In this document: one piece after another, positions 1 to 64,000 of the stretch
Layout of the letters: every line of letters starts with the position of its first letter
Numbering within the stretch: position 1 is the first letter of the stretch
Assembly (NCBI GenBank): GCA_963840035.1
Contig: CAWIXE010000003.1
Coordinates: forward strand, 384,001 to 448,000
Length of the DNA: 64,000 nt
From: a candidate division FCPU426 bacterium
GTDB taxonomy: Bacteria; Oederibacteriota; PGYV01; Palsa-1178
Direction of reading: 5' to 3'
Notes under the pieces: generated by a model
Told to the model about the DNA's origin: nothing
The model's database searches: none
Seen by the model: only the letters and a program-made list of their open reading frames with translations
Position numbers and translations under genes: made by a program

Positions 1-181
1 AGTCGCATATAAACAGCTCAACGTCCAGGCCTTTTGCCTGCAGGTTTTTTACCGGGGTTTCAGCGGTTACTTTTGACCTGCATGCCATTAAGACCTTTAT
101 TCCGAGGCTTGCGAGTTTTTCAGACACGGCAAACCCGAGGCCGCGCGTCGCGCCGGTAACCAGCGCTGTTTTTTTATCCAT
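1..181 (-). CDS. Short-chain dehydrogenase/reductase (SDR), N-terminal part, truncated by the window edge
   Basis: Manual translation gives MDKKTALVTGATRGLGFAVSEKLASLGIKVLMACRS..., with a TGxxxGxG Rossmann motif and an AGGAG RBS upstream of the ATG at 181. Confidence 0.85.
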   Translation of the reverse strand, partial: MDKKTALVTGATRGLGFAVSEKLASLGIKVLMACRSKVTAETPVKNLQAKGLDVELFICD

Positions 182-200
182 GGAATTCTCCTGTTTAGTT

Positions 201-222
201 GTAGATACGCACTGAGTGCGTT
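201..222 (+). repeat. REP-like element (GTAG plus short hairpin)
   Basis: GTAGAT-ACGCAC-TGA-GTGCGT; an inverted relative lies at 408-431. Confidence 0.45.
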
Positions 223-407
223 TTGTTTTTACCCGTTAAAGTCTAATATTTAAAAGGATTTCTGTCAATGTCCTGTTTTTATGTGAAACATAACAGGCCG
301 GATTTGTTAAAATAGTAATTGCAAATGCAGGCAAGTGTATTAAAATATATTGATATTTTACGGTGCCAAAAAACGGCTTGTAAGTCACGCCGAAAAAACG
401 CAAAGGC

Positions 408-431
408 GGGACGCACACAGTGTGTCTCTAC
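408..431 (-). repeat. REP-like element (GTAG plus short hairpin)
   Basis: Reverse strand reads GTAGAGACACACTGTGTGCGTCCC. Confidence 0.45.
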
Positions 432-442
432 GGGTGGACAAC

Positions 443-1000
443 ATGGGAGTGATGTCGGACAATTGGATAGTGAAAATGGCGAAAAAAGGGATGATTGAGC
501 CTTTTGAATCAAGCCAGGTGGGGAAAGGCGTGATATCTTACGGCGTGTCCTGCTACGGTTATGACATGAGGATATCCAATGAATTTAAGATATTCAAACC
601 CGAGACAACGCAGTTCGCGGACCCCAAGGACTTTAACGACAGCCATTTTGACGAGTTTAAGGGCGATGTGTGCATAATACCGCCCAATTCATACGTTCTC
701 GCGCGCAGCGTGGAGTATTTCCGCATACCAAGGAACATACTTACCATTACATTTGGAAAGTCCACCTACGCCAGGAGCGGGGTCATAGTAAACGTAACCC
801 CGTTTGAACCGGAGTGGGAAGGTTTTGTCACCATATCAATAGCAAACTTAACCGGCAGGCCGGCAAAACTATACGCCAACGAAGGCATAGCGCAGGTCAT
901 ATTCTTAAAGGCGGAACAGGTCTGCAAGACCTCATACGCCGACAAGAAAGGCAAGTATCAGGGGCAGAAGAAGATAACGATGGCGAGGATTAAAAAATAA
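443..1000 (+). CDS. dcd: dCTP deaminase
   Basis: Motifs [54 protein letters not shown]; start moved to ATG 443. Confidence 0.95.
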
Positions 1001-1085
1001 TTCTAGATTCTGGATTCTGGATTAAAAAAACAAACAAATCGGTTTTTGATTTTAATCCAGAATCCAGAATTCAGAATTCAGAATC
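999..1085. repeat. Inverted heptamer-repeat palindrome, family A
   Basis: (ATTCTRG)n left arm and (AATYCAG)n right arm. Confidence 0.85.
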
Positions 1086-1094
1086 GGGGTTTAT

Positions 1095-1934
1095 ATGGGT
1101 TTATTCGGCATTCACGGCTCCATCAGCGGCGGGTTGTTTAACGCCATAGAGGAAGGGCAGGCTCTGGGATGTGAGGCTCTGCAGATATTTACAGCCAACC
1201 AGCGCATGTGGTCTGTAAAGACACCTTCATCGGATGACATGTCGGCTTTTGCCGCGGCGTGGAAAAAAAGCGGAATTAAAAAGGTGGTATCCCATAATTC
1301 ATACCTGGTAAACCTTGCCAGTGTAAATCCGGGGCTGCTGGGCAAATCGCGTCTGGCTTTCATGGCTGAAATGGAACGCGTGAGGGATTTAAACATTGAC
1401 GGCCTTGTTTTTCATCCGGGAAGCTTCACAGGCGGTACTTATGAAGAAGGCATTAAGAATATAATCGATTCCATAAACAGGGCGCTTTCCGAAGTGAAAG
1501 GTTTTGCTTCGCGGGTGCTTTTGGAGACTACGGCAGGATCGGGCAGCTCAATAGGCGGGAAGTTTGAGGACCTTGCATATATAATAGGAAAGGTAAAGAA
1601 AAAGGAAAATATAGGCGTGTGTTTTGATACGGCCCATGTTTTTGAGGCGGGATATAATACTAAGGATGACTATGAGGGTGTTTTTAAGGCGTTTGACAGG
1701 ATAATAGGCCTTGAAAATCTGCGCTGTTTCCACATAAATGACTCAAAGACTGAGTTCGAAAGCCACAGCGACAGGCACGAACATATAGGCAGGGGATTTT
1801 TGGGCGCTGATTTTTTTAAGAAACTTGTTAATGACAAGCGGTTTAAGGATGTCCCCATGATACTTGAGACGCCAAAAGACGGCGATATGGATAAGGTTAA
1901 TTTAAAGCTGCTAAGGGGATTTAGAAAGAAATAA
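1095..1934 (+). CDS. nfo: Endonuclease IV
   Basis: Motifs HNSYLVNLAS, FHPGS, LLETTAG, CFDTAH, HINDSK, DRHEHIG, ILETP. Confidence 0.96.
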   Translation: MGLFGIHGSISGGLFNAIEEGQALGCEALQIFTANQRMWSVKTPSSDDMSAFAAAWKKSGIKKVVSHNSYLVNLASVNPGLLGKSRLAFMAEMERVRDLNIDGLVFHPGSFTGGTYEEGIKNIIDSINRALSEVKGFASRVLLETTAGSGSSIGGKFEDLAYIIGKVKKKENIGVCFDTAHVFEAGYNTKDDYEGVFKAFDRIIGLENLRCFHINDSKTEFESHSDRHEHIGRGFLGADFFKKLVNDKRFKDVPMILETPKDGDMDKVNLKLLRGFRKK

Positions 1935-1996
1935 TAAGAACCTTACCTGTCCCGCCTTGGGAGAACGGGTTTTTCGGCGCATACTTGTGTGTTGTT

Positions 1997-2074
1997 GTGG
2001 CTGCTACAGGCCGGTTTTCTTTATGGATTGCACAGTAGCGCAGGCCATAAAGAAAACCGGCCTGCAGCAGCCAC
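1997..2074. repeat. 30-bp inverted repeat with an 18-nt loop
   Basis: GTGGCTGCTACAGGCCGGTTTTCTTTATGG and CCATAAAGAAAACCGGCCTGCAGCAGCCAC are complementary at 29 of 30 positions. Confidence 0.9.
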
Positions 2075-2143
2075 GGGTTATGCCCCGTCAACCTGCTGTA
2101 GTGCGGTTTGTTGATTATATATTAAAATACTTGAGGAGGTTTT

Positions 2144-2566
2144 ATGAAGGCATTCTGGCTGGCTGTGATTACCGCGTGTATTTGGGGAGGCGTTCCCATA
2201 ATAGAAAAGTTTGCGTTGACCAGGGGCATGCATCCGGTAATGGGGGTTGTTATCAGGAACTTCGGATCGGTAGCCGCGGGAATAATACTGTGGATGTTTG
2301 TGGCGAAGAACCCGCAGATGGTTAAGACCGGAGGCATGCTGCCGATAGTGCTCATGCTTGCCGCAGGAGCGCTTGCCGCGGTCGTGGGCCAGACTTTTTT
2401 CTATTCGTCCCTTCAACTCGGGGATGTATCAAAGGTCATGCCGATTGCCGGAAGTTTTCCGCTGATTTCATTCGTACTGGGCATCCTGATATTTGGCGAA
2501 GCGGTTACGGCATCAAAAATTGCGGGAGTGCTGTGCGTGGTGGCAGGGGTGTTTTTACTTAAGTAA
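2144..2566 (+). CDS. EamA/DMT-family small transporter
   Basis: 140 aa, ~5 TM helices, WG..PI.EK, SL..GDVSKV.PI; GGAGG RBS. Confidence 0.85.
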   Translation: MKAFWLAVITACIWGGVPIIEKFALTRGMHPVMGVVIRNFGSVAAGIILWMFVAKNPQMVKTGGMLPIVLMLAAGALAAVVGQTFFYSSLQLGDVSKVMPIAGSFPLISFVLGILIFGEAVTASKIAGVLCVVAGVFLLK

Positions 2567-2607
2567 ATAGTTAAGAGGCAGGAGACAAAAGTAAGGCCGG
2601 AGGAAAA

Positions 2608-2802
2608 ATGAACTGCGAGAATATCAATAAAAACATGAAAGGCTGCAACTGCACATATGAACCCTGTTCCCGCAAGGGCAAGTGCTGCGAATGCGTGGCT
2701 TACCACAGGGCGTCGGACGAACTTCCGGCGTGTTTCTTTTCAACGGCAGCTGAAAGCACATATGACAGAAGCTTTAGCAGGTTCATAAAAGACAGGGGTT
2801 AA
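2608..2802 (+). CDS. Small Cys-rich protein (DUF6485-like)
   Basis: [22 protein letters not shown]...LPACFF...TYDRS; GGAGG RBS. Confidence 0.75.
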
Positions 2803-2929
2803 TGGCAGAAATTAGAAATATACATATATGCCTGATTAGGTTCATATCTAATATCCGATATCAAATATAGAGGAGTGAAATGCAATTCTCCTCCAGTGTA
2901 TACCATACTTTCAAAGGACGTGTAAGAAC

Positions 2930-4261
2930 ATGCGTGAGTTTCATAAAGGCGATATAAAATCCCATATAATACATCTGTCGTGGCCTATGGTTCTGGCTAA
3001 TATAATACAGAACCTGGCTTCGGCTTTTGAGTTGTTCCTGCTTGGCAGGATCGGCATAGACGCGCTTGCGGCGATAGCCATTGTTCTCACCAGCGTTTAC
3101 GGCCTGAACTTATCAGTTCACGGTGGCCTTATAAACGGCGCCATCGCCATACTGTCCAGGTATGCCGGGGCTAAAAGGCATGATGACCTCAATAAAGCCC
3201 TGGGACAGATATTCATCTTCGCTGTCCTGGTCTTCGGGGTCTTCAGCTTCCTTATATATATCTTTCTGGACCCCATACTCGTGTTTTTCGGCGCAAAAGG
3301 CGATGTTCTTATTATGGCTTCAGGTTACATAAAAATAATGCTGTTGGGCTTCCTTCCGTTTTCAGTGTATACGATAGGAATGGTGGCTCTCCGCAGCCTG
3401 GGCGACTCGGTTACACCGCTAAAGGTCATAATCGTAATGATGGTTTTCAATATAATCTTAAACCCCATTTTCATCGTGGCCATGAACTTAGGGGTCAAAG
3501 GCGCGGCCCTTTCAGGCCTGGTTATGAATATTGCCGCGGCTGTCTATTACATAATTATATTCACCAATGGCATACACCTTTTCAGGCTTAAGTGGAGCGA
3601 TTTTAAGCCTGATTTTACCCTTTTAAAGATGTATGCCGGGTTGTCGCTTAAAAGCATTGGACAGGGTTTCATAGGAGACGCCGGAAACCTCGCCATGCTC
3701 AAAATAATATCGGCTTTTGGCAACCCCATGATAGCGGGGTACGGCATCGGCGGCAGGTTGTTTTTTTATATCCTGATGTTCGGCTGGCCCATTGGCAACT
3801 CAGGCGCCCTGATAGTGGGGCAGAACCTCGGCATGAAAATTAAGGAAAGGGTCAGGCAGACTGTGGTGGAAACCATAAAGGTATTTGGGTATATAACAGT
3901 ACCGGCCGCACTGATTTTTATTGTTTTCGCAAGGCCCATAGTGCAACTATTTACCCACGATGACGTTGTAATTAAATACGGCGTATATTACCTGCGGGTT
4001 ATTTCTGTTTTTATGCCATTTTTCGGCGCCGGGCTGAATATACAGTCCATATTTAACGGCGCGGGAGCTACAGGCACGCCTACGGTAGTGACCTTTGTTT
4101 CGTCCATACTTGTCAGGGTACCGCTGGCAATGGCGCTTCCTCTCATACCGGCGCTGGCGGAATACGGTATTTTCTGGGCTGTGGGCATATCAATGGCTGT
4201 GTATTCTGTGATTTACGTGGTGCTTTATAATAGAGGAAGATGGATGAACAAGGAGATCTAG
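2930..4261 (+). CDS. MATE-family efflux transporter
   Basis: ~12 TM helices; LRSLGDSVTPL, NIILNPIFI, GVKGAAL, VGQNLG, FNGAG. Confidence 0.92.
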   Translation: MREFHKGDIKSHIIHLSWPMVLANIIQNLASAFELFLLGRIGIDALAAIAIVLTSVYGLNLSVHGGLINGAIAILSRYAGAKRHDDLNKALGQIFIFAVLVFGVFSFLIYIFLDPILVFFGAKGDVLIMASGYIKIMLLGFLPFSVYTIGMVALRSLGDSVTPLKVIIVMMVFNIILNPIFIVAMNLGVKGAALSGLVMNIAAAVYYIIIFTNGIHLFRLKWSDFKPDFTLLKMYAGLSLKSIGQGFIGDAGNLAMLKIISAFGNPMIAGYGIGGRLFFYILMFGWPIGNSGALIVGQNLGMKIKERVRQTVVETIKVFGYITVPAALIFIVFARPIVQLFTHDDVVIKYGVYYLRVISVFMPFFGAGLNIQSIFNGAGATGTPTVVTFVSSILVRVPLAMALPLIPALAEYGIFWAVGISMAVYSVIYVVLYNRGRWMNKEI

Positions 4262-4263
4262 AA

Positions 4264-5616
4264 ATGGCTGACGGATTAAGGGAACTCGAAAAGGGAGACA
4301 TATCCAAACACCTCTTATACCTGTCTGTGCCCCTGCTTATAACCAATCTCATGCAGAACTTTTTTTCCATATTCGACATGTTCCTGCTGGGAAAGATTGG
4401 CGTGCAGGCGCAGTCGGCCATATCAGTTATCGGTTTCATACTGGCTACATTCTGGGCCATGGTAGGCGGGCTCCAGGCCGGGGCTGTGGCTTTCGCGTCA
4501 AGGTACTGCGGACGCAGGGATTACAGCCTCCTGAAAAAAACCATAGTTAATACCATGTTCGCGGCTTACGCGCTTGCGGTTATCTACGTGGTTTTGCACT
4601 GGATCTTCAGGGTCCAGATACTTACTTTTTTCGGCGCGGCAGGCGAGACGCTCCGCCTGTCCGAATCCATATTCTTAACCTGCCTGATATCCATATTAAA
4701 TGACAGCGGCCTTTTTATATTCTTTGCCATACTCAGGGCCACCGGTTATATAAGGAGGCACTTTTACATCCTCTTTATTTCCGTGTTGTTAAATACCGTC
4801 TTTGAACCCATATTCATATATGGATGGCTGGGCTTCCCAAAAATGGGGATATTGGGGGCGCCCATGGCCAGGTTCATGTCGTACTTCATAATAACTTTCC
4901 TTATGATATCCATACTGACTAGGACAAAAGGCATCCTGCGCATAGAAAAAAAGGACCTGAAGCTGGATCCGAAGTTCCTTTTAAGCTATATAGTTATTTC
5001 ACTGCCGGCGTGGGGACAGGGGCTGGTGGCCAACATAACCGGGCTGGTCATGTTGAAACTCGCGGCGCCTTTCGGAGATTCCATGCTGGCTGTGATGGGG
5101 ATAGGTTCCAGGCTTGACGTCTTTGTCATGATGCTCGGCTGGGCCATAGGCGGCTCCACGGCGGTAATGGTGGGGCATAACCTGGGGGCAAAGCACCCGG
5201 ATAGGGCGGAAGCCAGCGTTATTACCGGGCTGAAAATGTTCACTATGATTACGCTCACCTGTTTCCTCATATATTTTAATTTTCCAGGATGGGTCATGAA
5301 AGTATTCACCGGAGACGCGACAGTCATCCATTACGGCATGGATTATTTAAAGATAATATCGCCGATGTACCTTTTAATGGGCGTGGGCATACTCACGGGC
5401 GCTGCCTTTAACGGCTCAGGAGCGACAAGGACGCCCATGGTGATAAATTTAATAGCGTCCATCATGATACAGATACCGATAGCAGTATTCCTGTCGCGGG
5501 TGCCGGGCATAGGATATAAAGCCATATTCATAAGCATCGCGTCGGTCTTCGCGTTCCAGGGCATAGCGGGATGGTTCATGTATAAGCGCGGGCACTGGAA
5601 ACACAAGGAGATCTGA
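4264..5616 (+). CDS. MATE-family efflux transporter (tandem paralog)
   Basis: KGDISKHLLYLSVP, DMFLLGKIG, PKMGILGA, VGHNLGA, FNGSGAT.TPM. Confidence 0.92.
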   Translation: MADGLRELEKGDISKHLLYLSVPLLITNLMQNFFSIFDMFLLGKIGVQAQSAISVIGFILATFWAMVGGLQAGAVAFASRYCGRRDYSLLKKTIVNTMFAAYALAVIYVVLHWIFRVQILTFFGAAGETLRLSESIFLTCLISILNDSGLFIFFAILRATGYIRRHFYILFISVLLNTVFEPIFIYGWLGFPKMGILGAPMARFMSYFIITFLMISILTRTKGILRIEKKDLKLDPKFLLSYIVISLPAWGQGLVANITGLVMLKLAAPFGDSMLAVMGIGSRLDVFVMMLGWAIGGSTAVMVGHNLGAKHPDRAEASVITGLKMFTMITLTCFLIYFNFPGWVMKVFTGDATVIHYGMDYLKIISPMYLLMGVGILTGAAFNGSGATRTPMVINLIASIMIQIPIAVFLSRVPGIGYKAIFISIASVFAFQGIAGWFMYKRGHWKHKEI

Positions 5617-5621
5617 TTTAC

Positions 5622-5725
5622 AATTCTGAATTCAAGATTCTGAATTCTGGATTGTAGAGCGTTTGTTCTTGAAGTATCCGATTTTATCCATTTAATCCAA
5701 AATCTAGAATTCAGAATCTGGAATC
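5622..5725. repeat. Inverted heptamer-repeat palindrome, family A
   Basis: AATTCTGAATTCAAGATTCTGAATTCTGGATT ... AATCCAAAATCTAGAATTCAGAATCTGGAATC. Confidence 0.85.
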
Positions 5726-5731
5726 AAACCA

Positions 5732-5759
5732 TTGAAAATCCCTTATTTTATGGTAAAAT
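5732..5759 (+). promoter_or_regulatory. Putative sigma70 promoter with extended -10
   Basis: TTGAAA-16 nt-TAAAAT, with TG upstream of the -10. Confidence 0.5.
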
Positions 5760-5813
5760 TATAGTAACTTACCTGCGCAGTGTTTGTCTTATATCCATAT
5801 GAAAAGAGGGTAC

Positions 5814-8711
5814 ATGAAAAGACTGATTGCGGCTTTCCTTATTATAATGGCATTCTTTTCCTCTGTTTACGGCATTAATAAGATACGCGTGAAGGATAAG
5901 AACTGGCAGATATATAAAACCGAGCATTTCCGCATATATTACTATAACGGGGACGAGTTCCTCGCGAAACTTACCGCGGTTTACGCTGAAGAAGCTTATG
6001 ACCATGACTCGGCGATTGTAAACTTTAAACCCAAGAATGCTATTCCCTTATTTATCTATGAAAACCATGATGATTTTACTTCCACAAATATAACCCTGTC
6101 GCCGCTATCCGAAGGTACGGGCGGTTTTACAGAGCCCTACAAGAACAGGGTAGTGCTGCCGAACTCCGGGTCCATTAAGCAGTTGAAGCAGGTGATAACC
6201 CATGAAGTCGCCCACGCCATACAGTTCGCCATTATTTACGGCGAAGGTATGAGGAATTATAATGTCTTATACAAGGACTTATTCATGCCTGTATGGGTCA
6301 TGGAGGGGCTTGCCGAATACAGCGCGGATGACCTGGACTCTAAAGGTGAGATGGTGCTGCGCGACGCCGTGATAAATAACAGGCTCATGCCCATAGACCA
6401 GCTTGACGGTTTCTCATTCCTGGAGGAGATGTACCTGGGTTATAAGGAAGCGCAGTCCATTATCACATACATAGCCGCGAATTACGGCAAGGACTTCATA
6501 CCGCAGTTCATACAGAGTGTGGGCGAGGAATTCGCGGTGGACAATGTTTTCAGGAAGGTCGCAAAAAAAGACTACAACGCTTTTAAAAAAGAATGGGAAT
6601 ATTTTATAAAGAAAAAATACTGGGCGCAGGCGCAGGGCAGGGATAACCCCGACAAATACGGGCCGCAGCTTACCAAGTCGCAGCATGAAAGCCCGGTATA
6701 TGACCAGGGCCCGGCGTTTTCACCGGACGGTTCCTTAATTGCGTTCATATCGTCCAGGGGCGGCCACAGGGCCGTGTGGCTGATGAGGCCTGACGGAAAG
6801 GAAGCGCGCGAAGTCTTTAACGGGTTTGATACCATTTCCACGGAAGGCTTCCCAATTTCGTGGGGGACCGATAATAAGACAATTTACTTTGCCGTAAGCG
6901 ACAGGGGAAGAAGGTACATAGTAAAAGCAAACATTGAAACCATGGCGCAGGAAAAACTTCCCATACCGGGCATGTATGACATATATTCCCCGGCTGTATC
7001 GCCTGATGACAGGTATGTCGCCTTTACCGGGTCAAATGAGGGTTTTACAGACGTGTATGTTTTTGACACGGCAACCGGCGCGCTGGATAACATAACCAAT
7101 AATGTCTTTGATAATAACAGCCCAAACTGGTCGCCGCGCGGCAATTACCTTGTTTTCACCGAGGAACGCAATGGGCAGGGGCGGCTGGCGCTATACGATT
7201 TAAAACTTGGCAAAAAGAAATTTCTGACTGAAGAGGCTTCATATGACTGCGCCTATCCGAGGTTCACGGACGAGGATACAATAATTTTCACATCGGATAA
7301 GAACGGGATCTATAACCTTTATTCTATGAAGCTTAAGGACAAAAGTGAAAAACAGCTGACAAACATCACGACAGGGATATCCGCGCCGTCATATTCGCCC
7401 GATGGCTTTGTCGTGTACTCCTACTACGAAGACGCCTGCTATAACCTTTATAAATACCTGCTCGACAGGGAAAGGGCCTTTGAGAAGCTTCCCCTTGTTT
7501 ATGACGAAAGCCTCATAGCTAAGAAAAGTGAAAAGTCGGGAGAAGCTGAAAAGAAGCCGAAACCGGAAGTGGTAATAAAGGCTGAGAATAGCAACGATGA
7601 CGCGGCTTTTAAAGCCATCACGGAAGAAAAGGCCGCGAAAGTTATATCGGGAAGCGAACAATACGGGACAATGCTTTCGCCGGATTTGTTATTTGCCCTC
7701 TTCGGGTATGAGTCAACTACAGGCCTGGTAGGGGGCGGTTACGCGACGCTCTCCGACATGACAGGCGATAATAACCTGGCGCTGCTTGTAAACTACGTCC
7801 CGGATTACTATTCACAGTTCCAGCTGTCGTACATGTACCTGGGGCTGCCTTTTGACCTCAGCTTCGACTGTTATTATGACCAGAACGTATACCAGCTGTA
7901 TGATACCGAACAGAACGTATTTTTCTCCCAGCTTGAGTCAAAGCAGTACGGCGGTGGGATAACCATGACATATCCGCTGAACATGTACACCGGAGTATCG
8001 CTTTTTTTCCAGACAAAGCGCGTCTCCGACAGGTACAAGAATCTTGACACCGGATCCACGGTTTATTTTGACACCACGGACAGGGATGACCTGCTGAATA
8101 TCGCGGGCGTTTCCATTCAGTATGACCATTCATCATGGCGGGACCTTGCGCCCTACTCCGGCGAAGAGATAATGATTTATGCCGAGTCAGCTGACAGGAT
8201 ATTCGGCGGCACAAAGACATATTCCATATATGAGGCTGATATCCGCAAGTATTTTGACCTGGGTTTTTTCCCGGGGAAGAACCTAAGCGCGTCTTTCAGG
8301 GTGTTATTAGCGATGACTGAAGGCCCGGACAGGCCCTACTTCCTTTTTGGAGGCATCAATTCTGTCAGGGGGCTTGATTATGGGGAAATGTCCGGCGACA
8401 GGCTGGCCCTGCTTAACGCCGAGTTGCGCTATACGCTGGTCAGGAACATGGATTTTAAACTGTGGCCGCTCACCTTCATAATGGTAAAAAATATAAAGAC
8501 AGTATTTTTTGACGACGCCGGCATTATAAAAGACGGGCCCGTGAACTCTGTTTCAAACAGCGACATTGTAAACGGCCTGGGTTTTTCGCTTTTATTTGAC
8601 ACATTCCTTTTCCAGAACCAGTACATGCCGCTGAGACTTGAAGTCGCCAGAAGGACGGACAACGCCGACGGGGACTGGAAGTTTTATTTCTCGATAAATA
8701 CGGGGTTTTAA
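5814..8711 (+). CDS. Omp85/BamA-superfamily outer-membrane protein with an N-terminal zinc-peptidase-like domain and a TolB-like beta-propeller
   Basis: Signal peptide; HEVAH...WVMEGLAEY; PD40-like repeats (PAFSPDG, PAVSPDD, PNWSPRG, PSYSPDG); GGINSVRGLDYG loop motif; C-terminal Phe. Confidence 0.8.
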   Translation: MKRLIAAFLIIMAFFSSVYGINKIRVKDKNWQIYKTEHFRIYYYNGDEFLAKLTAVYAEEAYDHDSAIVNFKPKNAIPLFIYENHDDFTSTNITLSPLSEGTGGFTEPYKNRVVLPNSGSIKQLKQVITHEVAHAIQFAIIYGEGMRNYNVLYKDLFMPVWVMEGLAEYSADDLDSKGEMVLRDAVINNRLMPIDQLDGFSFLEEMYLGYKEAQSIITYIAANYGKDFIPQFIQSVGEEFAVDNVFRKVAKKDYNAFKKEWEYFIKKKYWAQAQGRDNPDKYGPQLTKSQHESPVYDQGPAFSPDGSLIAFISSRGGHRAVWLMRPDGKEAREVFNGFDTISTEGFPISWGTDNKTIYFAVSDRGRRYIVKANIETMAQEKLPIPGMYDIYSPAVSPDDRYVAFTGSNEGFTDVYVFDTATGALDNITNNVFDNNSPNWSPRGNYLVFTEERNGQGRLALYDLKLGKKKFLTEEASYDCAYPRFTDEDTIIFTSDKNGIYNLYSMKLKDKSEKQLTNITTGISAPSYSPDGFVVYSYYEDACYNLYKYLLDRERAFEKLPLVYDESLIAKKSEKSGEAEKKPKPEVVIKAENSNDDAAFKAITEEKAAKVISGSEQYGTMLSPDLLFALFGYESTTGLVGGGYATLSDMTGDNNLALLVNYVPDYYSQFQLSYMYLGLPFDLSFDCYYDQNVYQLYDTEQNVFFSQLESKQYGGGITMTYPLNMYTGVSLFFQTKRVSDRYKNLDTGSTVYFDTTDRDDLLNIAGVSIQYDHSSWRDLAPYSGEEIMIYAESADRIFGGTKTYSIYEADIRKYFDLGFFPGKNLSASFRVLLAMTEGPDRPYFLFGGINSVRGLDYGEMSGDRLALLNAELRYTLVRNMDFKLWPLTFIMVKNIKTVFFDDAGIIKDGPVNSVSNSDIVNGLGFSLLFDTFLFQNQYMPLRLEVARRTDNADGDWKFYFSINTGF

Positions 8712-8714
8712 AAT

Positions 8715-8797
8715 GGAAGTTCGGAGGCTGGAGTTCGGGGTTCGGAGTTGTAAGTCCGTAACCTACACTCCGAACCCCGAACTCCGAACTCAAAACT
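8715..8797. repeat. Inverted heptamer-repeat palindrome, family C
   Basis: (GGAGTTC)n ... (CCGAACT)n. Confidence 0.8.
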
Positions 8798-8813
8798 TAG
8801 CAGGAGGTTTACA

Positions 8814-9626
8814 TTGGATTACGTACACGCTTTAATCATGGGCATTATACAGGGCTTAACCGAGTTCCTTCCCGTATCTTCCAGCGCGCACCTTGTTATA
8901 TATCCGAAGATATTCAGCGCGGGAAATATGCTTTTGAATTCGCTTTCTTTTGATGTGGCGCTGCATGGAGGCACTCTGGTGGCGTTGCTGGTATTTTTCA
9001 GAAAAAAGGTATCAAACCTGCTCGGCTCCTTTTTTAAGGGGCTTACTTCCTCGAAAACAAGGAAGTCTGCTGATTTTAAAATGGGGCTATTCATCATAGC
9101 GGCCACAATACCGGCTGTTATTGTCGGATATTTCTGGGGCGACGTACTGGAAGATAATTTCAGGGATCCGGTAAGAATAGGGCTGGTGTTAATTATTTTT
9201 GGCGGCGTCCTCTGGCTTGCGGACAGGCTTGGAAGGAAAAGGAAGGAAACAGGGTCGATGAATTTTTTTGATTCCATTATTATCGGTTTGGCGCAGGCAG
9301 CGGCGTTAATACCCGGGGTTTCAAGGTCGGGTGTGACCATATCGGCCGGATTATTGCTCGGGTATAAAAGGCAGGACGCGGCAGAGTTCTCATTTGTGAT
9401 GTCTATTCCGGCCGTTGCCGGGGCGTTTGTCATGCAGTTAAAGCACCTTGCGGATAACGGAAGCGCCATGGCGGGCCCGGCAATACTTGGATTCATCGCA
9501 GCTTCCATATCAGGCATGCTTGCCATAAAATTTCTCCTTGATTTTGTTCAAAAGAAGAGTTTTACCCCTTTTGTCATTTACAGGATTGCGCTGGGCATAC
9601 TGATACTTGCGATGTTTCCCAGGTAA
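8814..9626 (+). CDS. uppP: Undecaprenyl-diphosphate phosphatase
   Basis: GIIQGLTEFLPVSSSAHL, ALIPGVSRSGVTI, AAEFSF. Confidence 0.97.
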   Translation: MDYVHALIMGIIQGLTEFLPVSSSAHLVIYPKIFSAGNMLLNSLSFDVALHGGTLVALLVFFRKKVSNLLGSFFKGLTSSKTRKSADFKMGLFIIAATIPAVIVGYFWGDVLEDNFRDPVRIGLVLIIFGGVLWLADRLGRKRKETGSMNFFDSIIIGLAQAAALIPGVSRSGVTISAGLLLGYKRQDAAEFSFVMSIPAVAGAFVMQLKHLADNGSAMAGPAILGFIAASISGMLAIKFLLDFVQKKSFTPFVIYRIALGILILAMFPR

Positions 9627-9628
9627 CC

Positions 9629-10396
9629 ATGAAAATAAAATTCATAGGAACCGGCACTTCTCACGGGGTGCCTGTGATCGGATGCAGCTGCGCGGCTTGT
9701 TCCTCAAAAGACCCGCGAAACACCAGATACAGGTCGTCTGTCTGGATAGAGGACGGCGGAACTTCCATCGTTATAGATACGCCGGCTGAGTTCAGGGTGC
9801 GCACGCTGGAGTACGCCATTAAAAATATAAACGCCGTGCTTTTTACGCATGCCCACGCTGACCACGCAGCAGGCCTTGACGATGTCAGGGTCTATAACGA
9901 AATACAGGGTATGGATATGCCGGTTTACGGCGATGGCGCCACGCTCGCCGAGATAAAGCAGCGGTATTCCTATATATTTACCCAAACGCAGGAAGGCGGG
10001 GGAAAACCCAGGCTTGACTTAAGGGAAGCCCTGCCTTTTAAGGAATTTAAAATAAAAAATACGGTGATCAAACCGCTGAAGGTCAGCCACGGGGAAATGG
10101 AAATACTCGGGTTTAAAATAAATAATGACTTCGCGTATATAACAGACTGCTCTTTCATACCTGAAGAAACATTTGATGAAATAAAAAATATTAAAGTCCT
10201 CGTGCTGGATGCTTTAAGGCATAAACCCCACCCGACACATTTCAGCCTTGGGCAGGCAATTGACGCGGCAAAAAAATCCGGCGCAGCCATGACATATTTT
10301 ACACATATCTCCCACGGGCTGGAGCATGTTTCTACAGAAGAAAATATGTTGCAGAATACACGGATTGCGTATGACGGATTAACGTTAATCTTATAG
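9629..10396 (+). CDS. MBL-fold metallohydrolase (PhnP-like)
   Basis: GTGTSHGVPVIGCSCAAC, THAHADH, HPTH, THISH. Confidence 0.9.
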   Translation: MKIKFIGTGTSHGVPVIGCSCAACSSKDPRNTRYRSSVWIEDGGTSIVIDTPAEFRVRTLEYAIKNINAVLFTHAHADHAAGLDDVRVYNEIQGMDMPVYGDGATLAEIKQRYSYIFTQTQEGGGKPRLDLREALPFKEFKIKNTVIKPLKVSHGEMEILGFKINNDFAYITDCSFIPEETFDEIKNIKVLVLDALRHKPHPTHFSLGQAIDAAKKSGAAMTYFTHISHGLEHVSTEENMLQNTRIAYDGLTLIL

Positions 10397-10501
10397 GTTA
10401 TACAATTGAAATACGTGAAAATTTAATAAAATATAGCAAAAACGCGAAAAAATGAAATAAAAACATCTTTGAAAATACATCAATAAAATAAGGCGTTTTT
10501 C

Positions 10502-10529
10502 TTGACTTTGAATAAACCTGTGCTATAAT
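10502..10529 (+). promoter_or_regulatory. sigma70 promoter with extended -10
   Basis: TTGACT-16 nt-TATAAT with TGn; AT-rich upstream region. Confidence 0.7.
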
Positions 10530-10563
10530 TTCATTAATAAAACTAAAAACAGGAGCTCAGTCG

Positions 10564-10737
10564 ATGGAAAACATGGATGAAAAAAGCGGTAATGAAGGCA
10601 CTAGTTACGTAAAGGAATTATGGGCTACGTTTGAAAAGACAGGTTCGATTGGCGCGTATTTGCTGTATAATACCGTAAAAGATAAAACGAAATCAGGCGT
10701 AAAAGGCAGGGAAAAAAATAATACTTTACAAAAGTAA
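10564..10737 (+). CDS. Small YqzL-like protein (57 aa, below the ORF-track cutoff)
   Basis: MENMDEKSGNEGTSYVKELWATFEKTGSIGAYLLYNTVK...; W..F..TG.I.AYLLY motif; AGGAG RBS and promoter upstream. Confidence 0.65.
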   Translation: MENMDEKSGNEGTSYVKELWATFEKTGSIGAYLLYNTVKDKTKSGVKGREKNNTLQK

Positions 10738-10763
10738 TGCCTTAACGTATCATAGATTTGAAT

Positions 10764-10797
10764 AAAAATCCAGGTGGATAACCTGGATTTTTTCTTT
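10764..10797 (+). terminator. Intrinsic terminator-like hairpin upstream of pheS
   Basis: AAAAATCCAGGT-GGATA-ACCTGGATTTTT followed by further Ts. Confidence 0.7.
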
Positions 10798-10817
10798 GCT
10801 GAAAAGGGGATTCAAAA

Positions 10818-11819
10818 ATGGAAGAGTTAAAAAAACAGATAACAGCAGACGCCGCCGCGGTAAAAGACACGGTGGAGCTCGCCCAGTTCAAAGCCAAATA
10901 CCTGGGTAAAAAAGGCGTCATAACCCTGATGTTCGGGTCCATGAAAGATGTGGCGCCGGAAAACAGAAAAGCAAAGGGCGCTGAGATAAACGAGCTTAAA
11001 AATTTCGCCGAGGCCGCCCATGACGAAAGGGAGCGCTCGCTTTTAAACAGCAAAAAAGCCGAGGAATTAAAGGGCATAGACCTGACCCTTCCCGCATATG
11101 AAGCGGCCCGCGGCACTCTTCACCCCATCACAAAAGTCATGGAAGAGGTAAAATCCATATTTGCCCGCATGGGTTTCTCCATTGAGGAAGGCCCGGAGAT
11201 TGAATCGGATTATTATAACTTTACCGCCCTTAATTTCGCGCCGGAACACCCGGCACGCGATATGCATGATACTTTTCACATAGACGACGAGTTCCTTTTA
11301 AGGACGCATACGTCCGGTATTCAGATAAGGACCATGGAAAAATACCCGCTTCCGCTTAAAGTCATCGGGCCGGGGCGCGTGTACCGCATGGACGCCATGG
11401 ACGCGTCTCATTCAACGGTCTTTCACCAGGTAGAAGGCTTCATAGTAGATACAGACATTAAATTCAGCCATTTGAAGGGTGTGCTGGATTTATTTCTTAA
11501 GGAAATGTTCGGCTCAGACCTGAAAACCAGGTTCAGGCCGAGTTATTTCCCGTTTACGGAACCATCGGCTGAAGTGGATGTCCAGTGCGCGAACTGCAGA
11601 GGCAAGGGCTGCAATGTTTGCAAGCACACGGGCTGGCTGGAAATACTGGGTTCCGGAATGATCCATCCTAACGTCTTGAGGGCCGTTAAGATCGATCCCG
11701 AGAAGTACACGGGTTTTGCTTTCGGGATGGGAGTTGAGAGGATAGCCATGCTTAAATACGGGATAGACGACATGAGGCTTTTCTTCGAAAACGACGTGCG
11801 GTTCCTTAAACAATTCTGA
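10818..11819 (+). CDS. pheS: Phenylalanine-tRNA ligase alpha subunit
   Basis: HPARDMHDTF, LLRTHTS, FHQVEG, FRPSYFPFTEPS, GFAFGMGVERIAM. Confidence 0.98.
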   Translation: MEELKKQITADAAAVKDTVELAQFKAKYLGKKGVITLMFGSMKDVAPENRKAKGAEINELKNFAEAAHDERERSLLNSKKAEELKGIDLTLPAYEAARGTLHPITKVMEEVKSIFARMGFSIEEGPEIESDYYNFTALNFAPEHPARDMHDTFHIDDEFLLRTHTSGIQIRTMEKYPLPLKVIGPGRVYRMDAMDASHSTVFHQVEGFIVDTDIKFSHLKGVLDLFLKEMFGSDLKTRFRPSYFPFTEPSAEVDVQCANCRGKGCNVCKHTGWLEILGSGMIHPNVLRAVKIDPEKYTGFAFGMGVERIAMLKYGIDDMRLFFENDVRFLKQF

Positions 11820-11838
11820 CCTGAAAATAATCCTTTCC

Positions 11839-12657
11839 TTGCTGCTATTTGCCTTTATGGCAATCACAGTATATTTATTCCCGTCAATTAAAACCTTTTT
11901 GGCCGGGGCTTACGGCTCATACAGGAATTCCATAAAAAAAATATCGCGTATGAGCATGGCGGCAATCAGGGAAAGCGCGATTGTAAGGTTCGAAACAGCC
12001 ATTGCCGTTTTTGCCATAGCCGCAGCACTGCTCGCGGGAAACGGCTGGATCATCGCCGCCGCGATCCCCCTCATGATATTCTTCCCTAAAATGTATGTCA
12101 CGAATGAGCTAAAAAAATATTCCTCCGCCTATAATGACGGGCTTTCCGGTTTTCTTGAATCCGTTATTTCAAACTTAAGGTCAGGCATGTCGCTATCCGC
12201 CGCGTTTAAGGCTGTTGCTGAAAGGGATAAAACACCGGTAGGGCTGGAGTTTGTACTTGTCCTTAAAAAAACCGCGCTTGGAATGTCCTTGCAGGAGGCT
12301 TTAGACGGGCTTGCCGCGAAGATGCCGTCAAAGGAAAACGAGATAATCATTTCAGCAATGAATACTTCCCTGGAAACAGGCGGGAACATTACCGAAGCAC
12401 TTTCCAATATCCTCGGGACCATACGCAAGAGGGATGAAATTGAAAGGGAAGTAAAAACGCTTACATCGCAGGGAGTGTTATCAGGTGTAATAGTCGGCTG
12501 CCTGCCGGCGCTCATGCTGGGGATAATATCGGTCTTTGACCCCGGTTTCATCGCGCCGTTATTTACCACGGCAGCCGGGGTTGCGATGCTGGTTGTTGCC
12601 ATATTAATGGAAATCACAGGTGCTTTTATAATAAGCAGGATTGTGGATATAAAATGA
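11839..12657 (+). CDS. tadB: TadB-like (T2SS F-family) membrane protein; start uncertain
   Basis: LRSGMSL, ETGGNITEAL, REVKTLTSQG, LP...DPGFIAPLFTT. Confidence 0.75.
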   Translation: MLLFAFMAITVYLFPSIKTFLAGAYGSYRNSIKKISRMSMAAIRESAIVRFETAIAVFAIAAALLAGNGWIIAAAIPLMIFFPKMYVTNELKKYSSAYNDGLSGFLESVISNLRSGMSLSAAFKAVAERDKTPVGLEFVLVLKKTALGMSLQEALDGLAAKMPSKENEIIISAMNTSLETGGNITEALSNILGTIRKRDEIEREVKTLTSQGVLSGVIVGCLPALMLGIISVFDPGFIAPLFTTAAGVAMLVVAILMEITGAFIISRIVDIK

Positions 12658-12709
12658 AAAATATATTCCGGATTATGGATTCTAAATTTTGGATTGAAAG
12701 AAGGCTTGC

Positions 12710-13567
12710 ATGAAGTTTCTTTTCAGCGTCATCGTATTTATAGGAGTGGCTTCGTTATGCGGCGGGATAGCCGTCATTGTTTACAGGCGCAGGACCATCG
12801 AAGTGCTGCGCGGGTTTGCTGCTGAAAAGCTCACAGGGAAGGTTAAAGAGGCGGCTTCATATATAAAGGACCACCTGGTTATGCTCAATAAGAAGTTTAC
12901 CGGGATGAAAAGGTATGGGGAAGTAAATAACAACCTTTCAATACTTAATCTGGACATAAGGGTATCTAAGGAGTATTTTGTCCTGATTGAAGAATGCTCC
13001 ATTACCGGAGTTTTGCTGATATGCCTTCTGCTTACCGGCGATTTAGCCATAAGCCTTTGCTTTGCGGCTGCCTCCTTTTTCGCGCCGTATTACCTTTTAA
13101 AGTCCCGGGTGATGAGAAAAAAGGAGGCCATAGTCAGGGAACTGCCGGATGCTTTTGACATAATTGGCGCGAATATTGAAGGCGGGCTGTCACTTTCCGC
13201 TTCGCTCAGGCGTTATGCCGCAAAGGCGGGGTCGGATTTCGGAGCGGAACTTTACGCGGCCATTAAAAAAATGGAACTCGGCAGCGGCTTTGAAGACGCT
13301 ATGCGCTCCATGGACACCAAGCTTGGCATCAGGGAACTTAATTCCTTTATAAACGCTTTTGTCCAGGCTGAAAAGTCCGGGGGAAGCATAAAGGAAATAA
13401 TAAAGGGCCATGCGGCCGAAATTAGGAATAAAAGGTTTCAGTATTTAAAGAAAAAAGCGCATGAGGCGCCGGTAAAACTCCTTATACCCCTGCTGCTTTT
13501 CATATTCCCGGTTATTTTTATCGTGCTTTTCGGCCCGGTTGTGATAAAATTACTTAACGGCATCTGA
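12710..13567 (+). CDS. tadC: TadC-like (T2SS F-family) membrane protein
   Basis: RELPDAFD..EGGLS, QAEKSGGSI, EAPVKLLIPLLLFIFP. Confidence 0.8.
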   Translation: MKFLFSVIVFIGVASLCGGIAVIVYRRRTIEVLRGFAAEKLTGKVKEAASYIKDHLVMLNKKFTGMKRYGEVNNNLSILNLDIRVSKEYFVLIEECSITGVLLICLLLTGDLAISLCFAAASFFAPYYLLKSRVMRKKEAIVRELPDAFDIIGANIEGGLSLSASLRRYAAKAGSDFGAELYAAIKKMELGSGFEDAMRSMDTKLGIRELNSFINAFVQAEKSGGSIKEIIKGHAAEIRNKRFQYLKKKAHEAPVKLLIPLLLFIFPVIFIVLFGPVVIKLLNGI

Positions 13568-13605
13568 AAACTTAAAATTTAAAGCTGAAAAGTCGGGCGA
13601 AAAGC

Positions 13606-13929
13606 ATGAAAAATGTTAAGCTTAAAAAAATCAGGATAGATGACGCGGATACATTCATTAAGCGCGCCATTGGGCTTATCGGGCAATATTCAATTCCATC
13701 AGGATATGCCATGAGGTTTAAAAACTGCAATTCCATACATACCTTCTTTATGAAAATCCCCATTGATGTTATAATGTATGATGATAAAGGCGCTGCGCGG
13801 GCTGTGTTTCACGGGCTTAAGCCATGGAAACTGGCCGGGTGCCCACAGGCAAAGCACACCGTGGAGATGAAAAGCGGCATGGCCGCCAGGATGAAAATAG
13901 AAATAGGCTCGCGTTTGGCTTTCAAATAA
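13606..13929 (+). CDS. DUF192-family protein
   Basis: ADTFIKRAIGLIG, CNSIHTFFMKIPIDV, LKPW, TVEM..G. Confidence 0.85.
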   Translation: MKNVKLKKIRIDDADTFIKRAIGLIGQYSIPSGYAMRFKNCNSIHTFFMKIPIDVIMYDDKGAARAVFHGLKPWKLAGCPQAKHTVEMKSGMAARMKIEIGSRLAFK

Positions 13930-13963
13930 CGCCCGTTTATTAGCGGCGTAAAAAGGCGGAAAT

Positions 13964-16366
13964 GTGGCTGGCATAAATTTATACCCTAAAAAACTGGATC
14001 TCGCGTTTTATCATAAAAATTCCGAAGTTAATTACGACCCCACCAATAAATTCTACCAGGCCGCTTTTGAAATGCAGTTTGAAAAAGAAACGCATGATTT
14101 CATAGCCGGATTTGTCTCCTGTGCCGTAAATGACGATAAATTCAAGGACTTCGGGGCCCTTCCGCAGGATAAAAATATGACAACGCTTTATTTTGACCTG
14201 CTTTCCGATTTTAATAACGCCCAGTGGCCCAGGTATAACGCCTGGTACTACGGTGACAGGGTAAAAATGTACGGCAGGCTCAGAAAGATAATCATGAACG
14301 CGATACGCCAGCAAAAGGAGCAGAAGATAGACGACCTGGAATTTTTTGTGTGGGTTTCCGCAGCCACTGCCATAGCGCTCATAACAGAGGAGTACTTCCA
14401 GAAACATTTTGATACGCTTAAGATAATGAAGGACGCCCTGCTCCTGCGCCTGGGCTCCGCGTTTGAGGCAATGTTCGCGGAACTCTTCAGGGATGAGGAA
14501 ATTGACAGGCTCAGGACGGAAAAGACAGGCGTGGACAGAAAAAAGCTGGAACCGCTGGTAAACAGGTACATCATGATGTACTCCGATACCGCGGACATGT
14601 CGCATGTGGAGCGCATACTTTTTTCCAGGGACCGCTCGTTTTTTGTGGACCGGGTCCTGGCCGGAAAACTTACCTCCATGTTTGAGGCCGTGATAGAGGC
14701 TTCAAAACGGCTGAAAAAGAATGACAACATAAAAAACATCATATCGGACATGGGGGCCGTGCGCCTTATTTTATCCGACAGGCGCGACAGGGGCAACCTG
14801 CTGAAAATGATAGCCAAAGACAGGGAGTTCAAGGAAAAACTTGTAATAAAGCATGAAAAGTCCGTGATAAGGAAGGCTATACGCGACGTGGTGGCCGATA
14901 CCGGCTCAAGCGAACTCGTGAATTTTTTAAAACATGACGATGTCATAGACGATATCTTCCATGATAAAAAAGTGCGCAATTACATGGTAAAAACGTTAAA
15001 AACTGTGGGAAGCAAGAAGGCAAAGGATACGGCAAAATATGTGGAACTCGCCGCGGACAGAACCGCAAGAAGTATAAAATCTTTTTTTGGCGGGCTGCAC
15101 CCCAAGGAAATGGAGAAGCTTCTTAACGCGGCCATTGAGAATTTTTCCGCGTGCCAGCGGGCAATGAACAATTTTTACGCGGTCAGGCAGAAATACGGCA
15201 AGAAGTCGGCATACAGCGAGGAAATGCTCGGCGTGAAAATATTAAGACAGAGCAGGCTGACTACCGAAGCAAACCCTGAGACCGGCAGGGACTGCATAAA
15301 CTGCGGGGCCGTGCCCTCAGACCAGAAGACAAGGATTGAGAACCTGTATGAAGAAGGGAATCTATTTTATATACGAGAGGACGGGCCGGTATACCCGGGA
15401 CAGGCCGGGGTTGCCAGGGGTAAGAAACTTTTCATGTTCGCCGACCTGCGAAACTCCACGGAAACCACCATGAAGCTCACCAAGGACACGGCCGGGTTTT
15501 TAACCCCGTACTTAAACGCGGTTTTTCAGACTTCGGTGAAAAACTCCGGCAATGAGATATATTTCGCGGGAGACGGTTTCGCGGCGCATTATGCCAGGGT
15601 TACCGACTGCCTGCGTTCCGCATACCTGATACACAAGGAATTCGCGCAGTTAAGGAAGGAAGCTGAGGAGAAGATAAAGGCAAAGGAAAAGTCGCTCTTT
15701 AAGGAGCTTGTAAAGATAGGCGCCGTAAATACCGAGATGAAAGCGCAGAATTTAATGTCAATAGAGCATAATTCCCAGCCGGACGACATAAGGGATTTCC
15801 TGAATCTCATGATAAAAAAACCCCAGACAAAAGTGGAAGAGGCCCTGCATATGGTGGCGGGCGAATACTCCATGCCGCGTGTGGAGATAGGGATTGGCAT
15901 CACTGAAGGAGACCTTTTCTTCGCGGTAATCGGCGAGGAAAATAACGTCAGGTTCAACATTGTTTTATCCCCGAGCTTAACACAGGCAGCCAGGCTCTCA
16001 GGCTCGGCCGCGGAGGTAAAGGAATACCTGGAGAAATTATACGGTATAAAAAATATACCCCGAAAAGCTTACACACAGAATAAAAAGCTTTTTAACCAGG
16101 GCATAGTCATAACCCAGGAAGTATTCAAGACGTTAAGGAACGAGGTGGAAGTCTCCATGATAGAGGGAAACAAGATGGATCTGTCATATAACGTTTACTA
16201 CTACTTCGACACAGTGCTAGACAGGCACGTCACCTTATCCAAACTGGAACAGCCTATTGCTTTAAAGGGGATAGAAGGCGACGTGGAGGTCTTTGAGGTC
16301 TTCACGCCCGTAACCCAGGTGGATGCGTATGTGAATAATTATATAAAGAAGGAAAAGGGCGGGTAG
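13964..16366 (+). CDS. Large protein with a C-terminal class III nucleotidyl-cyclase-like domain
   Basis: FMFADLRNST, YFAGDGF, IGIGITEG, TQAARL, LKGI motifs in the C-terminal part; helical N-terminal region of unknown function. Confidence 0.7.
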   Translation: MAGINLYPKKLDLAFYHKNSEVNYDPTNKFYQAAFEMQFEKETHDFIAGFVSCAVNDDKFKDFGALPQDKNMTTLYFDLLSDFNNAQWPRYNAWYYGDRVKMYGRLRKIIMNAIRQQKEQKIDDLEFFVWVSAATAIALITEEYFQKHFDTLKIMKDALLLRLGSAFEAMFAELFRDEEIDRLRTEKTGVDRKKLEPLVNRYIMMYSDTADMSHVERILFSRDRSFFVDRVLAGKLTSMFEAVIEASKRLKKNDNIKNIISDMGAVRLILSDRRDRGNLLKMIAKDREFKEKLVIKHEKSVIRKAIRDVVADTGSSELVNFLKHDDVIDDIFHDKKVRNYMVKTLKTVGSKKAKDTAKYVELAADRTARSIKSFFGGLHPKEMEKLLNAAIENFSACQRAMNNFYAVRQKYGKKSAYSEEMLGVKILRQSRLTTEANPETGRDCINCGAVPSDQKTRIENLYEEGNLFYIREDGPVYPGQAGVARGKKLFMFADLRNSTETTMKLTKDTAGFLTPYLNAVFQTSVKNSGNEIYFAGDGFAAHYARVTDCLRSAYLIHKEFAQLRKEAEEKIKAKEKSLFKELVKIGAVNTEMKAQNLMSIEHNSQPDDIRDFLNLMIKKPQTKVEEALHMVAGEYSMPRVEIGIGITEGDLFFAVIGEENNVRFNIVLSPSLTQAARLSGSAAEVKEYLEKLYGIKNIPRKAYTQNKKLFNQGIVITQEVFKTLRNEVEVSMIEGNKMDLSYNVYYYFDTVLDRHVTLSKLEQPIALKGIEGDVEVFEVFTPVTQVDAYVNNYIKKEKGG

Positions 16367-16394
16367 TGGGTGGTGAGTAGTGGGTGGCGGGAAA

Positions 16395-16436
16395 CATAAA
16401 TAAAAAAAGCGGCTTGCGCCGCTTTTTTTATTTATG
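16395..16436. terminator. Bidirectional intrinsic terminator
   Basis: CATAAATAAAAAAAGCGGC-TTGC-GCCGCTTTTTTTATTTATG between convergent genes. Confidence 0.9.
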
Positions 16437-16445
16437 TGACGGTTG

Positions 16446-17123
16446 TTATTTGCGTTTTTTGCCTGATTTTGCCTTTACTGCCTTTTTCTTAAAGTACTTT
16501 TCCTTTATGTACATAATCACCGGCGGCAGGATGGAAATAAAGATTATTGCCATGATGACCATGGTAAAGTTTTTCTTTACCATCGGGACATTGCCGAAGA
16601 AAAAACCAGCGCCTAAGAACAACGCGACCCAGGTAATACCGCCCACTATGTTATATGAAATAAAGCGCCAGTAACTCATTTCTCCGATGCCGGCCACGAA
16701 CGGGGCGAAAGTCCTTATGATAGGTATGAACCTGGCGAAAATAATGGTCATGCCGCCGTATTTTTCATAGAATTCATGGGTTTTGATGAGGTGTTCGCGT
16801 TTTATCAGCCATAACTTTTTGGCCTTATAAATGCCAACGCCGATGTATTTTCCTATGGCGTAATTCACTGTATCGCCGAGTATCGCGGCTGTCATAAGAA
16901 GGCCGGCGATATAGAATATGTTCAGGTCGCCTAATGCTGCTATGGCTCCGACCGCGAATAAAAGCGAGTCGCCGGGAAGTATCGGGGTTACAACAAGCCC
17001 TGTTTCGCAAAAAATAATAAGGAAAAGTATCAGGTAAGTCCACGTGCCGTAGTTTTGAACCAACTCGACTAAGTGCTTGTCAAGATGAAGGATAAAGTCG
17101 ATGAAAAAGTGTATTATTTCCAT
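16446..17123 (-). CDS. dedA: DedA-family membrane protein
   Basis: [51 protein letters not shown] before ATG 17123. Confidence 0.95.
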
Positions 17124-17283
17124 GTCGCCTCCGCAAAATGTATTTGTACCGCAAGTTTGTATTATATAATAAAAAAAGGCGAAAGCAAGTATTAAAAAAG
17201 CCGGGAAATTGATATTTTTTAGTTGCTTTAACAAAGGGGATAATGTAAAATTGTTTTGCTTTGAAAATTTCCAGATTAACTGT

Positions 17284-17359
17284 GGGGCAGTAGCTCAGCT
17301 GGGAGAGCATCAGGCTGGCAGTCTGAGGGTCGTCGGTTCAATCCCGATCTGCTCCACCA
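17284..17359 (+). tRNA. tRNA-Ala (GGC)
   Basis: 76-nt cloverleaf, anticodon loop CTGGCAG, G3:U70 alanine identity pair, GGTTCAATC T-arm, encoded CCA. Confidence 0.96.
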
Positions 17360-17450
17360 GGACTCATAGAAAGATGGTTTACAGGGACGCCTGAGAGCGT
17401 CCCGAACTCTTAATTTAAATCCTGCATGTAAACAAACCGGAGGAAAAACC

Positions 17451-18305
17451 TTGCATTTTCAGGACCTTATATTCACCCTTCAGGACTATTGGAAAAAGAA
17501 AGGCTGTATTATAGCTCAGCCATATGACATGGAAAAGGGGGCGGCTACTTTCTCACATTCCACCTTCTTCCGCTCGCTCGGGAAGAAACCATGGAACGCC
17601 GCGTACATAGAGCCGTGCAGGAGGCCCAAGGACGGCCGCTACGGGGAAAACCCCAACAGGTTCCAGCATTATTACCAGTACCAGGTGATAATGAAACCCG
17701 CCCCGTCCGACATACAGCGGCTATACCTCGAAAGCCTTGAGGCTATAGGCATAAAGATAAAGGAACACGACATAAAGTTCAACGAGGATGACTGGGAATC
17801 GCCGACGCTGGGCGCGTCAGGGCTGGGATGGCAGGTATGGCTCGACGGCATGGAAATAACGCAGTTTACATTTTTTCAGCAGATGGCGGGTATTACCTTA
17901 AACCCGATATCAGTGGAGCTTACATACGGCCTGGAAAGGCTCGCCATGTACATACAGGGAAAGAACAGCGCTTTTGACGTGACATGGAATGACAAAGTCA
18001 CCTACGGCGATGTCTTCCTGGAAAACGAGCGCGAATTTTCCGCGTATAACTTCGAACACGCGGACACGGCCATGCTTTTAACGACCCTGAATAATTTTTA
18101 TAAGGAAGGCGAGAGGATTGCGGGTTTAAACCTGCCGATTCCGGCGTATGATTATGTCCTTAAAATTTCCCACATGTTTAACCTCCTTGACGCGAGAAAG
18201 GCCATATCCATCGCTGACAGGCCATCGTTCATAAAAAAAATACGCGACCTGGCAAAGCTGTGCGCTGACGGATATATGAAAGTGACGGGTGAGACAAATG
18301 AGTAA
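17451..18305 (+). CDS. glyQ: Glycine-tRNA ligase alpha subunit
   Basis: [46 protein letters not shown]. Confidence 0.98.
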
Positions 18306-20376
18306 ACTGATACTTGAGATAGGCGTTGAGGAAATACCCGCGGATTACCTGGAACCGGCCTCAAACCAGCTGAAGGACGACATTAAAAAAATGCTTGAGG
18401 CGAAACTTATCGAGCATAAGGAAGTAAAGATATTTTATACGGTGCGCAGGTTCGTAGCCGTAGTCGAGGGCATAGCCGCGAAGCAGAAAGACCTTTCATT
18501 TGAGAAAAAAGGGCCGAGGCATGATATTGCTTTTAAGGATAACGCCCTAACCGAAATAGGCAGGAAATTCCTTGAAGGCTGCGGAAAGACCGAAAAAGAC
18601 CTGAAAATAAAGGAAGAAAAGGGACAAAAGTTCCTGTTTGTTGACATATTTGAAAAGGGACAGCCCGCAAAAAAAGTGTTATCTGAGAATCTTCCCGGGA
18701 TAATCAAAGGTTTAAGGTTCCCTAAGTCCATGGTGTGGGATGACAGCGGCGTTACTTTTGCAAGGCCTATCCGGTGGATACTTTGCCTGCTGGATAAGGA
18801 TACAGTCCACATGCACTACGGCAGGGTGAGCTCCGGCACAAAGACCAGGCTGCACAAATTCCTCCACAACAACAAAGAAATTGTCATAAAGGACGCGGAC
18901 GATTATTTCAGGCAGATGAAAAAGCACGGCATACTCTTAAGCCAGGACGAGCGCAAAGCCGAGATTTTAAAGCAGTCAAACGCGCACCTGCACAGGAAAA
19001 AACTTCAGATTATGGAAGATGAGACGCTTTTAGAGAGGCTCGCAAGCTCGGTCGAGGCGGTTACTTCCATGACGGGCTATTTTGACGAGAAGTTTCTCTT
19101 CCTCCCCGAGGAAGTCATCATCACGGCCATGAGGGAGCACCAGAGGTATTTTGCCACGCTTAAGGAGTGCGGCGGTTTTACCAACTGTTTTGTAAACATC
19201 AGGGATGGCGGGGATTTAAACAACCACTTCATCTCAAACCAGCACGCCAAGGTGCTTTTTTCCAGGTTAAAGGACGCGGAATTTTTTTATAACGAGGACC
19301 TGAAAATTCCCCTTGAAAAGAACAATGACAAATTAAAGGACGCCATATTTATAACGGGCCTGGGCACCATGTATGAAAAAATGGAGAGGTTAAAAGCCAT
19401 GGCCTCCCGCGCTAAGGAGATCTTCGGACATGAGGATACCGCGGCCATACAGGAAGCGGCGTTCCTTTCAAAGGCTGACCTGATGACAAATATGGTCGGC
19501 GAAAAGGAATACGTCGGCCTGCGCGGGTTCATGGGCGGCGTTTACCTGGAAAAACAGGGTAAGCCTGAGAAGCTTTGGAAGGCAGTGGCGGAGCATTATT
19601 ACCCTAACATGGTGGGCGACAGGCTGCCTTCGACCAAGGAAGGGCTCCTTTTGAGCATGATTGACAAGATGGACAATATTACGGGATTTTACATCGCCGG
19701 TTTTAAGCCCACCGGGAGCAAAGACCCCTACGCGGTGCGCAGGCAGGCCCTGAACATCATTTACATGATACTTGAAAAAGAACTCGACATGGACCTGGCG
19801 TTCTTTATTTATGAAAACGCGCTCGCTTATAAAAAACAGCTCGGCAAGGATACTGACACAGCCGAGATCATAGAGTTCTTCAGGCAGAGGGAAATAAATT
19901 ACCTTAAGGACAAGGGCGTGGATTACGACATCATAAGCGCCTGCGCCTTCGGGAAAGTATTGAACGTGCTTGATGACTATAAAAAAGCCATGGTTTTTAT
20001 GGGGAAGCGCAAGGAAGAAAAGTCCTTTAACGACATAGCTTTCGCCGTATCCAGGGTGGCCAATATCATACCGCCAAAACACGCGGTTGCAAAGCCTGAC
20101 GCGGCAGCCTTTGAGCTTGCCGAGGAAAAGGCGCTTTATGAAAAGTTCTCGGCTGAAAAAACAGCTGTAGAAAACATGTGCAGGGATAAAAAACACGCGG
20201 AGGCGTTCGGGGCGGTTGCGGCTTTCAAGCCGCTCATAGACGCGTACTTTGAAAAAGTCACTGTCATGTCAAAGGATGAAAAAATTAAAAACAACAGGCT
20301 TAACACTCTCGCGGAGATAAGGGACGTGTTTTATAAGCTGGCGGATTTTTCAAAGCTGGTAATAGACAGGAAATAA
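18298..20376 (+). CDS. glyS: Glycine-tRNA ligase beta subunit
   Basis: [42 protein letters not shown]. Confidence 0.97.
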
Positions 20377-20392
20377 GAGGGTGGCAATGAAG

Positions 20393-20482
20393 ATTTAAGA
20401 GACAAAAGATTGGAGACAAGAGTAAGGCTTAAGGAAAATCTCCTGTCTCCAGTCTCTTGTCTCGTGAACTCTAACGAACTTC
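20393..20482. repeat. Inverted heptamer-repeat palindrome, family B
   Basis: AGAGACAAAAGATTGGAGACAAGAG ... CTCCTGTCTCCAGTCTCTTGTCTC. Confidence 0.75.
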
Positions 20483-20516
20483 ACAATTAAATAAAATGAT
20501 TTAATGGAGGCTGCTC

Positions 20517-20846
20517 ATGGGAACAAACACAATCGACGTTACAGACGCAACTTTTGAAGCTGAAGTGATAAAATCAGAAATCCCGGTTCTTGTGGATTTT
20601 TGGGCAAACTGGTGCGGGCCGTGCAAGATGCTCGTGCCCATGCTCGAGAGGCTCGCCATAGCATACGCGGGTAAGTTCAAGATAACAAAGATGGATGTGG
20701 ACGCGAACTCCAACACCACGGGAAATTTGGGCGTGCGCTCGCTGCCGACGCTGCTTATTTTTAAAGGCGGCAAGCAGGTGGAGCAGATAGTGGGAGTGAC
20801 GTCGGAGGCGCAGTTAAAAAAGGTAATAGATAAGGTGATTGCGTAA
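20517..20846 (+). CDS. trxA: Thioredoxin
   Basis: VLVDFWANWCGPCK. Confidence 0.97.
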   Translation: MGTNTIDVTDATFEAEVIKSEIPVLVDFWANWCGPCKMLVPMLERLAIAYAGKFKITKMDVDANSNTTGNLGVRSLPTLLIFKGGKQVEQIVGVTSEAQLKKVIDKVIA

Positions 20847-20850
20847 AAAT

Positions 20851-20974
20851 AATTCTGGATTCAAGATTCTGGATTTTGAATTGTATTTGTGAGAATTATA
20901 AAACATACCGTATATACAGGTTTTTTTGACGTCTGCATGCAAAATCCAAAATTTAGAATCCGGAATTGAGAATC
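20851..20974. repeat. Inverted heptamer-repeat palindrome, family A
   Basis: AATTCTGGATTCAAGATTCTGGATTTTGAATT ... AATCCAAAATTTAGAATCCGGAATTGAGAATC. Confidence 0.8.
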
Positions 20975-20990
20975 AGCCCCCTATTAAAAG

Positions 20991-21019
20991 TTGACAAAAA
21001 ACTTCACGCCAGTTATAAT
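20991..21019 (+). promoter_or_regulatory. Consensus sigma70 promoter
   Basis: TTGACA-17 nt-TATAAT. Confidence 0.85.
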
Positions 21020-21032
21020 GGTTAATAAGGAC

Positions 21033-21104
21033 AATTCTAGATTCTGGATTCTAAATTCTAGATTGGTTGTATTAAGTACTTAATTTAGAATCCAGAATCT
21101 AGAT
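21033..21104. repeat. Inverted heptamer-repeat palindrome, family A, in a 5'UTR
   Basis: AATTCTAGATTCTGGATTCTAAATTCTAGATT ... AATTTAGAATCCAGAATCTAGA. Confidence 0.8.
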
Positions 21105-21120
21105 TAAAACCGAGGTATAT

Positions 21121-23022
21121 TTGATGGCGAAGTTTTTACGTAAACTCAGCCTGGCTTTCATCATGTGCGTTATATTCTTTTCTGCGGCGCAGAACTTAAA
21201 CGCGGCTTGCAATCCTGTTATGGTAACATTGTGCGCGGCTGTGGATGACACCGCGATCATCTGGGTTAACTCCATGCAGGTAGGCTCCTTTACTTACGTA
21301 AACTGGAACCAGGCCGGTTATCCTAAATGTATTACATTTGCTGTTGACGATCCTAATTCAGCCCCGCCTGCGGATCCATGGGATGTCCCCATGTATGACG
21401 CGCCCTATGGCGCGAACATAGTCGCTATACAGGTGCAGAACACCAACTGCTGTGAGGTTTGGGGATCATGGTCCATGGACATACTCTGCGACACAGGCGC
21501 GCACGCTTACATGTCGTCTGACGACGGGGAAAACAGGATGTATAATAATTACGCCACGCCGGGACCGGCAAATACTCCGCCATACTGCCCTGAATTCTGC
21601 CTGACGCCGCCGCCAAATGACGGCGCTCTGACATGGTGGCATCATGACTATACACTGGCTAATCCATGGCCGACGCCCATTAAAGATACCGGGACCATAT
21701 GGGGAAAGCAGATATATCACCCGGGGACAGGGGCTCTGCTCAGGCCGCTTTCATACGATAGCAGCGGCACAGGGGAGCATCCTCCGGCGTACCTATACAT
21801 GAGGCAGGCGTATTACCTGACGCCGGCGCCGACACCATTGCCGCCGTTTTTTACCATTACAAAATCAGTCGTGGGCGATCCGCTTACTGTAAATACATCG
21901 AGCCAGGATATTACCTACATATTGCAGGTATGCAATACAGGGCAGCAGCCGGAATTGGGTAAATTGGTCGTAACAGACAGGCTTGATCCGGCTCTTGGTT
22001 TCGCAGGGTTGGTGGATGGAACGGGCAGCTGCGGCGAGGACTGGAAATTTGGGCCGAATTCTTGTGATAATAATCCAGCCCCGGGGTATATCAGGATTGA
22101 ATATCCAAGGGGTTTCCCAGGAGGCACTTGTTTAAATGTCACAATACGGGCACGCGACTGGTGGATCGGTCCGGACGATTTCTGCAAGGTAAGGTATAAT
22201 TACGCCGGCGTGCACTGGCCTTCAGGGGACTTTACGCCGAATATAACGCCGGATGCGGCTTCAAACACCGTGAACGTCACCATGTACTGCCCGGGGACGC
22301 CGACATTTACCCTGACTGTTTCGGAAACATGGACGCAGTCATATACGCGCACCATTACCATGACAAAAACGGCTACGCCGACAGTTACAATGACATCAAC
22401 CAGGACCAGGATACCTACATGGACTAACAGCCCGACAGAAGTTCCTACAGGCAGCACAATTACGGTTACTTTGACCAGGACTCTTTCAGCGACCCTTACA
22501 CCGACTATGTCATGGACCCCATCCGCAACGCCGACAGTTACCGTTACATACGTAAATATCATAGCGCTTGCCAAGTCCGAAGACTGCTGGGATATAAATT
22601 GTGAAGTGCCTCTGGGGGATACGGTTATATACTGCATAACATTTACGAACCTGCTTGACCAGCAGGCGTCTTTTACAATATGGGATACCATACCTGACGC
22701 CATGAATTTTGTTTCAGCGTCGGACGGAGGCCAGTTAATAACCTGGAACGCGGCCATAGTGCCGCCGAGGACCGCGCCGCTGAGGGGAATAGTATGGTCA
22801 TTGAAGGATGTGCCTCCCGTGTCGCAGGCGCCATATAACTGGGGCACAGTATGTTTTACTGTATGGGTGGCAAGGATAAGTTATGCGGGGCTTGATGAAA
22901 ACAGCTATAAATACGCCTATTATGATGATAAAAAGGAAAAAGTCACGGCGCAAAAATATTTTTCGCCGGCAAGGGATGAGGGATTGATCCGAGGCCCCGG
23001 AGGCGGAAGGGCAACCCCATAA
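21121..23022 (+). CDS. Secreted Cys-rich protein: jelly-roll-like N-terminal domain, complete DUF11-like domain, Thr/Pro linker, C-terminal truncated DUF11-like domain
   Basis: Signal peptide; VDD...WVN...NIVAIQV; TITKSV..ITY..VTDRLD..RYNYA..SNTVNV; then LAKSE..GDTVIYCI..WDTIP..GTVCF. Confidence 0.75.
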   Translation: MMAKFLRKLSLAFIMCVIFFSAAQNLNAACNPVMVTLCAAVDDTAIIWVNSMQVGSFTYVNWNQAGYPKCITFAVDDPNSAPPADPWDVPMYDAPYGANIVAIQVQNTNCCEVWGSWSMDILCDTGAHAYMSSDDGENRMYNNYATPGPANTPPYCPEFCLTPPPNDGALTWWHHDYTLANPWPTPIKDTGTIWGKQIYHPGTGALLRPLSYDSSGTGEHPPAYLYMRQAYYLTPAPTPLPPFFTITKSVVGDPLTVNTSSQDITYILQVCNTGQQPELGKLVVTDRLDPALGFAGLVDGTGSCGEDWKFGPNSCDNNPAPGYIRIEYPRGFPGGTCLNVTIRARDWWIGPDDFCKVRYNYAGVHWPSGDFTPNITPDAASNTVNVTMYCPGTPTFTLTVSETWTQSYTRTITMTKTATPTVTMTSTRTRIPTWTNSPTEVPTGSTITVTLTRTLSATLTPTMSWTPSATPTVTVTYVNIIALAKSEDCWDINCEVPLGDTVIYCITFTNLLDQQASFTIWDTIPDAMNFVSASDGGQLITWNAAIVPPRTAPLRGIVWSLKDVPPVSQAPYNWGTVCFTVWVARISYAGLDENSYKYAYYDDKKEKVTAQKYFSPARDEGLIRGPGGGRATP

Positions 23023-23025
23023 AAT

Positions 23026-23060
23026 AAAAAGGCGCGGCATAAAGCCGCGCCTTTTTGTTT
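23026..23060 (+). terminator. Intrinsic terminator
   Basis: AAAAAGGCGCGGC-ATAAA-GCCGCGCCTTTTT. Confidence 0.9.
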
Positions 23061-23399
23061 TATGGGGTTTGAAATAATTATTGCAGTATCCGACAGGATG
23101 CAGTCCTGGTACCATAAAAGCCGTAGTATAGTTTTCTTGCAGAGGCCGGATCATATCCGGCCAACAACCATTTTTATAATTGAAAATTGAAAATACTGAA
23201 TTGAAAATTTGTCTTTTAGTCCAATTCAGAACATACCTCTCCCAATAGCCGCCTTATAGTATAGAAAAACCAAAAATAAATCAATTTTCACTTGAATCAG
23301 TTCAAATTATTTTTCTAATATTCCATAAAAAGCAATAAAACGCTATAAAAATAAGGATAAAATACCGTATAAAATACTCGAAATAAGCCTGTTTCCGAA

Positions 23400-23428
23400 T
23401 TGACAAAATAGCTATCTGTTTGTATAAT
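23400..23428 (+). promoter_or_regulatory. Consensus sigma70 promoter for the operon containing the giant gene
   Basis: TTGACA-17 nt-TATAAT. Confidence 0.85.
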
Positions 23429-23589
23429 TAGTACTGGGAAATAGCTTAATTATATAGAGTTTTTTAGAATGAGGCAGAGGTCTCTAAATTATTATATCTC
23501 TGTCCTCGGAGTAGTGTAAGCATTTTTGATTTTATGTATTTTGTCAGTATCGAAGATAAGTAAAAAATTAAGTGAGGAGATGAGTTGAA

Positions 23590-24921
23590 ATGGAAAAGTT
23601 TTCCGCGAAATATAGTGTAATTCTGACAACAGTTTTAATAATATTTTTCGCGTCCGCGAATGTTTTTGCGGCAACTCTTTCCGTCTGCCAACCGTCGGGT
23701 TGCACATATAGCACAATAGCGGCAGCTTTAAACGCGGCTGCCGCGAGCGGAGATACGATCGTTATTTCCAGTAATATTTCTGAGGACTGCGCGATACCGA
23801 ACAATTTAAACAAAACTGTGGCGATTACATCCGATGGGACCAGAAGGACCTGGACAAACGCAGGCGGTTCGAATGTATCAATATCAAATATTGGCACATC
23901 GTGCAACCTGTCATTTTCAAACCTCGACATAGTAAATACCACTGGAAGCACAATGATGAACTTTACGAATTTCCAGCCCGGAACCACATTTAGTTTTATT
24001 AACTGTACCCTGAAGAATACAACACAGAGCGGAAGGCTTGTCGACCTGCAAAATGGAGGGTTCCTGAATTTTTACGAGTGCGAGCTTGTCGGAAACAACC
24101 TGACTTCGGAGGGGATACTGCTTGAATCCGGCGTGGGTTCGGGCAAAGGGCTGTATATGCAAAATTCCATAATAAGGGGCATATCAAACGGCAAAGCCCT
24201 GAATGACCAGTATGCCAGCGGCGCCAACGCGACACTCAGGAACTGCACCTTTGAGGGAAACAGCATCGCGATAGAAACCCAGGGCGCGCTTACGGTCCGA
24301 AACACACTTTTTATAAACAACACAAATGACTTAAATCTCACGAATATTAACGCCTGGGCTACCGCGGCGATGAACAGCGCGTACCAGTACTGCAGTTTCC
24401 ACGAACAGACCACAACGATATCGGACGGAGGAGCGCACGCCTGGACCGGTTATACGGGGAATATATTCGGCACTCCGAACACGATAGTACAGGATTATGT
24501 GAACCACAACCTGCACCTTGACTGCGGCGACACCGTCTATGCTGTGGATAAAGGCGCTAACATGTCCGCGTACTATACGGTGGACAAAGACTACATGCAG
24601 AGGCCGCAGGGAACCGCGTATGATATCGGAGCGTATGAGTGCCCGTCGCTTCAGATATCGAAGTCGGCAAATGTGTCCGCCGCGTACCTCGGTGATACGG
24701 TGACATACTGCATAACTTACACGAACAATTCCACGGATGACAAGGATACGGATATCTGGGACACGGTCCCGGGGAACATGGTGTTTTCTGGATGCGATAA
24801 TTCCTGCGACACGCAGGCGTACGGCATTTATAACGTGGTGCACTGGTACATAGCGCTCCCGCCGGGAGCGTATGGCACAGTGTGTTTTTACGCGAGGATA
24901 ACGGATTACGTAAGGCCTTAA
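23590..24921 (+). CDS. Secreted right-handed beta-helix (pectin-lyase-like) protein with a choice-of-anchor-Q-like motif and a C-terminal truncated DUF11-like domain
   Basis: Signal peptide; YSTIAAALNAA..GDTI; Asn-rich coils (NCTL, NCTFEGN, NTLF); HL..AVDKG..RPQG..DIGAYE; ISKSAN..GDTVTYCI..WDTVP..GTVCF then stop. Confidence 0.75.
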   Translation: MEKFSAKYSVILTTVLIIFFASANVFAATLSVCQPSGCTYSTIAAALNAAAASGDTIVISSNISEDCAIPNNLNKTVAITSDGTRRTWTNAGGSNVSISNIGTSCNLSFSNLDIVNTTGSTMMNFTNFQPGTTFSFINCTLKNTTQSGRLVDLQNGGFLNFYECELVGNNLTSEGILLESGVGSGKGLYMQNSIIRGISNGKALNDQYASGANATLRNCTFEGNSIAIETQGALTVRNTLFINNTNDLNLTNINAWATAAMNSAYQYCSFHEQTTTISDGGAHAWTGYTGNIFGTPNTIVQDYVNHNLHLDCGDTVYAVDKGANMSAYYTVDKDYMQRPQGTAYDIGAYECPSLQISKSANVSAAYLGDTVTYCITYTNNSTDDKDTDIWDTVPGNMVFSGCDNSCDTQAYGIYNVVHWYIALPPGAYGTVCFYARITDYVRP

Positions 24922-24951
24922 GGGCTAAATTTTTTTAAAAGGAGAACGCAT

Positions 24952-25683
24952 GTGAATGCAAGATGGGCGGCGGCAGTAAAAATCAAAACACATATTTATG
25001 TATTTATAATCATTCTGGCGATGCATTCTATTTCTTATGCTACTGCTTCGATTGTTAGTGTCACAACGAGCCCGAGCCCCGCGTGTGGGGCCGCTACGCA
25101 GACGATTAGTGTGACCGTTGTTTTTTCTGAAAATTCTGCGTGGCAGGCTGTTTATGGAGCGGTTGTTTTTTCTGCAGATGCTTCTTGGACTAGCTCAGAT
25201 ACTTGGGCGGTAGGAGGTACAGGATGCGACCCGTGCTGCGACGGGGCGCTTTGGGGAACTGCGGGGGGCACTGTTCCGCAGACTTTTACCTGGGCAGGTA
25301 ATGTAACAATACCCAGCGGGTCATTTACACGTATGCTTATAGCAACACATACTGGGACACAATACAATTGCGGCAGTGATGGTTCCGCCATGACGTGGAT
25401 TGTATTTTCGCCTTCATGCAGCCCCATCACATCAGTAAATAAATCAGCGGATAAAACATCCATGTATGTGGGAGATACTGTGTCGTTCTGTCTTACCACG
25501 ACAAATACCGGCGGGTCAAATTATACTTTCAATATGTGGGACACGGTGCCGGCAGGACTGACTTATCTGGACTGCAGCGATTCTTGCACGTATTCGGGAG
25601 GAGTCGTGTCCTGGACGATTACAAATCTCGCCGGCAGCAGTGCGGTGACAAGGTGTTTTCGGGCAACGGCTAATACCCCGTAG
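24952..25683 (+). CDS. Secreted Cys-rich protein: head domain paralogous to the giant's N-terminus plus a truncated DUF11-like domain
   Basis: Signal peptide; [48 protein letters not shown] then stop; AGGAG RBS. Confidence 0.75.
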   Translation: MNARWAAAVKIKTHIYVFIIILAMHSISYATASIVSVTTSPSPACGAATQTISVTVVFSENSAWQAVYGAVVFSADASWTSSDTWAVGGTGCDPCCDGALWGTAGGTVPQTFTWAGNVTIPSGSFTRMLIATHTGTQYNCGSDGSAMTWIVFSPSCSPITSVNKSADKTSMYVGDTVSFCLTTTNTGGSNYTFNMWDTVPAGLTYLDCSDSCTYSGGVVSWTITNLAGSSAVTRCFRATANTP

Positions 25684-25749
25684 TTTTATTTCTGGTTCGG
25701 ATTCTTTAATTGTAATGACGGCTGAATAAAATAAAAAAGGAGAGAGCTG

Positions 25750-28700
25750 ATGAATACAAACAGGCTAACCGCGGTAAAGAGCGGGATAATGCTGTTTGTA
25801 TTATTGTTTCTGATGCTGTTTCATGGCAGCGCGCTTTTTGGAGCGACCCTTGTTAGCTTCACATCAAACCCTTCTCCGGCGTGCGGCGCTGCAGGACAGA
25901 CTATCTCGCTTACCACGGTTGCAATAAGCGGTACATATACTACTATTTCGTACACTATAATGTTCTCGGCTGATACTACAGCGGGAAACGCAGGAGATGT
26001 ATATGTTGTTGGAACTAATTGCGCAAACGGCAATGCAGCTCTTGGAACTGAAAACGCTCCGGCGGTAAATATTACAAAAGTAGATACTGTGACTATACCT
26101 GCAGGAACATTTAATTACATAATAGTAACTTTAACTGATAATAATGGCAATGGCTGTTCCAATAAAGGGCAGATTGCGTTTACCACCGCATGCGGGCCGA
26201 CAAATACAACGACGGTTTCTCCTACTATCACACCTACGCCTACACCTACAAGGATATTTATCAGCAATACCGGATACGCGGACGGAAAAGCATCCAACAG
26301 CGTCAGTGTCGAGATCCTGCTTGTCGCCGGGCCGCCGACGAACACGCCTTCGATCACGCCGACGTATACCATAACGCAGACAGTGACGCCGACCGTCACG
26401 AGGACCATCACGCCGACCATCACGCTGACCGCGACAGATACATTTACCAGGACTATCACGCAGACTATTACGCAGACCAGCACGCAGACCGTTACACAGA
26501 CTACTACCCCGGTATTTTCCCTCACCATGACCATGACCGTTACCCAGACAGCCACGCAGACGGTGACCAGGACAATAACGCAGACGATAACGCAGACGAT
26601 AACACAGACGATAACACAGACGATAACGCAGACAATAACCGAGACTGTGACGCGGACCATATCTCCGACGTGGACCAACTCGCCGGATAACAGCATGACA
26701 TTTACACCGACGGCCACGCCGACTTCGTTCCCGGCATGTATTTTTTCGGATTATTTTAATAACGCATCATTTGACGCCTCAATATGGAACACCGCGAACG
26801 TCGGTGCCGGGTCCAACGGCAGCCAGGCGGAGTCGGGGAACCTTACCATTACTGCGCAGGGCGGGGACATTGCGGGTACGGCGGATTCGTTCTATTACAT
26901 TTATCAGAAGACCAGTTCGGCAAACCTCGACATAAGGTTCCGTGTCACTGCGATTGGCAGCCAGTGGAACTCAAGGGTAGGTATCATGATCAGGGAGTCA
27001 ACAGCTGCTAATTCGGCTTTTGCTTCCATAAACATCAATAATAACAGCCACGATGACATTTCTCAGCAAAGGGCCTCGACAGGCGCCGGTGTATCATCGA
27101 GCGACCACTATAACGGTGGCAACTACTTAAGGATGGTAAAGACCGGGAATCAGATAATAACCTATGATTCTCCTGACGGTATTACATGGAATATACAGCA
27201 GACATATAATTTCGCATCATTTGCAAGTGATTATACTGTGGGAATTGTTGCAACTTCAAACACGGGCAGCAATAACACCTTCAGCGGGCAGGATTTCCAT
27301 GTTCAGACTGGCGCCTGCGGAACCCCGACGTTTACTGCAACTCCTACAAACTCAAACACATATACAGTCACATATACGCGCACAAACACACCGACTATTA
27401 CCGTGACTTATTCCAGTACATATACAAGGACTATAACACCTTCAATAACCCCCACATTTACGATAACCCCGCGTACCATTGGTAATATCGCAAATACAAG
27501 GTTTGGCCAGTCAAATAACGTGCTTGTGGCGGTATTTACGCCGACAGGCGCAATAGCCACAAATACCTTTACTGCTACGCGCACATCCACACCCACAGGC
27601 ACGCCCACGGCGACAAGGACATATACTGCGTCAGTTACCCCTACAGGGGTGCAGAACGTGGGTAACTGGGATTACGGCCAATCCAACTTTGTTGGCCTCA
27701 TTATAGTAACACCTACATTCACGGCCACCATAACTGTTTCACCAACCGTAACACCCTCATTTACATTTACCTACACAATAACCAGGACACCAACCTTTAC
27801 AGTAACACAATCAGTTACGGTCAATAATACAAACACGGTAACTGTCACGGGGACGCCATCGGTTACTCAGACTTTGACGCCTACATATACAACTACCGTA
27901 ACGCAGACTGTGACCCCGACTATAACGCAGACTATGACCCAGTCTGTAACCAGGACTATAACCATTACTGTGACGCAGAGCGTAACGCAGACTGTAACCA
28001 CGACCATATCGCAGACTGTGACGCAGACGCTCACACAAACAGTGACACAGACAGTGTCGCAGACGGTAACTCAGACAGTGTCGCAGACAGTCACGCAAAC
28101 GGTTACGCCAACTACATCGCCGACTTATACGCGGACTATAACTTTGACCGCGACCCAGACCGTGACGCAGACCATGACCCAGACCGTTACGCAGACGTTG
28201 ACGCAGACTGTTACAACGACAATAACACAGACCGTCACACAGACGGCGACTCAGACTATAACTCAAACAGCGACACAGACGGCAACGCAGACCGTGACAC
28301 AGACCGCGACTCAGTCAATAACGCCTACGACATCGCCTACGTTTACCCAGACCGTCACACAGACAGTAACGCAGACAGTGACGCAGACAGTGACACAGAC
28401 AGTGACACAGACGCTGACGCAGACAGTAACTCAGACTGTGACACAGACGGTAACGCAGACGCTGACGCAGACAATAACACAGACGGTAACGCAGACGCTG
28501 ACGCAGACAATAACACAGACGGTAACGCAGACGCTGACGCAGACTGTGACGCAGACAGTAACGCAGACGCTGACACAGACAGTAACGCAGACGCTGACAC
28601 AGACAGTAACGCAGACTGTAACACAGACACTGACGCAGACGGTAACACAGACACTGACGCAGACGGTAACACAGACAGTGACGCAGACCGTATCGCAGAC

Positions 28701-31700
28701 AGTAACACAGACGCTGACGCAGACAGTAACACAGACAGTGACGCAGACAGTAACGCAGACAGTGACACAGACAGTAACGCAGACTGTGACTCAGACTGTA
28801 ACACAGACGCTGACGCAGACAATAACACAGACGCTGACACAAACAGTGACGCAGACAGTGACACAGACAGTGACACAGACGCTGACGCAGACAGTAACTC
28901 AGACTGTGACACAGACGGTAACGCAGACGCTGACGCAGACAATAACACAGACGGTAACGCAGACGCTGACGCAGACTGTGACGCAGACAGTAACGCAGAC
29001 GCTGACACAGACAGTAACGCAGACGCTGACACAGACAGTAACGCAGACTGTAACACAGACACTGACGCAGACGGTAACACAGACACTGACGCAGACGGTA
29101 ACACAGACAGTGACGCAGACCGTATCGCAGACAGTAACACAGACGCTGACGCAGACAGTAACACAGACAGTGACGCAGACAGTAACGCAGACAGTGACAC
29201 AGACAGTAACGCAGACTGTGACTCAGACTGTAACACAGACGCTGACGCAGACAATAACACAGACGCTGACACAAACAGTGACGCAGACAGTAACGCAGAC
29301 AGTGACACAGACAGTATCGCAGACAGTAACGCAGACGCTGACGCAGACAGTGACACAGACAGTGACGCAGACAGTAACACAGACAGTAACGCAGACAGTA
29401 ACTCAGACCGTAACACAGACACTGACACAGACGGTGACACAGACAGTAACGCAGACAGTGACGCAGACAGTATCGCAGACAATAACACAGACGCTGACAC
29501 AAACAGTGACGCAGACAGTAACGCAGACAGTGACACAGACAGTATCGCAGACAGTAACGCAGACGCTGACGCAGACAGTGACACAAACGGTAACGCAGAC
29601 AGTAACGCAAACAGTGACACAGACGGTAACGCAGACGCTGACGCAGACAGTGACGCAGACAGTGACGCAGACAGTATCGCAGACGGTAACACAGACGCTG
29701 ACGCAAACAGTGACACAAACTGTAACACAAACTGTAACGCAGACTGTTACACAAACAATAACACAAACAATAACACAAACAATAACACAAACAATAACAC
29801 AAACAATAACACAAACAATAACACAAACAGTGACTGAGACAGTAACTCAGACAGTGACACAGACAATAACGCAGACTGTATCTCAGACAGTAACACAGAC
29901 GTTGACGCAAACAGTAACACAGACTGTAACACAGACTGTATCGCAGACGGTGACACAGACTGTAACACAGACGCTGACTCAGACAGTGACACAAACTGTA
30001 ACACAAACGATAACGCAGACAGTGACACAGACAGTATCGCAGACGGTAACGCAGACTGTGACTCAAACTGTGACTCAAACTGTTACACAGACAATAACGC
30101 AAACATTGACACAGACTGTCACCCAGACTGTAACGCAAACTGTGACACAAACTGTATCGCAGACTGTAACGCAGACTGTGACTCAAACTGTTACACAGAC
30201 AGTGACACAGACAGTAACGCAAACATTGACCCAGACTGTCACGCAAACTGTATCACAGACAGTAACGCAAACGTTGACACAGACAGTGACGCAAACAATA
30301 ACACAAACAGTGACTGAGACGGTAACACAGACGCAGACACAGACAGTGACACAAACTGTAACACAAACGATAACGCAGACTGTGACACAGACAGTATCGC
30401 AGACGGTAACACAGACTGTGACACAGACAGTATCGCAGACGGTAACACAGACGGTAACACAGACTGTGACTCAAACTGTTACACAGACAGTGACTCAAAC
30501 TGTTACACAGACAGTGACTCAAACTGTTACACAGACAGTGACTCAAACTGTAACTCAAACAGTAACGGAGACAGTAACACAGACAGTGACGCAGACCGTT
30601 ACGCGAACAGTAACTGAGACAGTAACCCAGACTATGACACAGACAGTAACGCAGACAATTACACAAACAGTAACGCAAACGTTGACGCAGACAGTAACTG
30701 AGACAGTAACGCAGACTGTTACACAAACAGTGACACAAACAGTGACACAAACAGTGACACAAACAGTGACACAAACAGTGACGCAGACAGTGACGCAGAC
30801 AGTGACGCAAACAGTAACTGAGACAGTGACACAGACCGTTACGCGAACAGTAACTGAGACAGTAACCCAGACTATGACACAGACAGTAACGCAAACAGTG
30901 ACCCAGACAGTCACCCAGACTGTCACACAAACTGTATCACAGACAGTTACGCAGACGATAACTCAGACAGTAACTGAGACAGTAACACAAACGTTGACGC
31001 AGACAGTAACACAGACAGTGACGCAGACGGTGACGCAGACAGTGACGCAAACAGTAACTGAGACAGTGACACAGACCGTTACGCGAACAGTAACTGAGAC
31101 AGTAACCCAGACTATGACACAGACAGTAACGCAAACAGTGACCCAGACAGTCACCCAGACTGTCACCCAGACTGTCACCCAGACTGTCACCCAGACTGTC
31201 ACCCAGACTGTCACCCAGACTGTCACCCAGACTGTCACCCAGACTGTCACCCAGACTGTCACCCAGACTGTCACACAAACTGTATCACAGACAGTTACGC
31301 AGACGATAACTCAGACAGTAACTGAGACAGTAACACAAACGTTGACGCAGACAGTAACACAGACAGTGACGCAGACGGTGACGCAGACAGTGACGCAGAC
31401 AGTAACGCAGACAGTAACGCAGACAGTGACACAGACAGTGACGCAGACAGTGACACAGACAGTGACGCAGACAGTGACACAGACAGTGACGCAGACAGTA
31501 ACACAGACCGTTACTCAGACTGTAACTGAAACAGTGACACAGACAGTGACTCGGACAGTAACGCAGACAGTAACTGAGACAGTAACGCAGACAGTGACAC
31601 AGACAGTAACGCAGACCGTTACTCAAACAGTAACACAGACAGTGACGCAGACAATCACACTGACGGTGACACAAACAGTAACGCAGACAGTTACTCAAAC

Positions 31701-34700
31701 AGTAACACAGACAGTAACACAGACAGTGACACAAACAGTAACACAAACCGTTACTCAGACAGTAACTGAAACAGTGACACAGACCGTCACACAGACTGTA
31801 ACTGAGACAGTAACACAAACAGTAACGCAAACTGTAACAGAAACTATAACCCAGACCGTAACGCAGACCGTAACGCAGACCGTAACACAGACCGTAACAC
31901 AGACCGTAACTAAAACAGTCACGCAGACTGTAACTGAAACCATAACGCAGACGGTAACGCAGACCGTAACGCAGACAATGACACAGACCGTGACGCAAAC
32001 GGTAACGCAGACAGTGACAGAGACGATAACACAGACAATGACACAGACCGTAACACAAACGGTAACGCAGACAGTGACAGAGACGATAACGCAGACAATG
32101 ACGCAGACCGTAACGCAAACGGTTACGCAGACAGTGACAGAAACGATAACGCAGACAATGACGCAGACCGTAACGCAAACGGTTACGCAGACAGTGACAG
32201 AAACGATAACGCAGACAATGACACAGACCGTAACGCAAACGGTGACGCAGACAGTGACAGAGACTATAACGCAGACAATGACGCAGACCGTAACGCAAAC
32301 GGCGACGCAGACAGTGACAGAGACGATAACGCAGACAATGACGCAAACCGTAACGCAAACGGTTACGCAGACAGTGACAGAGACGATAACGCAGACAATG
32401 ACACAGACCGTAACGCAAACGGTAACGCAGACAGTAACGCAGACAGTGACAGAGACGATAACGCAGACAATGACGCAAACCGTAACGCAAACGGTAACGC
32501 AGACAGTGACAGAAACTATAACGCAGACAATGACGCAAACCGTAACGCAAACGGTTACGCAGACAGTGACAGAAACGATAACGCAGACAATGACGCAGAC
32601 CGTAACACAAACGGCGACGCAGACAGTGACAGAGACTATAACGCAGACAATGACGCAGACCGTAACGCAAACGGTTACGCAGACAGTGACAGAGACGATA
32701 ACGCAGACAATGACACAGACCGTAACGCAAACGGTGACGCAGACAGTGACAGAGACTATAACGCAGACAATGACGCAGACCGTAACACAAACGGCGACGC
32801 AGACAGTGACAGAGACTATAACGCAGACAATGACGCAGACCGTAACGCAAACGGTTACGCAGACAGTGACAGAGACGATAACGCAGACAATGACGCAGAC
32901 CGTAACGCAAACGGTTACGCAGACAGTGACAGAGACGATAACGCAGACAATGACGCAGACCGTAACGCAAACGGTTACGCAGACAGTGACAGAGACGATA
33001 ACGCAGACAATGACGCAGACCGTAACGCAAACGGTTACGCAGACAGTGACAGAAACGATAACGCAGACAATGACACAGACCGTAACGCAAACGGTGACGC
33101 AGACAGTGACAGAGACTATAACGCAGACAATGACGCAGACCGTAACGCAGACAATAACTGAGACCGCTACGCAGACGGTGACCGAGACAGCAACACAGAC
33201 CGTGACGGAGACAATAACGCAGACCGTTACACAGACAGTAACACAAACAGTGACGCAGACCGTAACTCAAACCATAACTGAGACTGTGACCCAGACTATA
33301 ACAGAGACGATAACGCAAACCGTTACGCAGACAGTTACTCAGACTATTACTGAGACTGCAACACAGACTGTTACACAGACTGCGACTCAGACTGTCACAG
33401 AGACAATAACGCAGACCATTACTCAAACAGTAACCCAGACCATAACTGAAACAATTACACAGACAGTAACAGAGACGATTACTCAGACCGTGACGCAGAC
33501 AGCAACACAGACTGTTACTGAGACTGTCACGCAGACAATTACAGAAACGATAACTCAGACAATCACCCAGACAGTAACAGAGACGATAACGCAGACCATT
33601 ACACAGACAGTAACAGAGACTGCAACGCAGACAGTAACGGAGACGATAACTCAGACCGTGACGCAGACGGTAACGCAGACTGTTACAGAGACTGCAACCC
33701 AGACAGTAACGGAGACGATAACTCAGACTGTAACACAGACGGTAACGCAGACTGTTACAGAGACGGCAACACAAACAATTACAGAAACTATAACGCAGAC
33801 CATGACACAAACGGTTACGCAGACTGTAACTGAGACTGCAACGCAGACTGTTACTGAGACAGCCACGCAAACAATCACGGAAACCATAACGCAGACCATG
33901 ACACAGACGGTAACCCAGACAGTGACAGAGACTGCAACGCAGACAGTAACAGAGACGATAACTCAGACCATAACTCAGACGGTAACGCAGACTGTTACTG
34001 AGACGGCAACGCAAACAATTACAGAAACTGCAACACAGACAGCGACTGAGACTGCGACCCAGACAGTAACAGAGACGATAACGCAGACCATGACACAGAC
34101 GGTAACCCAGACAGTGACTGAGACTGCAACGCAGACAGTAACAGAGACGATAACTCAGACCGTGACACAGACGGTAACTCAGACTGTTACTGAGACTGCT
34201 ACACAAACAATTACAGAAACGATGACTCAAACAATCACGCAAACAGTCACCCAGACTGTTACAGAGACGATAACACAGACAATTACACAGACAGTGACAG
34301 AAACTGCAACGCAGACAGTGACAGAGACTGCAACCCAGACTGTAACAGAGACTGCAACCCAGACAGTGACTGAGACCGCAACCCAGACTGTAACAGAAAC
34401 TGTGACTCAGACGGTAACTGAGACAATAACGCAAACCATTACACAGACAATTACGGAGACGATCACGCAGACTATAACAGAGACTGCAACGCAGACAGTA
34501 ACTGAAACCGCAACACAGACAGTGACAGAAACAGCAACCCAGACTGTCACTGAGACCGCTACTCAGTCAGTGACGGAAACAATAACTCAGACTGTTACGC
34601 AAACTGTAACGCAGACAGTAACAGAGACAGCTACACAGACAGCTACACAGACAGTAACAGAAACTGCAACGCAGACAGTGACTGAGACAGTGACACAGAC

Positions 34701-37700
34701 AATTACAGAAACGAATACACAGACAGTGACAGAGACTGCAACGCAGACAATAACTGAGACGATAACGCAGACGGTGACAGAAACAGCGACACAGACTGTG
34801 ACTCAGACGGTAACAGAAACGATAACCCAGACTATTACACAAACAGTAACACAGACGATTACGGAGACTATAACGCAGACGGTTACGGAGACTGCGACGC
34901 AGACAGTGACAGAGACTGCAACCCAGACAGTAACAGAAACAGTAACGCAGACAGTAACAGAGACGGTCACGCAGACGGTTACGGAGACAGTGACACAGAC
35001 TGTAACAGAGACTGCCACTGAAACTATAACGGAGACAATAACACAGACCATAACTCAGACAGTTACGCAGACAATTACGGAGACAGCGACACAGACTGTA
35101 ACGGAGACTGCGACGCAGACAGTGACAGAGACTGCAACCCAGACAGTAACAGAAACAGTAACGCAGACAGTAACAGAGACGATCACACAGACGGTTACGG
35201 AGACTGCGACGCAGACAGTGACAGAGACTGCAACCCAGACAGTAACAGAAACAGTAACGCAGACAGTTACAGAGACGATCACACAGACGGTTACGGAGAC
35301 TGCGACGCAGACAGTGACAGAGACTGCAACCCAGACAGTAACAGAAACAGTAACGCAGACAGTAACAGAGACGGTCACGCAGACGGTTACGGAGACAGCG
35401 ACACAGACAGTGACAGAGACTGCAACCCAGACAGTAACAGAAACAGTAACGCAGACAGTAACAGAGACGATCACACAGACGGTAACGGAGACTGCGACGC
35501 AGACAGTGACAGAGACTGCAACCCAGACAGTAACAGAAACAGTAACGCAGACAGTAACAGAGACGATTACGCAGACGGTTACGGAGACTGCGACCCAGAC
35601 AGTGACAGAGACTGCCACTGAAACTATAACGGAGACAATAACACAGACCATTACTCAGACAGTTACGCAGACAATTACGGAGACAGCGACACAGACTGTT
35701 ACGGAGACAGCGACACAGACAGTGACAGAGACTGCAACCCAGACAGTAACAGAAACAGTAACGCAGACAGTAACAGAGACGATCACACAGACGGTAACGG
35801 AGACTGCGACGCAGACAGTGACAGAGACTGCAACCCAGACAGTAACAGAAACAGTAACGCAGACAGTAACAGAGACGATTACGCAGACGGTTACGGAGAC
35901 TGCGACCCAGACAGTGACAGAGACTGCCACTGAAACTATAACGGAGACAATAACACAGACCATTACTCAGACAGTTACGCAGACAATTACGGAGACAGCG
36001 ACACAGACTGTAACGGAGACTGCGACGCAGACAGTGACAGAGACTGCAACCCAGACAGTAACAGAAACAGTAACGCAGACAGTAACAGAGACGATCACAC
36101 AGACGGTTACGGAGACTGCGACGCAGACAGTGACAGAGACTGCAACCCAGACAGTAACAGAAACAGTAACGCAGACAGTAACAGAGACGGTCACGCAGAC
36201 GGTTACGGAGACAGCGACACAGACAGTGACAGAGACTGCAACCCAGACAGTAACAGAAACAGTAACGCAGACAGTAACAGAGACGATCACACAGACTGTA
36301 ACGGAGACTGCGACGCAGACAGTGACAGAGACTGCAACCCAGACAGTAACAGAAACAGTAACGCAGACAGTTACAGAGACGATCACACAGACGGTTACGG
36401 AGACTGCGACGCAGACAGTGACAGAGACTGCAACTGAAACCATAACGGAAACAATGACGCAGACCATAACAGAGACAGTGACGCAGACGATAACAGAGAC
36501 AGCAACGCAAACAGTAACAGAGACTGCGACGCAGACAGTGACAGAGACTGCAACAGAAACCATAACGGAAACAGTGACGCAGACCATAACAGAGACGGTA
36601 ACGCAGACAGTTACAGAGACGATAACGCAAACAATAACAGAGACGATGACCCAAACAATTACTGAAACAGTGACCCAGACAGCAACAGAGACAGCAACGC
36701 AAACAATAACAGAGACGATGACCCAAACAATTACTGAAACAGTGACCCAGACAGCAACAGAGACGGCAACAGAGACAGTGACGCAGACGGTAACAGAGAC
36801 TGCGACGCAGACAGTGACAGAGACTGCAACAGAAACCATAACGGAAACAATTACGCAGACCATAACAGAGACGGTAACGCAGACAGTAACAGAGACGATA
36901 ACGCAGACGATTACAGAGACAGCAACGCAAACAATAACAGAGACGATGACCCAAACAATTACTGAAACAGTGACCCAGACAGCAACTGAGACAGCAACTG
37001 AGACTGCAACTGAAACTGCCACAGAGACTGCAACTGAGACTGCAACTGAAACAGCCACAGAGACTGCAACAGAGACTGCAACTGAGACTGCAACTGAAAC
37101 AGCCACAGAGACAGCAACTGAGACAGCAACTGAGACAGCAACTGAGACAGCAACTGAGACAGCAACTGAGACAGCAACTGAGACGGCAACTGAGACAGCA
37201 ACTGAGACAGCAACAGAGACGGCAACAGAGACGGCAACAGAGACCGTGACGCAGACGGCAACAGAGACTGCGACGCAGACGGTGACAGAGACTGCAACAG
37301 AAACCATAACGGAAACAATGACGCAGACCATAACAGAGACGGTAACGCAGACAGTTACAGAGACGATAACGCAAACAATAACAGAGACGATGACCCAAAC
37401 AATTACTGAAACAGTGACCCAGACAGCAACAGAGACGGCAACAGAGACAGTGACGCAGACGGTAACAGAGACTGCGACGCAGACAGTGACAGAGACTGCA
37501 ACAGAAACCATAACGGAAACAATTACGCAGACCATAACAGAGACGGTAACGCAGACAGTAACAGAGACGATAACGCAGACAGTAACAGAGACGATAACGC
37601 AGACGATTACAGAGACAGCAACTGAGACTGCAACTGAAACAGCAACAGAGACTGCAACAGAAACAGCAACAGAAACAGCAACAGAAACAGCAACAGAAAC

Positions 37701-40700
37701 AGCAACTGAGACAGCAACTGAGACAGCAACTGAGACAGCAACAGAGACGGCAACAGAGACGGCAACAGAGACGGCAACAGAGACGGCAACAGAGACGGCA
37801 ACAGAAACGGCAACAGAGACAGTGACGCAGACGGTAACAGAGACTGCGACGCAGACAGTGACAGAAACTGCAACAGAAACCATAACGGAAACAATGACGC
37901 AGACCATAACAGAGACGGTAACGCAGACGATTACAGAGACAGCAACGCAAACAATAACAGAGACGATGACCCAAACAATTACTGAAACAGTGACCCAGAC
38001 GGCAACTGAGACGGCAACTGAGACGGCAACTGAGACGGCAACTGAGACGGCAACTGAGACGGCAACTGAGACGGCAACTGAGACGGCAACTGAGACGGCA
38101 ACTGAAACAGCTACAGAGACGGCAACAGAGACCGTGACGCAGACGGTGACAGAGACTGCAACAGAAACCATAACGGAAACAATGACGCAGACCATAACAG
38201 AGACGGTAACGCAGACAGTTACAGAGACGGTAACGCAGACGATTACAGAGACAGCAACGCAAACAATAACAGAGACGATGACCCAAACAATTACTGAAAC
38301 AGTGACCCAGACAGCAACTGAGACAGTAACTGAGACTGCAACTGAAACAGCCACAGAGACTGCAACAGAGACTGCAACTGAGACTGCAACTGAAACAGCC
38401 ACAGAGACTGCAACAGAGACTGCAACTGAGACTGCAACTGAGACTGCAACTGAGACTGCAACTGAGACTGCAACTGAAACAGCCACAGAGACAGCAACTG
38501 AGACAGCAACTGAGACAGCAACAGAGACAGCAACAGAGACGGCAACAGAGACGGCAACAGAGACGGCAACAGAGACCGTGACGCAGACGGCAACAGAGAC
38601 TGCGACGCAGACGGTGACAGAGACTGCAACAGAAACCATAACGGAAACAATGACGCAGACCATAACAGAGACGGTAACTCAGACAGTTACAGAGACGATA
38701 ACGCAGACGATTACAGAGACAGCAACGCAAACAATAACAGAGACGATGACCCAAACAATTACTGAAACAGTAACCCAGACAGCAACTGAGACTGCAACTG
38801 AAACAGCCACAGAGACTGCAACTGAAACAGCCACAGAGACAGCAACTGAGACTGCAACTGAGACAGCAACTGAGACAGCAACTGAGACTGCAACTGAGAC
38901 TGCAACTGAGACTGCAACTGAGACTGCAACTGAGACTGCAACTGAGACTGCAACTGAGACTGCAACTGAGACTGCAACTGAGACAGCAACTGAGACAGCC
39001 ACAGAGACTGCAACAGAGACAGCCACAGAGACAGCCACAGAGACAGCCACAGAGACAGCCACAGAGACAGCCACAGAGACTGCAACTGAGACTGCAACAG
39101 AGACTGCAACAGAGACTGCAACAGAGACTGCAACAGAGACTGCAACAGAGACTGCAACAGAGACTGCAACAGAGACAGCAACTGAGACAGCAACTGAGAC
39201 AGCAACTGAGACAGCAACTGAGACAGCAACTGAGACAGCAACTGAGACAGCAACTGAGACAGCAACTGAGACAGCAACTGAGACAGCAACTGAGACTGTT
39301 ACGGAGACAGCGACAGAGACTGTTACGGAAACAGCAACAGAGACTGCAACAGAAACCGCCACAGAGACTGCAACTGAGACTGCGACAGAGACAGCAACTG
39401 AGACAGCAACTGAGACTGCAACTGAGACTGCAACTGAGACTGCAACAGAAACAGCAACAGAAACAGCGACAGAAACAGCGACAGAAACAGCGACAGAAAC
39501 AGCGACAGAAACAGCGACTGAGACAGCGACAGAGACAGCAACTGAGACAGCAACAGAAACAGCAACAGAAACAGCAACAGAAACAGCAACAGAAACAGCA
39601 ACTGAGACAGAGACAGAGACTGTTACGGAGACAGCAACAGAAACAGCAACTGAGACAGCGACAGAGACTGCAACGGAAACAGCGACTGAGACTGCGACAG
39701 AGACAGCAACTGAGACTGCAACGGAGACAGCTACAGAAACCGCGACTGAGACAGTCACAGAGACTGTCACAGAGACAGCAACGGAAACAGTAACTGAGAC
39801 AGCAACTGAGACTGCTACAGAGACAGCAACGGAAACAGCAACGGAAACTGCAACTGAGACTGCAACTGAGACTGCAACTGAGACTGCAACTGAGACTGCA
39901 ACTGAGACTGCAACTGAGACTGCAACTGAGACTGCAACTGAGACTGCAACTGAGACTGCAACTGAGACTGCTACAGAGACTGCTACAGAGACTGCTACAG
40001 AGACAGCAACGGAAACAGCAACTGAGACAGTCACAGAGACTGCAACGGAGACAGCTACAGAAACCGCGACTGAGACAGTCACAGAGACTGCTACAGAAAC
40101 CGCGACTGAGACAGTCACAGAGACTGCAACGGAGACAGCTACAGAAACCGCGACTGAGACAGTCACAGAGACTGCTACGGAGACTGCTACAGAAACCGCG
40201 ACTGAGACAGTCACAGAGACAGCAACGGAAACAGCAACTGAGACAGCAACTGAGACAGCCACAGAGACAGCAACGGAAACAGCAACTGAGACAGCAACTG
40301 AGACTGCTACGGAGACTGCTACAGAAACCGCGACTGAGACAGTCACAGAGACTGCAACGGAGACAGCTACAGAAACCGCGACTGAGACAGTCACAGAGAC
40401 TGCAACGGAGACAGCCACAGAAACCGCGACTGAAACAGTAACAGAAACTGCCACGGAAACCGTAACAGAGACTGCGACTGAGACTGTGTCTGAGACTGTT
40501 ACTGAAACTGCGACAGAGACAGTCTCTGAAACTATAACGGAAACCGCTACTGAAACGGCTTCTGAAACAGTGACTGAGACGGTGACTGAAACACCTACAT
40601 TTACTGCAACAGAAACTGTTACTGAAACTGTGACAGAGACTGCGACAGAAACAGCTACAGAGACTTCCACGGAAACAGCAACTGAAACAGCCACAGAGAC

Positions 40701-42015
40701 TGCTACAGAAACTGCGACTGAAACAGTGACGGAGACAGCCACAGAGACGGCCACAGAGACTGCCACGGAAACAGCGACTGAAACAGTAACTGAGACTGTC
40801 ACTGAAACACCTTCGGATACGGAAACAGCCAGCGCTACGGCCACACCGACCATAACGACTTCAGTATCGGCAACCAGCACTTATACAACTACCTCGTCAG
40901 CAACTAAAACCGGGACACCTACAGGCACGTCCACTGTGACCGCGACCGGAACTTTCACAAACACCAATACACCGCCGGCTACGCCTACATTTACATCAAC
41001 ACCGACATTGACCGGAACACCGTCACTTACTATGACTTCCACATGGACTAATACGGAATCTCCTACTGCTTCGCCCACAAGCAGCGTTTCGCCGACGACA
41101 TCGCCGACGCCCGAATACTACATGAAAATAGCTGTATATAACTCCGCGGGCGAGCAGGTAAAAGAGATAATTACGTCAGGCGCTTATTCCATACCGGATT
41201 CATTCAACCTGGACAAGACTACGTTCAGCCCGGATGACGGAAGCGTGGCGCAGATAAGCGTTGACCAGACGGTCGTTAGCTGGGACGGCAAGAACCAGCA
41301 GGGCAAGAATGTTGAGAACGGAATATATTACGTTAAGGTTTCCATAGTTGACGATTACGGGTTCAGCCATACGCTGATAAAGGAAGTTACTGTGTTGACA
41401 AACGGCATTATGGCCGAACTCAGGATATATAACAGCGCCGGTGAAGTCGTAAAGAGGATAGATATTGAAGGGCTTACACTCACAGGTTCCACCGTGCTTG
41501 ATGTAAATCCGAAAGCGCCTGGCGCCTTCTCGCCGGGTGACGGGGATTCAGGTGCAGCAGAAGCCATATTTACATACATGGGCCATGACATAGCATGGGA
41601 CGGCACAAATGACGGCGGAAAGATTGTCGGGAACGGCGTGTACAGGGCTGTGGTTGTCAGGACGGATAATAAAGGCTACACATCAGTCGCTGAAAATTAC
41701 CTCACCGTGCTGCATGGCAATTATGAAGTGGTCGCGAACATAAGGATAATACCTAACCCGATAGACATGAGAAAGACATCGGTAATAACCATAAAGTATG
41801 ACGCCATGAACGGGGCCGTGGTTGTCGCGAAAATATACAACCTTGCAGGAGAACTCATCAGGGAGCTCAAACCGTTTAATGGCGCGAATGAGATAGTCTG
41901 GGATATAAAGTATGATGCTACAATTTCCCAGGGGCTTTACGTGGCGGTTATTCACGCTGAAACACCGCAGGGCATGAGAAAGACGGTCGTGGCAAAGTTC
42001 ACAATAATAAAGTAA
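25750..42015 (+). CDS. Giant (5,421 aa) secreted Thr-rich surface protein: head domain, ConA/DUF1349-like domain, three isolated hairpin motifs, (T-X)n stalk, two FlgD-Ig-like domains, T9SS-type C-terminal domain
   Basis: Uninterrupted 16.3-kb ORF with AGGAG RBS and signal peptide; [38 protein letters not shown] and [31 protein letters not shown]. Confidence 0.9.
27880..40800 (+). repeat. ~13-kb coding tandem repeat of 12-bp units (T-Q/E-T-V/I/L/M/A/S) with higher-order duplications
   Basis: ACN-CAR/GAR-ACN-NNN periodicity; 60-bp units at ~31981-33130; 432-bp offset duplication (28501 vs 28933). Confidence 0.97.
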
Positions 42016-42025
42016 TTTTTAAATA

Positions 42026-42061
42026 ACAAAGGGCACGGGCTTAAACCGTGCTCTTTGTATT
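42026..42061 (+). terminator. Intrinsic terminator after the giant gene
   Basis: ACAAAGGGCACGG-GCTTAAA-CCGTGCTCTTTGT. Confidence 0.7.
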
Positions 42062-42083
42062 TCCACGGGATGAGCGGAGAAAA

Positions 42084-43538
42084 ATGAAGATACTGACCGA
42101 AGGCTTTGAAAGGTATTTGCGGGATGAGTCCAATACGGAAAGCAGCGGAATAGACGCTGTGTACATTCCTGAAGGCTCCTCGGAGATTGAAGAACTTCTA
42201 AGAAAAAACGGCCGGTTTACTTTATATGCCGGAGGCACGGGCATAGCCGGTGGGGCTACATCGGACGGCGGAAGCATAATTTCCACTGAAAATCTGAAAT
42301 TTCTTCAAATAGACAGCCATTTAATGCAGGTAACAGCGGGCGCAGGCGTGCTGCTAAAGGATCTCAACGCGGAACTGGCCAAAAACGGCTTATGGTATCC
42401 TGTGGATTCCACCGAGCAGACAGCCACAGTAGGGGGCAATGCCGCGACAAACGCGTGGGGAGCCAGGAGTTACGGTTATGGCAGTATCAGAAACTTTATT
42501 AACGCGGTGCATATTATCGTACCCGGCCAGCCGCAGGTAAGGATATCCAGGGACTGCGCCGAAGCAAACGGGCTTGAATTGCCATGGAAGGTTAACATGT
42601 CAGGCGGACATGGGCTTATACTTCCCGGCGCCGGGGGTAAGAACGTATTGATGGAGGATACGGCAGCGAGGCTACCTTATAAGAATAACGCCGGTTACTT
42701 TATGAAAAAAGATATGGATTTTGTGGATATTCTGATTGGAAGCGAAGGCACGCTTGGGGTCATAACTATGGTGGAGCTTGAAGTCAAAAAAATGCCTTAT
42801 GAAATATGCGTTTTTATGATGTTTTTCAACAATCTGGATGCGGCTTTTAATCTGGTAAAAAATGTAAAGGCGGGCAGCCATAAATATCAGCCGTGTTCGC
42901 TTGAAATCATGGATGGCGAATCTTTAAAACTGCTCAGGGAAAAAGGAAAGAATATAGGGCAGGCTGGCGCTGCGGTTTTTATGGAGTATGAGGCTGGCAG
43001 CGAAAAAGAAGAAATGGAAATAAATGACGCGGTATATGCAATAGCCTCAGGAGCGGGGATTGATCCTGATGACGTTATGGTTTCCAGCACAAAAGAAAAG
43101 AAAAATTATATATATGATATCCGGGAGTCCCTGCCACAGGCGGTAAATGAGCATATACGGGCGAGGAGCCTTCGCAAAGTGTCCACTGATTTTGCCGTAA
43201 ATGACGATAAGTTTGACTCTATGACAGACCTTTACAGGGTTTTCAGGGAAAAATCGGCCATGCGGAGCGTCATGTTCGGGCACGCAGGGGATAATAACCT
43301 GCACATCAACTTTCTTCCTGAAAATCCGGCGGAATATGAAAAAGCGCGTGAACTTTATGATGAAATGGCGGCGGCAATAGGCTTAATGGGCGGGACCGTG
43401 GCAGCGGAGCACGGCGTCGGTAAAATGAAAAAGGCATACTTAAAATACATGTATAAAGAATCAACCATGGATGTTATGAGGAATATTAAAAAGGCCTTTG
43501 ACCCGGATAATAAGCTTAATAGGGGAAACATACTATAA
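42084..43538 (+). CDS. FAD-binding oxidoreductase (GlcD/D-lactate dehydrogenase family)
   Basis: GGTGIAGGA, ATVGGNAATNA.G, IGSEGTLGVIT, GHAGDNNLH, AEHGVG, FDP.N.LN. Confidence 0.9.
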   Translation: MKILTEGFERYLRDESNTESSGIDAVYIPEGSSEIEELLRKNGRFTLYAGGTGIAGGATSDGGSIISTENLKFLQIDSHLMQVTAGAGVLLKDLNAELAKNGLWYPVDSTEQTATVGGNAATNAWGARSYGYGSIRNFINAVHIIVPGQPQVRISRDCAEANGLELPWKVNMSGGHGLILPGAGGKNVLMEDTAARLPYKNNAGYFMKKDMDFVDILIGSEGTLGVITMVELEVKKMPYEICVFMMFFNNLDAAFNLVKNVKAGSHKYQPCSLEIMDGESLKLLREKGKNIGQAGAAVFMEYEAGSEKEEMEINDAVYAIASGAGIDPDDVMVSSTKEKKNYIYDIRESLPQAVNEHIRARSLRKVSTDFAVNDDKFDSMTDLYRVFREKSAMRSVMFGHAGDNNLHINFLPENPAEYEKARELYDEMAAAIGLMGGTVAAEHGVGKMKKAYLKYMYKESTMDVMRNIKKAFDPDNKLNRGNIL

Positions 43539-44650
43539 TGAAATGGATAAAAACCGGCTCACTTCAGGATGGCTCTGAATGCGCCATAGATGTTATTGAC
43601 CTCAAAGGCAATCCGCTTGTAAACAAAGGATCGACAGTAAGCGGCGCCGCGATTGAAAAGCTAAAATACGCCGCTATTCCATTTATCTATGTAAAAGACG
43701 CGGATACAATTGTGAGCAATGTGTATCCGATGAAAATAATTGCAGAAATGCTCCGTGTTCTTTATTATTTCAGCGCATCCGGCGGGGAAAACGCTGAAAT
43801 CCTTAAACGCTACAACTCTGATGAAGTCAGGCGGTTTCTCTCCTACTCAAATGACGCGGGCAGCAGGATAGCGTACGGGCACATTTTCAGTTTTTTCGCC
43901 GGTGAAATGTTGTCGGCCCTTAAAAAGGGCGAAAAGCAGTGCTATGACTTCAGGGATTACAGGGACAAGAGCACATATTACAGTTTCCACGCTGTAAATG
44001 CAGCCTGCATCAGCGCTGTCATGGCATATAATATGGGCCTTCCGGATAAGGACATAACAGACCTTATTACGGGCACACTTTTGTATGACATAAAAATGAT
44101 AATACATAAGTTTGTCAATGACAGCAGGGAACTTGTGGAAATTGAAAAGAACGAAATGCGGCAGCATCCGGCCGAAGGGTATGAGGCCATAAGAAGAATA
44201 TTCGGCCTGTCAGCCAGCGCCGCAGCCATAGCCCTGCAGCACCATGAAAGGATTGACGGCAGCGGCTATCCCAAAGGGTTAAAGGGCGGCGATATCAACC
44301 TTTTAAGCAGGATAGCGGCTATAGCTGACGTCTATGACGCGCTCACAAGCAACAGGCCTTTCAGGCCTGCGTATAAGCCTGATGAGGCGTGGGACTATAT
44401 GGTTTCAAATTCCGGGGTGTTATTTGATGAACAGGTTATGGAAGCGTTTAAGCAGTCGATCCCGAAGTATATGCCGGGGGACAGCGTTGAACTAAGCGAC
44501 GGCAGGAGTGCGGTAGTACTGAAAAACAGTCCCGGAAAGTTCAACAAGCCGGGGATAAATATAATTGAAAAAAACGGCAAAAGTGCTATAATCTCTTGCG
44601 GTGAAAAAACCGTTTTTTCAATCATTAAAACCCTGGACTCAGTCCGCTGA
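43538..44650 (+). CDS. HD-GYP domain protein (HD motif altered to YD)
   Basis: LLYDIK, HP..GY, QHHERIDGSGYPKGL, IADVYDALTS.RPFR. Confidence 0.88.
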   Translation: MKWIKTGSLQDGSECAIDVIDLKGNPLVNKGSTVSGAAIEKLKYAAIPFIYVKDADTIVSNVYPMKIIAEMLRVLYYFSASGGENAEILKRYNSDEVRRFLSYSNDAGSRIAYGHIFSFFAGEMLSALKKGEKQCYDFRDYRDKSTYYSFHAVNAACISAVMAYNMGLPDKDITDLITGTLLYDIKMIIHKFVNDSRELVEIEKNEMRQHPAEGYEAIRRIFGLSASAAAIALQHHERIDGSGYPKGLKGGDINLLSRIAAIADVYDALTSNRPFRPAYKPDEAWDYMVSNSGVLFDEQVMEAFKQSIPKYMPGDSVELSDGRSAVVLKNSPGKFNKPGINIIEKNGKSAIISCGEKTVFSIIKTLDSVR

Positions 44651-44663
44651 AGGAGTAACATAT

Positions 44664-45458
44664 ATGGGGAGAATTATTTCCGTCGCCAACCAGAAAGGCG
44701 GCGTAGGCAAGACTACAACCACGGTAAATACCGCAAGCGCCATAGCCGCAAGGGGAAAAAAAGTCCTTGTAGTGGATATTGACCCGCAGGGCAATGCCAC
44801 GCTTGGGCTCGGACTGGATAAGGAATCCGAGGATGAGAACGCGTACGAGCTTTTAATCGGCGAAGCGCCAGTCAGGTCGGTAATTAAAAAGACAGCGTAT
44901 GAGAACCTTGATATTATACCGTCAAACAGCAGCCTTGCCGGCGCTGAAATAGAGCTGGTAAACGAGGAAGAAAGGGAAACCCGCCTTAAAAAAGCCCTGG
45001 ACGAGATAAAGGATGAATACGATTATATTTACATAGATTCCCCGCCTTCGCTGGGCCTTTTAACCATTAACTCACTGGCGGCCTCAGATTCGGTAATGAT
45101 ACCCATGCAGTGCGAGTTTTACGCCCTTGACGGGCTGGCCAGGCTTCTGGAAACCATAACCGCGATTAAAGCCTCGCTTAATACGCACCTGGTCATCGAG
45201 GGCGTATTGATAACGATGTTTGACGGACGGACCTCGCTGTCCCTTCAGGTTGTGGAAGAGGTAAAGAAAAAATTTAAGGACAAGGTTTATGACACCGTAA
45301 TACCCAGGAACGTAAGGCTATCCGAGGCGCCCAGTTTCGGACAGCCCATCGATATATACGACAGAAATTCAAAGGGCGCGCAGGCCTATGACAGGCTGGC
45401 GGCGGAAATAACAGGCATTAAAGAGGCGCAAAAAAGCGCGCCGGGAAAGGGGAAATAA
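44664..45458 (+). CDS. parA: ParA/Soj ATPase
   Basis: NQKGGVGKTTT, DIDPQGNAT, DSPPSLG, IPRNVRLSEAPSFG. Confidence 0.96.
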   Translation: MGRIISVANQKGGVGKTTTTVNTASAIAARGKKVLVVDIDPQGNATLGLGLDKESEDENAYELLIGEAPVRSVIKKTAYENLDIIPSNSSLAGAEIELVNEEERETRLKKALDEIKDEYDYIYIDSPPSLGLLTINSLAASDSVMIPMQCEFYALDGLARLLETITAIKASLNTHLVIEGVLITMFDGRTSLSLQVVEEVKKKFKDKVYDTVIPRNVRLSEAPSFGQPIDIYDRNSKGAQAYDRLAAEITGIKEAQKSAPGKGK

Positions 45459-45459
45459 C

Positions 45460-46311
45460 ATGGCAAGACAGGCATTAGGAAAAGGGCTTGGCGCGCTCAT
45501 ACCGGGGGCAAAGTCAAAAAATAGCGGAGCGGATAATAAAGGTTTTTCGGAGATTGCCATTGCGGAAATAAAACCAAATCCAAACCAGCCGAGGAAGCAT
45601 TTTACCCCGGAAAAAATGCAGGAAATGATCGAGTCGATAAAGCGTAACGGCGTGCTTTCGCCCATTCTCGTAAGGGAAATGGGCAATAAATATGAAATAA
45701 TTGCGGGCGAGCGCAGGTTTATAGCGGCCCAGCGCGCGGGTTTAAAGGCAGTCCCGGTTGTCATTAAACACGTATCACCGGCGCAGCAGCAGGAATACGC
45801 CTTAATAGAAAATATAATAAGGGAAGACCTTAATCCTGTTGAAGTGGCTATCGCGTATAAAAGCCTTATGGAAGAGCACAAGCTCACGCAGGAGCAGATA
45901 GCCGACAGGCTCGGGGTTAACAGGGCATCCGTGGCTAATACGGTCCGCATTCTTAAACTTCCTCAGGAAGTGCAGTCATATATTGTCAACGGCCAGCTTG
46001 AGTTCGGGCACGCCAAGGTCCTAGCCGGTGTTGATGATAAGTCCAGGCAGAAAGTGCTCGCGAACATGGCTGTAAAAAGGGGCCTCTCTGTAAGGGAACT
46101 GGAAGCCATGATATCTAAACCAGCAGGTAAAAAATCATCCGGCAAAAAGGCAACCTCGACAGAAATGAAAAGGGTTGAGGATAAGTTGAAACTTCACTTT
46201 GGGACAAAAGTAAGCGTCAAAGGCGATTATAAAAAAGGCAAGATAGAAGTGGAATACTACAGCTCCGAGGATTTTGACAGGATACTGGAGATATTAAAGA
46301 TTCATATGTAG
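45460..46311 (+). CDS. parB: ParB/Spo0J partition protein
   Basis: LGKGLGALI, PNPNQPRK, IIAGERRF, ALIEN..REDLNPVE, HTH. Confidence 0.96.
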   Translation: MARQALGKGLGALIPGAKSKNSGADNKGFSEIAIAEIKPNPNQPRKHFTPEKMQEMIESIKRNGVLSPILVREMGNKYEIIAGERRFIAAQRAGLKAVPVVIKHVSPAQQQEYALIENIIREDLNPVEVAIAYKSLMEEHKLTQEQIADRLGVNRASVANTVRILKLPQEVQSYIVNGQLEFGHAKVLAGVDDKSRQKVLANMAVKRGLSVRELEAMISKPAGKKSSGKKATSTEMKRVEDKLKLHFGTKVSVKGDYKKGKIEVEYYSSEDFDRILEILKIHM

Positions 46312-46315
46312 AGCG

Positions 46316-46457
46316 AATTTTAGATTCTGGATTCTAGATTCTGAATTAGGAAATGAAACAATAAAACAAAAAGCCCCGGTTTTACCGGGGCTTTTTGTTT
46401 TATTGTTTGTGGTGTTATGTTTTTAATCCAAAATCTAAAATCCAGAATCTAGAATTC
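46316..46457. repeat. Inverted heptamer-repeat palindrome, family A, enclosing a terminator
   Basis: ATTCTGG/ATTCTAG left arm and AATCCAG/AATCTAG right arm. Confidence 0.85.
46356..46408. terminator. Bidirectional intrinsic terminator
   Basis: AAACAATAAAACAAAAAGCCCCGGT-TTT-ACCGGGGCTTTTTGTTTTATTGTTT between convergent genes. Confidence 0.9.
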
Positions 46458-46458
46458 C

Positions 46459-46893
46459 TTATTTAACCTTCTTTATCGGCGCTGTTGATGCCTTGTCTAC
46501 TTCTGACTGGAGCTGTTTAATCCAGGCATCATATTCGGGTTTGATCTCGTTTAGTTTCTGCCTTGACTGTTTTACCCATTTTGATTCGGGCGGGGTAAAT
46601 AGGTCGACGACCGTCTGGAACTCCACGTAGGCGTTTTTAAGAGCGTTATCTTCCATGAGCATCTGGTATTCAATCTCGTTGATCTCTTTTTTCGCGAGTT
46701 TTTCGTCATAATATTTCTTTTTCATGTCGGGGTTCCTGTAAAAATCAAGGAATTTGACCCCTTCGTTATATTCCCTTTTTGCCCTTTTAACAACCTCAAA
46801 ATAAGCCATGAAATAAGCGATGATCAGGCATCCTATTACAAGTCCCGCGATGATCAGGGCGTCTTTCTTCTTGTCTTTTTTATCTTCAGCCAT
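46459..46893 (-). CDS. Hypothetical single-TM helical protein
   Basis: N-terminal TM segment, helical body, AGGAGG RBS. Confidence 0.75.
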   Translation of the reverse strand: MAEDKKDKKKDALIIAGLVIGCLIIAYFMAYFEVVKRAKREYNEGVKFLDFYRNPDMKKKYYDEKLAKKEINEIEYQMLMEDNALKNAYVEFQTVVDLFTPPESKWVKQSRQKLNEIKPEYDAWIKQLQSEVDKASTAPIKKVK

Positions 46894-46972
46894 GAATTCC
46901 TCCTAATATTTGATTTTTTGATTATAGAATGAAAAACCGTTATTGTCAATATAACAGATTGGTTAGCAGGGT

Positions 46973-47035
46973 GATTCTGAATTCTAGATTCTGGATTCTG
47001 GATTGAAAACAAGGCGTAATCCAGAATCTAGAATC
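46973..47035. repeat. Inverted heptamer-repeat palindrome, family A
   Basis: GATTCTGAATTCTAGATTCTGGATTCTGGATT ... AATCCAGAATCTAGAATC. Confidence 0.8.
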
Positions 47036-47131
47036 GCTCCTTGACACTAATTGAATATTATTATAAGTTAATAGTACCCGGAATATGTGCTATATATAAT
47101 AAGGAAGAAAACACGGCAAAAGAGGTATCAA

Positions 47132-47608
47132 ATGGCAAAAAAAGAGACGTCAGCGGCTGATTACGCCCTTAAAATGCTGGGAATACGCGATTATGGTGAG
47201 GCGGAACTCAGGGTAAAACTTGAGGCCAAAAATTATCCGGCTGATGAAATTGACAGGGTAATGGCTTCACTTAAGTCTAAAAAATTTATAAACGACAGCG
47301 CTTATGCAGCGAAAATACTCCATAAATACTCGGTAATCATGCCGTCAGGACGGGAATTAGTTAAGCTTAAAATGGAAGAAAAATCCATTAAACCTGTAGA
47401 ATACACACTGGCGCTTGAAAAAAGGGACGAGCTTGAAACGGCAAGAAGGGCTTTTAAGATGAAATTCGGCAAAACGGCCGTTTCTGAAAACCCGAATAAA
47501 ACAAGGCAAAAAGCAGCCAATTATTTGGCAACAAAAGGTTTTGATTATGATATAATTGAAAATATCCTGAACGATGAAATTAAAGGAGGAAATGACTTTG
47601 AACAGTAA
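47132..47608 (+). CDS. recX: RecX-family regulatory protein
   Basis: ALKMLGIRDY..ELR.KL, FIND..YA, YL..KGF; located upstream of alaS. Confidence 0.8.
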   Translation: MAKKETSAADYALKMLGIRDYGEAELRVKLEAKNYPADEIDRVMASLKSKKFINDSAYAAKILHKYSVIMPSGRELVKLKMEEKSIKPVEYTLALEKRDELETARRAFKMKFGKTAVSENPNKTRQKAANYLATKGFDYDIIENILNDEIKGGNDFEQ

Positions 47609-50219
47609 CGAACTGAGAAAATCATACTTGCAGTTTTTCGCGGAAAGGGGCCATACCATAAGGCCTTCTTCTTCGCTTATACCTGATGACGCCTCGCTGC
47701 TATTTACCGTGGCCGGGATGGTGCCTTTTAAGAACCATTTTCTCGGCACGATACCGCTTACTTTTACAAGGGCTACGTCATCCCAGAAATGCATCAGGAC
47801 AAACGACATAGATAATGTCGGCCGTACGCGCAGGCACCATACTTTCTTTGAAATGCTCGGCCATTTTTCATTCGGCGATTATTTTAAGAAAGAGGCCATC
47901 GAGTGGATATGGGAATTCCTGACAGAAACCGTAAAACTGCCCAAAGACAGGCTTTATATAACGGTATACTTAGACGACGATGAAGCTTATGAAATATGGA
48001 ATAAAAAGATGAAAATCCCGGCGGACCGCATTTTCAGGCTGGGCAAGGAGACGAATTTCTGGGAAATGGGGCCGGTGGGGCCGTGCGGCTACTGCAGCGA
48101 GATTTATTTTGATTTTGAGGGCGGCAATAAGGGAAAAGTTACAGCCGAAGACATTGAGAAGAACGACGACAGGTTCCTGGAAATATGCAACAGCGTTTTT
48201 ACGGAGTTTGACAAGCAGCCTGACGGCACGCTCGGGCCGCTTAAGCAGAAGAACATAGATTTCGGAATGGGGCTTGAAAGGCTCGCTGTTGTCTCACAGG
48301 GGGTGTTTTCAAACTTTGAAACAGACCTTTTCATGCCCATCATAAAGGAAGTGGCTGACAAGGCCGGCACCGTATACGGAAAAAACCCGGATACCGATGT
48401 GTCCTTAAGGGTTGTAGCCGACCACGCCAGGGGCGTTACTTTTTTAATCGGAGACGGGGTGCTGCCTTCGAATGAAGGCCGCGGATATGTTTTAAGAAGG
48501 CTCATCAGGCGCGCAGTGCGCCACGGCAGGCGGCTCGGGTTCAGGGAAACATTTTTATCAAAGGTGGTGCCTGTAGTCCTGCATATCATGGGCGAGGCTT
48601 ATCCGGAAACGGCGCAGAGGAAAGATTACATAATGCAGATTATAAAACTGGAAGAGGATAAGTTTCAGGAGACCATGGATAAGGGCATTGAAATATTAAA
48701 CCAGGAAATTGAAACACTTAAAAAATCAGGCGCAAGCGTGCTCTCCGGGGATATAGTTTTTAAGCTTTATGACACCTTCGGATTCCCCATAGAAATAACA
48801 GAGGAAATACTGACTGAACAGAAATTATCAGCCGACAAGGAAGGGTTTAAGAAAAACATGGAAGCCCAGAGGGAAGCCGCGAAGAAAGCGTGGAAAGGCG
48901 TGAATGTCAGCGCTGCGGACACCGTACCCGAGGAAATAATTAAAAATATAGCGGTCACTAAGTTCATGGGATATGAGGCGTTTGAAGAAAACGGATGCCG
49001 GGTTATCGCCATAGTTAAGGATAAAAAGAAAATATCTGAGGCAGGGCAGGGTACACAAGCCCTTGTTATACTCGATAAAACGCCGTGCTATGGCGAAGGC
49101 GGAGGCCAGGTGGGCGACCAGGGAATGATGTCGTCCGGGGATGTATCAGCTGAAATCCTTGACACACAGAAGACCGAGGACCGTTTTGTTCACAGGGTAA
49201 AGGTCGTCAAGGGAATTATAAAAGAAGGCGATACGCTGAAAGTATCCGTCAACAGGGAATCGCGCGCCGCGATTATGAAGAATCATACCGGCACGCACCT
49301 TCTGCAGGCTGCTTTGCGCAATATTTTAGGGGCGCATGTGGAACAGGCCGGTTCTTATGTCGGCCCTGACAGGCTCAGGTTTGACTTCACGCACTTTGCC
49401 GCTTTAACCGAAGAGGAAACAAAAAGGACCGAAAAGATGGTTAATAAGTGGGTGCAGGAATCCATCCCGGTAAGCGTGAAGGTTATGACCGTAACTGAAG
49501 CAAAAAACACGGGCGCCATGGCCCTTTTTGAGGAAAAATATAAAGGCGAGGTAAGGGTGGTTTCAGTGGGCGATGTGTCCAAGGAACTCTGCGCGGGAAC
49601 GCATCTGCGTAACATAGGCGAGATAGGGTTGTTTAAGATAGTGTCTTCAGCCTCTACTGCGGCCGGAATAAGAAGGATAGAGGCCTTAACCGGAGAGGCC
49701 TCATACAACATGGTTGTTGAAAATGATAATTTCATTAAGGAACTCAAGGCGTCCTTTAAGACAACGGATATGAACGAACTCGAAGAGAAGATAAAGAAAC
49801 TGATGAAAGACTATAAGGAAATGGAAAAAAAGGTCGACGGCGTTAAAAAAGCGGGAATGATGAAGAATGTGGATGATTACATAAACTCGGCAAAGGAAAT
49901 AAACGGGGTTAAGGTGATTACCATAAAATTTACCGATGTTGAAAAGGACGCTGTCCGCCAGTTGGGCGATGTGCTCCGGGAAAAGGTAAAGAAAGCAGTG
50001 ATAGTCATAGCCACCATAAATGAAGGCAAGGCTGGTTTCCTTTCAATGGTGACTGACGACTTAACAGACAGGTTTGACGCTTCAAAGATAGTCAAGCAGG
50101 TAGCCGCCATATGCGGCGGAGGCGGAGGCGGCAAGAAGAACATGGCCGAAGCCGGGGCAAAAGACATCTCAAAAATAGACGAAGCTCTTTTAGAGACGGA
50201 AAAAGCCGTTAAAGGATGA
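47592..50219 (+). CDS. alaS: Alanine-tRNA ligase
   Basis: SSSLIPDD.SLLFT.AGM.PFK, HHTFFEMLG, HTGTHLL, ELC.GTH, GIRRIEA. Confidence 0.98.
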   Translation: MTLNSNELRKSYLQFFAERGHTIRPSSSLIPDDASLLFTVAGMVPFKNHFLGTIPLTFTRATSSQKCIRTNDIDNVGRTRRHHTFFEMLGHFSFGDYFKKEAIEWIWEFLTETVKLPKDRLYITVYLDDDEAYEIWNKKMKIPADRIFRLGKETNFWEMGPVGPCGYCSEIYFDFEGGNKGKVTAEDIEKNDDRFLEICNSVFTEFDKQPDGTLGPLKQKNIDFGMGLERLAVVSQGVFSNFETDLFMPIIKEVADKAGTVYGKNPDTDVSLRVVADHARGVTFLIGDGVLPSNEGRGYVLRRLIRRAVRHGRRLGFRETFLSKVVPVVLHIMGEAYPETAQRKDYIMQIIKLEEDKFQETMDKGIEILNQEIETLKKSGASVLSGDIVFKLYDTFGFPIEITEEILTEQKLSADKEGFKKNMEAQREAAKKAWKGVNVSAADTVPEEIIKNIAVTKFMGYEAFEENGCRVIAIVKDKKKISEAGQGTQALVILDKTPCYGEGGGQVGDQGMMSSGDVSAEILDTQKTEDRFVHRVKVVKGIIKEGDTLKVSVNRESRAAIMKNHTGTHLLQAALRNILGAHVEQAGSYVGPDRLRFDFTHFAALTEEETKRTEKMVNKWVQESIPVSVKVMTVTEAKNTGAMALFEEKYKGEVRVVSVGDVSKELCAGTHLRNIGEIGLFKIVSSASTAAGIRRIEALTGEASYNMVVENDNFIKELKASFKTTDMNELEEKIKKLMKDYKEMEKKVDGVKKAGMMKNVDDYINSAKEINGVKVITIKFTDVEKDAVRQLGDVLREKVKKAVIVIATINEGKAGFLSMVTDDLTDRFDASKIVKQVAAICGGGGGGKKNMAEAGAKDISKIDEALLETEKAVKG

Positions 50220-50223
50220 CATA

Positions 50224-50643
50224 TTGAAAATAATTTGTTTTGACCCGGGTACGGTGCGCATAGGCGCGGCCATCAGCGATGAGACCGCTTACCTGGCAAG
50301 GCCGCTGGAGTTTATCAAGGTCAATGAAAGGCTTGATATTAACCTGCTGGAACTTGCTAAAAGAGACCCGTTTGAAGTTATAGTCGTAGGCAATCCGCTT
50401 AACATGGACGGGACTAAAAATCCGCACACAAAGCACGGCGACGAACTTGTGGAGAGGCTTACAAGGCTGTTTCCGGATATACCCCTGGTACTGCGTGATG
50501 AAAGGCTCACCACCAGGGAAGCAAACGACATAATGATACGGGCTGACATGAGCCGTAAAAAAAGGAAGAAAAAAGTGGACAGCCTGGCAGCTGTCCTTAT
50601 ATTGCAGGGCTACTTGGACCACCTGCGTTCGGGGAAAAAATGA
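50224..50643 (+). CDS. ruvX: Pre-16S rRNA nuclease YqgF/RuvX
   Basis: DPGTVRIGAAISD, VG.PLNMDG, DERLTT, VDSLAA.LILQ. Confidence 0.93.
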   Translation: MKIICFDPGTVRIGAAISDETAYLARPLEFIKVNERLDINLLELAKRDPFEVIVVGNPLNMDGTKNPHTKHGDELVERLTRLFPDIPLVLRDERLTTREANDIMIRADMSRKKRKKKVDSLAAVLILQGYLDHLRSGKK

Positions 50644-51689
50644 TAAAAAAAGAGACGCCACAGGCCGGTTTTTTAAACGAAAAAAATATTGTGATTCTTG
50701 CAGCCACTATAGCTGTGGTGCTGTTTCTTTCGGTTTTTGTATCGCTTTCATTGCCGTCTTCATACGGGCGTAAAGAGCAAAAGGTTGTTTACATCCTTTA
50801 CGGGTCAGGGTTAAAGAAAATAACCGCGGCGCTTGACAGCGCCGGGCTGCTCAGAAACCCTGTTTTATTTCAGGCGTACTCGCTGATAACCGGAAGCTAT
50901 AAAAAAATGAAAGCCGGGGAATATGAATTTTACACATCTGACAGCGCCCTGGCAATAGCCGGCAAGATGGTGAGGGGCGAATTTATGCTCCATAAGGTGC
51001 TTGTACCTGAAGGCTCGGACATATATGACGTAGCTGAAATACTTTCCTCACAGAATCTGGCGGATGGCGCGAAGTTTTTAGCCGCGGCAAAGGATCCGGC
51101 ATTACTCAAAAGCCTGGGTATTGACGCGCCTACGGCTGAAGGCTATCTTTTTCCTGATACATATTCATTTGTGCTCGGGGAGAGCAATAAAAAAATTATT
51201 TCCACAATGTACGACAGGTTTAAATCAAAGTCTCCGGTGGATCCTTCTAAGAATTATGAGGTTGCGGGTTATAAAATATCGGGGTATAAGCTTTTGATCC
51301 TGGCGTCCATTATTGAAAAGGAAGCGCAGCTTGAGTCTGAGAGGCCGGTAATTGCCTCTGTGTTTTATAACAGGCTGAAGTCGCCTGAAGCCTACCAGCG
51401 CAGGCTGGAATCATGCGCGACAGTGCGTTACGCGCTCGGCAAAAGGACCGGCACTATTACATATAAAGACCTGAAATCACCGTCAAAGTATAATACTTAC
51501 ATCACAATAGGCCTTCCGCCCGGGCCGATATGCAACCCGGGGCTGCTTTCCATGCTGGCCGCAATAAACCCGGCAAAGACCAATTACAGGTATTTTGTAG
51601 TATGGGAACAGGGCGAGCATACTTTTTCAGAGACGCTTCAGGAACATAATAACGCGAAAAATAAAAACAGGAAACAGAGGGCACAGTGA
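50640..51689 (+). CDS. mltG: Endolytic transglycosylase MltG
   Basis: EGYLFPDTY, LASIIEKE, IASVFYNRL, YNTY...GLPPGPICNPG. Confidence 0.95.
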   Translation: MIKKETPQAGFLNEKNIVILAATIAVVLFLSVFVSLSLPSSYGRKEQKVVYILYGSGLKKITAALDSAGLLRNPVLFQAYSLITGSYKKMKAGEYEFYTSDSALAIAGKMVRGEFMLHKVLVPEGSDIYDVAEILSSQNLADGAKFLAAAKDPALLKSLGIDAPTAEGYLFPDTYSFVLGESNKKIISTMYDRFKSKSPVDPSKNYEVAGYKISGYKLLILASIIEKEAQLESERPVIASVFYNRLKSPEAYQRRLESCATVRYALGKRTGTITYKDLKSPSKYNTYITIGLPPGPICNPGLLSMLAAINPAKTNYRYFVVWEQGEHTFSETLQEHNNAKNKNRKQRAQ

Positions 51690-52657
51690 AAAAAAGAACC
51701 ATGATTCTTGTCCTGGCTGCGGTTACCGCGGTATCGGCGTTAATATACGCCGATACATGGGGCGGGTTTGCCGGGGACCGGCTGGAACCGTGGAAATTTC
51801 AGGTTGTATACACGGAAAAGTACTTTGAATACGACACCTTTCGTTATGCTGACGAGAGCCTGCTTGATAAATACTACTTGCAGACACAGGCATACATACC
51901 CGGAAGCATGCTTTCAGGCATAGAGCACGGGTTCATACTACGCTGCGGGGTAACGGATGGGATTGCGGCAAATGCAAGGGTGGACTATATATCCCAAAAA
52001 ATGGAAAGTTATAATTTGAATAATCCGCAGTCGCTCAGCCTTTTCATGACAGGTTACGACAAAGCGCTTCCGGGAATAATACTCGGGTTCAGGTTTCCGC
52101 TTACCTCATCCATACCGGATGACATGCGGCTTATCGACCTGACAAAAAGGATGGGGCTTATTACCGGGGTTTTTTATTCCGGAAACCTCTGGCTTATTGA
52201 TTACTCGGGCGAAGCTGTTTATGAGATGGACCTGAATACATTTTCAAAGGACCAGGATAAGAATACCAGCCAGCTTGACGTGTCAGCTTCGCTGGGGGTA
52301 AACATATACGGCGTAAAAGAGAGGCAGAAAATAGACTTTATCGCCGAGGCGCTTTTTACGGTCGGCGCCAGGGATTATATGGCCTTTAAGCTGGTGCCGC
52401 AGGCACGAATGACTTTTTATAATGATTTTACGGCCATCCTGGGGGCTGAAGCCATAATCTACGCGCAGAACGCGTATTTAAACAGCGATGATAAACTATT
52501 GCGATATACCGCAAGAATTGAATATCTTATAAACAGCGACTTAAGGAAAGTAACGGATACAGCCCAGGTATTAAGCGCGCCGCTGATAGTGGGCGAGCCC
52601 ACTCCTGTGCCGACTGCAACGCCGGCCGCGCTGTTCCAGATTACGCCGATACCGTAA
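51686..52657 (+). CDS. Hypothetical exported protein, possibly an outer-membrane beta-barrel, with a Pro/Thr tail
   Basis: Signal peptide; alternating aromatic/hydrophobic strands; PTPVPTATP tail. Confidence 0.55.
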   Translation: MKKRTMILVLAAVTAVSALIYADTWGGFAGDRLEPWKFQVVYTEKYFEYDTFRYADESLLDKYYLQTQAYIPGSMLSGIEHGFILRCGVTDGIAANARVDYISQKMESYNLNNPQSLSLFMTGYDKALPGIILGFRFPLTSSIPDDMRLIDLTKRMGLITGVFYSGNLWLIDYSGEAVYEMDLNTFSKDQDKNTSQLDVSASLGVNIYGVKERQKIDFIAEALFTVGARDYMAFKLVPQARMTFYNDFTAILGAEAIIYAQNAYLNSDDKLLRYTARIEYLINSDLRKVTDTAQVLSAPLIVGEPTPVPTATPAALFQITPIP

Positions 52658-52682
52658 CTAAAAAGTCATATAAGGGGAAAAA

Positions 52683-54755
52683 TTGAAAAGACATGATGAT
52701 GAAATAAACAAAGAGGACATAATAAAGCTCCTCAAAACAGAGAAGCACGGCATGAATGCCAGGACCGTCATGCAGAAGCTTAAAATACCAAACAAATACC
52801 GCGCCACGGTCAAAAGGATACTAAAGGACCTCTCAAAAGAAGGCGCGCTGTTTAAGGATCATAAGAAATTCTCCGCTGAGGAAAGCAAAAAAACCATAAC
52901 GGGCAAGATTGACATACGCAATGAGTTCGGGTTTCTTTCCATGCCGGCAGGCGCGGGAGAGGATATCTTCATAAGCCCCAGGAACGCTGAGTACCTGCTT
53001 CCCGGAGATGTGATAGAAGTCTACCCCAGGCCGAGCAGGAGCGGCGGCATTGAAGGCGATTTAAAAAGGGTGGTCAGCAGGACAGAGGCGCCCGTTATGT
53101 GCAGGGTATCCTCGCAGGGCCGCGAAGTCTACGGGGTGCTTCCTTTCAAACTTAACCCCAGGATACGCATAATTAAACCGGCGGACAACCTCGAAGACGG
53201 GGACCTGGTGCTGCTTAAAGTTACAGATGTTGCCGGCGCTTTAACCGGCGAGGTTATCTCCCATATATACGACAAAAGCGACCTTAGCCTGTATGTCCAG
53301 TTCATACTCAACCGCTGCGAGATCCGGCAGGCTTTTTCCGACAATGTACTGGCCGAAGCTGAAGGGATGAGCATTGATACATCAAATACAACTGGAAGGG
53401 TTGACCTGCGCGATGAGATAATAGTCACAATAGACCCGAAAGACGCCAAGGATTTTGATGATGCCATATCGCTAGAGAAAAAAGGCGATAATTATATGCT
53501 TGGTGTACACATAGCCGATGTGACACACTACATAAAGGAAGGTTCGGAACTTGACGCGGAAGCCGCGCTCCGAGGGACCAGCGTTTACCTTCCGGGTTCT
53601 GTCATACCCATGCTGCCTGAAAAACTCTCGAACGGGCTGTGTTCACTTAAGGGCGGGGAAGACAGGATGGCCTTTTCCATATTTATGAATGTGGGCAAGG
53701 ACGGACAAATCATAGATTACTCCATAAAAGAAACCATTATTAATAACAAACGCCGTTTTACCTATGAGGAAGTGGAAGACATATTAAACGGCGCGCCTTT
53801 CGCCGATAAGCAAATAAAGGACACACTCATGCTGATGAACGAGCTGAAAACCATCATGAGGAAGAAATTCCGGGCGGAGGGCGCGATTGATTTTACCCTT
53901 GGCGAGCCTGTTTTTGTTTATGGCGCTGATGGAAAGATAGAGAATATAATCAGGAAGGAATCGCTGGAATCCAACAAACTCATAGAATATTTTATGGTAT
54001 CGGCGAACATATGCGCCGCTGATTTCATAACGAAAAATTCACGGAACGGCATGTTCCGGGTCCATGAGAAGCCGTCGCAGAGGGATGTTGATGAATTTAA
54101 CACATACATGCGCGGGCTGGGGCTTGACGTCAAGATGAAAAAGGGTTCAAACGGCGAATTCCAGAGGGTCATTGACAGCGTTAAGGACCATGAAAAAAGG
54201 TATTTAATCGAGAAGAACCTGCTGCGCGCCATGAAGCTCGCGAGGTACTCCGAGAAAAATCTCGGCCACTTCGGGCTCGGCCTTGAAAAATACACCCATT
54301 TTACCTCGCCCATCAGGCGCTATGCGGATGTCATAGTGCACAGGTTAATCAAACATTTCTCCGGCGTGGAAACCATGAAGGACGCGGAAAAAAGGTATCT
54401 TATGGAGACTGCGGACAATATATCGTCATGCGAGGAAAGGTCTGAAAAGGCGGAAAATGACATGTTCAGGCTTTACGCCCTTGATTTTTTAAAGCCGAGG
54501 CTTGGGGACGTTTTTGAAGGGGTAATATCAAGGGTGACAAAAAACGGGCTTATCGTGGAATTGAAAGATTATCCTGTGGAAGGTTTCGTGGGTTTTGATA
54601 TAATGATGGATGACTACTACGTATTCGACCAGTTCAGGCAGACTGCCACCGGCAAAAGGACGAAGAGGATATTTTCCACGGGTAAAACCGTATCCGTTGC
54701 CATTGACAGGATTGACCTGGAATCCCTTAAATTGGAACTGGAGCTTGTTAAATGA
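52683..54755 (+). CDS. rnr: Ribonuclease R
   Basis: TIDPKDAKDFDDA, VHIADV, RGTSVYLP, HFGL...YTHFTSPIRRY, C-terminal S1 domain. Confidence 0.93.
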   Translation: MKRHDDEINKEDIIKLLKTEKHGMNARTVMQKLKIPNKYRATVKRILKDLSKEGALFKDHKKFSAEESKKTITGKIDIRNEFGFLSMPAGAGEDIFISPRNAEYLLPGDVIEVYPRPSRSGGIEGDLKRVVSRTEAPVMCRVSSQGREVYGVLPFKLNPRIRIIKPADNLEDGDLVLLKVTDVAGALTGEVISHIYDKSDLSLYVQFILNRCEIRQAFSDNVLAEAEGMSIDTSNTTGRVDLRDEIIVTIDPKDAKDFDDAISLEKKGDNYMLGVHIADVTHYIKEGSELDAEAALRGTSVYLPGSVIPMLPEKLSNGLCSLKGGEDRMAFSIFMNVGKDGQIIDYSIKETIINNKRRFTYEEVEDILNGAPFADKQIKDTLMLMNELKTIMRKKFRAEGAIDFTLGEPVFVYGADGKIENIIRKESLESNKLIEYFMVSANICAADFITKNSRNGMFRVHEKPSQRDVDEFNTYMRGLGLDVKMKKGSNGEFQRVIDSVKDHEKRYLIEKNLLRAMKLARYSEKNLGHFGLGLEKYTHFTSPIRRYADVIVHRLIKHFSGVETMKDAEKRYLMETADNISSCEERSEKAENDMFRLYALDFLKPRLGDVFEGVISRVTKNGLIVELKDYPVEGFVGFDIMMDDYYVFDQFRQTATGKRTKRIFSTGKTVSVAIDRIDLESLKLELELVK

Positions 54756-56155
54756 AAAAAATATGTTTTGCGGCACTCTTCCTTCTTTTAGCCTGCATCA
54801 TAGGCGCTTCCTCCTCAGGGGTTACCTCTGTTTTTGATCTTGGCACCAGCGTCAGGGCGCAGAGCCTGGGCGGCGCTTTTACCGCGGCTGTAGATGACCC
54901 GGGCTGCATATATTTTAACCCTGCTTCGCTGCATACGCTTGAGCGTACAAGGATGGAAGCCGCATATATTCCCATGTTTTTTGACACTGCATACAGCTAC
55001 ATATTGATAGGTCTTCCCACGGTGGATGTAGGAACTTTTGGGTTCTCGGCCGCCATGATAAGGACGGGCAATCTGACAATCAGGGATGCAGGAGGGACAA
55101 AACTTTACGACAGCTCACAGGTTTTGTTTGAATCGGTCATGGGATGGGGCAGGGATTTCTTTGACGAACGCTTAAGCCTGGGAGTAAACGCGAGGCTTGA
55201 TTACCATTACCTGGAAAATTTTACAAGCGACATCGGGGCCGGGATTGATGTGGGCGCGTTATACCGCGTAATACAGGATAAAACACAGGTGTTAAACGCG
55301 GGTTTAACTTTAAGGAACGCCCTGGAGCCGGCTCTAAAACTAGGGACAGGCGATAACACCGTGCCCAGAAGGCTCGTAGCCGGAATTTCCTATAACATGA
55401 CAATAATACCTGAAATATCCGCAGCGGTTTACGCGGACTTTACAGCGCCCCTATGGGCTGATTTTGATTTCGCGGCCGGCATAGAAGGGGTATTTTACAA
55501 AACGGTTTCACTCAGGATCGGGTTTAACTCATACGGTATATATTCGGCTGGCGCGGGCGTTAACATCCTGGATATCGCGGCAATCGATTACGGACTTTTT
55601 ATTTCCGAGATAGACACTCAGCACAGGCTCGCGCTTAAAATGTTCTTCGGGGAGAACATCCCGGAGCAACGCAGGGAAAAGGTAAAAATAGAAGCCGCAA
55701 AGATAGAAAAAAAGGCGAAGGAACTGGCCGCAAAAGAACTCCTTCAGCTGCGCGGGCAGATAGACAAGATGACAGGCGCGGCCACGCAGAAGGAACGTTT
55801 TAAGGCCGTTCATTATACGCGGGGCATAGAGGCATATTTTGACGGGGATTTAAAAACTTCAGCCGCGGAATTTGACGCCGTGTACCAGGCGGACAGCGCG
55901 TATATGAATGTCCAATATTACCTTTCGATGCTAAAAGGCATGCTCGGACGCTCAAATCAGGATAATTATACCGAAGAAGTGCTCACGCTTTACAGGGACG
56001 GCGTGGCAAAGTACTTAAAACAGGATTACGCCGGAGCCAGGGATTCATGGCAAAAAATACTGAAAGCGGACCCTTACAATAAGCTGGCCATGGAGAACTT
56101 AAAGGAAGTTAACTCGCTTTTAAGGGACATAGACGGAATGAAGGAGAATAAATAG
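54752..56155 (+). CDS. PorV/PorQ-family beta-barrel protein with C-terminal TPR-like helices
   Basis: Signal peptide; RAQSLGGAFTAAVDD..IYFNPASL; IDVGALY; LRIG; IDYG...QHRL. Confidence 0.75.
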   Translation: MKKICFAALFLLLACIIGASSSGVTSVFDLGTSVRAQSLGGAFTAAVDDPGCIYFNPASLHTLERTRMEAAYIPMFFDTAYSYILIGLPTVDVGTFGFSAAMIRTGNLTIRDAGGTKLYDSSQVLFESVMGWGRDFFDERLSLGVNARLDYHYLENFTSDIGAGIDVGALYRVIQDKTQVLNAGLTLRNALEPALKLGTGDNTVPRRLVAGISYNMTIIPEISAAVYADFTAPLWADFDFAAGIEGVFYKTVSLRIGFNSYGIYSAGAGVNILDIAAIDYGLFISEIDTQHRLALKMFFGENIPEQRREKVKIEAAKIEKKAKELAAKELLQLRGQIDKMTGAATQKERFKAVHYTRGIEAYFDGDLKTSAAEFDAVYQADSAYMNVQYYLSMLKGMLGRSNQDNYTEEVLTLYRDGVAKYLKQDYAGARDSWQKILKADPYNKLAMENLKEVNSLLRDIDGMKENK

Positions 56156-58482
56156 TGAAGTTTTTTTCCAACAAGCTTTTAAAAGAGGAGACTTTCGTCC
56201 TTCCGGCAAAAAGGACCTTTGTTCCGGAAATGAAGGAAAGAATCCAGGCTATATGCAGGGAATTCGGCTTTACATATAAGGACGTAAACAACCTTATGAT
56301 AGTCCTTGATGAGGCTTGCTCTAATATTATACGACATGCCTATAAGGATAAACCAGAAGGCGGCGACATTACATTTGAGATTAAGATCAGGGAAAAGGGC
56401 ATTTACCTTACGCTCATAGATACAGGCATAAGTTTTAACTGGAAAAACTTCAGGACGCCGAACCTCAATCACTACGTGGACATCGGTAAAAAAGGCGGGC
56501 TTGGCGTATGGATAATAAGGAAACTTACTGATAAAAGCGACTATAAAGTGACTGAACGCGGGAACGAACTCATTCTGGCAAAATACCACTCGGGCGAGAA
56601 CATCATAAACTGGCTTATAAATTCCGTTTCATCCGCCAAGGGCATAAAGGAAAGGTTTGTGCTGGCCACCACGATTTTTATTTCCATTATCGTTTTGGCC
56701 CTGTACTCCTATTTTATTTCCCACGAAAGGAACGCGCTGCGCGATAAGTTCATATCCTATAATTCCGACATAGTACGCAGCCTTTCAAAATCAAGCGCGG
56801 AAAGGATAATAAAGGGCAATTACCTTTCACTTATACAATTATTAAAGGAAATTAAGGCCAATAATGAGAATATCGACCAGGTTTTTGTCATAAACACCGA
56901 AGGACGCATCATGGCACATAATGACGCGGCTTTATTATATACCGAATACTTCCGCGATGATAAGCGCGTTACCGACCGGGTTACATCCGGAGATGTTATT
57001 GTCTTAAAGTATAAAATGGATAAAGGTTACAGGTACGACATAGCGCGTTCCATTATTTTTCAGGGTATAGAAATGGGCGAAGTCCACCTTTACGTCACGC
57101 AGAAAGCCATAGGCAGGGTGATGTCGGGTAAATCCCTCAATATCATAATAGCAAGCCTGCTTATATTCCTTATCGCCGCAGTCGGCATATATGCGCTGCT
57201 TGGGCTTATCATCAGGCCTCTCCAGCGCTTAAGGGAAGGCGCACTTGCCATCGGCGAGGGCAGGCTTGACCACAGGATAGAGCTCGAGGGCGCGGATGAA
57301 TTCTCGCAGATAGCCAACGCGTTTAATGATATGGCTTCGAAATTCAAGGGCGCGCAGGAGTCTTTGGTAGAGCAGGAAAAAATGCAGAAGGAAATCGCGG
57401 TGGCAAAGGAGATACAGCAGACACTCCTCCCGAAGGTAATGCCGGATACCGAAGGCTTTGACATAGCGTCGCTATACAGGTCAGCCAAAGAAGTCGGAGG
57501 GGATTATTACGACGTCATACCGGTGGGCCCGCATTTAACGGGAGTAATTGTCGCGGACGTTTCGGGAAAGGGCGTGCCCGGATCGCTGGTTATGACCATA
57601 ACCAGGACCGTTGTCAGGCTCGTATCCCTAAAAAACAGGTCAGCCAAGAGCGTCCTCACCAAGGTAAATACATTTGTTAAAGAGGACATGAAAAAAGGGA
57701 TGTTTGTCACGGCTTTTTATCTGGTGCTTAATTCCGTCACCAGGAAGATAAATTTCGCGAGCGCAGGACATGACCCGCTTATCCTTTACAGGGCAAAAGA
57801 AGACAAAGTATACTACATAAAACCAAAAGGCTTCCCGCTGGGTATTTCGCTGCCTGACGAAGGGCTTTTTAAAAAGGTCATGACGGAGGAAAATATCAAA
57901 CTCCAGAAGGACGACTTCCTATTAATATATACCGACGGCATAACAGAGGCCATGAACGGCAAGCGCGAACTTTGGGGTGAAAAGCGTTTTGTCGAGTTTA
58001 TCAGGGCAAACGGGAAATTAACCCCGAGGGAATTCATAGACAAGTTCGATATGGAATTAAAGGAGTTTACGCAGGGTTACCCGCAAAATGACGACATTAC
58101 GATAGTGGCTATAAAGGAAAGAAAAACAGGCGCCGGCATGCTGCGGGAGATAGATAAAAAGATAGCGGCATTAAGGAAGAAAAGAATGACCACAAAAGAG
58201 ATTGAAAAAGAGCTGGGTGTTAATGTGGATGTCCTTAAAAAGCTGAAAAAGGACAAGGGCGCGCAGACAGAAGCCATACGCTTCCTGACATTTGAGCAGA
58301 AAAAGGAACTCATGAACCTTGTACTTGAGAAACCTGAGACGCATACCGCGGCATACGCGGAGGAAATGTCCAAAAAATACCAGGTTGAAATTACTGAAAA
58401 ACTCGTGCTGGACGAGTTAAAGCGCGTAAACCTCGTAAAGTCAAAACAGAGGATCCTGTACGCGGCCGAGAGGAAGAAATAG
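56155..58482 (+). CDS. Fused RsbW-like HATPase / membrane sensor-HAMP / SpoIIE (PP2C) phosphatase
   Basis: LDEACSNIIRHAY, DTG, GGLG; two TM segments; HAMP; GGDYYD, ADVSGKG, YTDGITEA, DDIT. Confidence 0.88.
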   Translation: MKFFSNKLLKEETFVLPAKRTFVPEMKERIQAICREFGFTYKDVNNLMIVLDEACSNIIRHAYKDKPEGGDITFEIKIREKGIYLTLIDTGISFNWKNFRTPNLNHYVDIGKKGGLGVWIIRKLTDKSDYKVTERGNELILAKYHSGENIINWLINSVSSAKGIKERFVLATTIFISIIVLALYSYFISHERNALRDKFISYNSDIVRSLSKSSAERIIKGNYLSLIQLLKEIKANNENIDQVFVINTEGRIMAHNDAALLYTEYFRDDKRVTDRVTSGDVIVLKYKMDKGYRYDIARSIIFQGIEMGEVHLYVTQKAIGRVMSGKSLNIIIASLLIFLIAAVGIYALLGLIIRPLQRLREGALAIGEGRLDHRIELEGADEFSQIANAFNDMASKFKGAQESLVEQEKMQKEIAVAKEIQQTLLPKVMPDTEGFDIASLYRSAKEVGGDYYDVIPVGPHLTGVIVADVSGKGVPGSLVMTITRTVVRLVSLKNRSAKSVLTKVNTFVKEDMKKGMFVTAFYLVLNSVTRKINFASAGHDPLILYRAKEDKVYYIKPKGFPLGISLPDEGLFKKVMTEENIKLQKDDFLLIYTDGITEAMNGKRELWGEKRFVEFIRANGKLTPREFIDKFDMELKEFTQGYPQNDDITIVAIKERKTGAGMLREIDKKIAALRKKRMTTKEIEKELGVNVDVLKKLKKDKGAQTEAIRFLTFEQKKELMNLVLEKPETHTAAYAEEMSKKYQVEITEKLVLDELKRVNLVKSKQRILYAAERKK

Positions 58483-58490
58483 GAGGATTT

Positions 58491-59735
58491 ATGTTCAGGC
58501 AGTTAAATTTTACCGCGGCAACGGAAAGAAAAATACTTGCCGAGATAGAAAAGTTAAACAATATAGAGATGGAAGTGCCGGCGTCAATTATTGCCATTGT
58601 TAAAGACGTTGAAAAGCACGGCGATGCCGCTGTAAAAAAATACACGCGCAAATTCGACGGCGTGGAGGCAAAAGCGCTCAGGGTTACACCCGCCGAAGTC
58701 AAAGCCGCGTACAATCTGGTTGATGAGAGGCTTTTCAGTCCGATTAAGACCGCTATTAAAAATATAGCCGGTTTTCACTCGTTGCAGAAAAAGAACATAA
58801 GCGATTTTGTCTTTAATAATAATGGTTATAAAATAACACAGAAATACCTTCCGCTTGAATCGGCGGGTATTTACATACCGGGCGGCCAGGCCCCGCTTTT
58901 TTCCACCGTCCTTATGGCGGGAATACCGGCGCTTATCGCCGGGGTTAAAAGGATAGCGCTCATATCCCCACCCAGGTATAACGGCGACATAAACCCATAC
59001 ATCCTGGTGGCTGCCGACCTGATAGGAATTAAGGAGATTTACCGGGCGGGAGGGGCACAAGGAATAGCGGCCCTGGCATACGGCACAAAAACAATCAAAA
59101 AAGTCGATAAGATATGCGGGCCGGGAAATATTTACTCGACCATGGCAAAAAAATATATCTTTGGCAGGGCCGGGATTGATTCGCTTAACGGGCCTTCGGA
59201 AATAACCATCATAGCGGATGACTCGGCAAACGCCGAATTTGTCTCAAGGGACCTTCTGGCTCAGGCTGAGCATGTAAACGGACATGCCATGCTTATTACC
59301 ACATCCAAAAAACTCTCGGCTGAGATAAAAAGAAAGATTGGAAATGCGGAATACTCAATAACGGCGGTTATTGTGAAAAACATGGAGCAGGCCGTAAAAT
59401 TGGCCAATTTCAAGGCGCCGGAGCATCTCCTGATATCGGCTAAGAACCCGCAAAAAATTATCAAGGGCATCACTTCCGCGCCGGCGATATTCATAGGAAA
59501 CTACACGCCGGTGGCGTTCGGGGACTATATGGCGGGCGCAAACCACATACTGCCTACTAACGGGACATCAAGGTTCTTTTCCGGACTTTCTGTGCTGGAT
59601 TTTTTAAAGCATACGCACATAGTGGAGGCGACAAGGGAGGCCATGGATAAATTCGGGCCGGACGCGGAGATGCTCGCGGAGATAGAGACATTAGTCGCGC
59701 ATAAGAAATCAATGATGGCCAGGAGAAAGCTGTGA
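58491..59735 (+). CDS. hisD: Histidinol dehydrogenase
   Basis: GIYIPGG, GGAQGIAALAYGT, GPGN.Y, GPSE, QAEH, APEHL, GDY.AG.NH.LPT. Confidence 0.97.
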   Translation: MFRQLNFTAATERKILAEIEKLNNIEMEVPASIIAIVKDVEKHGDAAVKKYTRKFDGVEAKALRVTPAEVKAAYNLVDERLFSPIKTAIKNIAGFHSLQKKNISDFVFNNNGYKITQKYLPLESAGIYIPGGQAPLFSTVLMAGIPALIAGVKRIALISPPRYNGDINPYILVAADLIGIKEIYRAGGAQGIAALAYGTKTIKKVDKICGPGNIYSTMAKKYIFGRAGIDSLNGPSEITIIADDSANAEFVSRDLLAQAEHVNGHAMLITTSKKLSAEIKRKIGNAEYSITAVIVKNMEQAVKLANFKAPEHLLISAKNPQKIIKGITSAPAIFIGNYTPVAFGDYMAGANHILPTNGTSRFFSGLSVLDFLKHTHIVEATREAMDKFGPDAEMLAEIETLVAHKKSMMARRKL

Positions 59736-60772
59736 ATATAAAGGAAATGCAGAGGAATTCCATAAAAGGTCTTGAGCCTTATAACCCGGGCCTGCTGGAA
59801 GACTACCTGTATAAACTTGACGCCAATGAAAGCGGTTATGACATACCGCCGGCAATAAAAAAGAAGGTATTAAAAAAATTCTCGTCAATTAATTTTAACC
59901 GCTACCCTGACCCGGGCGCGCGGGCGTTAAAAGCCGCGCTCGCAAAAGGCAACGGGGTTAAGGCGGAAAATATAATTCTCGGGAACGGCTCTGACGAGCT
60001 CATTCATTACCTTATACAGGCTTTTACAAACCCGGGTGATAAAGTTGTTTCTCCTGTGCCTTCATTTGACATGTACAGGATACTGGCCCTGGCAAACGGC
60101 GCGAAGCCGGTTTTAGTCCCGCTTGACGAGCGTTTTGACCTTGATGAAAAGGCCATGATGAAGGCCGCGAAAGGGGCAAAGCTGATGTTCCTGGCTTACC
60201 CGAATAACCCTACGGGAAACTGTTTTTCAGGCGACGCCATACTGCGCATTATTAGGGACGCGGATTGCCTGGTGGTACTTGATGAGGCTTATTTTGAATT
60301 TTCAAATAAAAGTTTTCTTTGCATGCTTAAAAAAAGGAAGAACCTGGTAATATTGCGCACCTTTTCAAAGGCTTACTCCATGGCGGGCTTAAGGCTCGGT
60401 TACATGATGGCGTCACCGGAAATAATTGACGCTGTCAATAAAGTCAGGCTTCCATATAATGTGAATTCATTGACACAGGCCTGCGCCGTGGAAATGCTTA
60501 AATGCCCCATAAAAAAGACCCTTGATAAGATAATGCTTGAAAAGGAAATAGCGTATGACCTGCTGAAAAAGGATTACCCCATAGTTTACGGTGACGCGAA
60601 TTTTCTTTTAATTAAAGTCGAGGATACCGTTTCCGCGTTAAAGGCTTTTAAAAAATCAGGAATATCCGTGCGCGCTTTCGGAAGCGGGCCCCTTTCCGGG
60701 TTTATCAGGCTGACCATAGGCAAGCCGGAAGAGAACAAAGCGGCAATAAAAATATTAAAAAGAGGTGTATGA
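59732..60772 (+). CDS. hisC: Histidinol-phosphate aminotransferase
   Basis: LDANE, NRYPD, GNGSDELI, PNNPTG, DEAY, RTFSKAYSMAGLRLG. Confidence 0.96.
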   Translation: MNIKEMQRNSIKGLEPYNPGLLEDYLYKLDANESGYDIPPAIKKKVLKKFSSINFNRYPDPGARALKAALAKGNGVKAENIILGNGSDELIHYLIQAFTNPGDKVVSPVPSFDMYRILALANGAKPVLVPLDERFDLDEKAMMKAAKGAKLMFLAYPNNPTGNCFSGDAILRIIRDADCLVVLDEAYFEFSNKSFLCMLKKRKNLVILRTFSKAYSMAGLRLGYMMASPEIIDAVNKVRLPYNVNSLTQACAVEMLKCPIKKTLDKIMLEKEIAYDLLKKDYPIVYGDANFLLIKVEDTVSALKAFKKSGISVRAFGSGPLSGFIRLTIGKPEENKAAIKILKRGV

Positions 60773-61365
60773 TGAAAAATAAGCAGAGGAAAGCCGGGAT
60801 AATAAGGAAGACAAAGGAGACTGACATAAAGCTGTCAGTCAACCTGGACGGAACCGGCAAATACAGCGTTAAAACAAACGAACCGTTTATGACGCACATG
60901 CTCGAGCAGCTCTCAAAGCACAGCGGCATAGATATGACAGCCGCGGCCAAAGGCGACGTGGAAATAGACGCGCACCATCTGACGGAGGACCTGGGCATCA
61001 CCCTCGGGCAGGCAATCGCGAAGGCGCTCGGGGATAAAAAAGGCATTAAAAGGTTTGGCTCTGCGGGAGTACTTGACGAGGCGTTGTGCAGGGTGGTGCT
61101 TGACCTTTCAGGCAGGGCATATATAAGCTACAACGTGAAGCTGAATGTAAAAAAGATCGGGACTTTTGACACGGAACTTGTTGAGGAGTTTTTTAACGGT
61201 TTCGCGCGCGGAGGCGAGTTTACCCTCCACATAGACCAGCTTAAGGGCAAGAACACGCACCACATACTGGAAGCGGTGTTTAAAGGCTTCGCGCTGGCTT
61301 TAAAAGACGCGGTAAAAGCGGAAGGCAAATCACTGCCGTCCACAAAAGGCCGGTTAAAGAAATGA
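60769..61365 (+). CDS. hisB: Imidazoleglycerol-phosphate dehydratase
   Basis: RKTKETDI, IDAHHLTED, LDEAL, NTHHILEA.FK. Confidence 0.97.
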   Translation: MMKNKQRKAGIIRKTKETDIKLSVNLDGTGKYSVKTNEPFMTHMLEQLSKHSGIDMTAAAKGDVEIDAHHLTEDLGITLGQAIAKALGDKKGIKRFGSAGVLDEALCRVVLDLSGRAYISYNVKLNVKKIGTFDTELVEEFFNGFARGGEFTLHIDQLKGKNTHHILEAVFKGFALALKDAVKAEGKSLPSTKGRLKK

Positions 61366-61991
61366 AAAAGATAGCTGTTATAGATTACGGCATGGGTAAC
61401 CTTCACAGCGTTATGAAGGCTCTGCAGCGGGAAAAGATACCTGCAATCCTTACGGACAAACCGTCAGTCATCAGGAAAGCCTGCGGAATAATACTTCCGG
61501 GGGTCGGCGCTTTTAATGACGCCATGAAGGAAATAAAGAAACGTAAATTGCAGGGTGTTTTAACGGAAGAAGTTGAAAACGGCAAGCCTATCATGGGTAT
61601 ATGCCTTGGCATGCAGCTGCTTTTTTCGCAATCAGCAGAGTTTGGAAACCATAAAGGATTGGGGTTCATAAAGGGAAAAGTAATCAAATTCAAAAAAGGC
61701 ATGAAAGTGCCGCACATGGGCTGGAACAGGCTCAAAATAGTCAACAGGAAGTCTAAAGTCATGAAAGGCATAAAGGACAACACGTATTTCTACTTTGTCC
61801 ACTCATACTACACGGTTCCAACGGATAAAAAAGCCATATTGACAAAAACGCAATATGGTAATACTATCTTTACCTCGGCGGTGGAAATGGGCAATGTATT
61901 CGGCTTTCAGTGCCACCCGGAGAAATCAAGCGAAACAGCGTTGAGGATATATAAGAACTTCTATGATATATGCAAAGGCCGTTTGAGTTAA
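61362..61991 (+). CDS. hisH: IGP synthase glutaminase subunit
   Basis: IDYGMGNL, LPGVGAF, GICLGMQ, VPHMGWN, YFVHSY, QCHPEKS. Confidence 0.97.
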   Translation: MKKIAVIDYGMGNLHSVMKALQREKIPAILTDKPSVIRKACGIILPGVGAFNDAMKEIKKRKLQGVLTEEVENGKPIMGICLGMQLLFSQSAEFGNHKGLGFIKGKVIKFKKGMKVPHMGWNRLKIVNRKSKVMKGIKDNTYFYFVHSYYTVPTDKKAILTKTQYGNTIFTSAVEMGNVFGFQCHPEKSSETALRIYKNFYDICKGRLS

Positions 61992-62153
61992 AGAGACAGG
62001 AGATAGGAGACAGAAGTAAGGGTAAGAACTTAAGAGGTTAAGAGACAAGAGATTGGAGACAGGAGTAAGCCGTTTTTAAGTACGCAAGAGCTCGAGCGCT
62101 GGAATGCATTACTTTTGTCTCCAGTCTCCTGTCTCTTAAACTCTACTGAACTT
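61985..62153. repeat. Inverted heptamer-repeat element, family B (left arm duplicated)
   Basis: AGAGACAGGAGATAGGAGACAGAAGTAAG-like arm twice ... TTACTTTTGTCTCCAGTCTCCTGTCTCTTAAACTC. Confidence 0.8.
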
Positions 62154-62171
62154 AAAATAACAGGAGAAACC

Positions 62172-62906
62172 ATGCAGATTATACCCGCAATTGACATAAG
62201 AAAAGGCAAGTGCGTCCGCCTCATACAGGGTGATGTGCGCGATGAGACCGTGTACTCGAAAGAGCCTGTGGATGTGGCAAAACTGTGGCAGGTTCAGGGC
62301 GCGAAGCTGATACATGTCGTTGATTTAGACGGCGCTTTGACAGGCACGACTAAGAATATTGATATAATAATGAAAATTATAAAAGCTTTAAGGATAAAAA
62401 TAGAAGTCGGCGGCGGCCTTCGCGATGAGGAAGATATAAAAAAATATATAAAAGCTGATGTTAAAAGGGTAATACTTTCAACTTCAGCCATATCCAAGCC
62501 GGGTTTCCTTGAGGAAATGATAGAAAAATACAAGGATAAAATAGTGGTCGGAGTTGACGCGAAAGACGGATACATAGCTGTCAAAGGCTGGAAAGATATA
62601 ACGCAGATAAAGACCATTGACTTCATAAAGGACCTTGAGAAGAAAGGCGTTAAGACCATAGTCTATACCGACATAAACAGGGACGGGGTATTAAAAGGCC
62701 CGAATATAAAAGGCATAGTAAAGGTCTTAAAGAGCACGCGCATGAGGGTAATAGTCTCAGGCGGCATCACAAAACTGAAGAATATTGAGAAAGTAATGGA
62801 GCTTGATAAAAAATACGGCAACATAGAGGGAATCATAGTCGGAAAAGCCCTTTATACCGGAAGCATGGATTTGAAAGAGGCGATCAAGGTAGCGAAAGAC
62901 GTTTAG
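62172..62906 (+). CDS. hisA: ProFAR isomerase
   Basis: IIPAIDI..GKCVRL.QG, HVVDLDGA, EVGGGLR, YTDI.RDG.L.GPN. Confidence 0.96.
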   Translation: MQIIPAIDIRKGKCVRLIQGDVRDETVYSKEPVDVAKLWQVQGAKLIHVVDLDGALTGTTKNIDIIMKIIKALRIKIEVGGGLRDEEDIKKYIKADVKRVILSTSAISKPGFLEEMIEKYKDKIVVGVDAKDGYIAVKGWKDITQIKTIDFIKDLEKKGVKTIVYTDINRDGVLKGPNIKGIVKVLKSTRMRVIVSGGITKLKNIEKVMELDKKYGNIEGIIVGKALYTGSMDLKEAIKVAKDV

Positions 62907-62986
62907 GAATTGAAGATAGTAGATTGTGGATTGCGGATTAAATGCCAAATGCCGAATGAGATCTTAGCAATAACAAAGGATAATCA

Positions 62987-63745
62987 ATGCTTACAAAACG
63001 TATTATACCTTGCCTGGACGTAAACAAAGGGCGAGTGGTAAAAGGCATAAAATTTCTTAACCTCGTTGACGCAGGGGACCCGGTTGAAGCGGCTTATGAA
63101 TATAACCTGGCCGGGGCCGATGAAGTGGTGTTCCTCGATATAACAGCCTCCCATGAAAAACGCAAGACTATCATTGATGTCATCCGCAAAACCGCGGAAA
63201 AAGTATTCATACCCTTAACCGTGGGCGGCGGCATACGCGCTGTCGCTGACATGGAACTCATACTTAAAAACGGAGCGGACAAGATTTCCGTCAATACCGC
63301 TGCCGTATACAACCCCAAACTCATAAAAGAAGGCGCCAAGAAATTCGGCAGCCAGTGCATAGTCCTGGCAGTTGACGCAAAGCGCAGGGAAAAAGGCGGA
63401 TGGGAAGTCTACACCCACGGCGGAAGGACTGCCACCGGAATAGACGCCATACAATGGATCAAAAAAGCCGTAAAGCTCGGTGCGGGCGAAATACTGCTTA
63501 CCTCCATGGACGCCGACGGAACGAAAGCCGGGTATGACATTCCACTTAACAAAGCGGTCTCGGAAGCCGTAGACGTTCCTGTCATAGCCTCAGGCGGCGC
63601 GGGAAGCCCCGAGCATATGCTGCACGTATTAAAGGAAGGCAAAGCCGACGCGGTGCTGGCGGCCTCCATATTTCACTATAAGGAATACACGGTCGGTTCG
63701 GTTAAAAAGTACCTGGCTGACAGGGGAATACCAATAAGACTGTAG
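62987..63745 (+). CDS. hisF: IGP synthase cyclase subunit
   Basis: [44 protein letters not shown]. Confidence 0.98.
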
Positions 63746-63768
63746 CTTTGAAATTATATGGGGGAGTA

Positions 63769-64000
63769 ATGAAAATAATAAAACAAGCCACAATACTTTA
63801 TTTGTTTATTTGTATTGTTGCATTTTCTAATTCATTAAAAGCCATTTCGGAGGAGAAATATGAAGCGTCAATTATGATGACGTTTCATAATGGAAGTGGG
63901 ATTTGGGATCTAAGTTATAAAAATGATGTGTGGCCCACCACGTTAGCTTTTGATGAGAAAGGAAATATGTATATTTATGATTTGCTAAATTGGAGAATAT
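63769..64000 (+). CDS. Exported protein with an NHL/beta-propeller-like motif, truncated by the window edge
   Basis: Manual translation gives MKIIKQATILYLFICIVAFSNSLKA...WPTTLAFDEKGNMYIYDLLNWRI; GGAG RBS; AT-rich. Confidence 0.6.
   Translation, partial: MKIIKQATILYLFICIVAFSNSLKAISEEKYEASIMMTFHNGSGIWDLSYKNDVWPTTLAFDEKGNMYIYDLLNWRI

Follow-up and report, generated by a model that had tools for sequence, protein, structure and literature searches.

A 5,421-residue protein encoded in the window, the whole 64,000-nucleotide stretch of DNA that was analysed, is likely a surface stalk. Its tip is predicted to complete the truncated CLIPPER domains of three proteins made from separate genes and so to capture them, probably by isopeptide bonds that form spontaneously between Lys and Asn (probability roughly 0.6 for this reading as a whole). 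A preliminary description of this DNA had reported a giant with a Thr stalk, and both the ORF, which ends in a single stop, and the repeat are confirmed as real. The layout given there, with a head, lectin-like domain and tags at the N-terminus and sorting at the C-terminus, is in keeping with the domain map (Table 1). The tags, mentioned in that description but left unexplained, are the most novel part of the protein. Long antisense ORFs across the repeat are dismissed as shadows of it.

Table 1. Features of the giant locus, numbered from the first base of the window.
Feature	Position	Strand	Basis or remark
Sigma-70-type promoter-like site	20991..21019	+	Ahead of accessory gene 1; 12/12 consensus, consensus match only
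Accessory protein 1, 633 aa	21121..23022	+	Signal-peptide-like start; Thr-X linker; C-terminal truncated CLIPPER "catcher" C
Terminator-like hairpin	23026..23056	.	3' of accessory gene 1; scored on - strand, T runs visible on + too
Sigma-70-type promoter-like site	23400..23428	+	Ahead of accessory genes 2 and 3 and the giant gene; 12/12, consensus match only
Accessory protein 2, 443 aa	23590..24921	+	Signal-peptide-like start; C-terminal truncated CLIPPER catcher B
Accessory protein 3, 243 aa	24952..25683	+	C-terminal truncated CLIPPER catcher A (Lys164, Asp197)
Giant protein, 5,421 aa	25750..42015	+	ORF
Signal-peptide-like start (aa 1-30) and Cys-containing N-terminal domain (aa 31-150)	25750..26199	+	Sequence
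Hairpin tag 1 (aa 170-191, Asn173)	26257..26322	+	Predicted partner catcher A
Short Thr-X tract (aa 200-322)	26347..26715	+	Sequence
DUF1349/GH43_C2-like (concanavalin-A-type) domain, putative carbohydrate binder	26737..27312	+	Profile match below cut-off; PDB match at E 0.08
Hairpin tag 2 (aa 576-597, Asn579)	27475..27540	+	Predicted partner catcher B
Hairpin tag 3 (aa 633-654, Asn636)	27646..27711	+	Predicted partner catcher C
Stalk aa 694-5074, (apolar-Thr-Gln/Glu-Thr)n, distally neutral, proximally acidic	27829..40971	+	Sequence
Two FlgD_ig-type beta-sandwich domains	41119..41718	+	Profile/model
T9SS type A-like C-terminal sorting domain	41725..42012	+	TIGR04183
Nearest PorV/PorQ-family barrel gene	54752..56155	+	69 bits, below cut-off 90; any tie to the giant putative

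Probable split CLIPPER domains

Three secreted proteins encoded upstream of the giant end in truncated DUF11/CLIPPER isopeptide domains that retain the Lys and Asp, and the head of the giant carries three Asn-bearing hairpin tags predicted to complete them. The catchers end ahead of the Asn hairpin and the Asn is found instead on tags in the next gene, so that Lys, Asp and Asn are not in one chain. Catcher A covers positions 3-86 of the 114 in Pfam DUF11, and accessory protein 3, which carries it, has an N-terminal domain homologous to the first domain of the giant. In accessory protein 2, whose unassigned body looks beta-helix-like by eye, the chain terminates directly past the core of catcher B (Lys358, Asp391). 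Accessory protein 1, which has no sorting domain, contains an internal DUF11-like domain with its own hairpin in addition to catcher C (Lys485, Asp522). In the window, catcher C spans 22549-22881, catcher B 24637-24912 and catcher A 25417-25680.

Compared with the PDB, the catcher profile matches CLIPPER structure 9IFR best (E 1.6e-4), with Lys aligned to Lys and Asp to Asp. Across the 22 catchers collected, 21 match the CLIPPER/DUF11 profile at E<=0.01 and all 22 retain both residues, spaced by 33 positions in 17, 34 in four and 37 in one. The spacing in 9IFR is given as 33 in section 2.4 of PMC12617251. All 18 tags have two Asn 10 residues apart, although the search pattern permitted 7-18; the invariance of the Asn themselves is circular, as the pattern demands both. 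Among the 1.6 million residues encoded by ORFs of the genome, the strict tag motif turns up four times, three of these being in the head of the giant.

Catcher and tag numbers correspond between loci. The ratio is 3:3 in the genome encoding the giant (G000; G001-G027 denote relatives) and in G002, 2:2 in G011 and G012, and 2:2 in G003, G005, G007 and G006, where the pairs are chained through a middle gene. The numbers thus agree at seven of the eight orthologous loci in relatives, and the tag classes track the catcher classes. G001, with two tags against one catcher and a remnant gene, counts against this pattern. Elsewhere, G000 has three further catcher-then-tag gene pairs and one orphan catcher. 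Among 23 truncated catchers at other loci, 16 have a tag in the next gene, nine of these tags having missed the strict pattern and been read by eye. The remaining seven are next to a contig end (one), an unrelated gene (four) or no visible tag (two).

It is very unlikely that the giant is instead a stand-alone Fap1-like adhesin, with the upstream DUF11 proteins being unrelated and either truncated or freely secreted. The catchers without a neighbouring tag would fit such an arrangement, as would the match between the tag profile and intact domains, which is not significant (probability 1.5%) even with Asn aligned on Asn. The agreement of numbers in relatives, including the chained layout, and the pairing of tag with catcher classes argue against it.

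Modelling catcher B and tag 2 as a complex gives weak support, with a score of 0.42 against 0.17 for the best control. Overall, the mark is reached by 116 of the 157 solved pairs and by 2 of the 215 mismatched ones, but passes at <=0.60 comprise only 18 solved pairs plus both mismatches. The runs agree in >=93% of contacts and the partner pLDDT is >=66. The prediction gives no interface, and split-domain halves may pass through likeness to 9IFR. The same stalk and docking with tags that complete the catchers non-covalently by plain donor-strand complementation would fit this, as a bond cannot be read from sequence. Such an arrangement is nevertheless quite unlikely when Lys and Asp are invariant at the CLIPPER spacing and an Asn lies on the donated hairpin. 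A search of the published literature, covering mainly openly available papers, found no report of split DUF11 domains or of Thr-X giants in this group.

The Thr register and the nature of the stalk

The stalk has an unbroken Thr/Ser register from aa 694 to 5074, comprising 2,191 consecutive alternate positions over 4,380 residues. The composition described previously for aa 710-5015 is reproduced throughout. Thr occupies 2,126 of 2,153 even positions and Ser the other 27, while the spacers alternate between V/A/I/M/L (1,066 of 1,076) and Q/E (1,057 of 1,077). This region contains seven Pro, no Gly and four aromatic residues, with a single Pro in aa 865-5015. Overlooked previously was a gradient from VTQT distally to ATET proximally, with the Glu count per 200 aa climbing from 0 to about 50 along the stalk (Spearman 0.68, positions not independent).

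The 12-base unit of the repeat has 240 DNA variants, which encode only 21 peptides. Single-base differences between unit variants include 299 that are synonymous at Thr third positions and six that alter a Thr codon, all of them Thr/Ser exchanges. Across 16 orthologues, 4,256 of the 4,336 register sites are Thr, 69 are Ser and 11 are other residues, without a register shift, compared with 2,151 Thr and 33 Ser in the giant. Although Ile and Ala can each arise from Thr by one base change, they hardly ever occupy the register, unlike Ser. Judged from these sequences, the stalk is selected for a hydroxyl at the register. The 4-residue period, described earlier as rigid, is exact here but not conserved in relatives, where only the 2-residue Thr register persists.

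The preliminary description offered either a glycosylated rod or a beta-filament. The former fits better, and the stalk is likely an O-glycosylated surface stalk resembling Fap1, since only Ser replaces Thr and orthologues place Pro between the Thr residues (313 of 4,328 intervening sites). An unglycosylated beta-rich filament with a Thr ladder on one face is unlikely. Thr, Val and Ile favour beta structure and the period is exact. The stalk core of the giant itself is almost Pro-free, so local beta structure may be present, a point against the glycosylated rod. However, a regular filament could not hold the Pro present at 449 of 1,314 intervening sites in a 3,445-aa paralogue from G010, and the near-absence of Ile and Ala at the register also argues against it. 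Two other arrangements were considered and rejected: ice-binding Thr-X-Thr arrays and Thr-Gln ester-bond domains. The stalk has neither turns nor catalytic His/Asp residues, and its orthologues are Pro-rich.

No glycosyltransferase could be linked to the stalk, which counts against the preferred reading. No GtfA/B glycosyltransferase is found among the 42 window proteins, and the best genome score for TIGR02918 (GtfA) is 43.5 against a cut-off of 574.6, which no control genome exceeds either. TMEM260-like enzymes were considered as the transferase of the stalk but are not supported by their numbers, which are 9, 25 and 1 across three genomes, each with giant stalks. The genome has 24 PMT_2 matches, none tied to the stalk. 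SecA2/SecY2 were not found in the window.

The proposal that the repeat is a spacer projecting the head finds support in the protein architecture and in its likeness to serine-rich-repeat adhesins. Its suggested length of ~1.4 micrometres holds as an upper bound, while scaling from a Fap1 model gives 0.55-0.66 micrometres; the stalk is likely about 0.55-1.45 micrometres long by these estimates. The repeat type is not unique to the giant gene, as 114 proteins in this genome have Thr-X runs, of which 70 have a sorting domain and 29 a lipobox-like motif. An N-terminal hydrophobic stretch is present in 106 of the 114, compared with 999 of 1,960 among all ORFs of >=200 aa. On this sequence evidence, Thr-X runs sit in exported proteins.

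Length and assembly

It is most improbable that assembly has inflated the repeat. Exact duplicates of >=10 units take in 339 of 1,096 units, and long-repeat ORFs show assembly trouble in G003 (an N gap) and G010 (a frame change), which would favour inflation. Against this, exact DNA repeats reach at most 383 bases in an assembly of three contigs, no frame break occurs over 13 kb and the gradient is ordered. Comparison of orthologue lengths also makes expansion unlikely, as all 16 orthologues found break contigs within the stalk and G027, a relative assembled as one contig, keeps its own stalk of ~4,160 aa. The stalk of G002 reaches at least 3,245 aa across two contig ends. These breaks mean that a conserved giant is missing or fragmentary in the draft genomes of the group. 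A protein homologue search returned five distant matches, and a locus search of genome contigs returned 25 loci with no orthologue, mostly short FlgD-motif matches.

Head, C-terminal domains and export

The signal peptide of the giant was read by eye, and the N-terminal domain after it has no family match (Atlas best 0.85). The lectin-like domain scores 21.8 bits against DUF1349 (cut-off 32.4), with all 18 alignment members matching at E<=0.1, an Atlas first match of 0.96 and PDB entry 3o12 at E 0.08. Its single-sequence fold has a pLDDT of 34.7 and phmmer against the PDB gives no match. In orthologues it is exchanged for other domains. Separately, the genome contains five CBM3 matches, compatible with a host in the candidate phylum Goldbacteria (PMC7031533).

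The C-terminus matches TIGR04183 at 29.2 bits (cut-off 23), all 20 alignment members match the profile too, and this domain ends the protein with no LPxTG wall anchor. Foldseek of the C-terminal model returned only generic tandem beta-sandwich matches (TM <0.3). The genome encodes 102 sorting-domain proteins and 39 PorV-family matches, 27 of them over the cut-off. Of 37 PorV-family places, 25 are within 1.5 kb of a sorting-domain gene (random mean 2.9). Four stretches of a 2,165-aa SprA-like ORF are matched, the best at E 5e-21, below the cut-off. GldM and GldN were not found in any of the three near-complete genomes (G000, G010, G027), whereas both are found in both control genomes; this leaves the energy source for export unexplained and counts against the preferred reading. 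Among the matches listed for the same three genomes, only the tail region of PorU is covered, compared with full-length PorU in both controls.

Proposed mechanism

The N-terminus of the giant suggests Sec export, and the hydroxyl-only substitution points to a Thr register that is glycosylated outside the cytoplasm. Each 22-residue tag would then supply a cognate catcher, which holds the Lys and catalytic Asp, with the two final strands of the domain and with them the Asn. The anatomy and matching numbers are as observed above, and binding and the isopeptide bond are predicted from them. The sorting domain may carry the assembly via the SprA-like pore on a PorV-type barrel, with the accessory proteins presumably riding along as they have no sorting domain of their own. 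In the weakest step, as no PorU was detected, the tail probably escapes cleavage and the barrel may serve as anchor. The outcome would be a fibril of about 0.55-1.45 micrometres holding a swappable cluster of binding domains, which probably serves in attachment to polysaccharide surfaces.

If true, this would be a new route to surface fibrils, in which tip subunits are joined in trans by a self-forming bond, without sortase or usher, and exported without a signal of their own. The catcher-tag pairs are small and testable in E. coli, and the three classes at this locus would offer naturally occurring, orthogonal pairs for protein ligation. The giant is also a sharp test case for how a type IX-like pore works without the known motor.

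Comparison with known systems

SpyTag/SpyCatcher is an engineered split CnaB in which a peptide tag completes the domain covalently; the tags of the giant differ in being natural, CnaA-type and two-stranded. Cellulosome scaffolds gather separately encoded modules through non-covalent cohesin-dockerin docking, whose folds are unrelated to those seen here. At somewhat short of even odds, the system may be a natural multi-channel covalent plug-and-socket, giving a swappable-tip fibril that is neither pilus nor cellulosome, in which split CLIPPER domains lock tip proteins onto orthogonal tags of a glycosylated micrometre-scale stalk with one sorting signal and a motor-less type IX-like pore.

The serine-rich repeat proteins Fap1, PsrP and GspB are close in architecture. 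In Fap1 of Streptococcus parasanguinis, S(V/I/E) dipeptides account for about 2,000 aa (PMC2952246, PMC7661464). As far as the available text of these papers describes them, such proteins share with the giant a hydroxyl side chain at alternate positions along thousands of residues, the order of short repeat, variable binding region and long repeat, a C-terminal sorting signal and a stalk projecting the head. The giant likewise has two hydroxyl-X regions flanking a non-repeat binding region, but with Thr rather than Ser, a T9SS-type tail rather than LPxTG, no GtfA over the cut-off and probably a two-membrane host. Separate tip subunits docked on tags are not described for serine-rich repeat proteins in the available text of either paper.

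Bacteroidota type IX secretion, in the accessible parts of PMC10994853 and PMC12618676, shares the signal peptide combined with a C-terminal domain of type A, PorV-family carriers and cargo genes beside carrier genes, and a large SprA-like barrel is a putative further likeness. Here, in contrast, no GldM, GldN or PorU sortase was detected in the genomes searched, there are about 37 PorV-family genes and cargo lacking its own sorting domain is predicted to be carried along.

Like the CLIPPER/DUF11 domains (PF01345; 9IFR) of PMC12617251, the paired catchers and tags have a first-strand Lys, an Asp 33 residues on and an Asn on the second-last strand. The words "split", "donor" and "SpyTag" do not occur in the main text of that paper. 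Here the domain is divided between two genes, which would make the bond intermolecular. Available text on the archaeal thread (PMC9715654) and C. perfringens BsaA (10.1101/2024.11.04.621531) describes head-to-tail homopolymers in which an N-terminal strand is donated in trans with an intermolecular isopeptide bond. Strand donation in trans, locked by such a bond, would be common to both, whereas in the giant internal hairpins on a non-polymeric stalk would recruit up to three different proteins.

Sequence and length of the threonine stalk

The giant protein is encoded by a single open reading frame of 5,421 residues, in which Thr or Ser occupies each second residue without a break from residue 694 to 5074 (2,191 positions). 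The preliminary description had proposed an alternating Thr stalk at about residues 710–5015, with Q/E and V/I/L/M/A residues taking turns between the Thr and almost no Pro, Gly or aromatics in the core, and this is borne out in full. Within residues 710–5015, Thr fills 2,126/2,153 register positions, the residues between are V/A/I/M/L in 1,066/1,076 and Q/E in 1,057/1,077 cases, and the stretch holds 7 Pro, 0 Gly and 4 aromatics. The repeat unit drifts steadily from VTQT on the head side to ATET on the tail side.

The source genome (G000) is assembled in 3 contigs. Exact DNA repeats in the giant gene reach at most 383 bases, and 339 of 1,096 units lie within exact duplicates of at least 10 units. 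Searching 40 relatives with the C-terminal 298 residues gave clear orthologues (E <1e-70, 43–59% identity) in 16, every one of which belongs to the 23 relatives that share the order. All 16 frames exit a contig end within the repeat (in G023 the break was deduced from match coordinates). The G002 orthologue, with both ends present, totals at least 3,245 residues, and Thr-X stalks also occur in a different 6,084-residue frame of G027 (same phylum, one contig; stalk at residues 1298–5458) and another of 3,445 residues in G010. A stalk thousands of residues long is a conserved feature; the exact length of the giant is as assembled. The stalk of G002 follows the same Gln-to-Glu trend as the giant and that of G004 the opposite one, so the gradient is not universal.

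Thr-X runs of at least 20 residues occur in 114 G000 proteins (119 less 5 Ser-dominated or antisense frames), 70 with a sorting domain and 29 with a lipobox-like motif. The repeat is thus the general extracellular linker of this lineage, with the giant its extreme case. A Thr-X tether directly behind the lipobox Cys is present in at least 29 lipoprotein-like proteins, and further huge frames are listed in the table.

Coordinates of the giant, its neighbours and related loci
Feature	Location	Strand	Observation
Two T2SSF genes	window 11839-13567		TadB/TadC-like
ORF, 800 aa	window 13964-16366		no Pfam match
Accessory protein 1 (catcher C)	window 21121-23022	+	
Accessory protein 2 (catcher B)	window 23590-24921	+	
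Accessory protein 3 (catcher A)	window 24952-25683	+	
Giant	window 25750-42015	+	
Hairpin	window 42028-42056	-	directly past giant's stop; terminator-like score; overlaps mechanically called start of FAD-oxidase gene
ORF, 323 aa	window 51686-52657		no Pfam match
Truncated CLIPPER gene	G000:C2:1662610-1665045	-	directly precedes tag-bearing Thr-X, sorting-domain gene
Truncated CLIPPER gene	G000:C2:1217937-1220243	-	as preceding
Truncated CLIPPER gene	G000:C2:1208270-1210621	-	as preceding
Orphan paralogue of accessory protein 2	G000:C1:911489-912832		37% identity; truncated catcher
Secreted-looking ORF, 6,864 aa	G000:C2:520-21114		
Secreted-looking ORF, 3,993 aa	G000:C1:1140591-1152572		long Q/E-type Thr-X stalk
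Secreted-looking ORF, 3,787 aa	G000:C1:1199778-1211141		long Q/E-type Thr-X stalk
Secreted-looking ORF, 3,470 aa	G000:C3:364228-374640		
8,355-aa frame (L088, L089)	G027:C1:29362-54426 and onward		Ig-like repeats, sorting domain; a further open frame (at least 2,677 aa) lies ahead, and the two may form a single frameshifted giant
Locus L105	G010:C10:320100-340056		cassette absent; FAD-oxidase gene at most 1.4 kb past glyS end
Pro/Trp/Tyr-rich giant (L156)	G010 C1		class 3 tag and catcher; ends in frame change

Selection on hydroxyls and probable glycosylation

The 12-base unit occurs as 240 DNA variants encoding 21 peptides. Among single-base differences between variants, 299 are synonymous at Thr third positions and 6 alter Thr, all to Ser. 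Across 4,336 register sites in the orthologues there are 4,256 Thr, 69 Ser and 11 other residues, and the register never shifts. Nearly any residue is accepted at the intervening sites, Pro occurring 313 times there and in 449/1,314 such sites of the G010 stalk. The stalk was initially suggested to be either a glycosylated mucin-like rod or a beta-filament. Because Thr changes are silent or keep the hydroxyl and Pro is tolerated between, selection targets a hydroxyl every second residue rather than a beta-sheet, which favours the rod. The stalk is probably glycosylated. Scaling from the model of Fap1, in which ~2,000 residues of S(V/I/E) dipeptides form a glycosylated super-helix of 250–300 nm (PMC2952246), gives a length of 0.55–0.66 µm. 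The earlier upper figure of ~1.4 µm holds for a fully extended chain (1.45 µm).

A genome profile search of G000 found no GtfA over the cut-off, but 9 TMEM260-like and 24 PMT_2 matches. TMEM260 is described as an O-mannosyltransferase that has remote homologues in bacteria (PMC10214176). As TMEM260-like counts are 9, 25 and 1 across three stalk-bearing genomes, these enzymes are not singled out as the transferase of the stalk. The GT-C-type gene set of G010 is unusually large, with 25 TMEM260-like and 33 PMT_2 matches.

Truncated catchers and their putative tags

The head domains vary, being DUF1349-like in the giant, malectin in G002 and CBM3 plus DUF1349-like in G012; domain searches found no family for those of G001, G003, G005, G007 and G011. 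Constant among orthologue heads are 22-residue islands within Thr tracts. Upstream, accessory proteins 1–3 have a signal-peptide-like start and no sorting domain. Their C-termini are incomplete DUF11 domains (Pfam positions 3–86 of 114 in accessory protein 3) without the final Asn hairpin that follows most internal DUF11 copies. DUF11 is the CLIPPER domain, with a Lys715-Asn806 bond and catalytic Asp748 (PMC12617251). The best PDB match of the truncated domains (catchers) is the CLIPPER structure of that study (9IFR), in which the Lys and the Asp each align with their counterpart. All 22/22 catchers retain both, at a spacing of 33 in 17. The islands (tags) are shaped like the missing hairpin, with an Asn-Asn distance of 10 in 18/18; the search pattern itself demanded both Asn.

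Where both are assembled, catchers and tags number 3:3 in G000 and G002 and 2:2 in G011 and G012. The 2:2 ratio also holds for G003, G005, G007 and G006, where the middle gene carries one of the tags and a chain results. Numbers thus match in 7/8 relatives; G001, the exception, has 2 tags but just one catcher, together with a remnant gene. Catcher classes are tracked by tag classes (A with tag 1, B with tag 2, C with tag 3), the deep tree branches being open. A tag profile built from relatives only ranks tags 1–3 of the giant 1st, 3rd and 5th in G000; the 2nd is a tag in the gene directly after another truncated catcher.

Elsewhere, 20 regions around high-scoring catcher matches, picked from 221, were examined. 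Outside the orthologous locus of G006, the next gene bears a tag for 16/23 truncated catchers, 9 of these tags having missed the strict pattern and been read by eye. Of the remaining 7, a contig end cuts off 1, the gene behind 4 is unrelated, and no tag was seen for 2. Two of the three G000:C2 pairs were spotted by eye; in their tags a Cys pair replaces the second Asn motif. No tag gene lies near the orphan catcher on G000:C1. This protein might provide tag 2 with another tip, and G009, G017, G022 and G023 have comparable orphans.

Complex prediction of catcher B with tag 2 scored 0.42 against 0.17 for the best control, with at least 93% of contacts agreeing between runs and partner pLDDT of at least 66. 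This lends weak support: the pass mark was reached by 116/157 solved and 2/215 mismatched pairs, passes scoring at most 0.60 comprised 18 solved and both mismatched pairs, and resemblance to 9IFR may account for the result. Comparing the tag profile with that of intact DUF11 domains gave no significant match. The case for putative catcher-tag docking stands on anatomy and matching numbers, not the model.

Proposed export, anchoring and role

Structure prediction gives the tail of the giant three beta-sandwich domains (pLDDT 84), of which the C-terminal one is a type A T9SS domain. G000 encodes 102 proteins with this sorting domain, 39 PorV-family matches and a SprA-like ORF scoring below cut-off. 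For the PorV family, 37 places were tested after two fragments of one gene had been excluded; at 25 of them a cargo gene is found within 1.5 kb, compared with 2.9 in a random draw that ignores gene clustering. Profile searches that detect GldM, GldN and PorU in two control genomes found none in G000, G010 or G027. In Bacteroidota, translocon release is reported to require energy (PMC10994853) and some cargo to use cognate neighbouring shuttles (PMC12618676). We infer that the giant may be anchored by its uncut tail within a PorV-type barrel.

Together, the observed sequence, conservation, domain matches, truncation and matching counts lead us to propose, at a probability of about 0.6, the following model: a glycosylated Thr-X stalk is exported tip-complete; up to three accessory proteins bind the tip and lock by split-CLIPPER isopeptide bonds; and the assembly leaves through a type IX-like pore, the accessory proteins crossing on the sorting signal of the giant. 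The tail may then anchor the assembly. The source host is presumably Goldbacteria. As G000 has CBM3 matches and Goldbacteria have been captured on cellulose (PMC7031533), the giant may serve in attachment to polysaccharides.

Comparison with known systems

A literature search found no paper on Thr-X giant stalks or split DUF11 domains. The main text of PMC7031533 contains no 'threonine', 'linker' or 'T9SS', and that of the giant-gene preprint 10.1101/2023.11.21.568195 no mention of Goldbacteria. Homopolymers are known in which a donated strand is locked by an isopeptide bond (PMC9715654; 10.1101/2024.11.04.621531). The giant resembles type A cargo of a T9SS that is incomplete in G000. With serine-rich repeat proteins (layout in PMC7661464) the stalk shares the design of a hydroxyl at every second residue. 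Since it uses Thr and lacks LPxTG and GtfA, the giant is not a member of those adhesins, though it would work alike.
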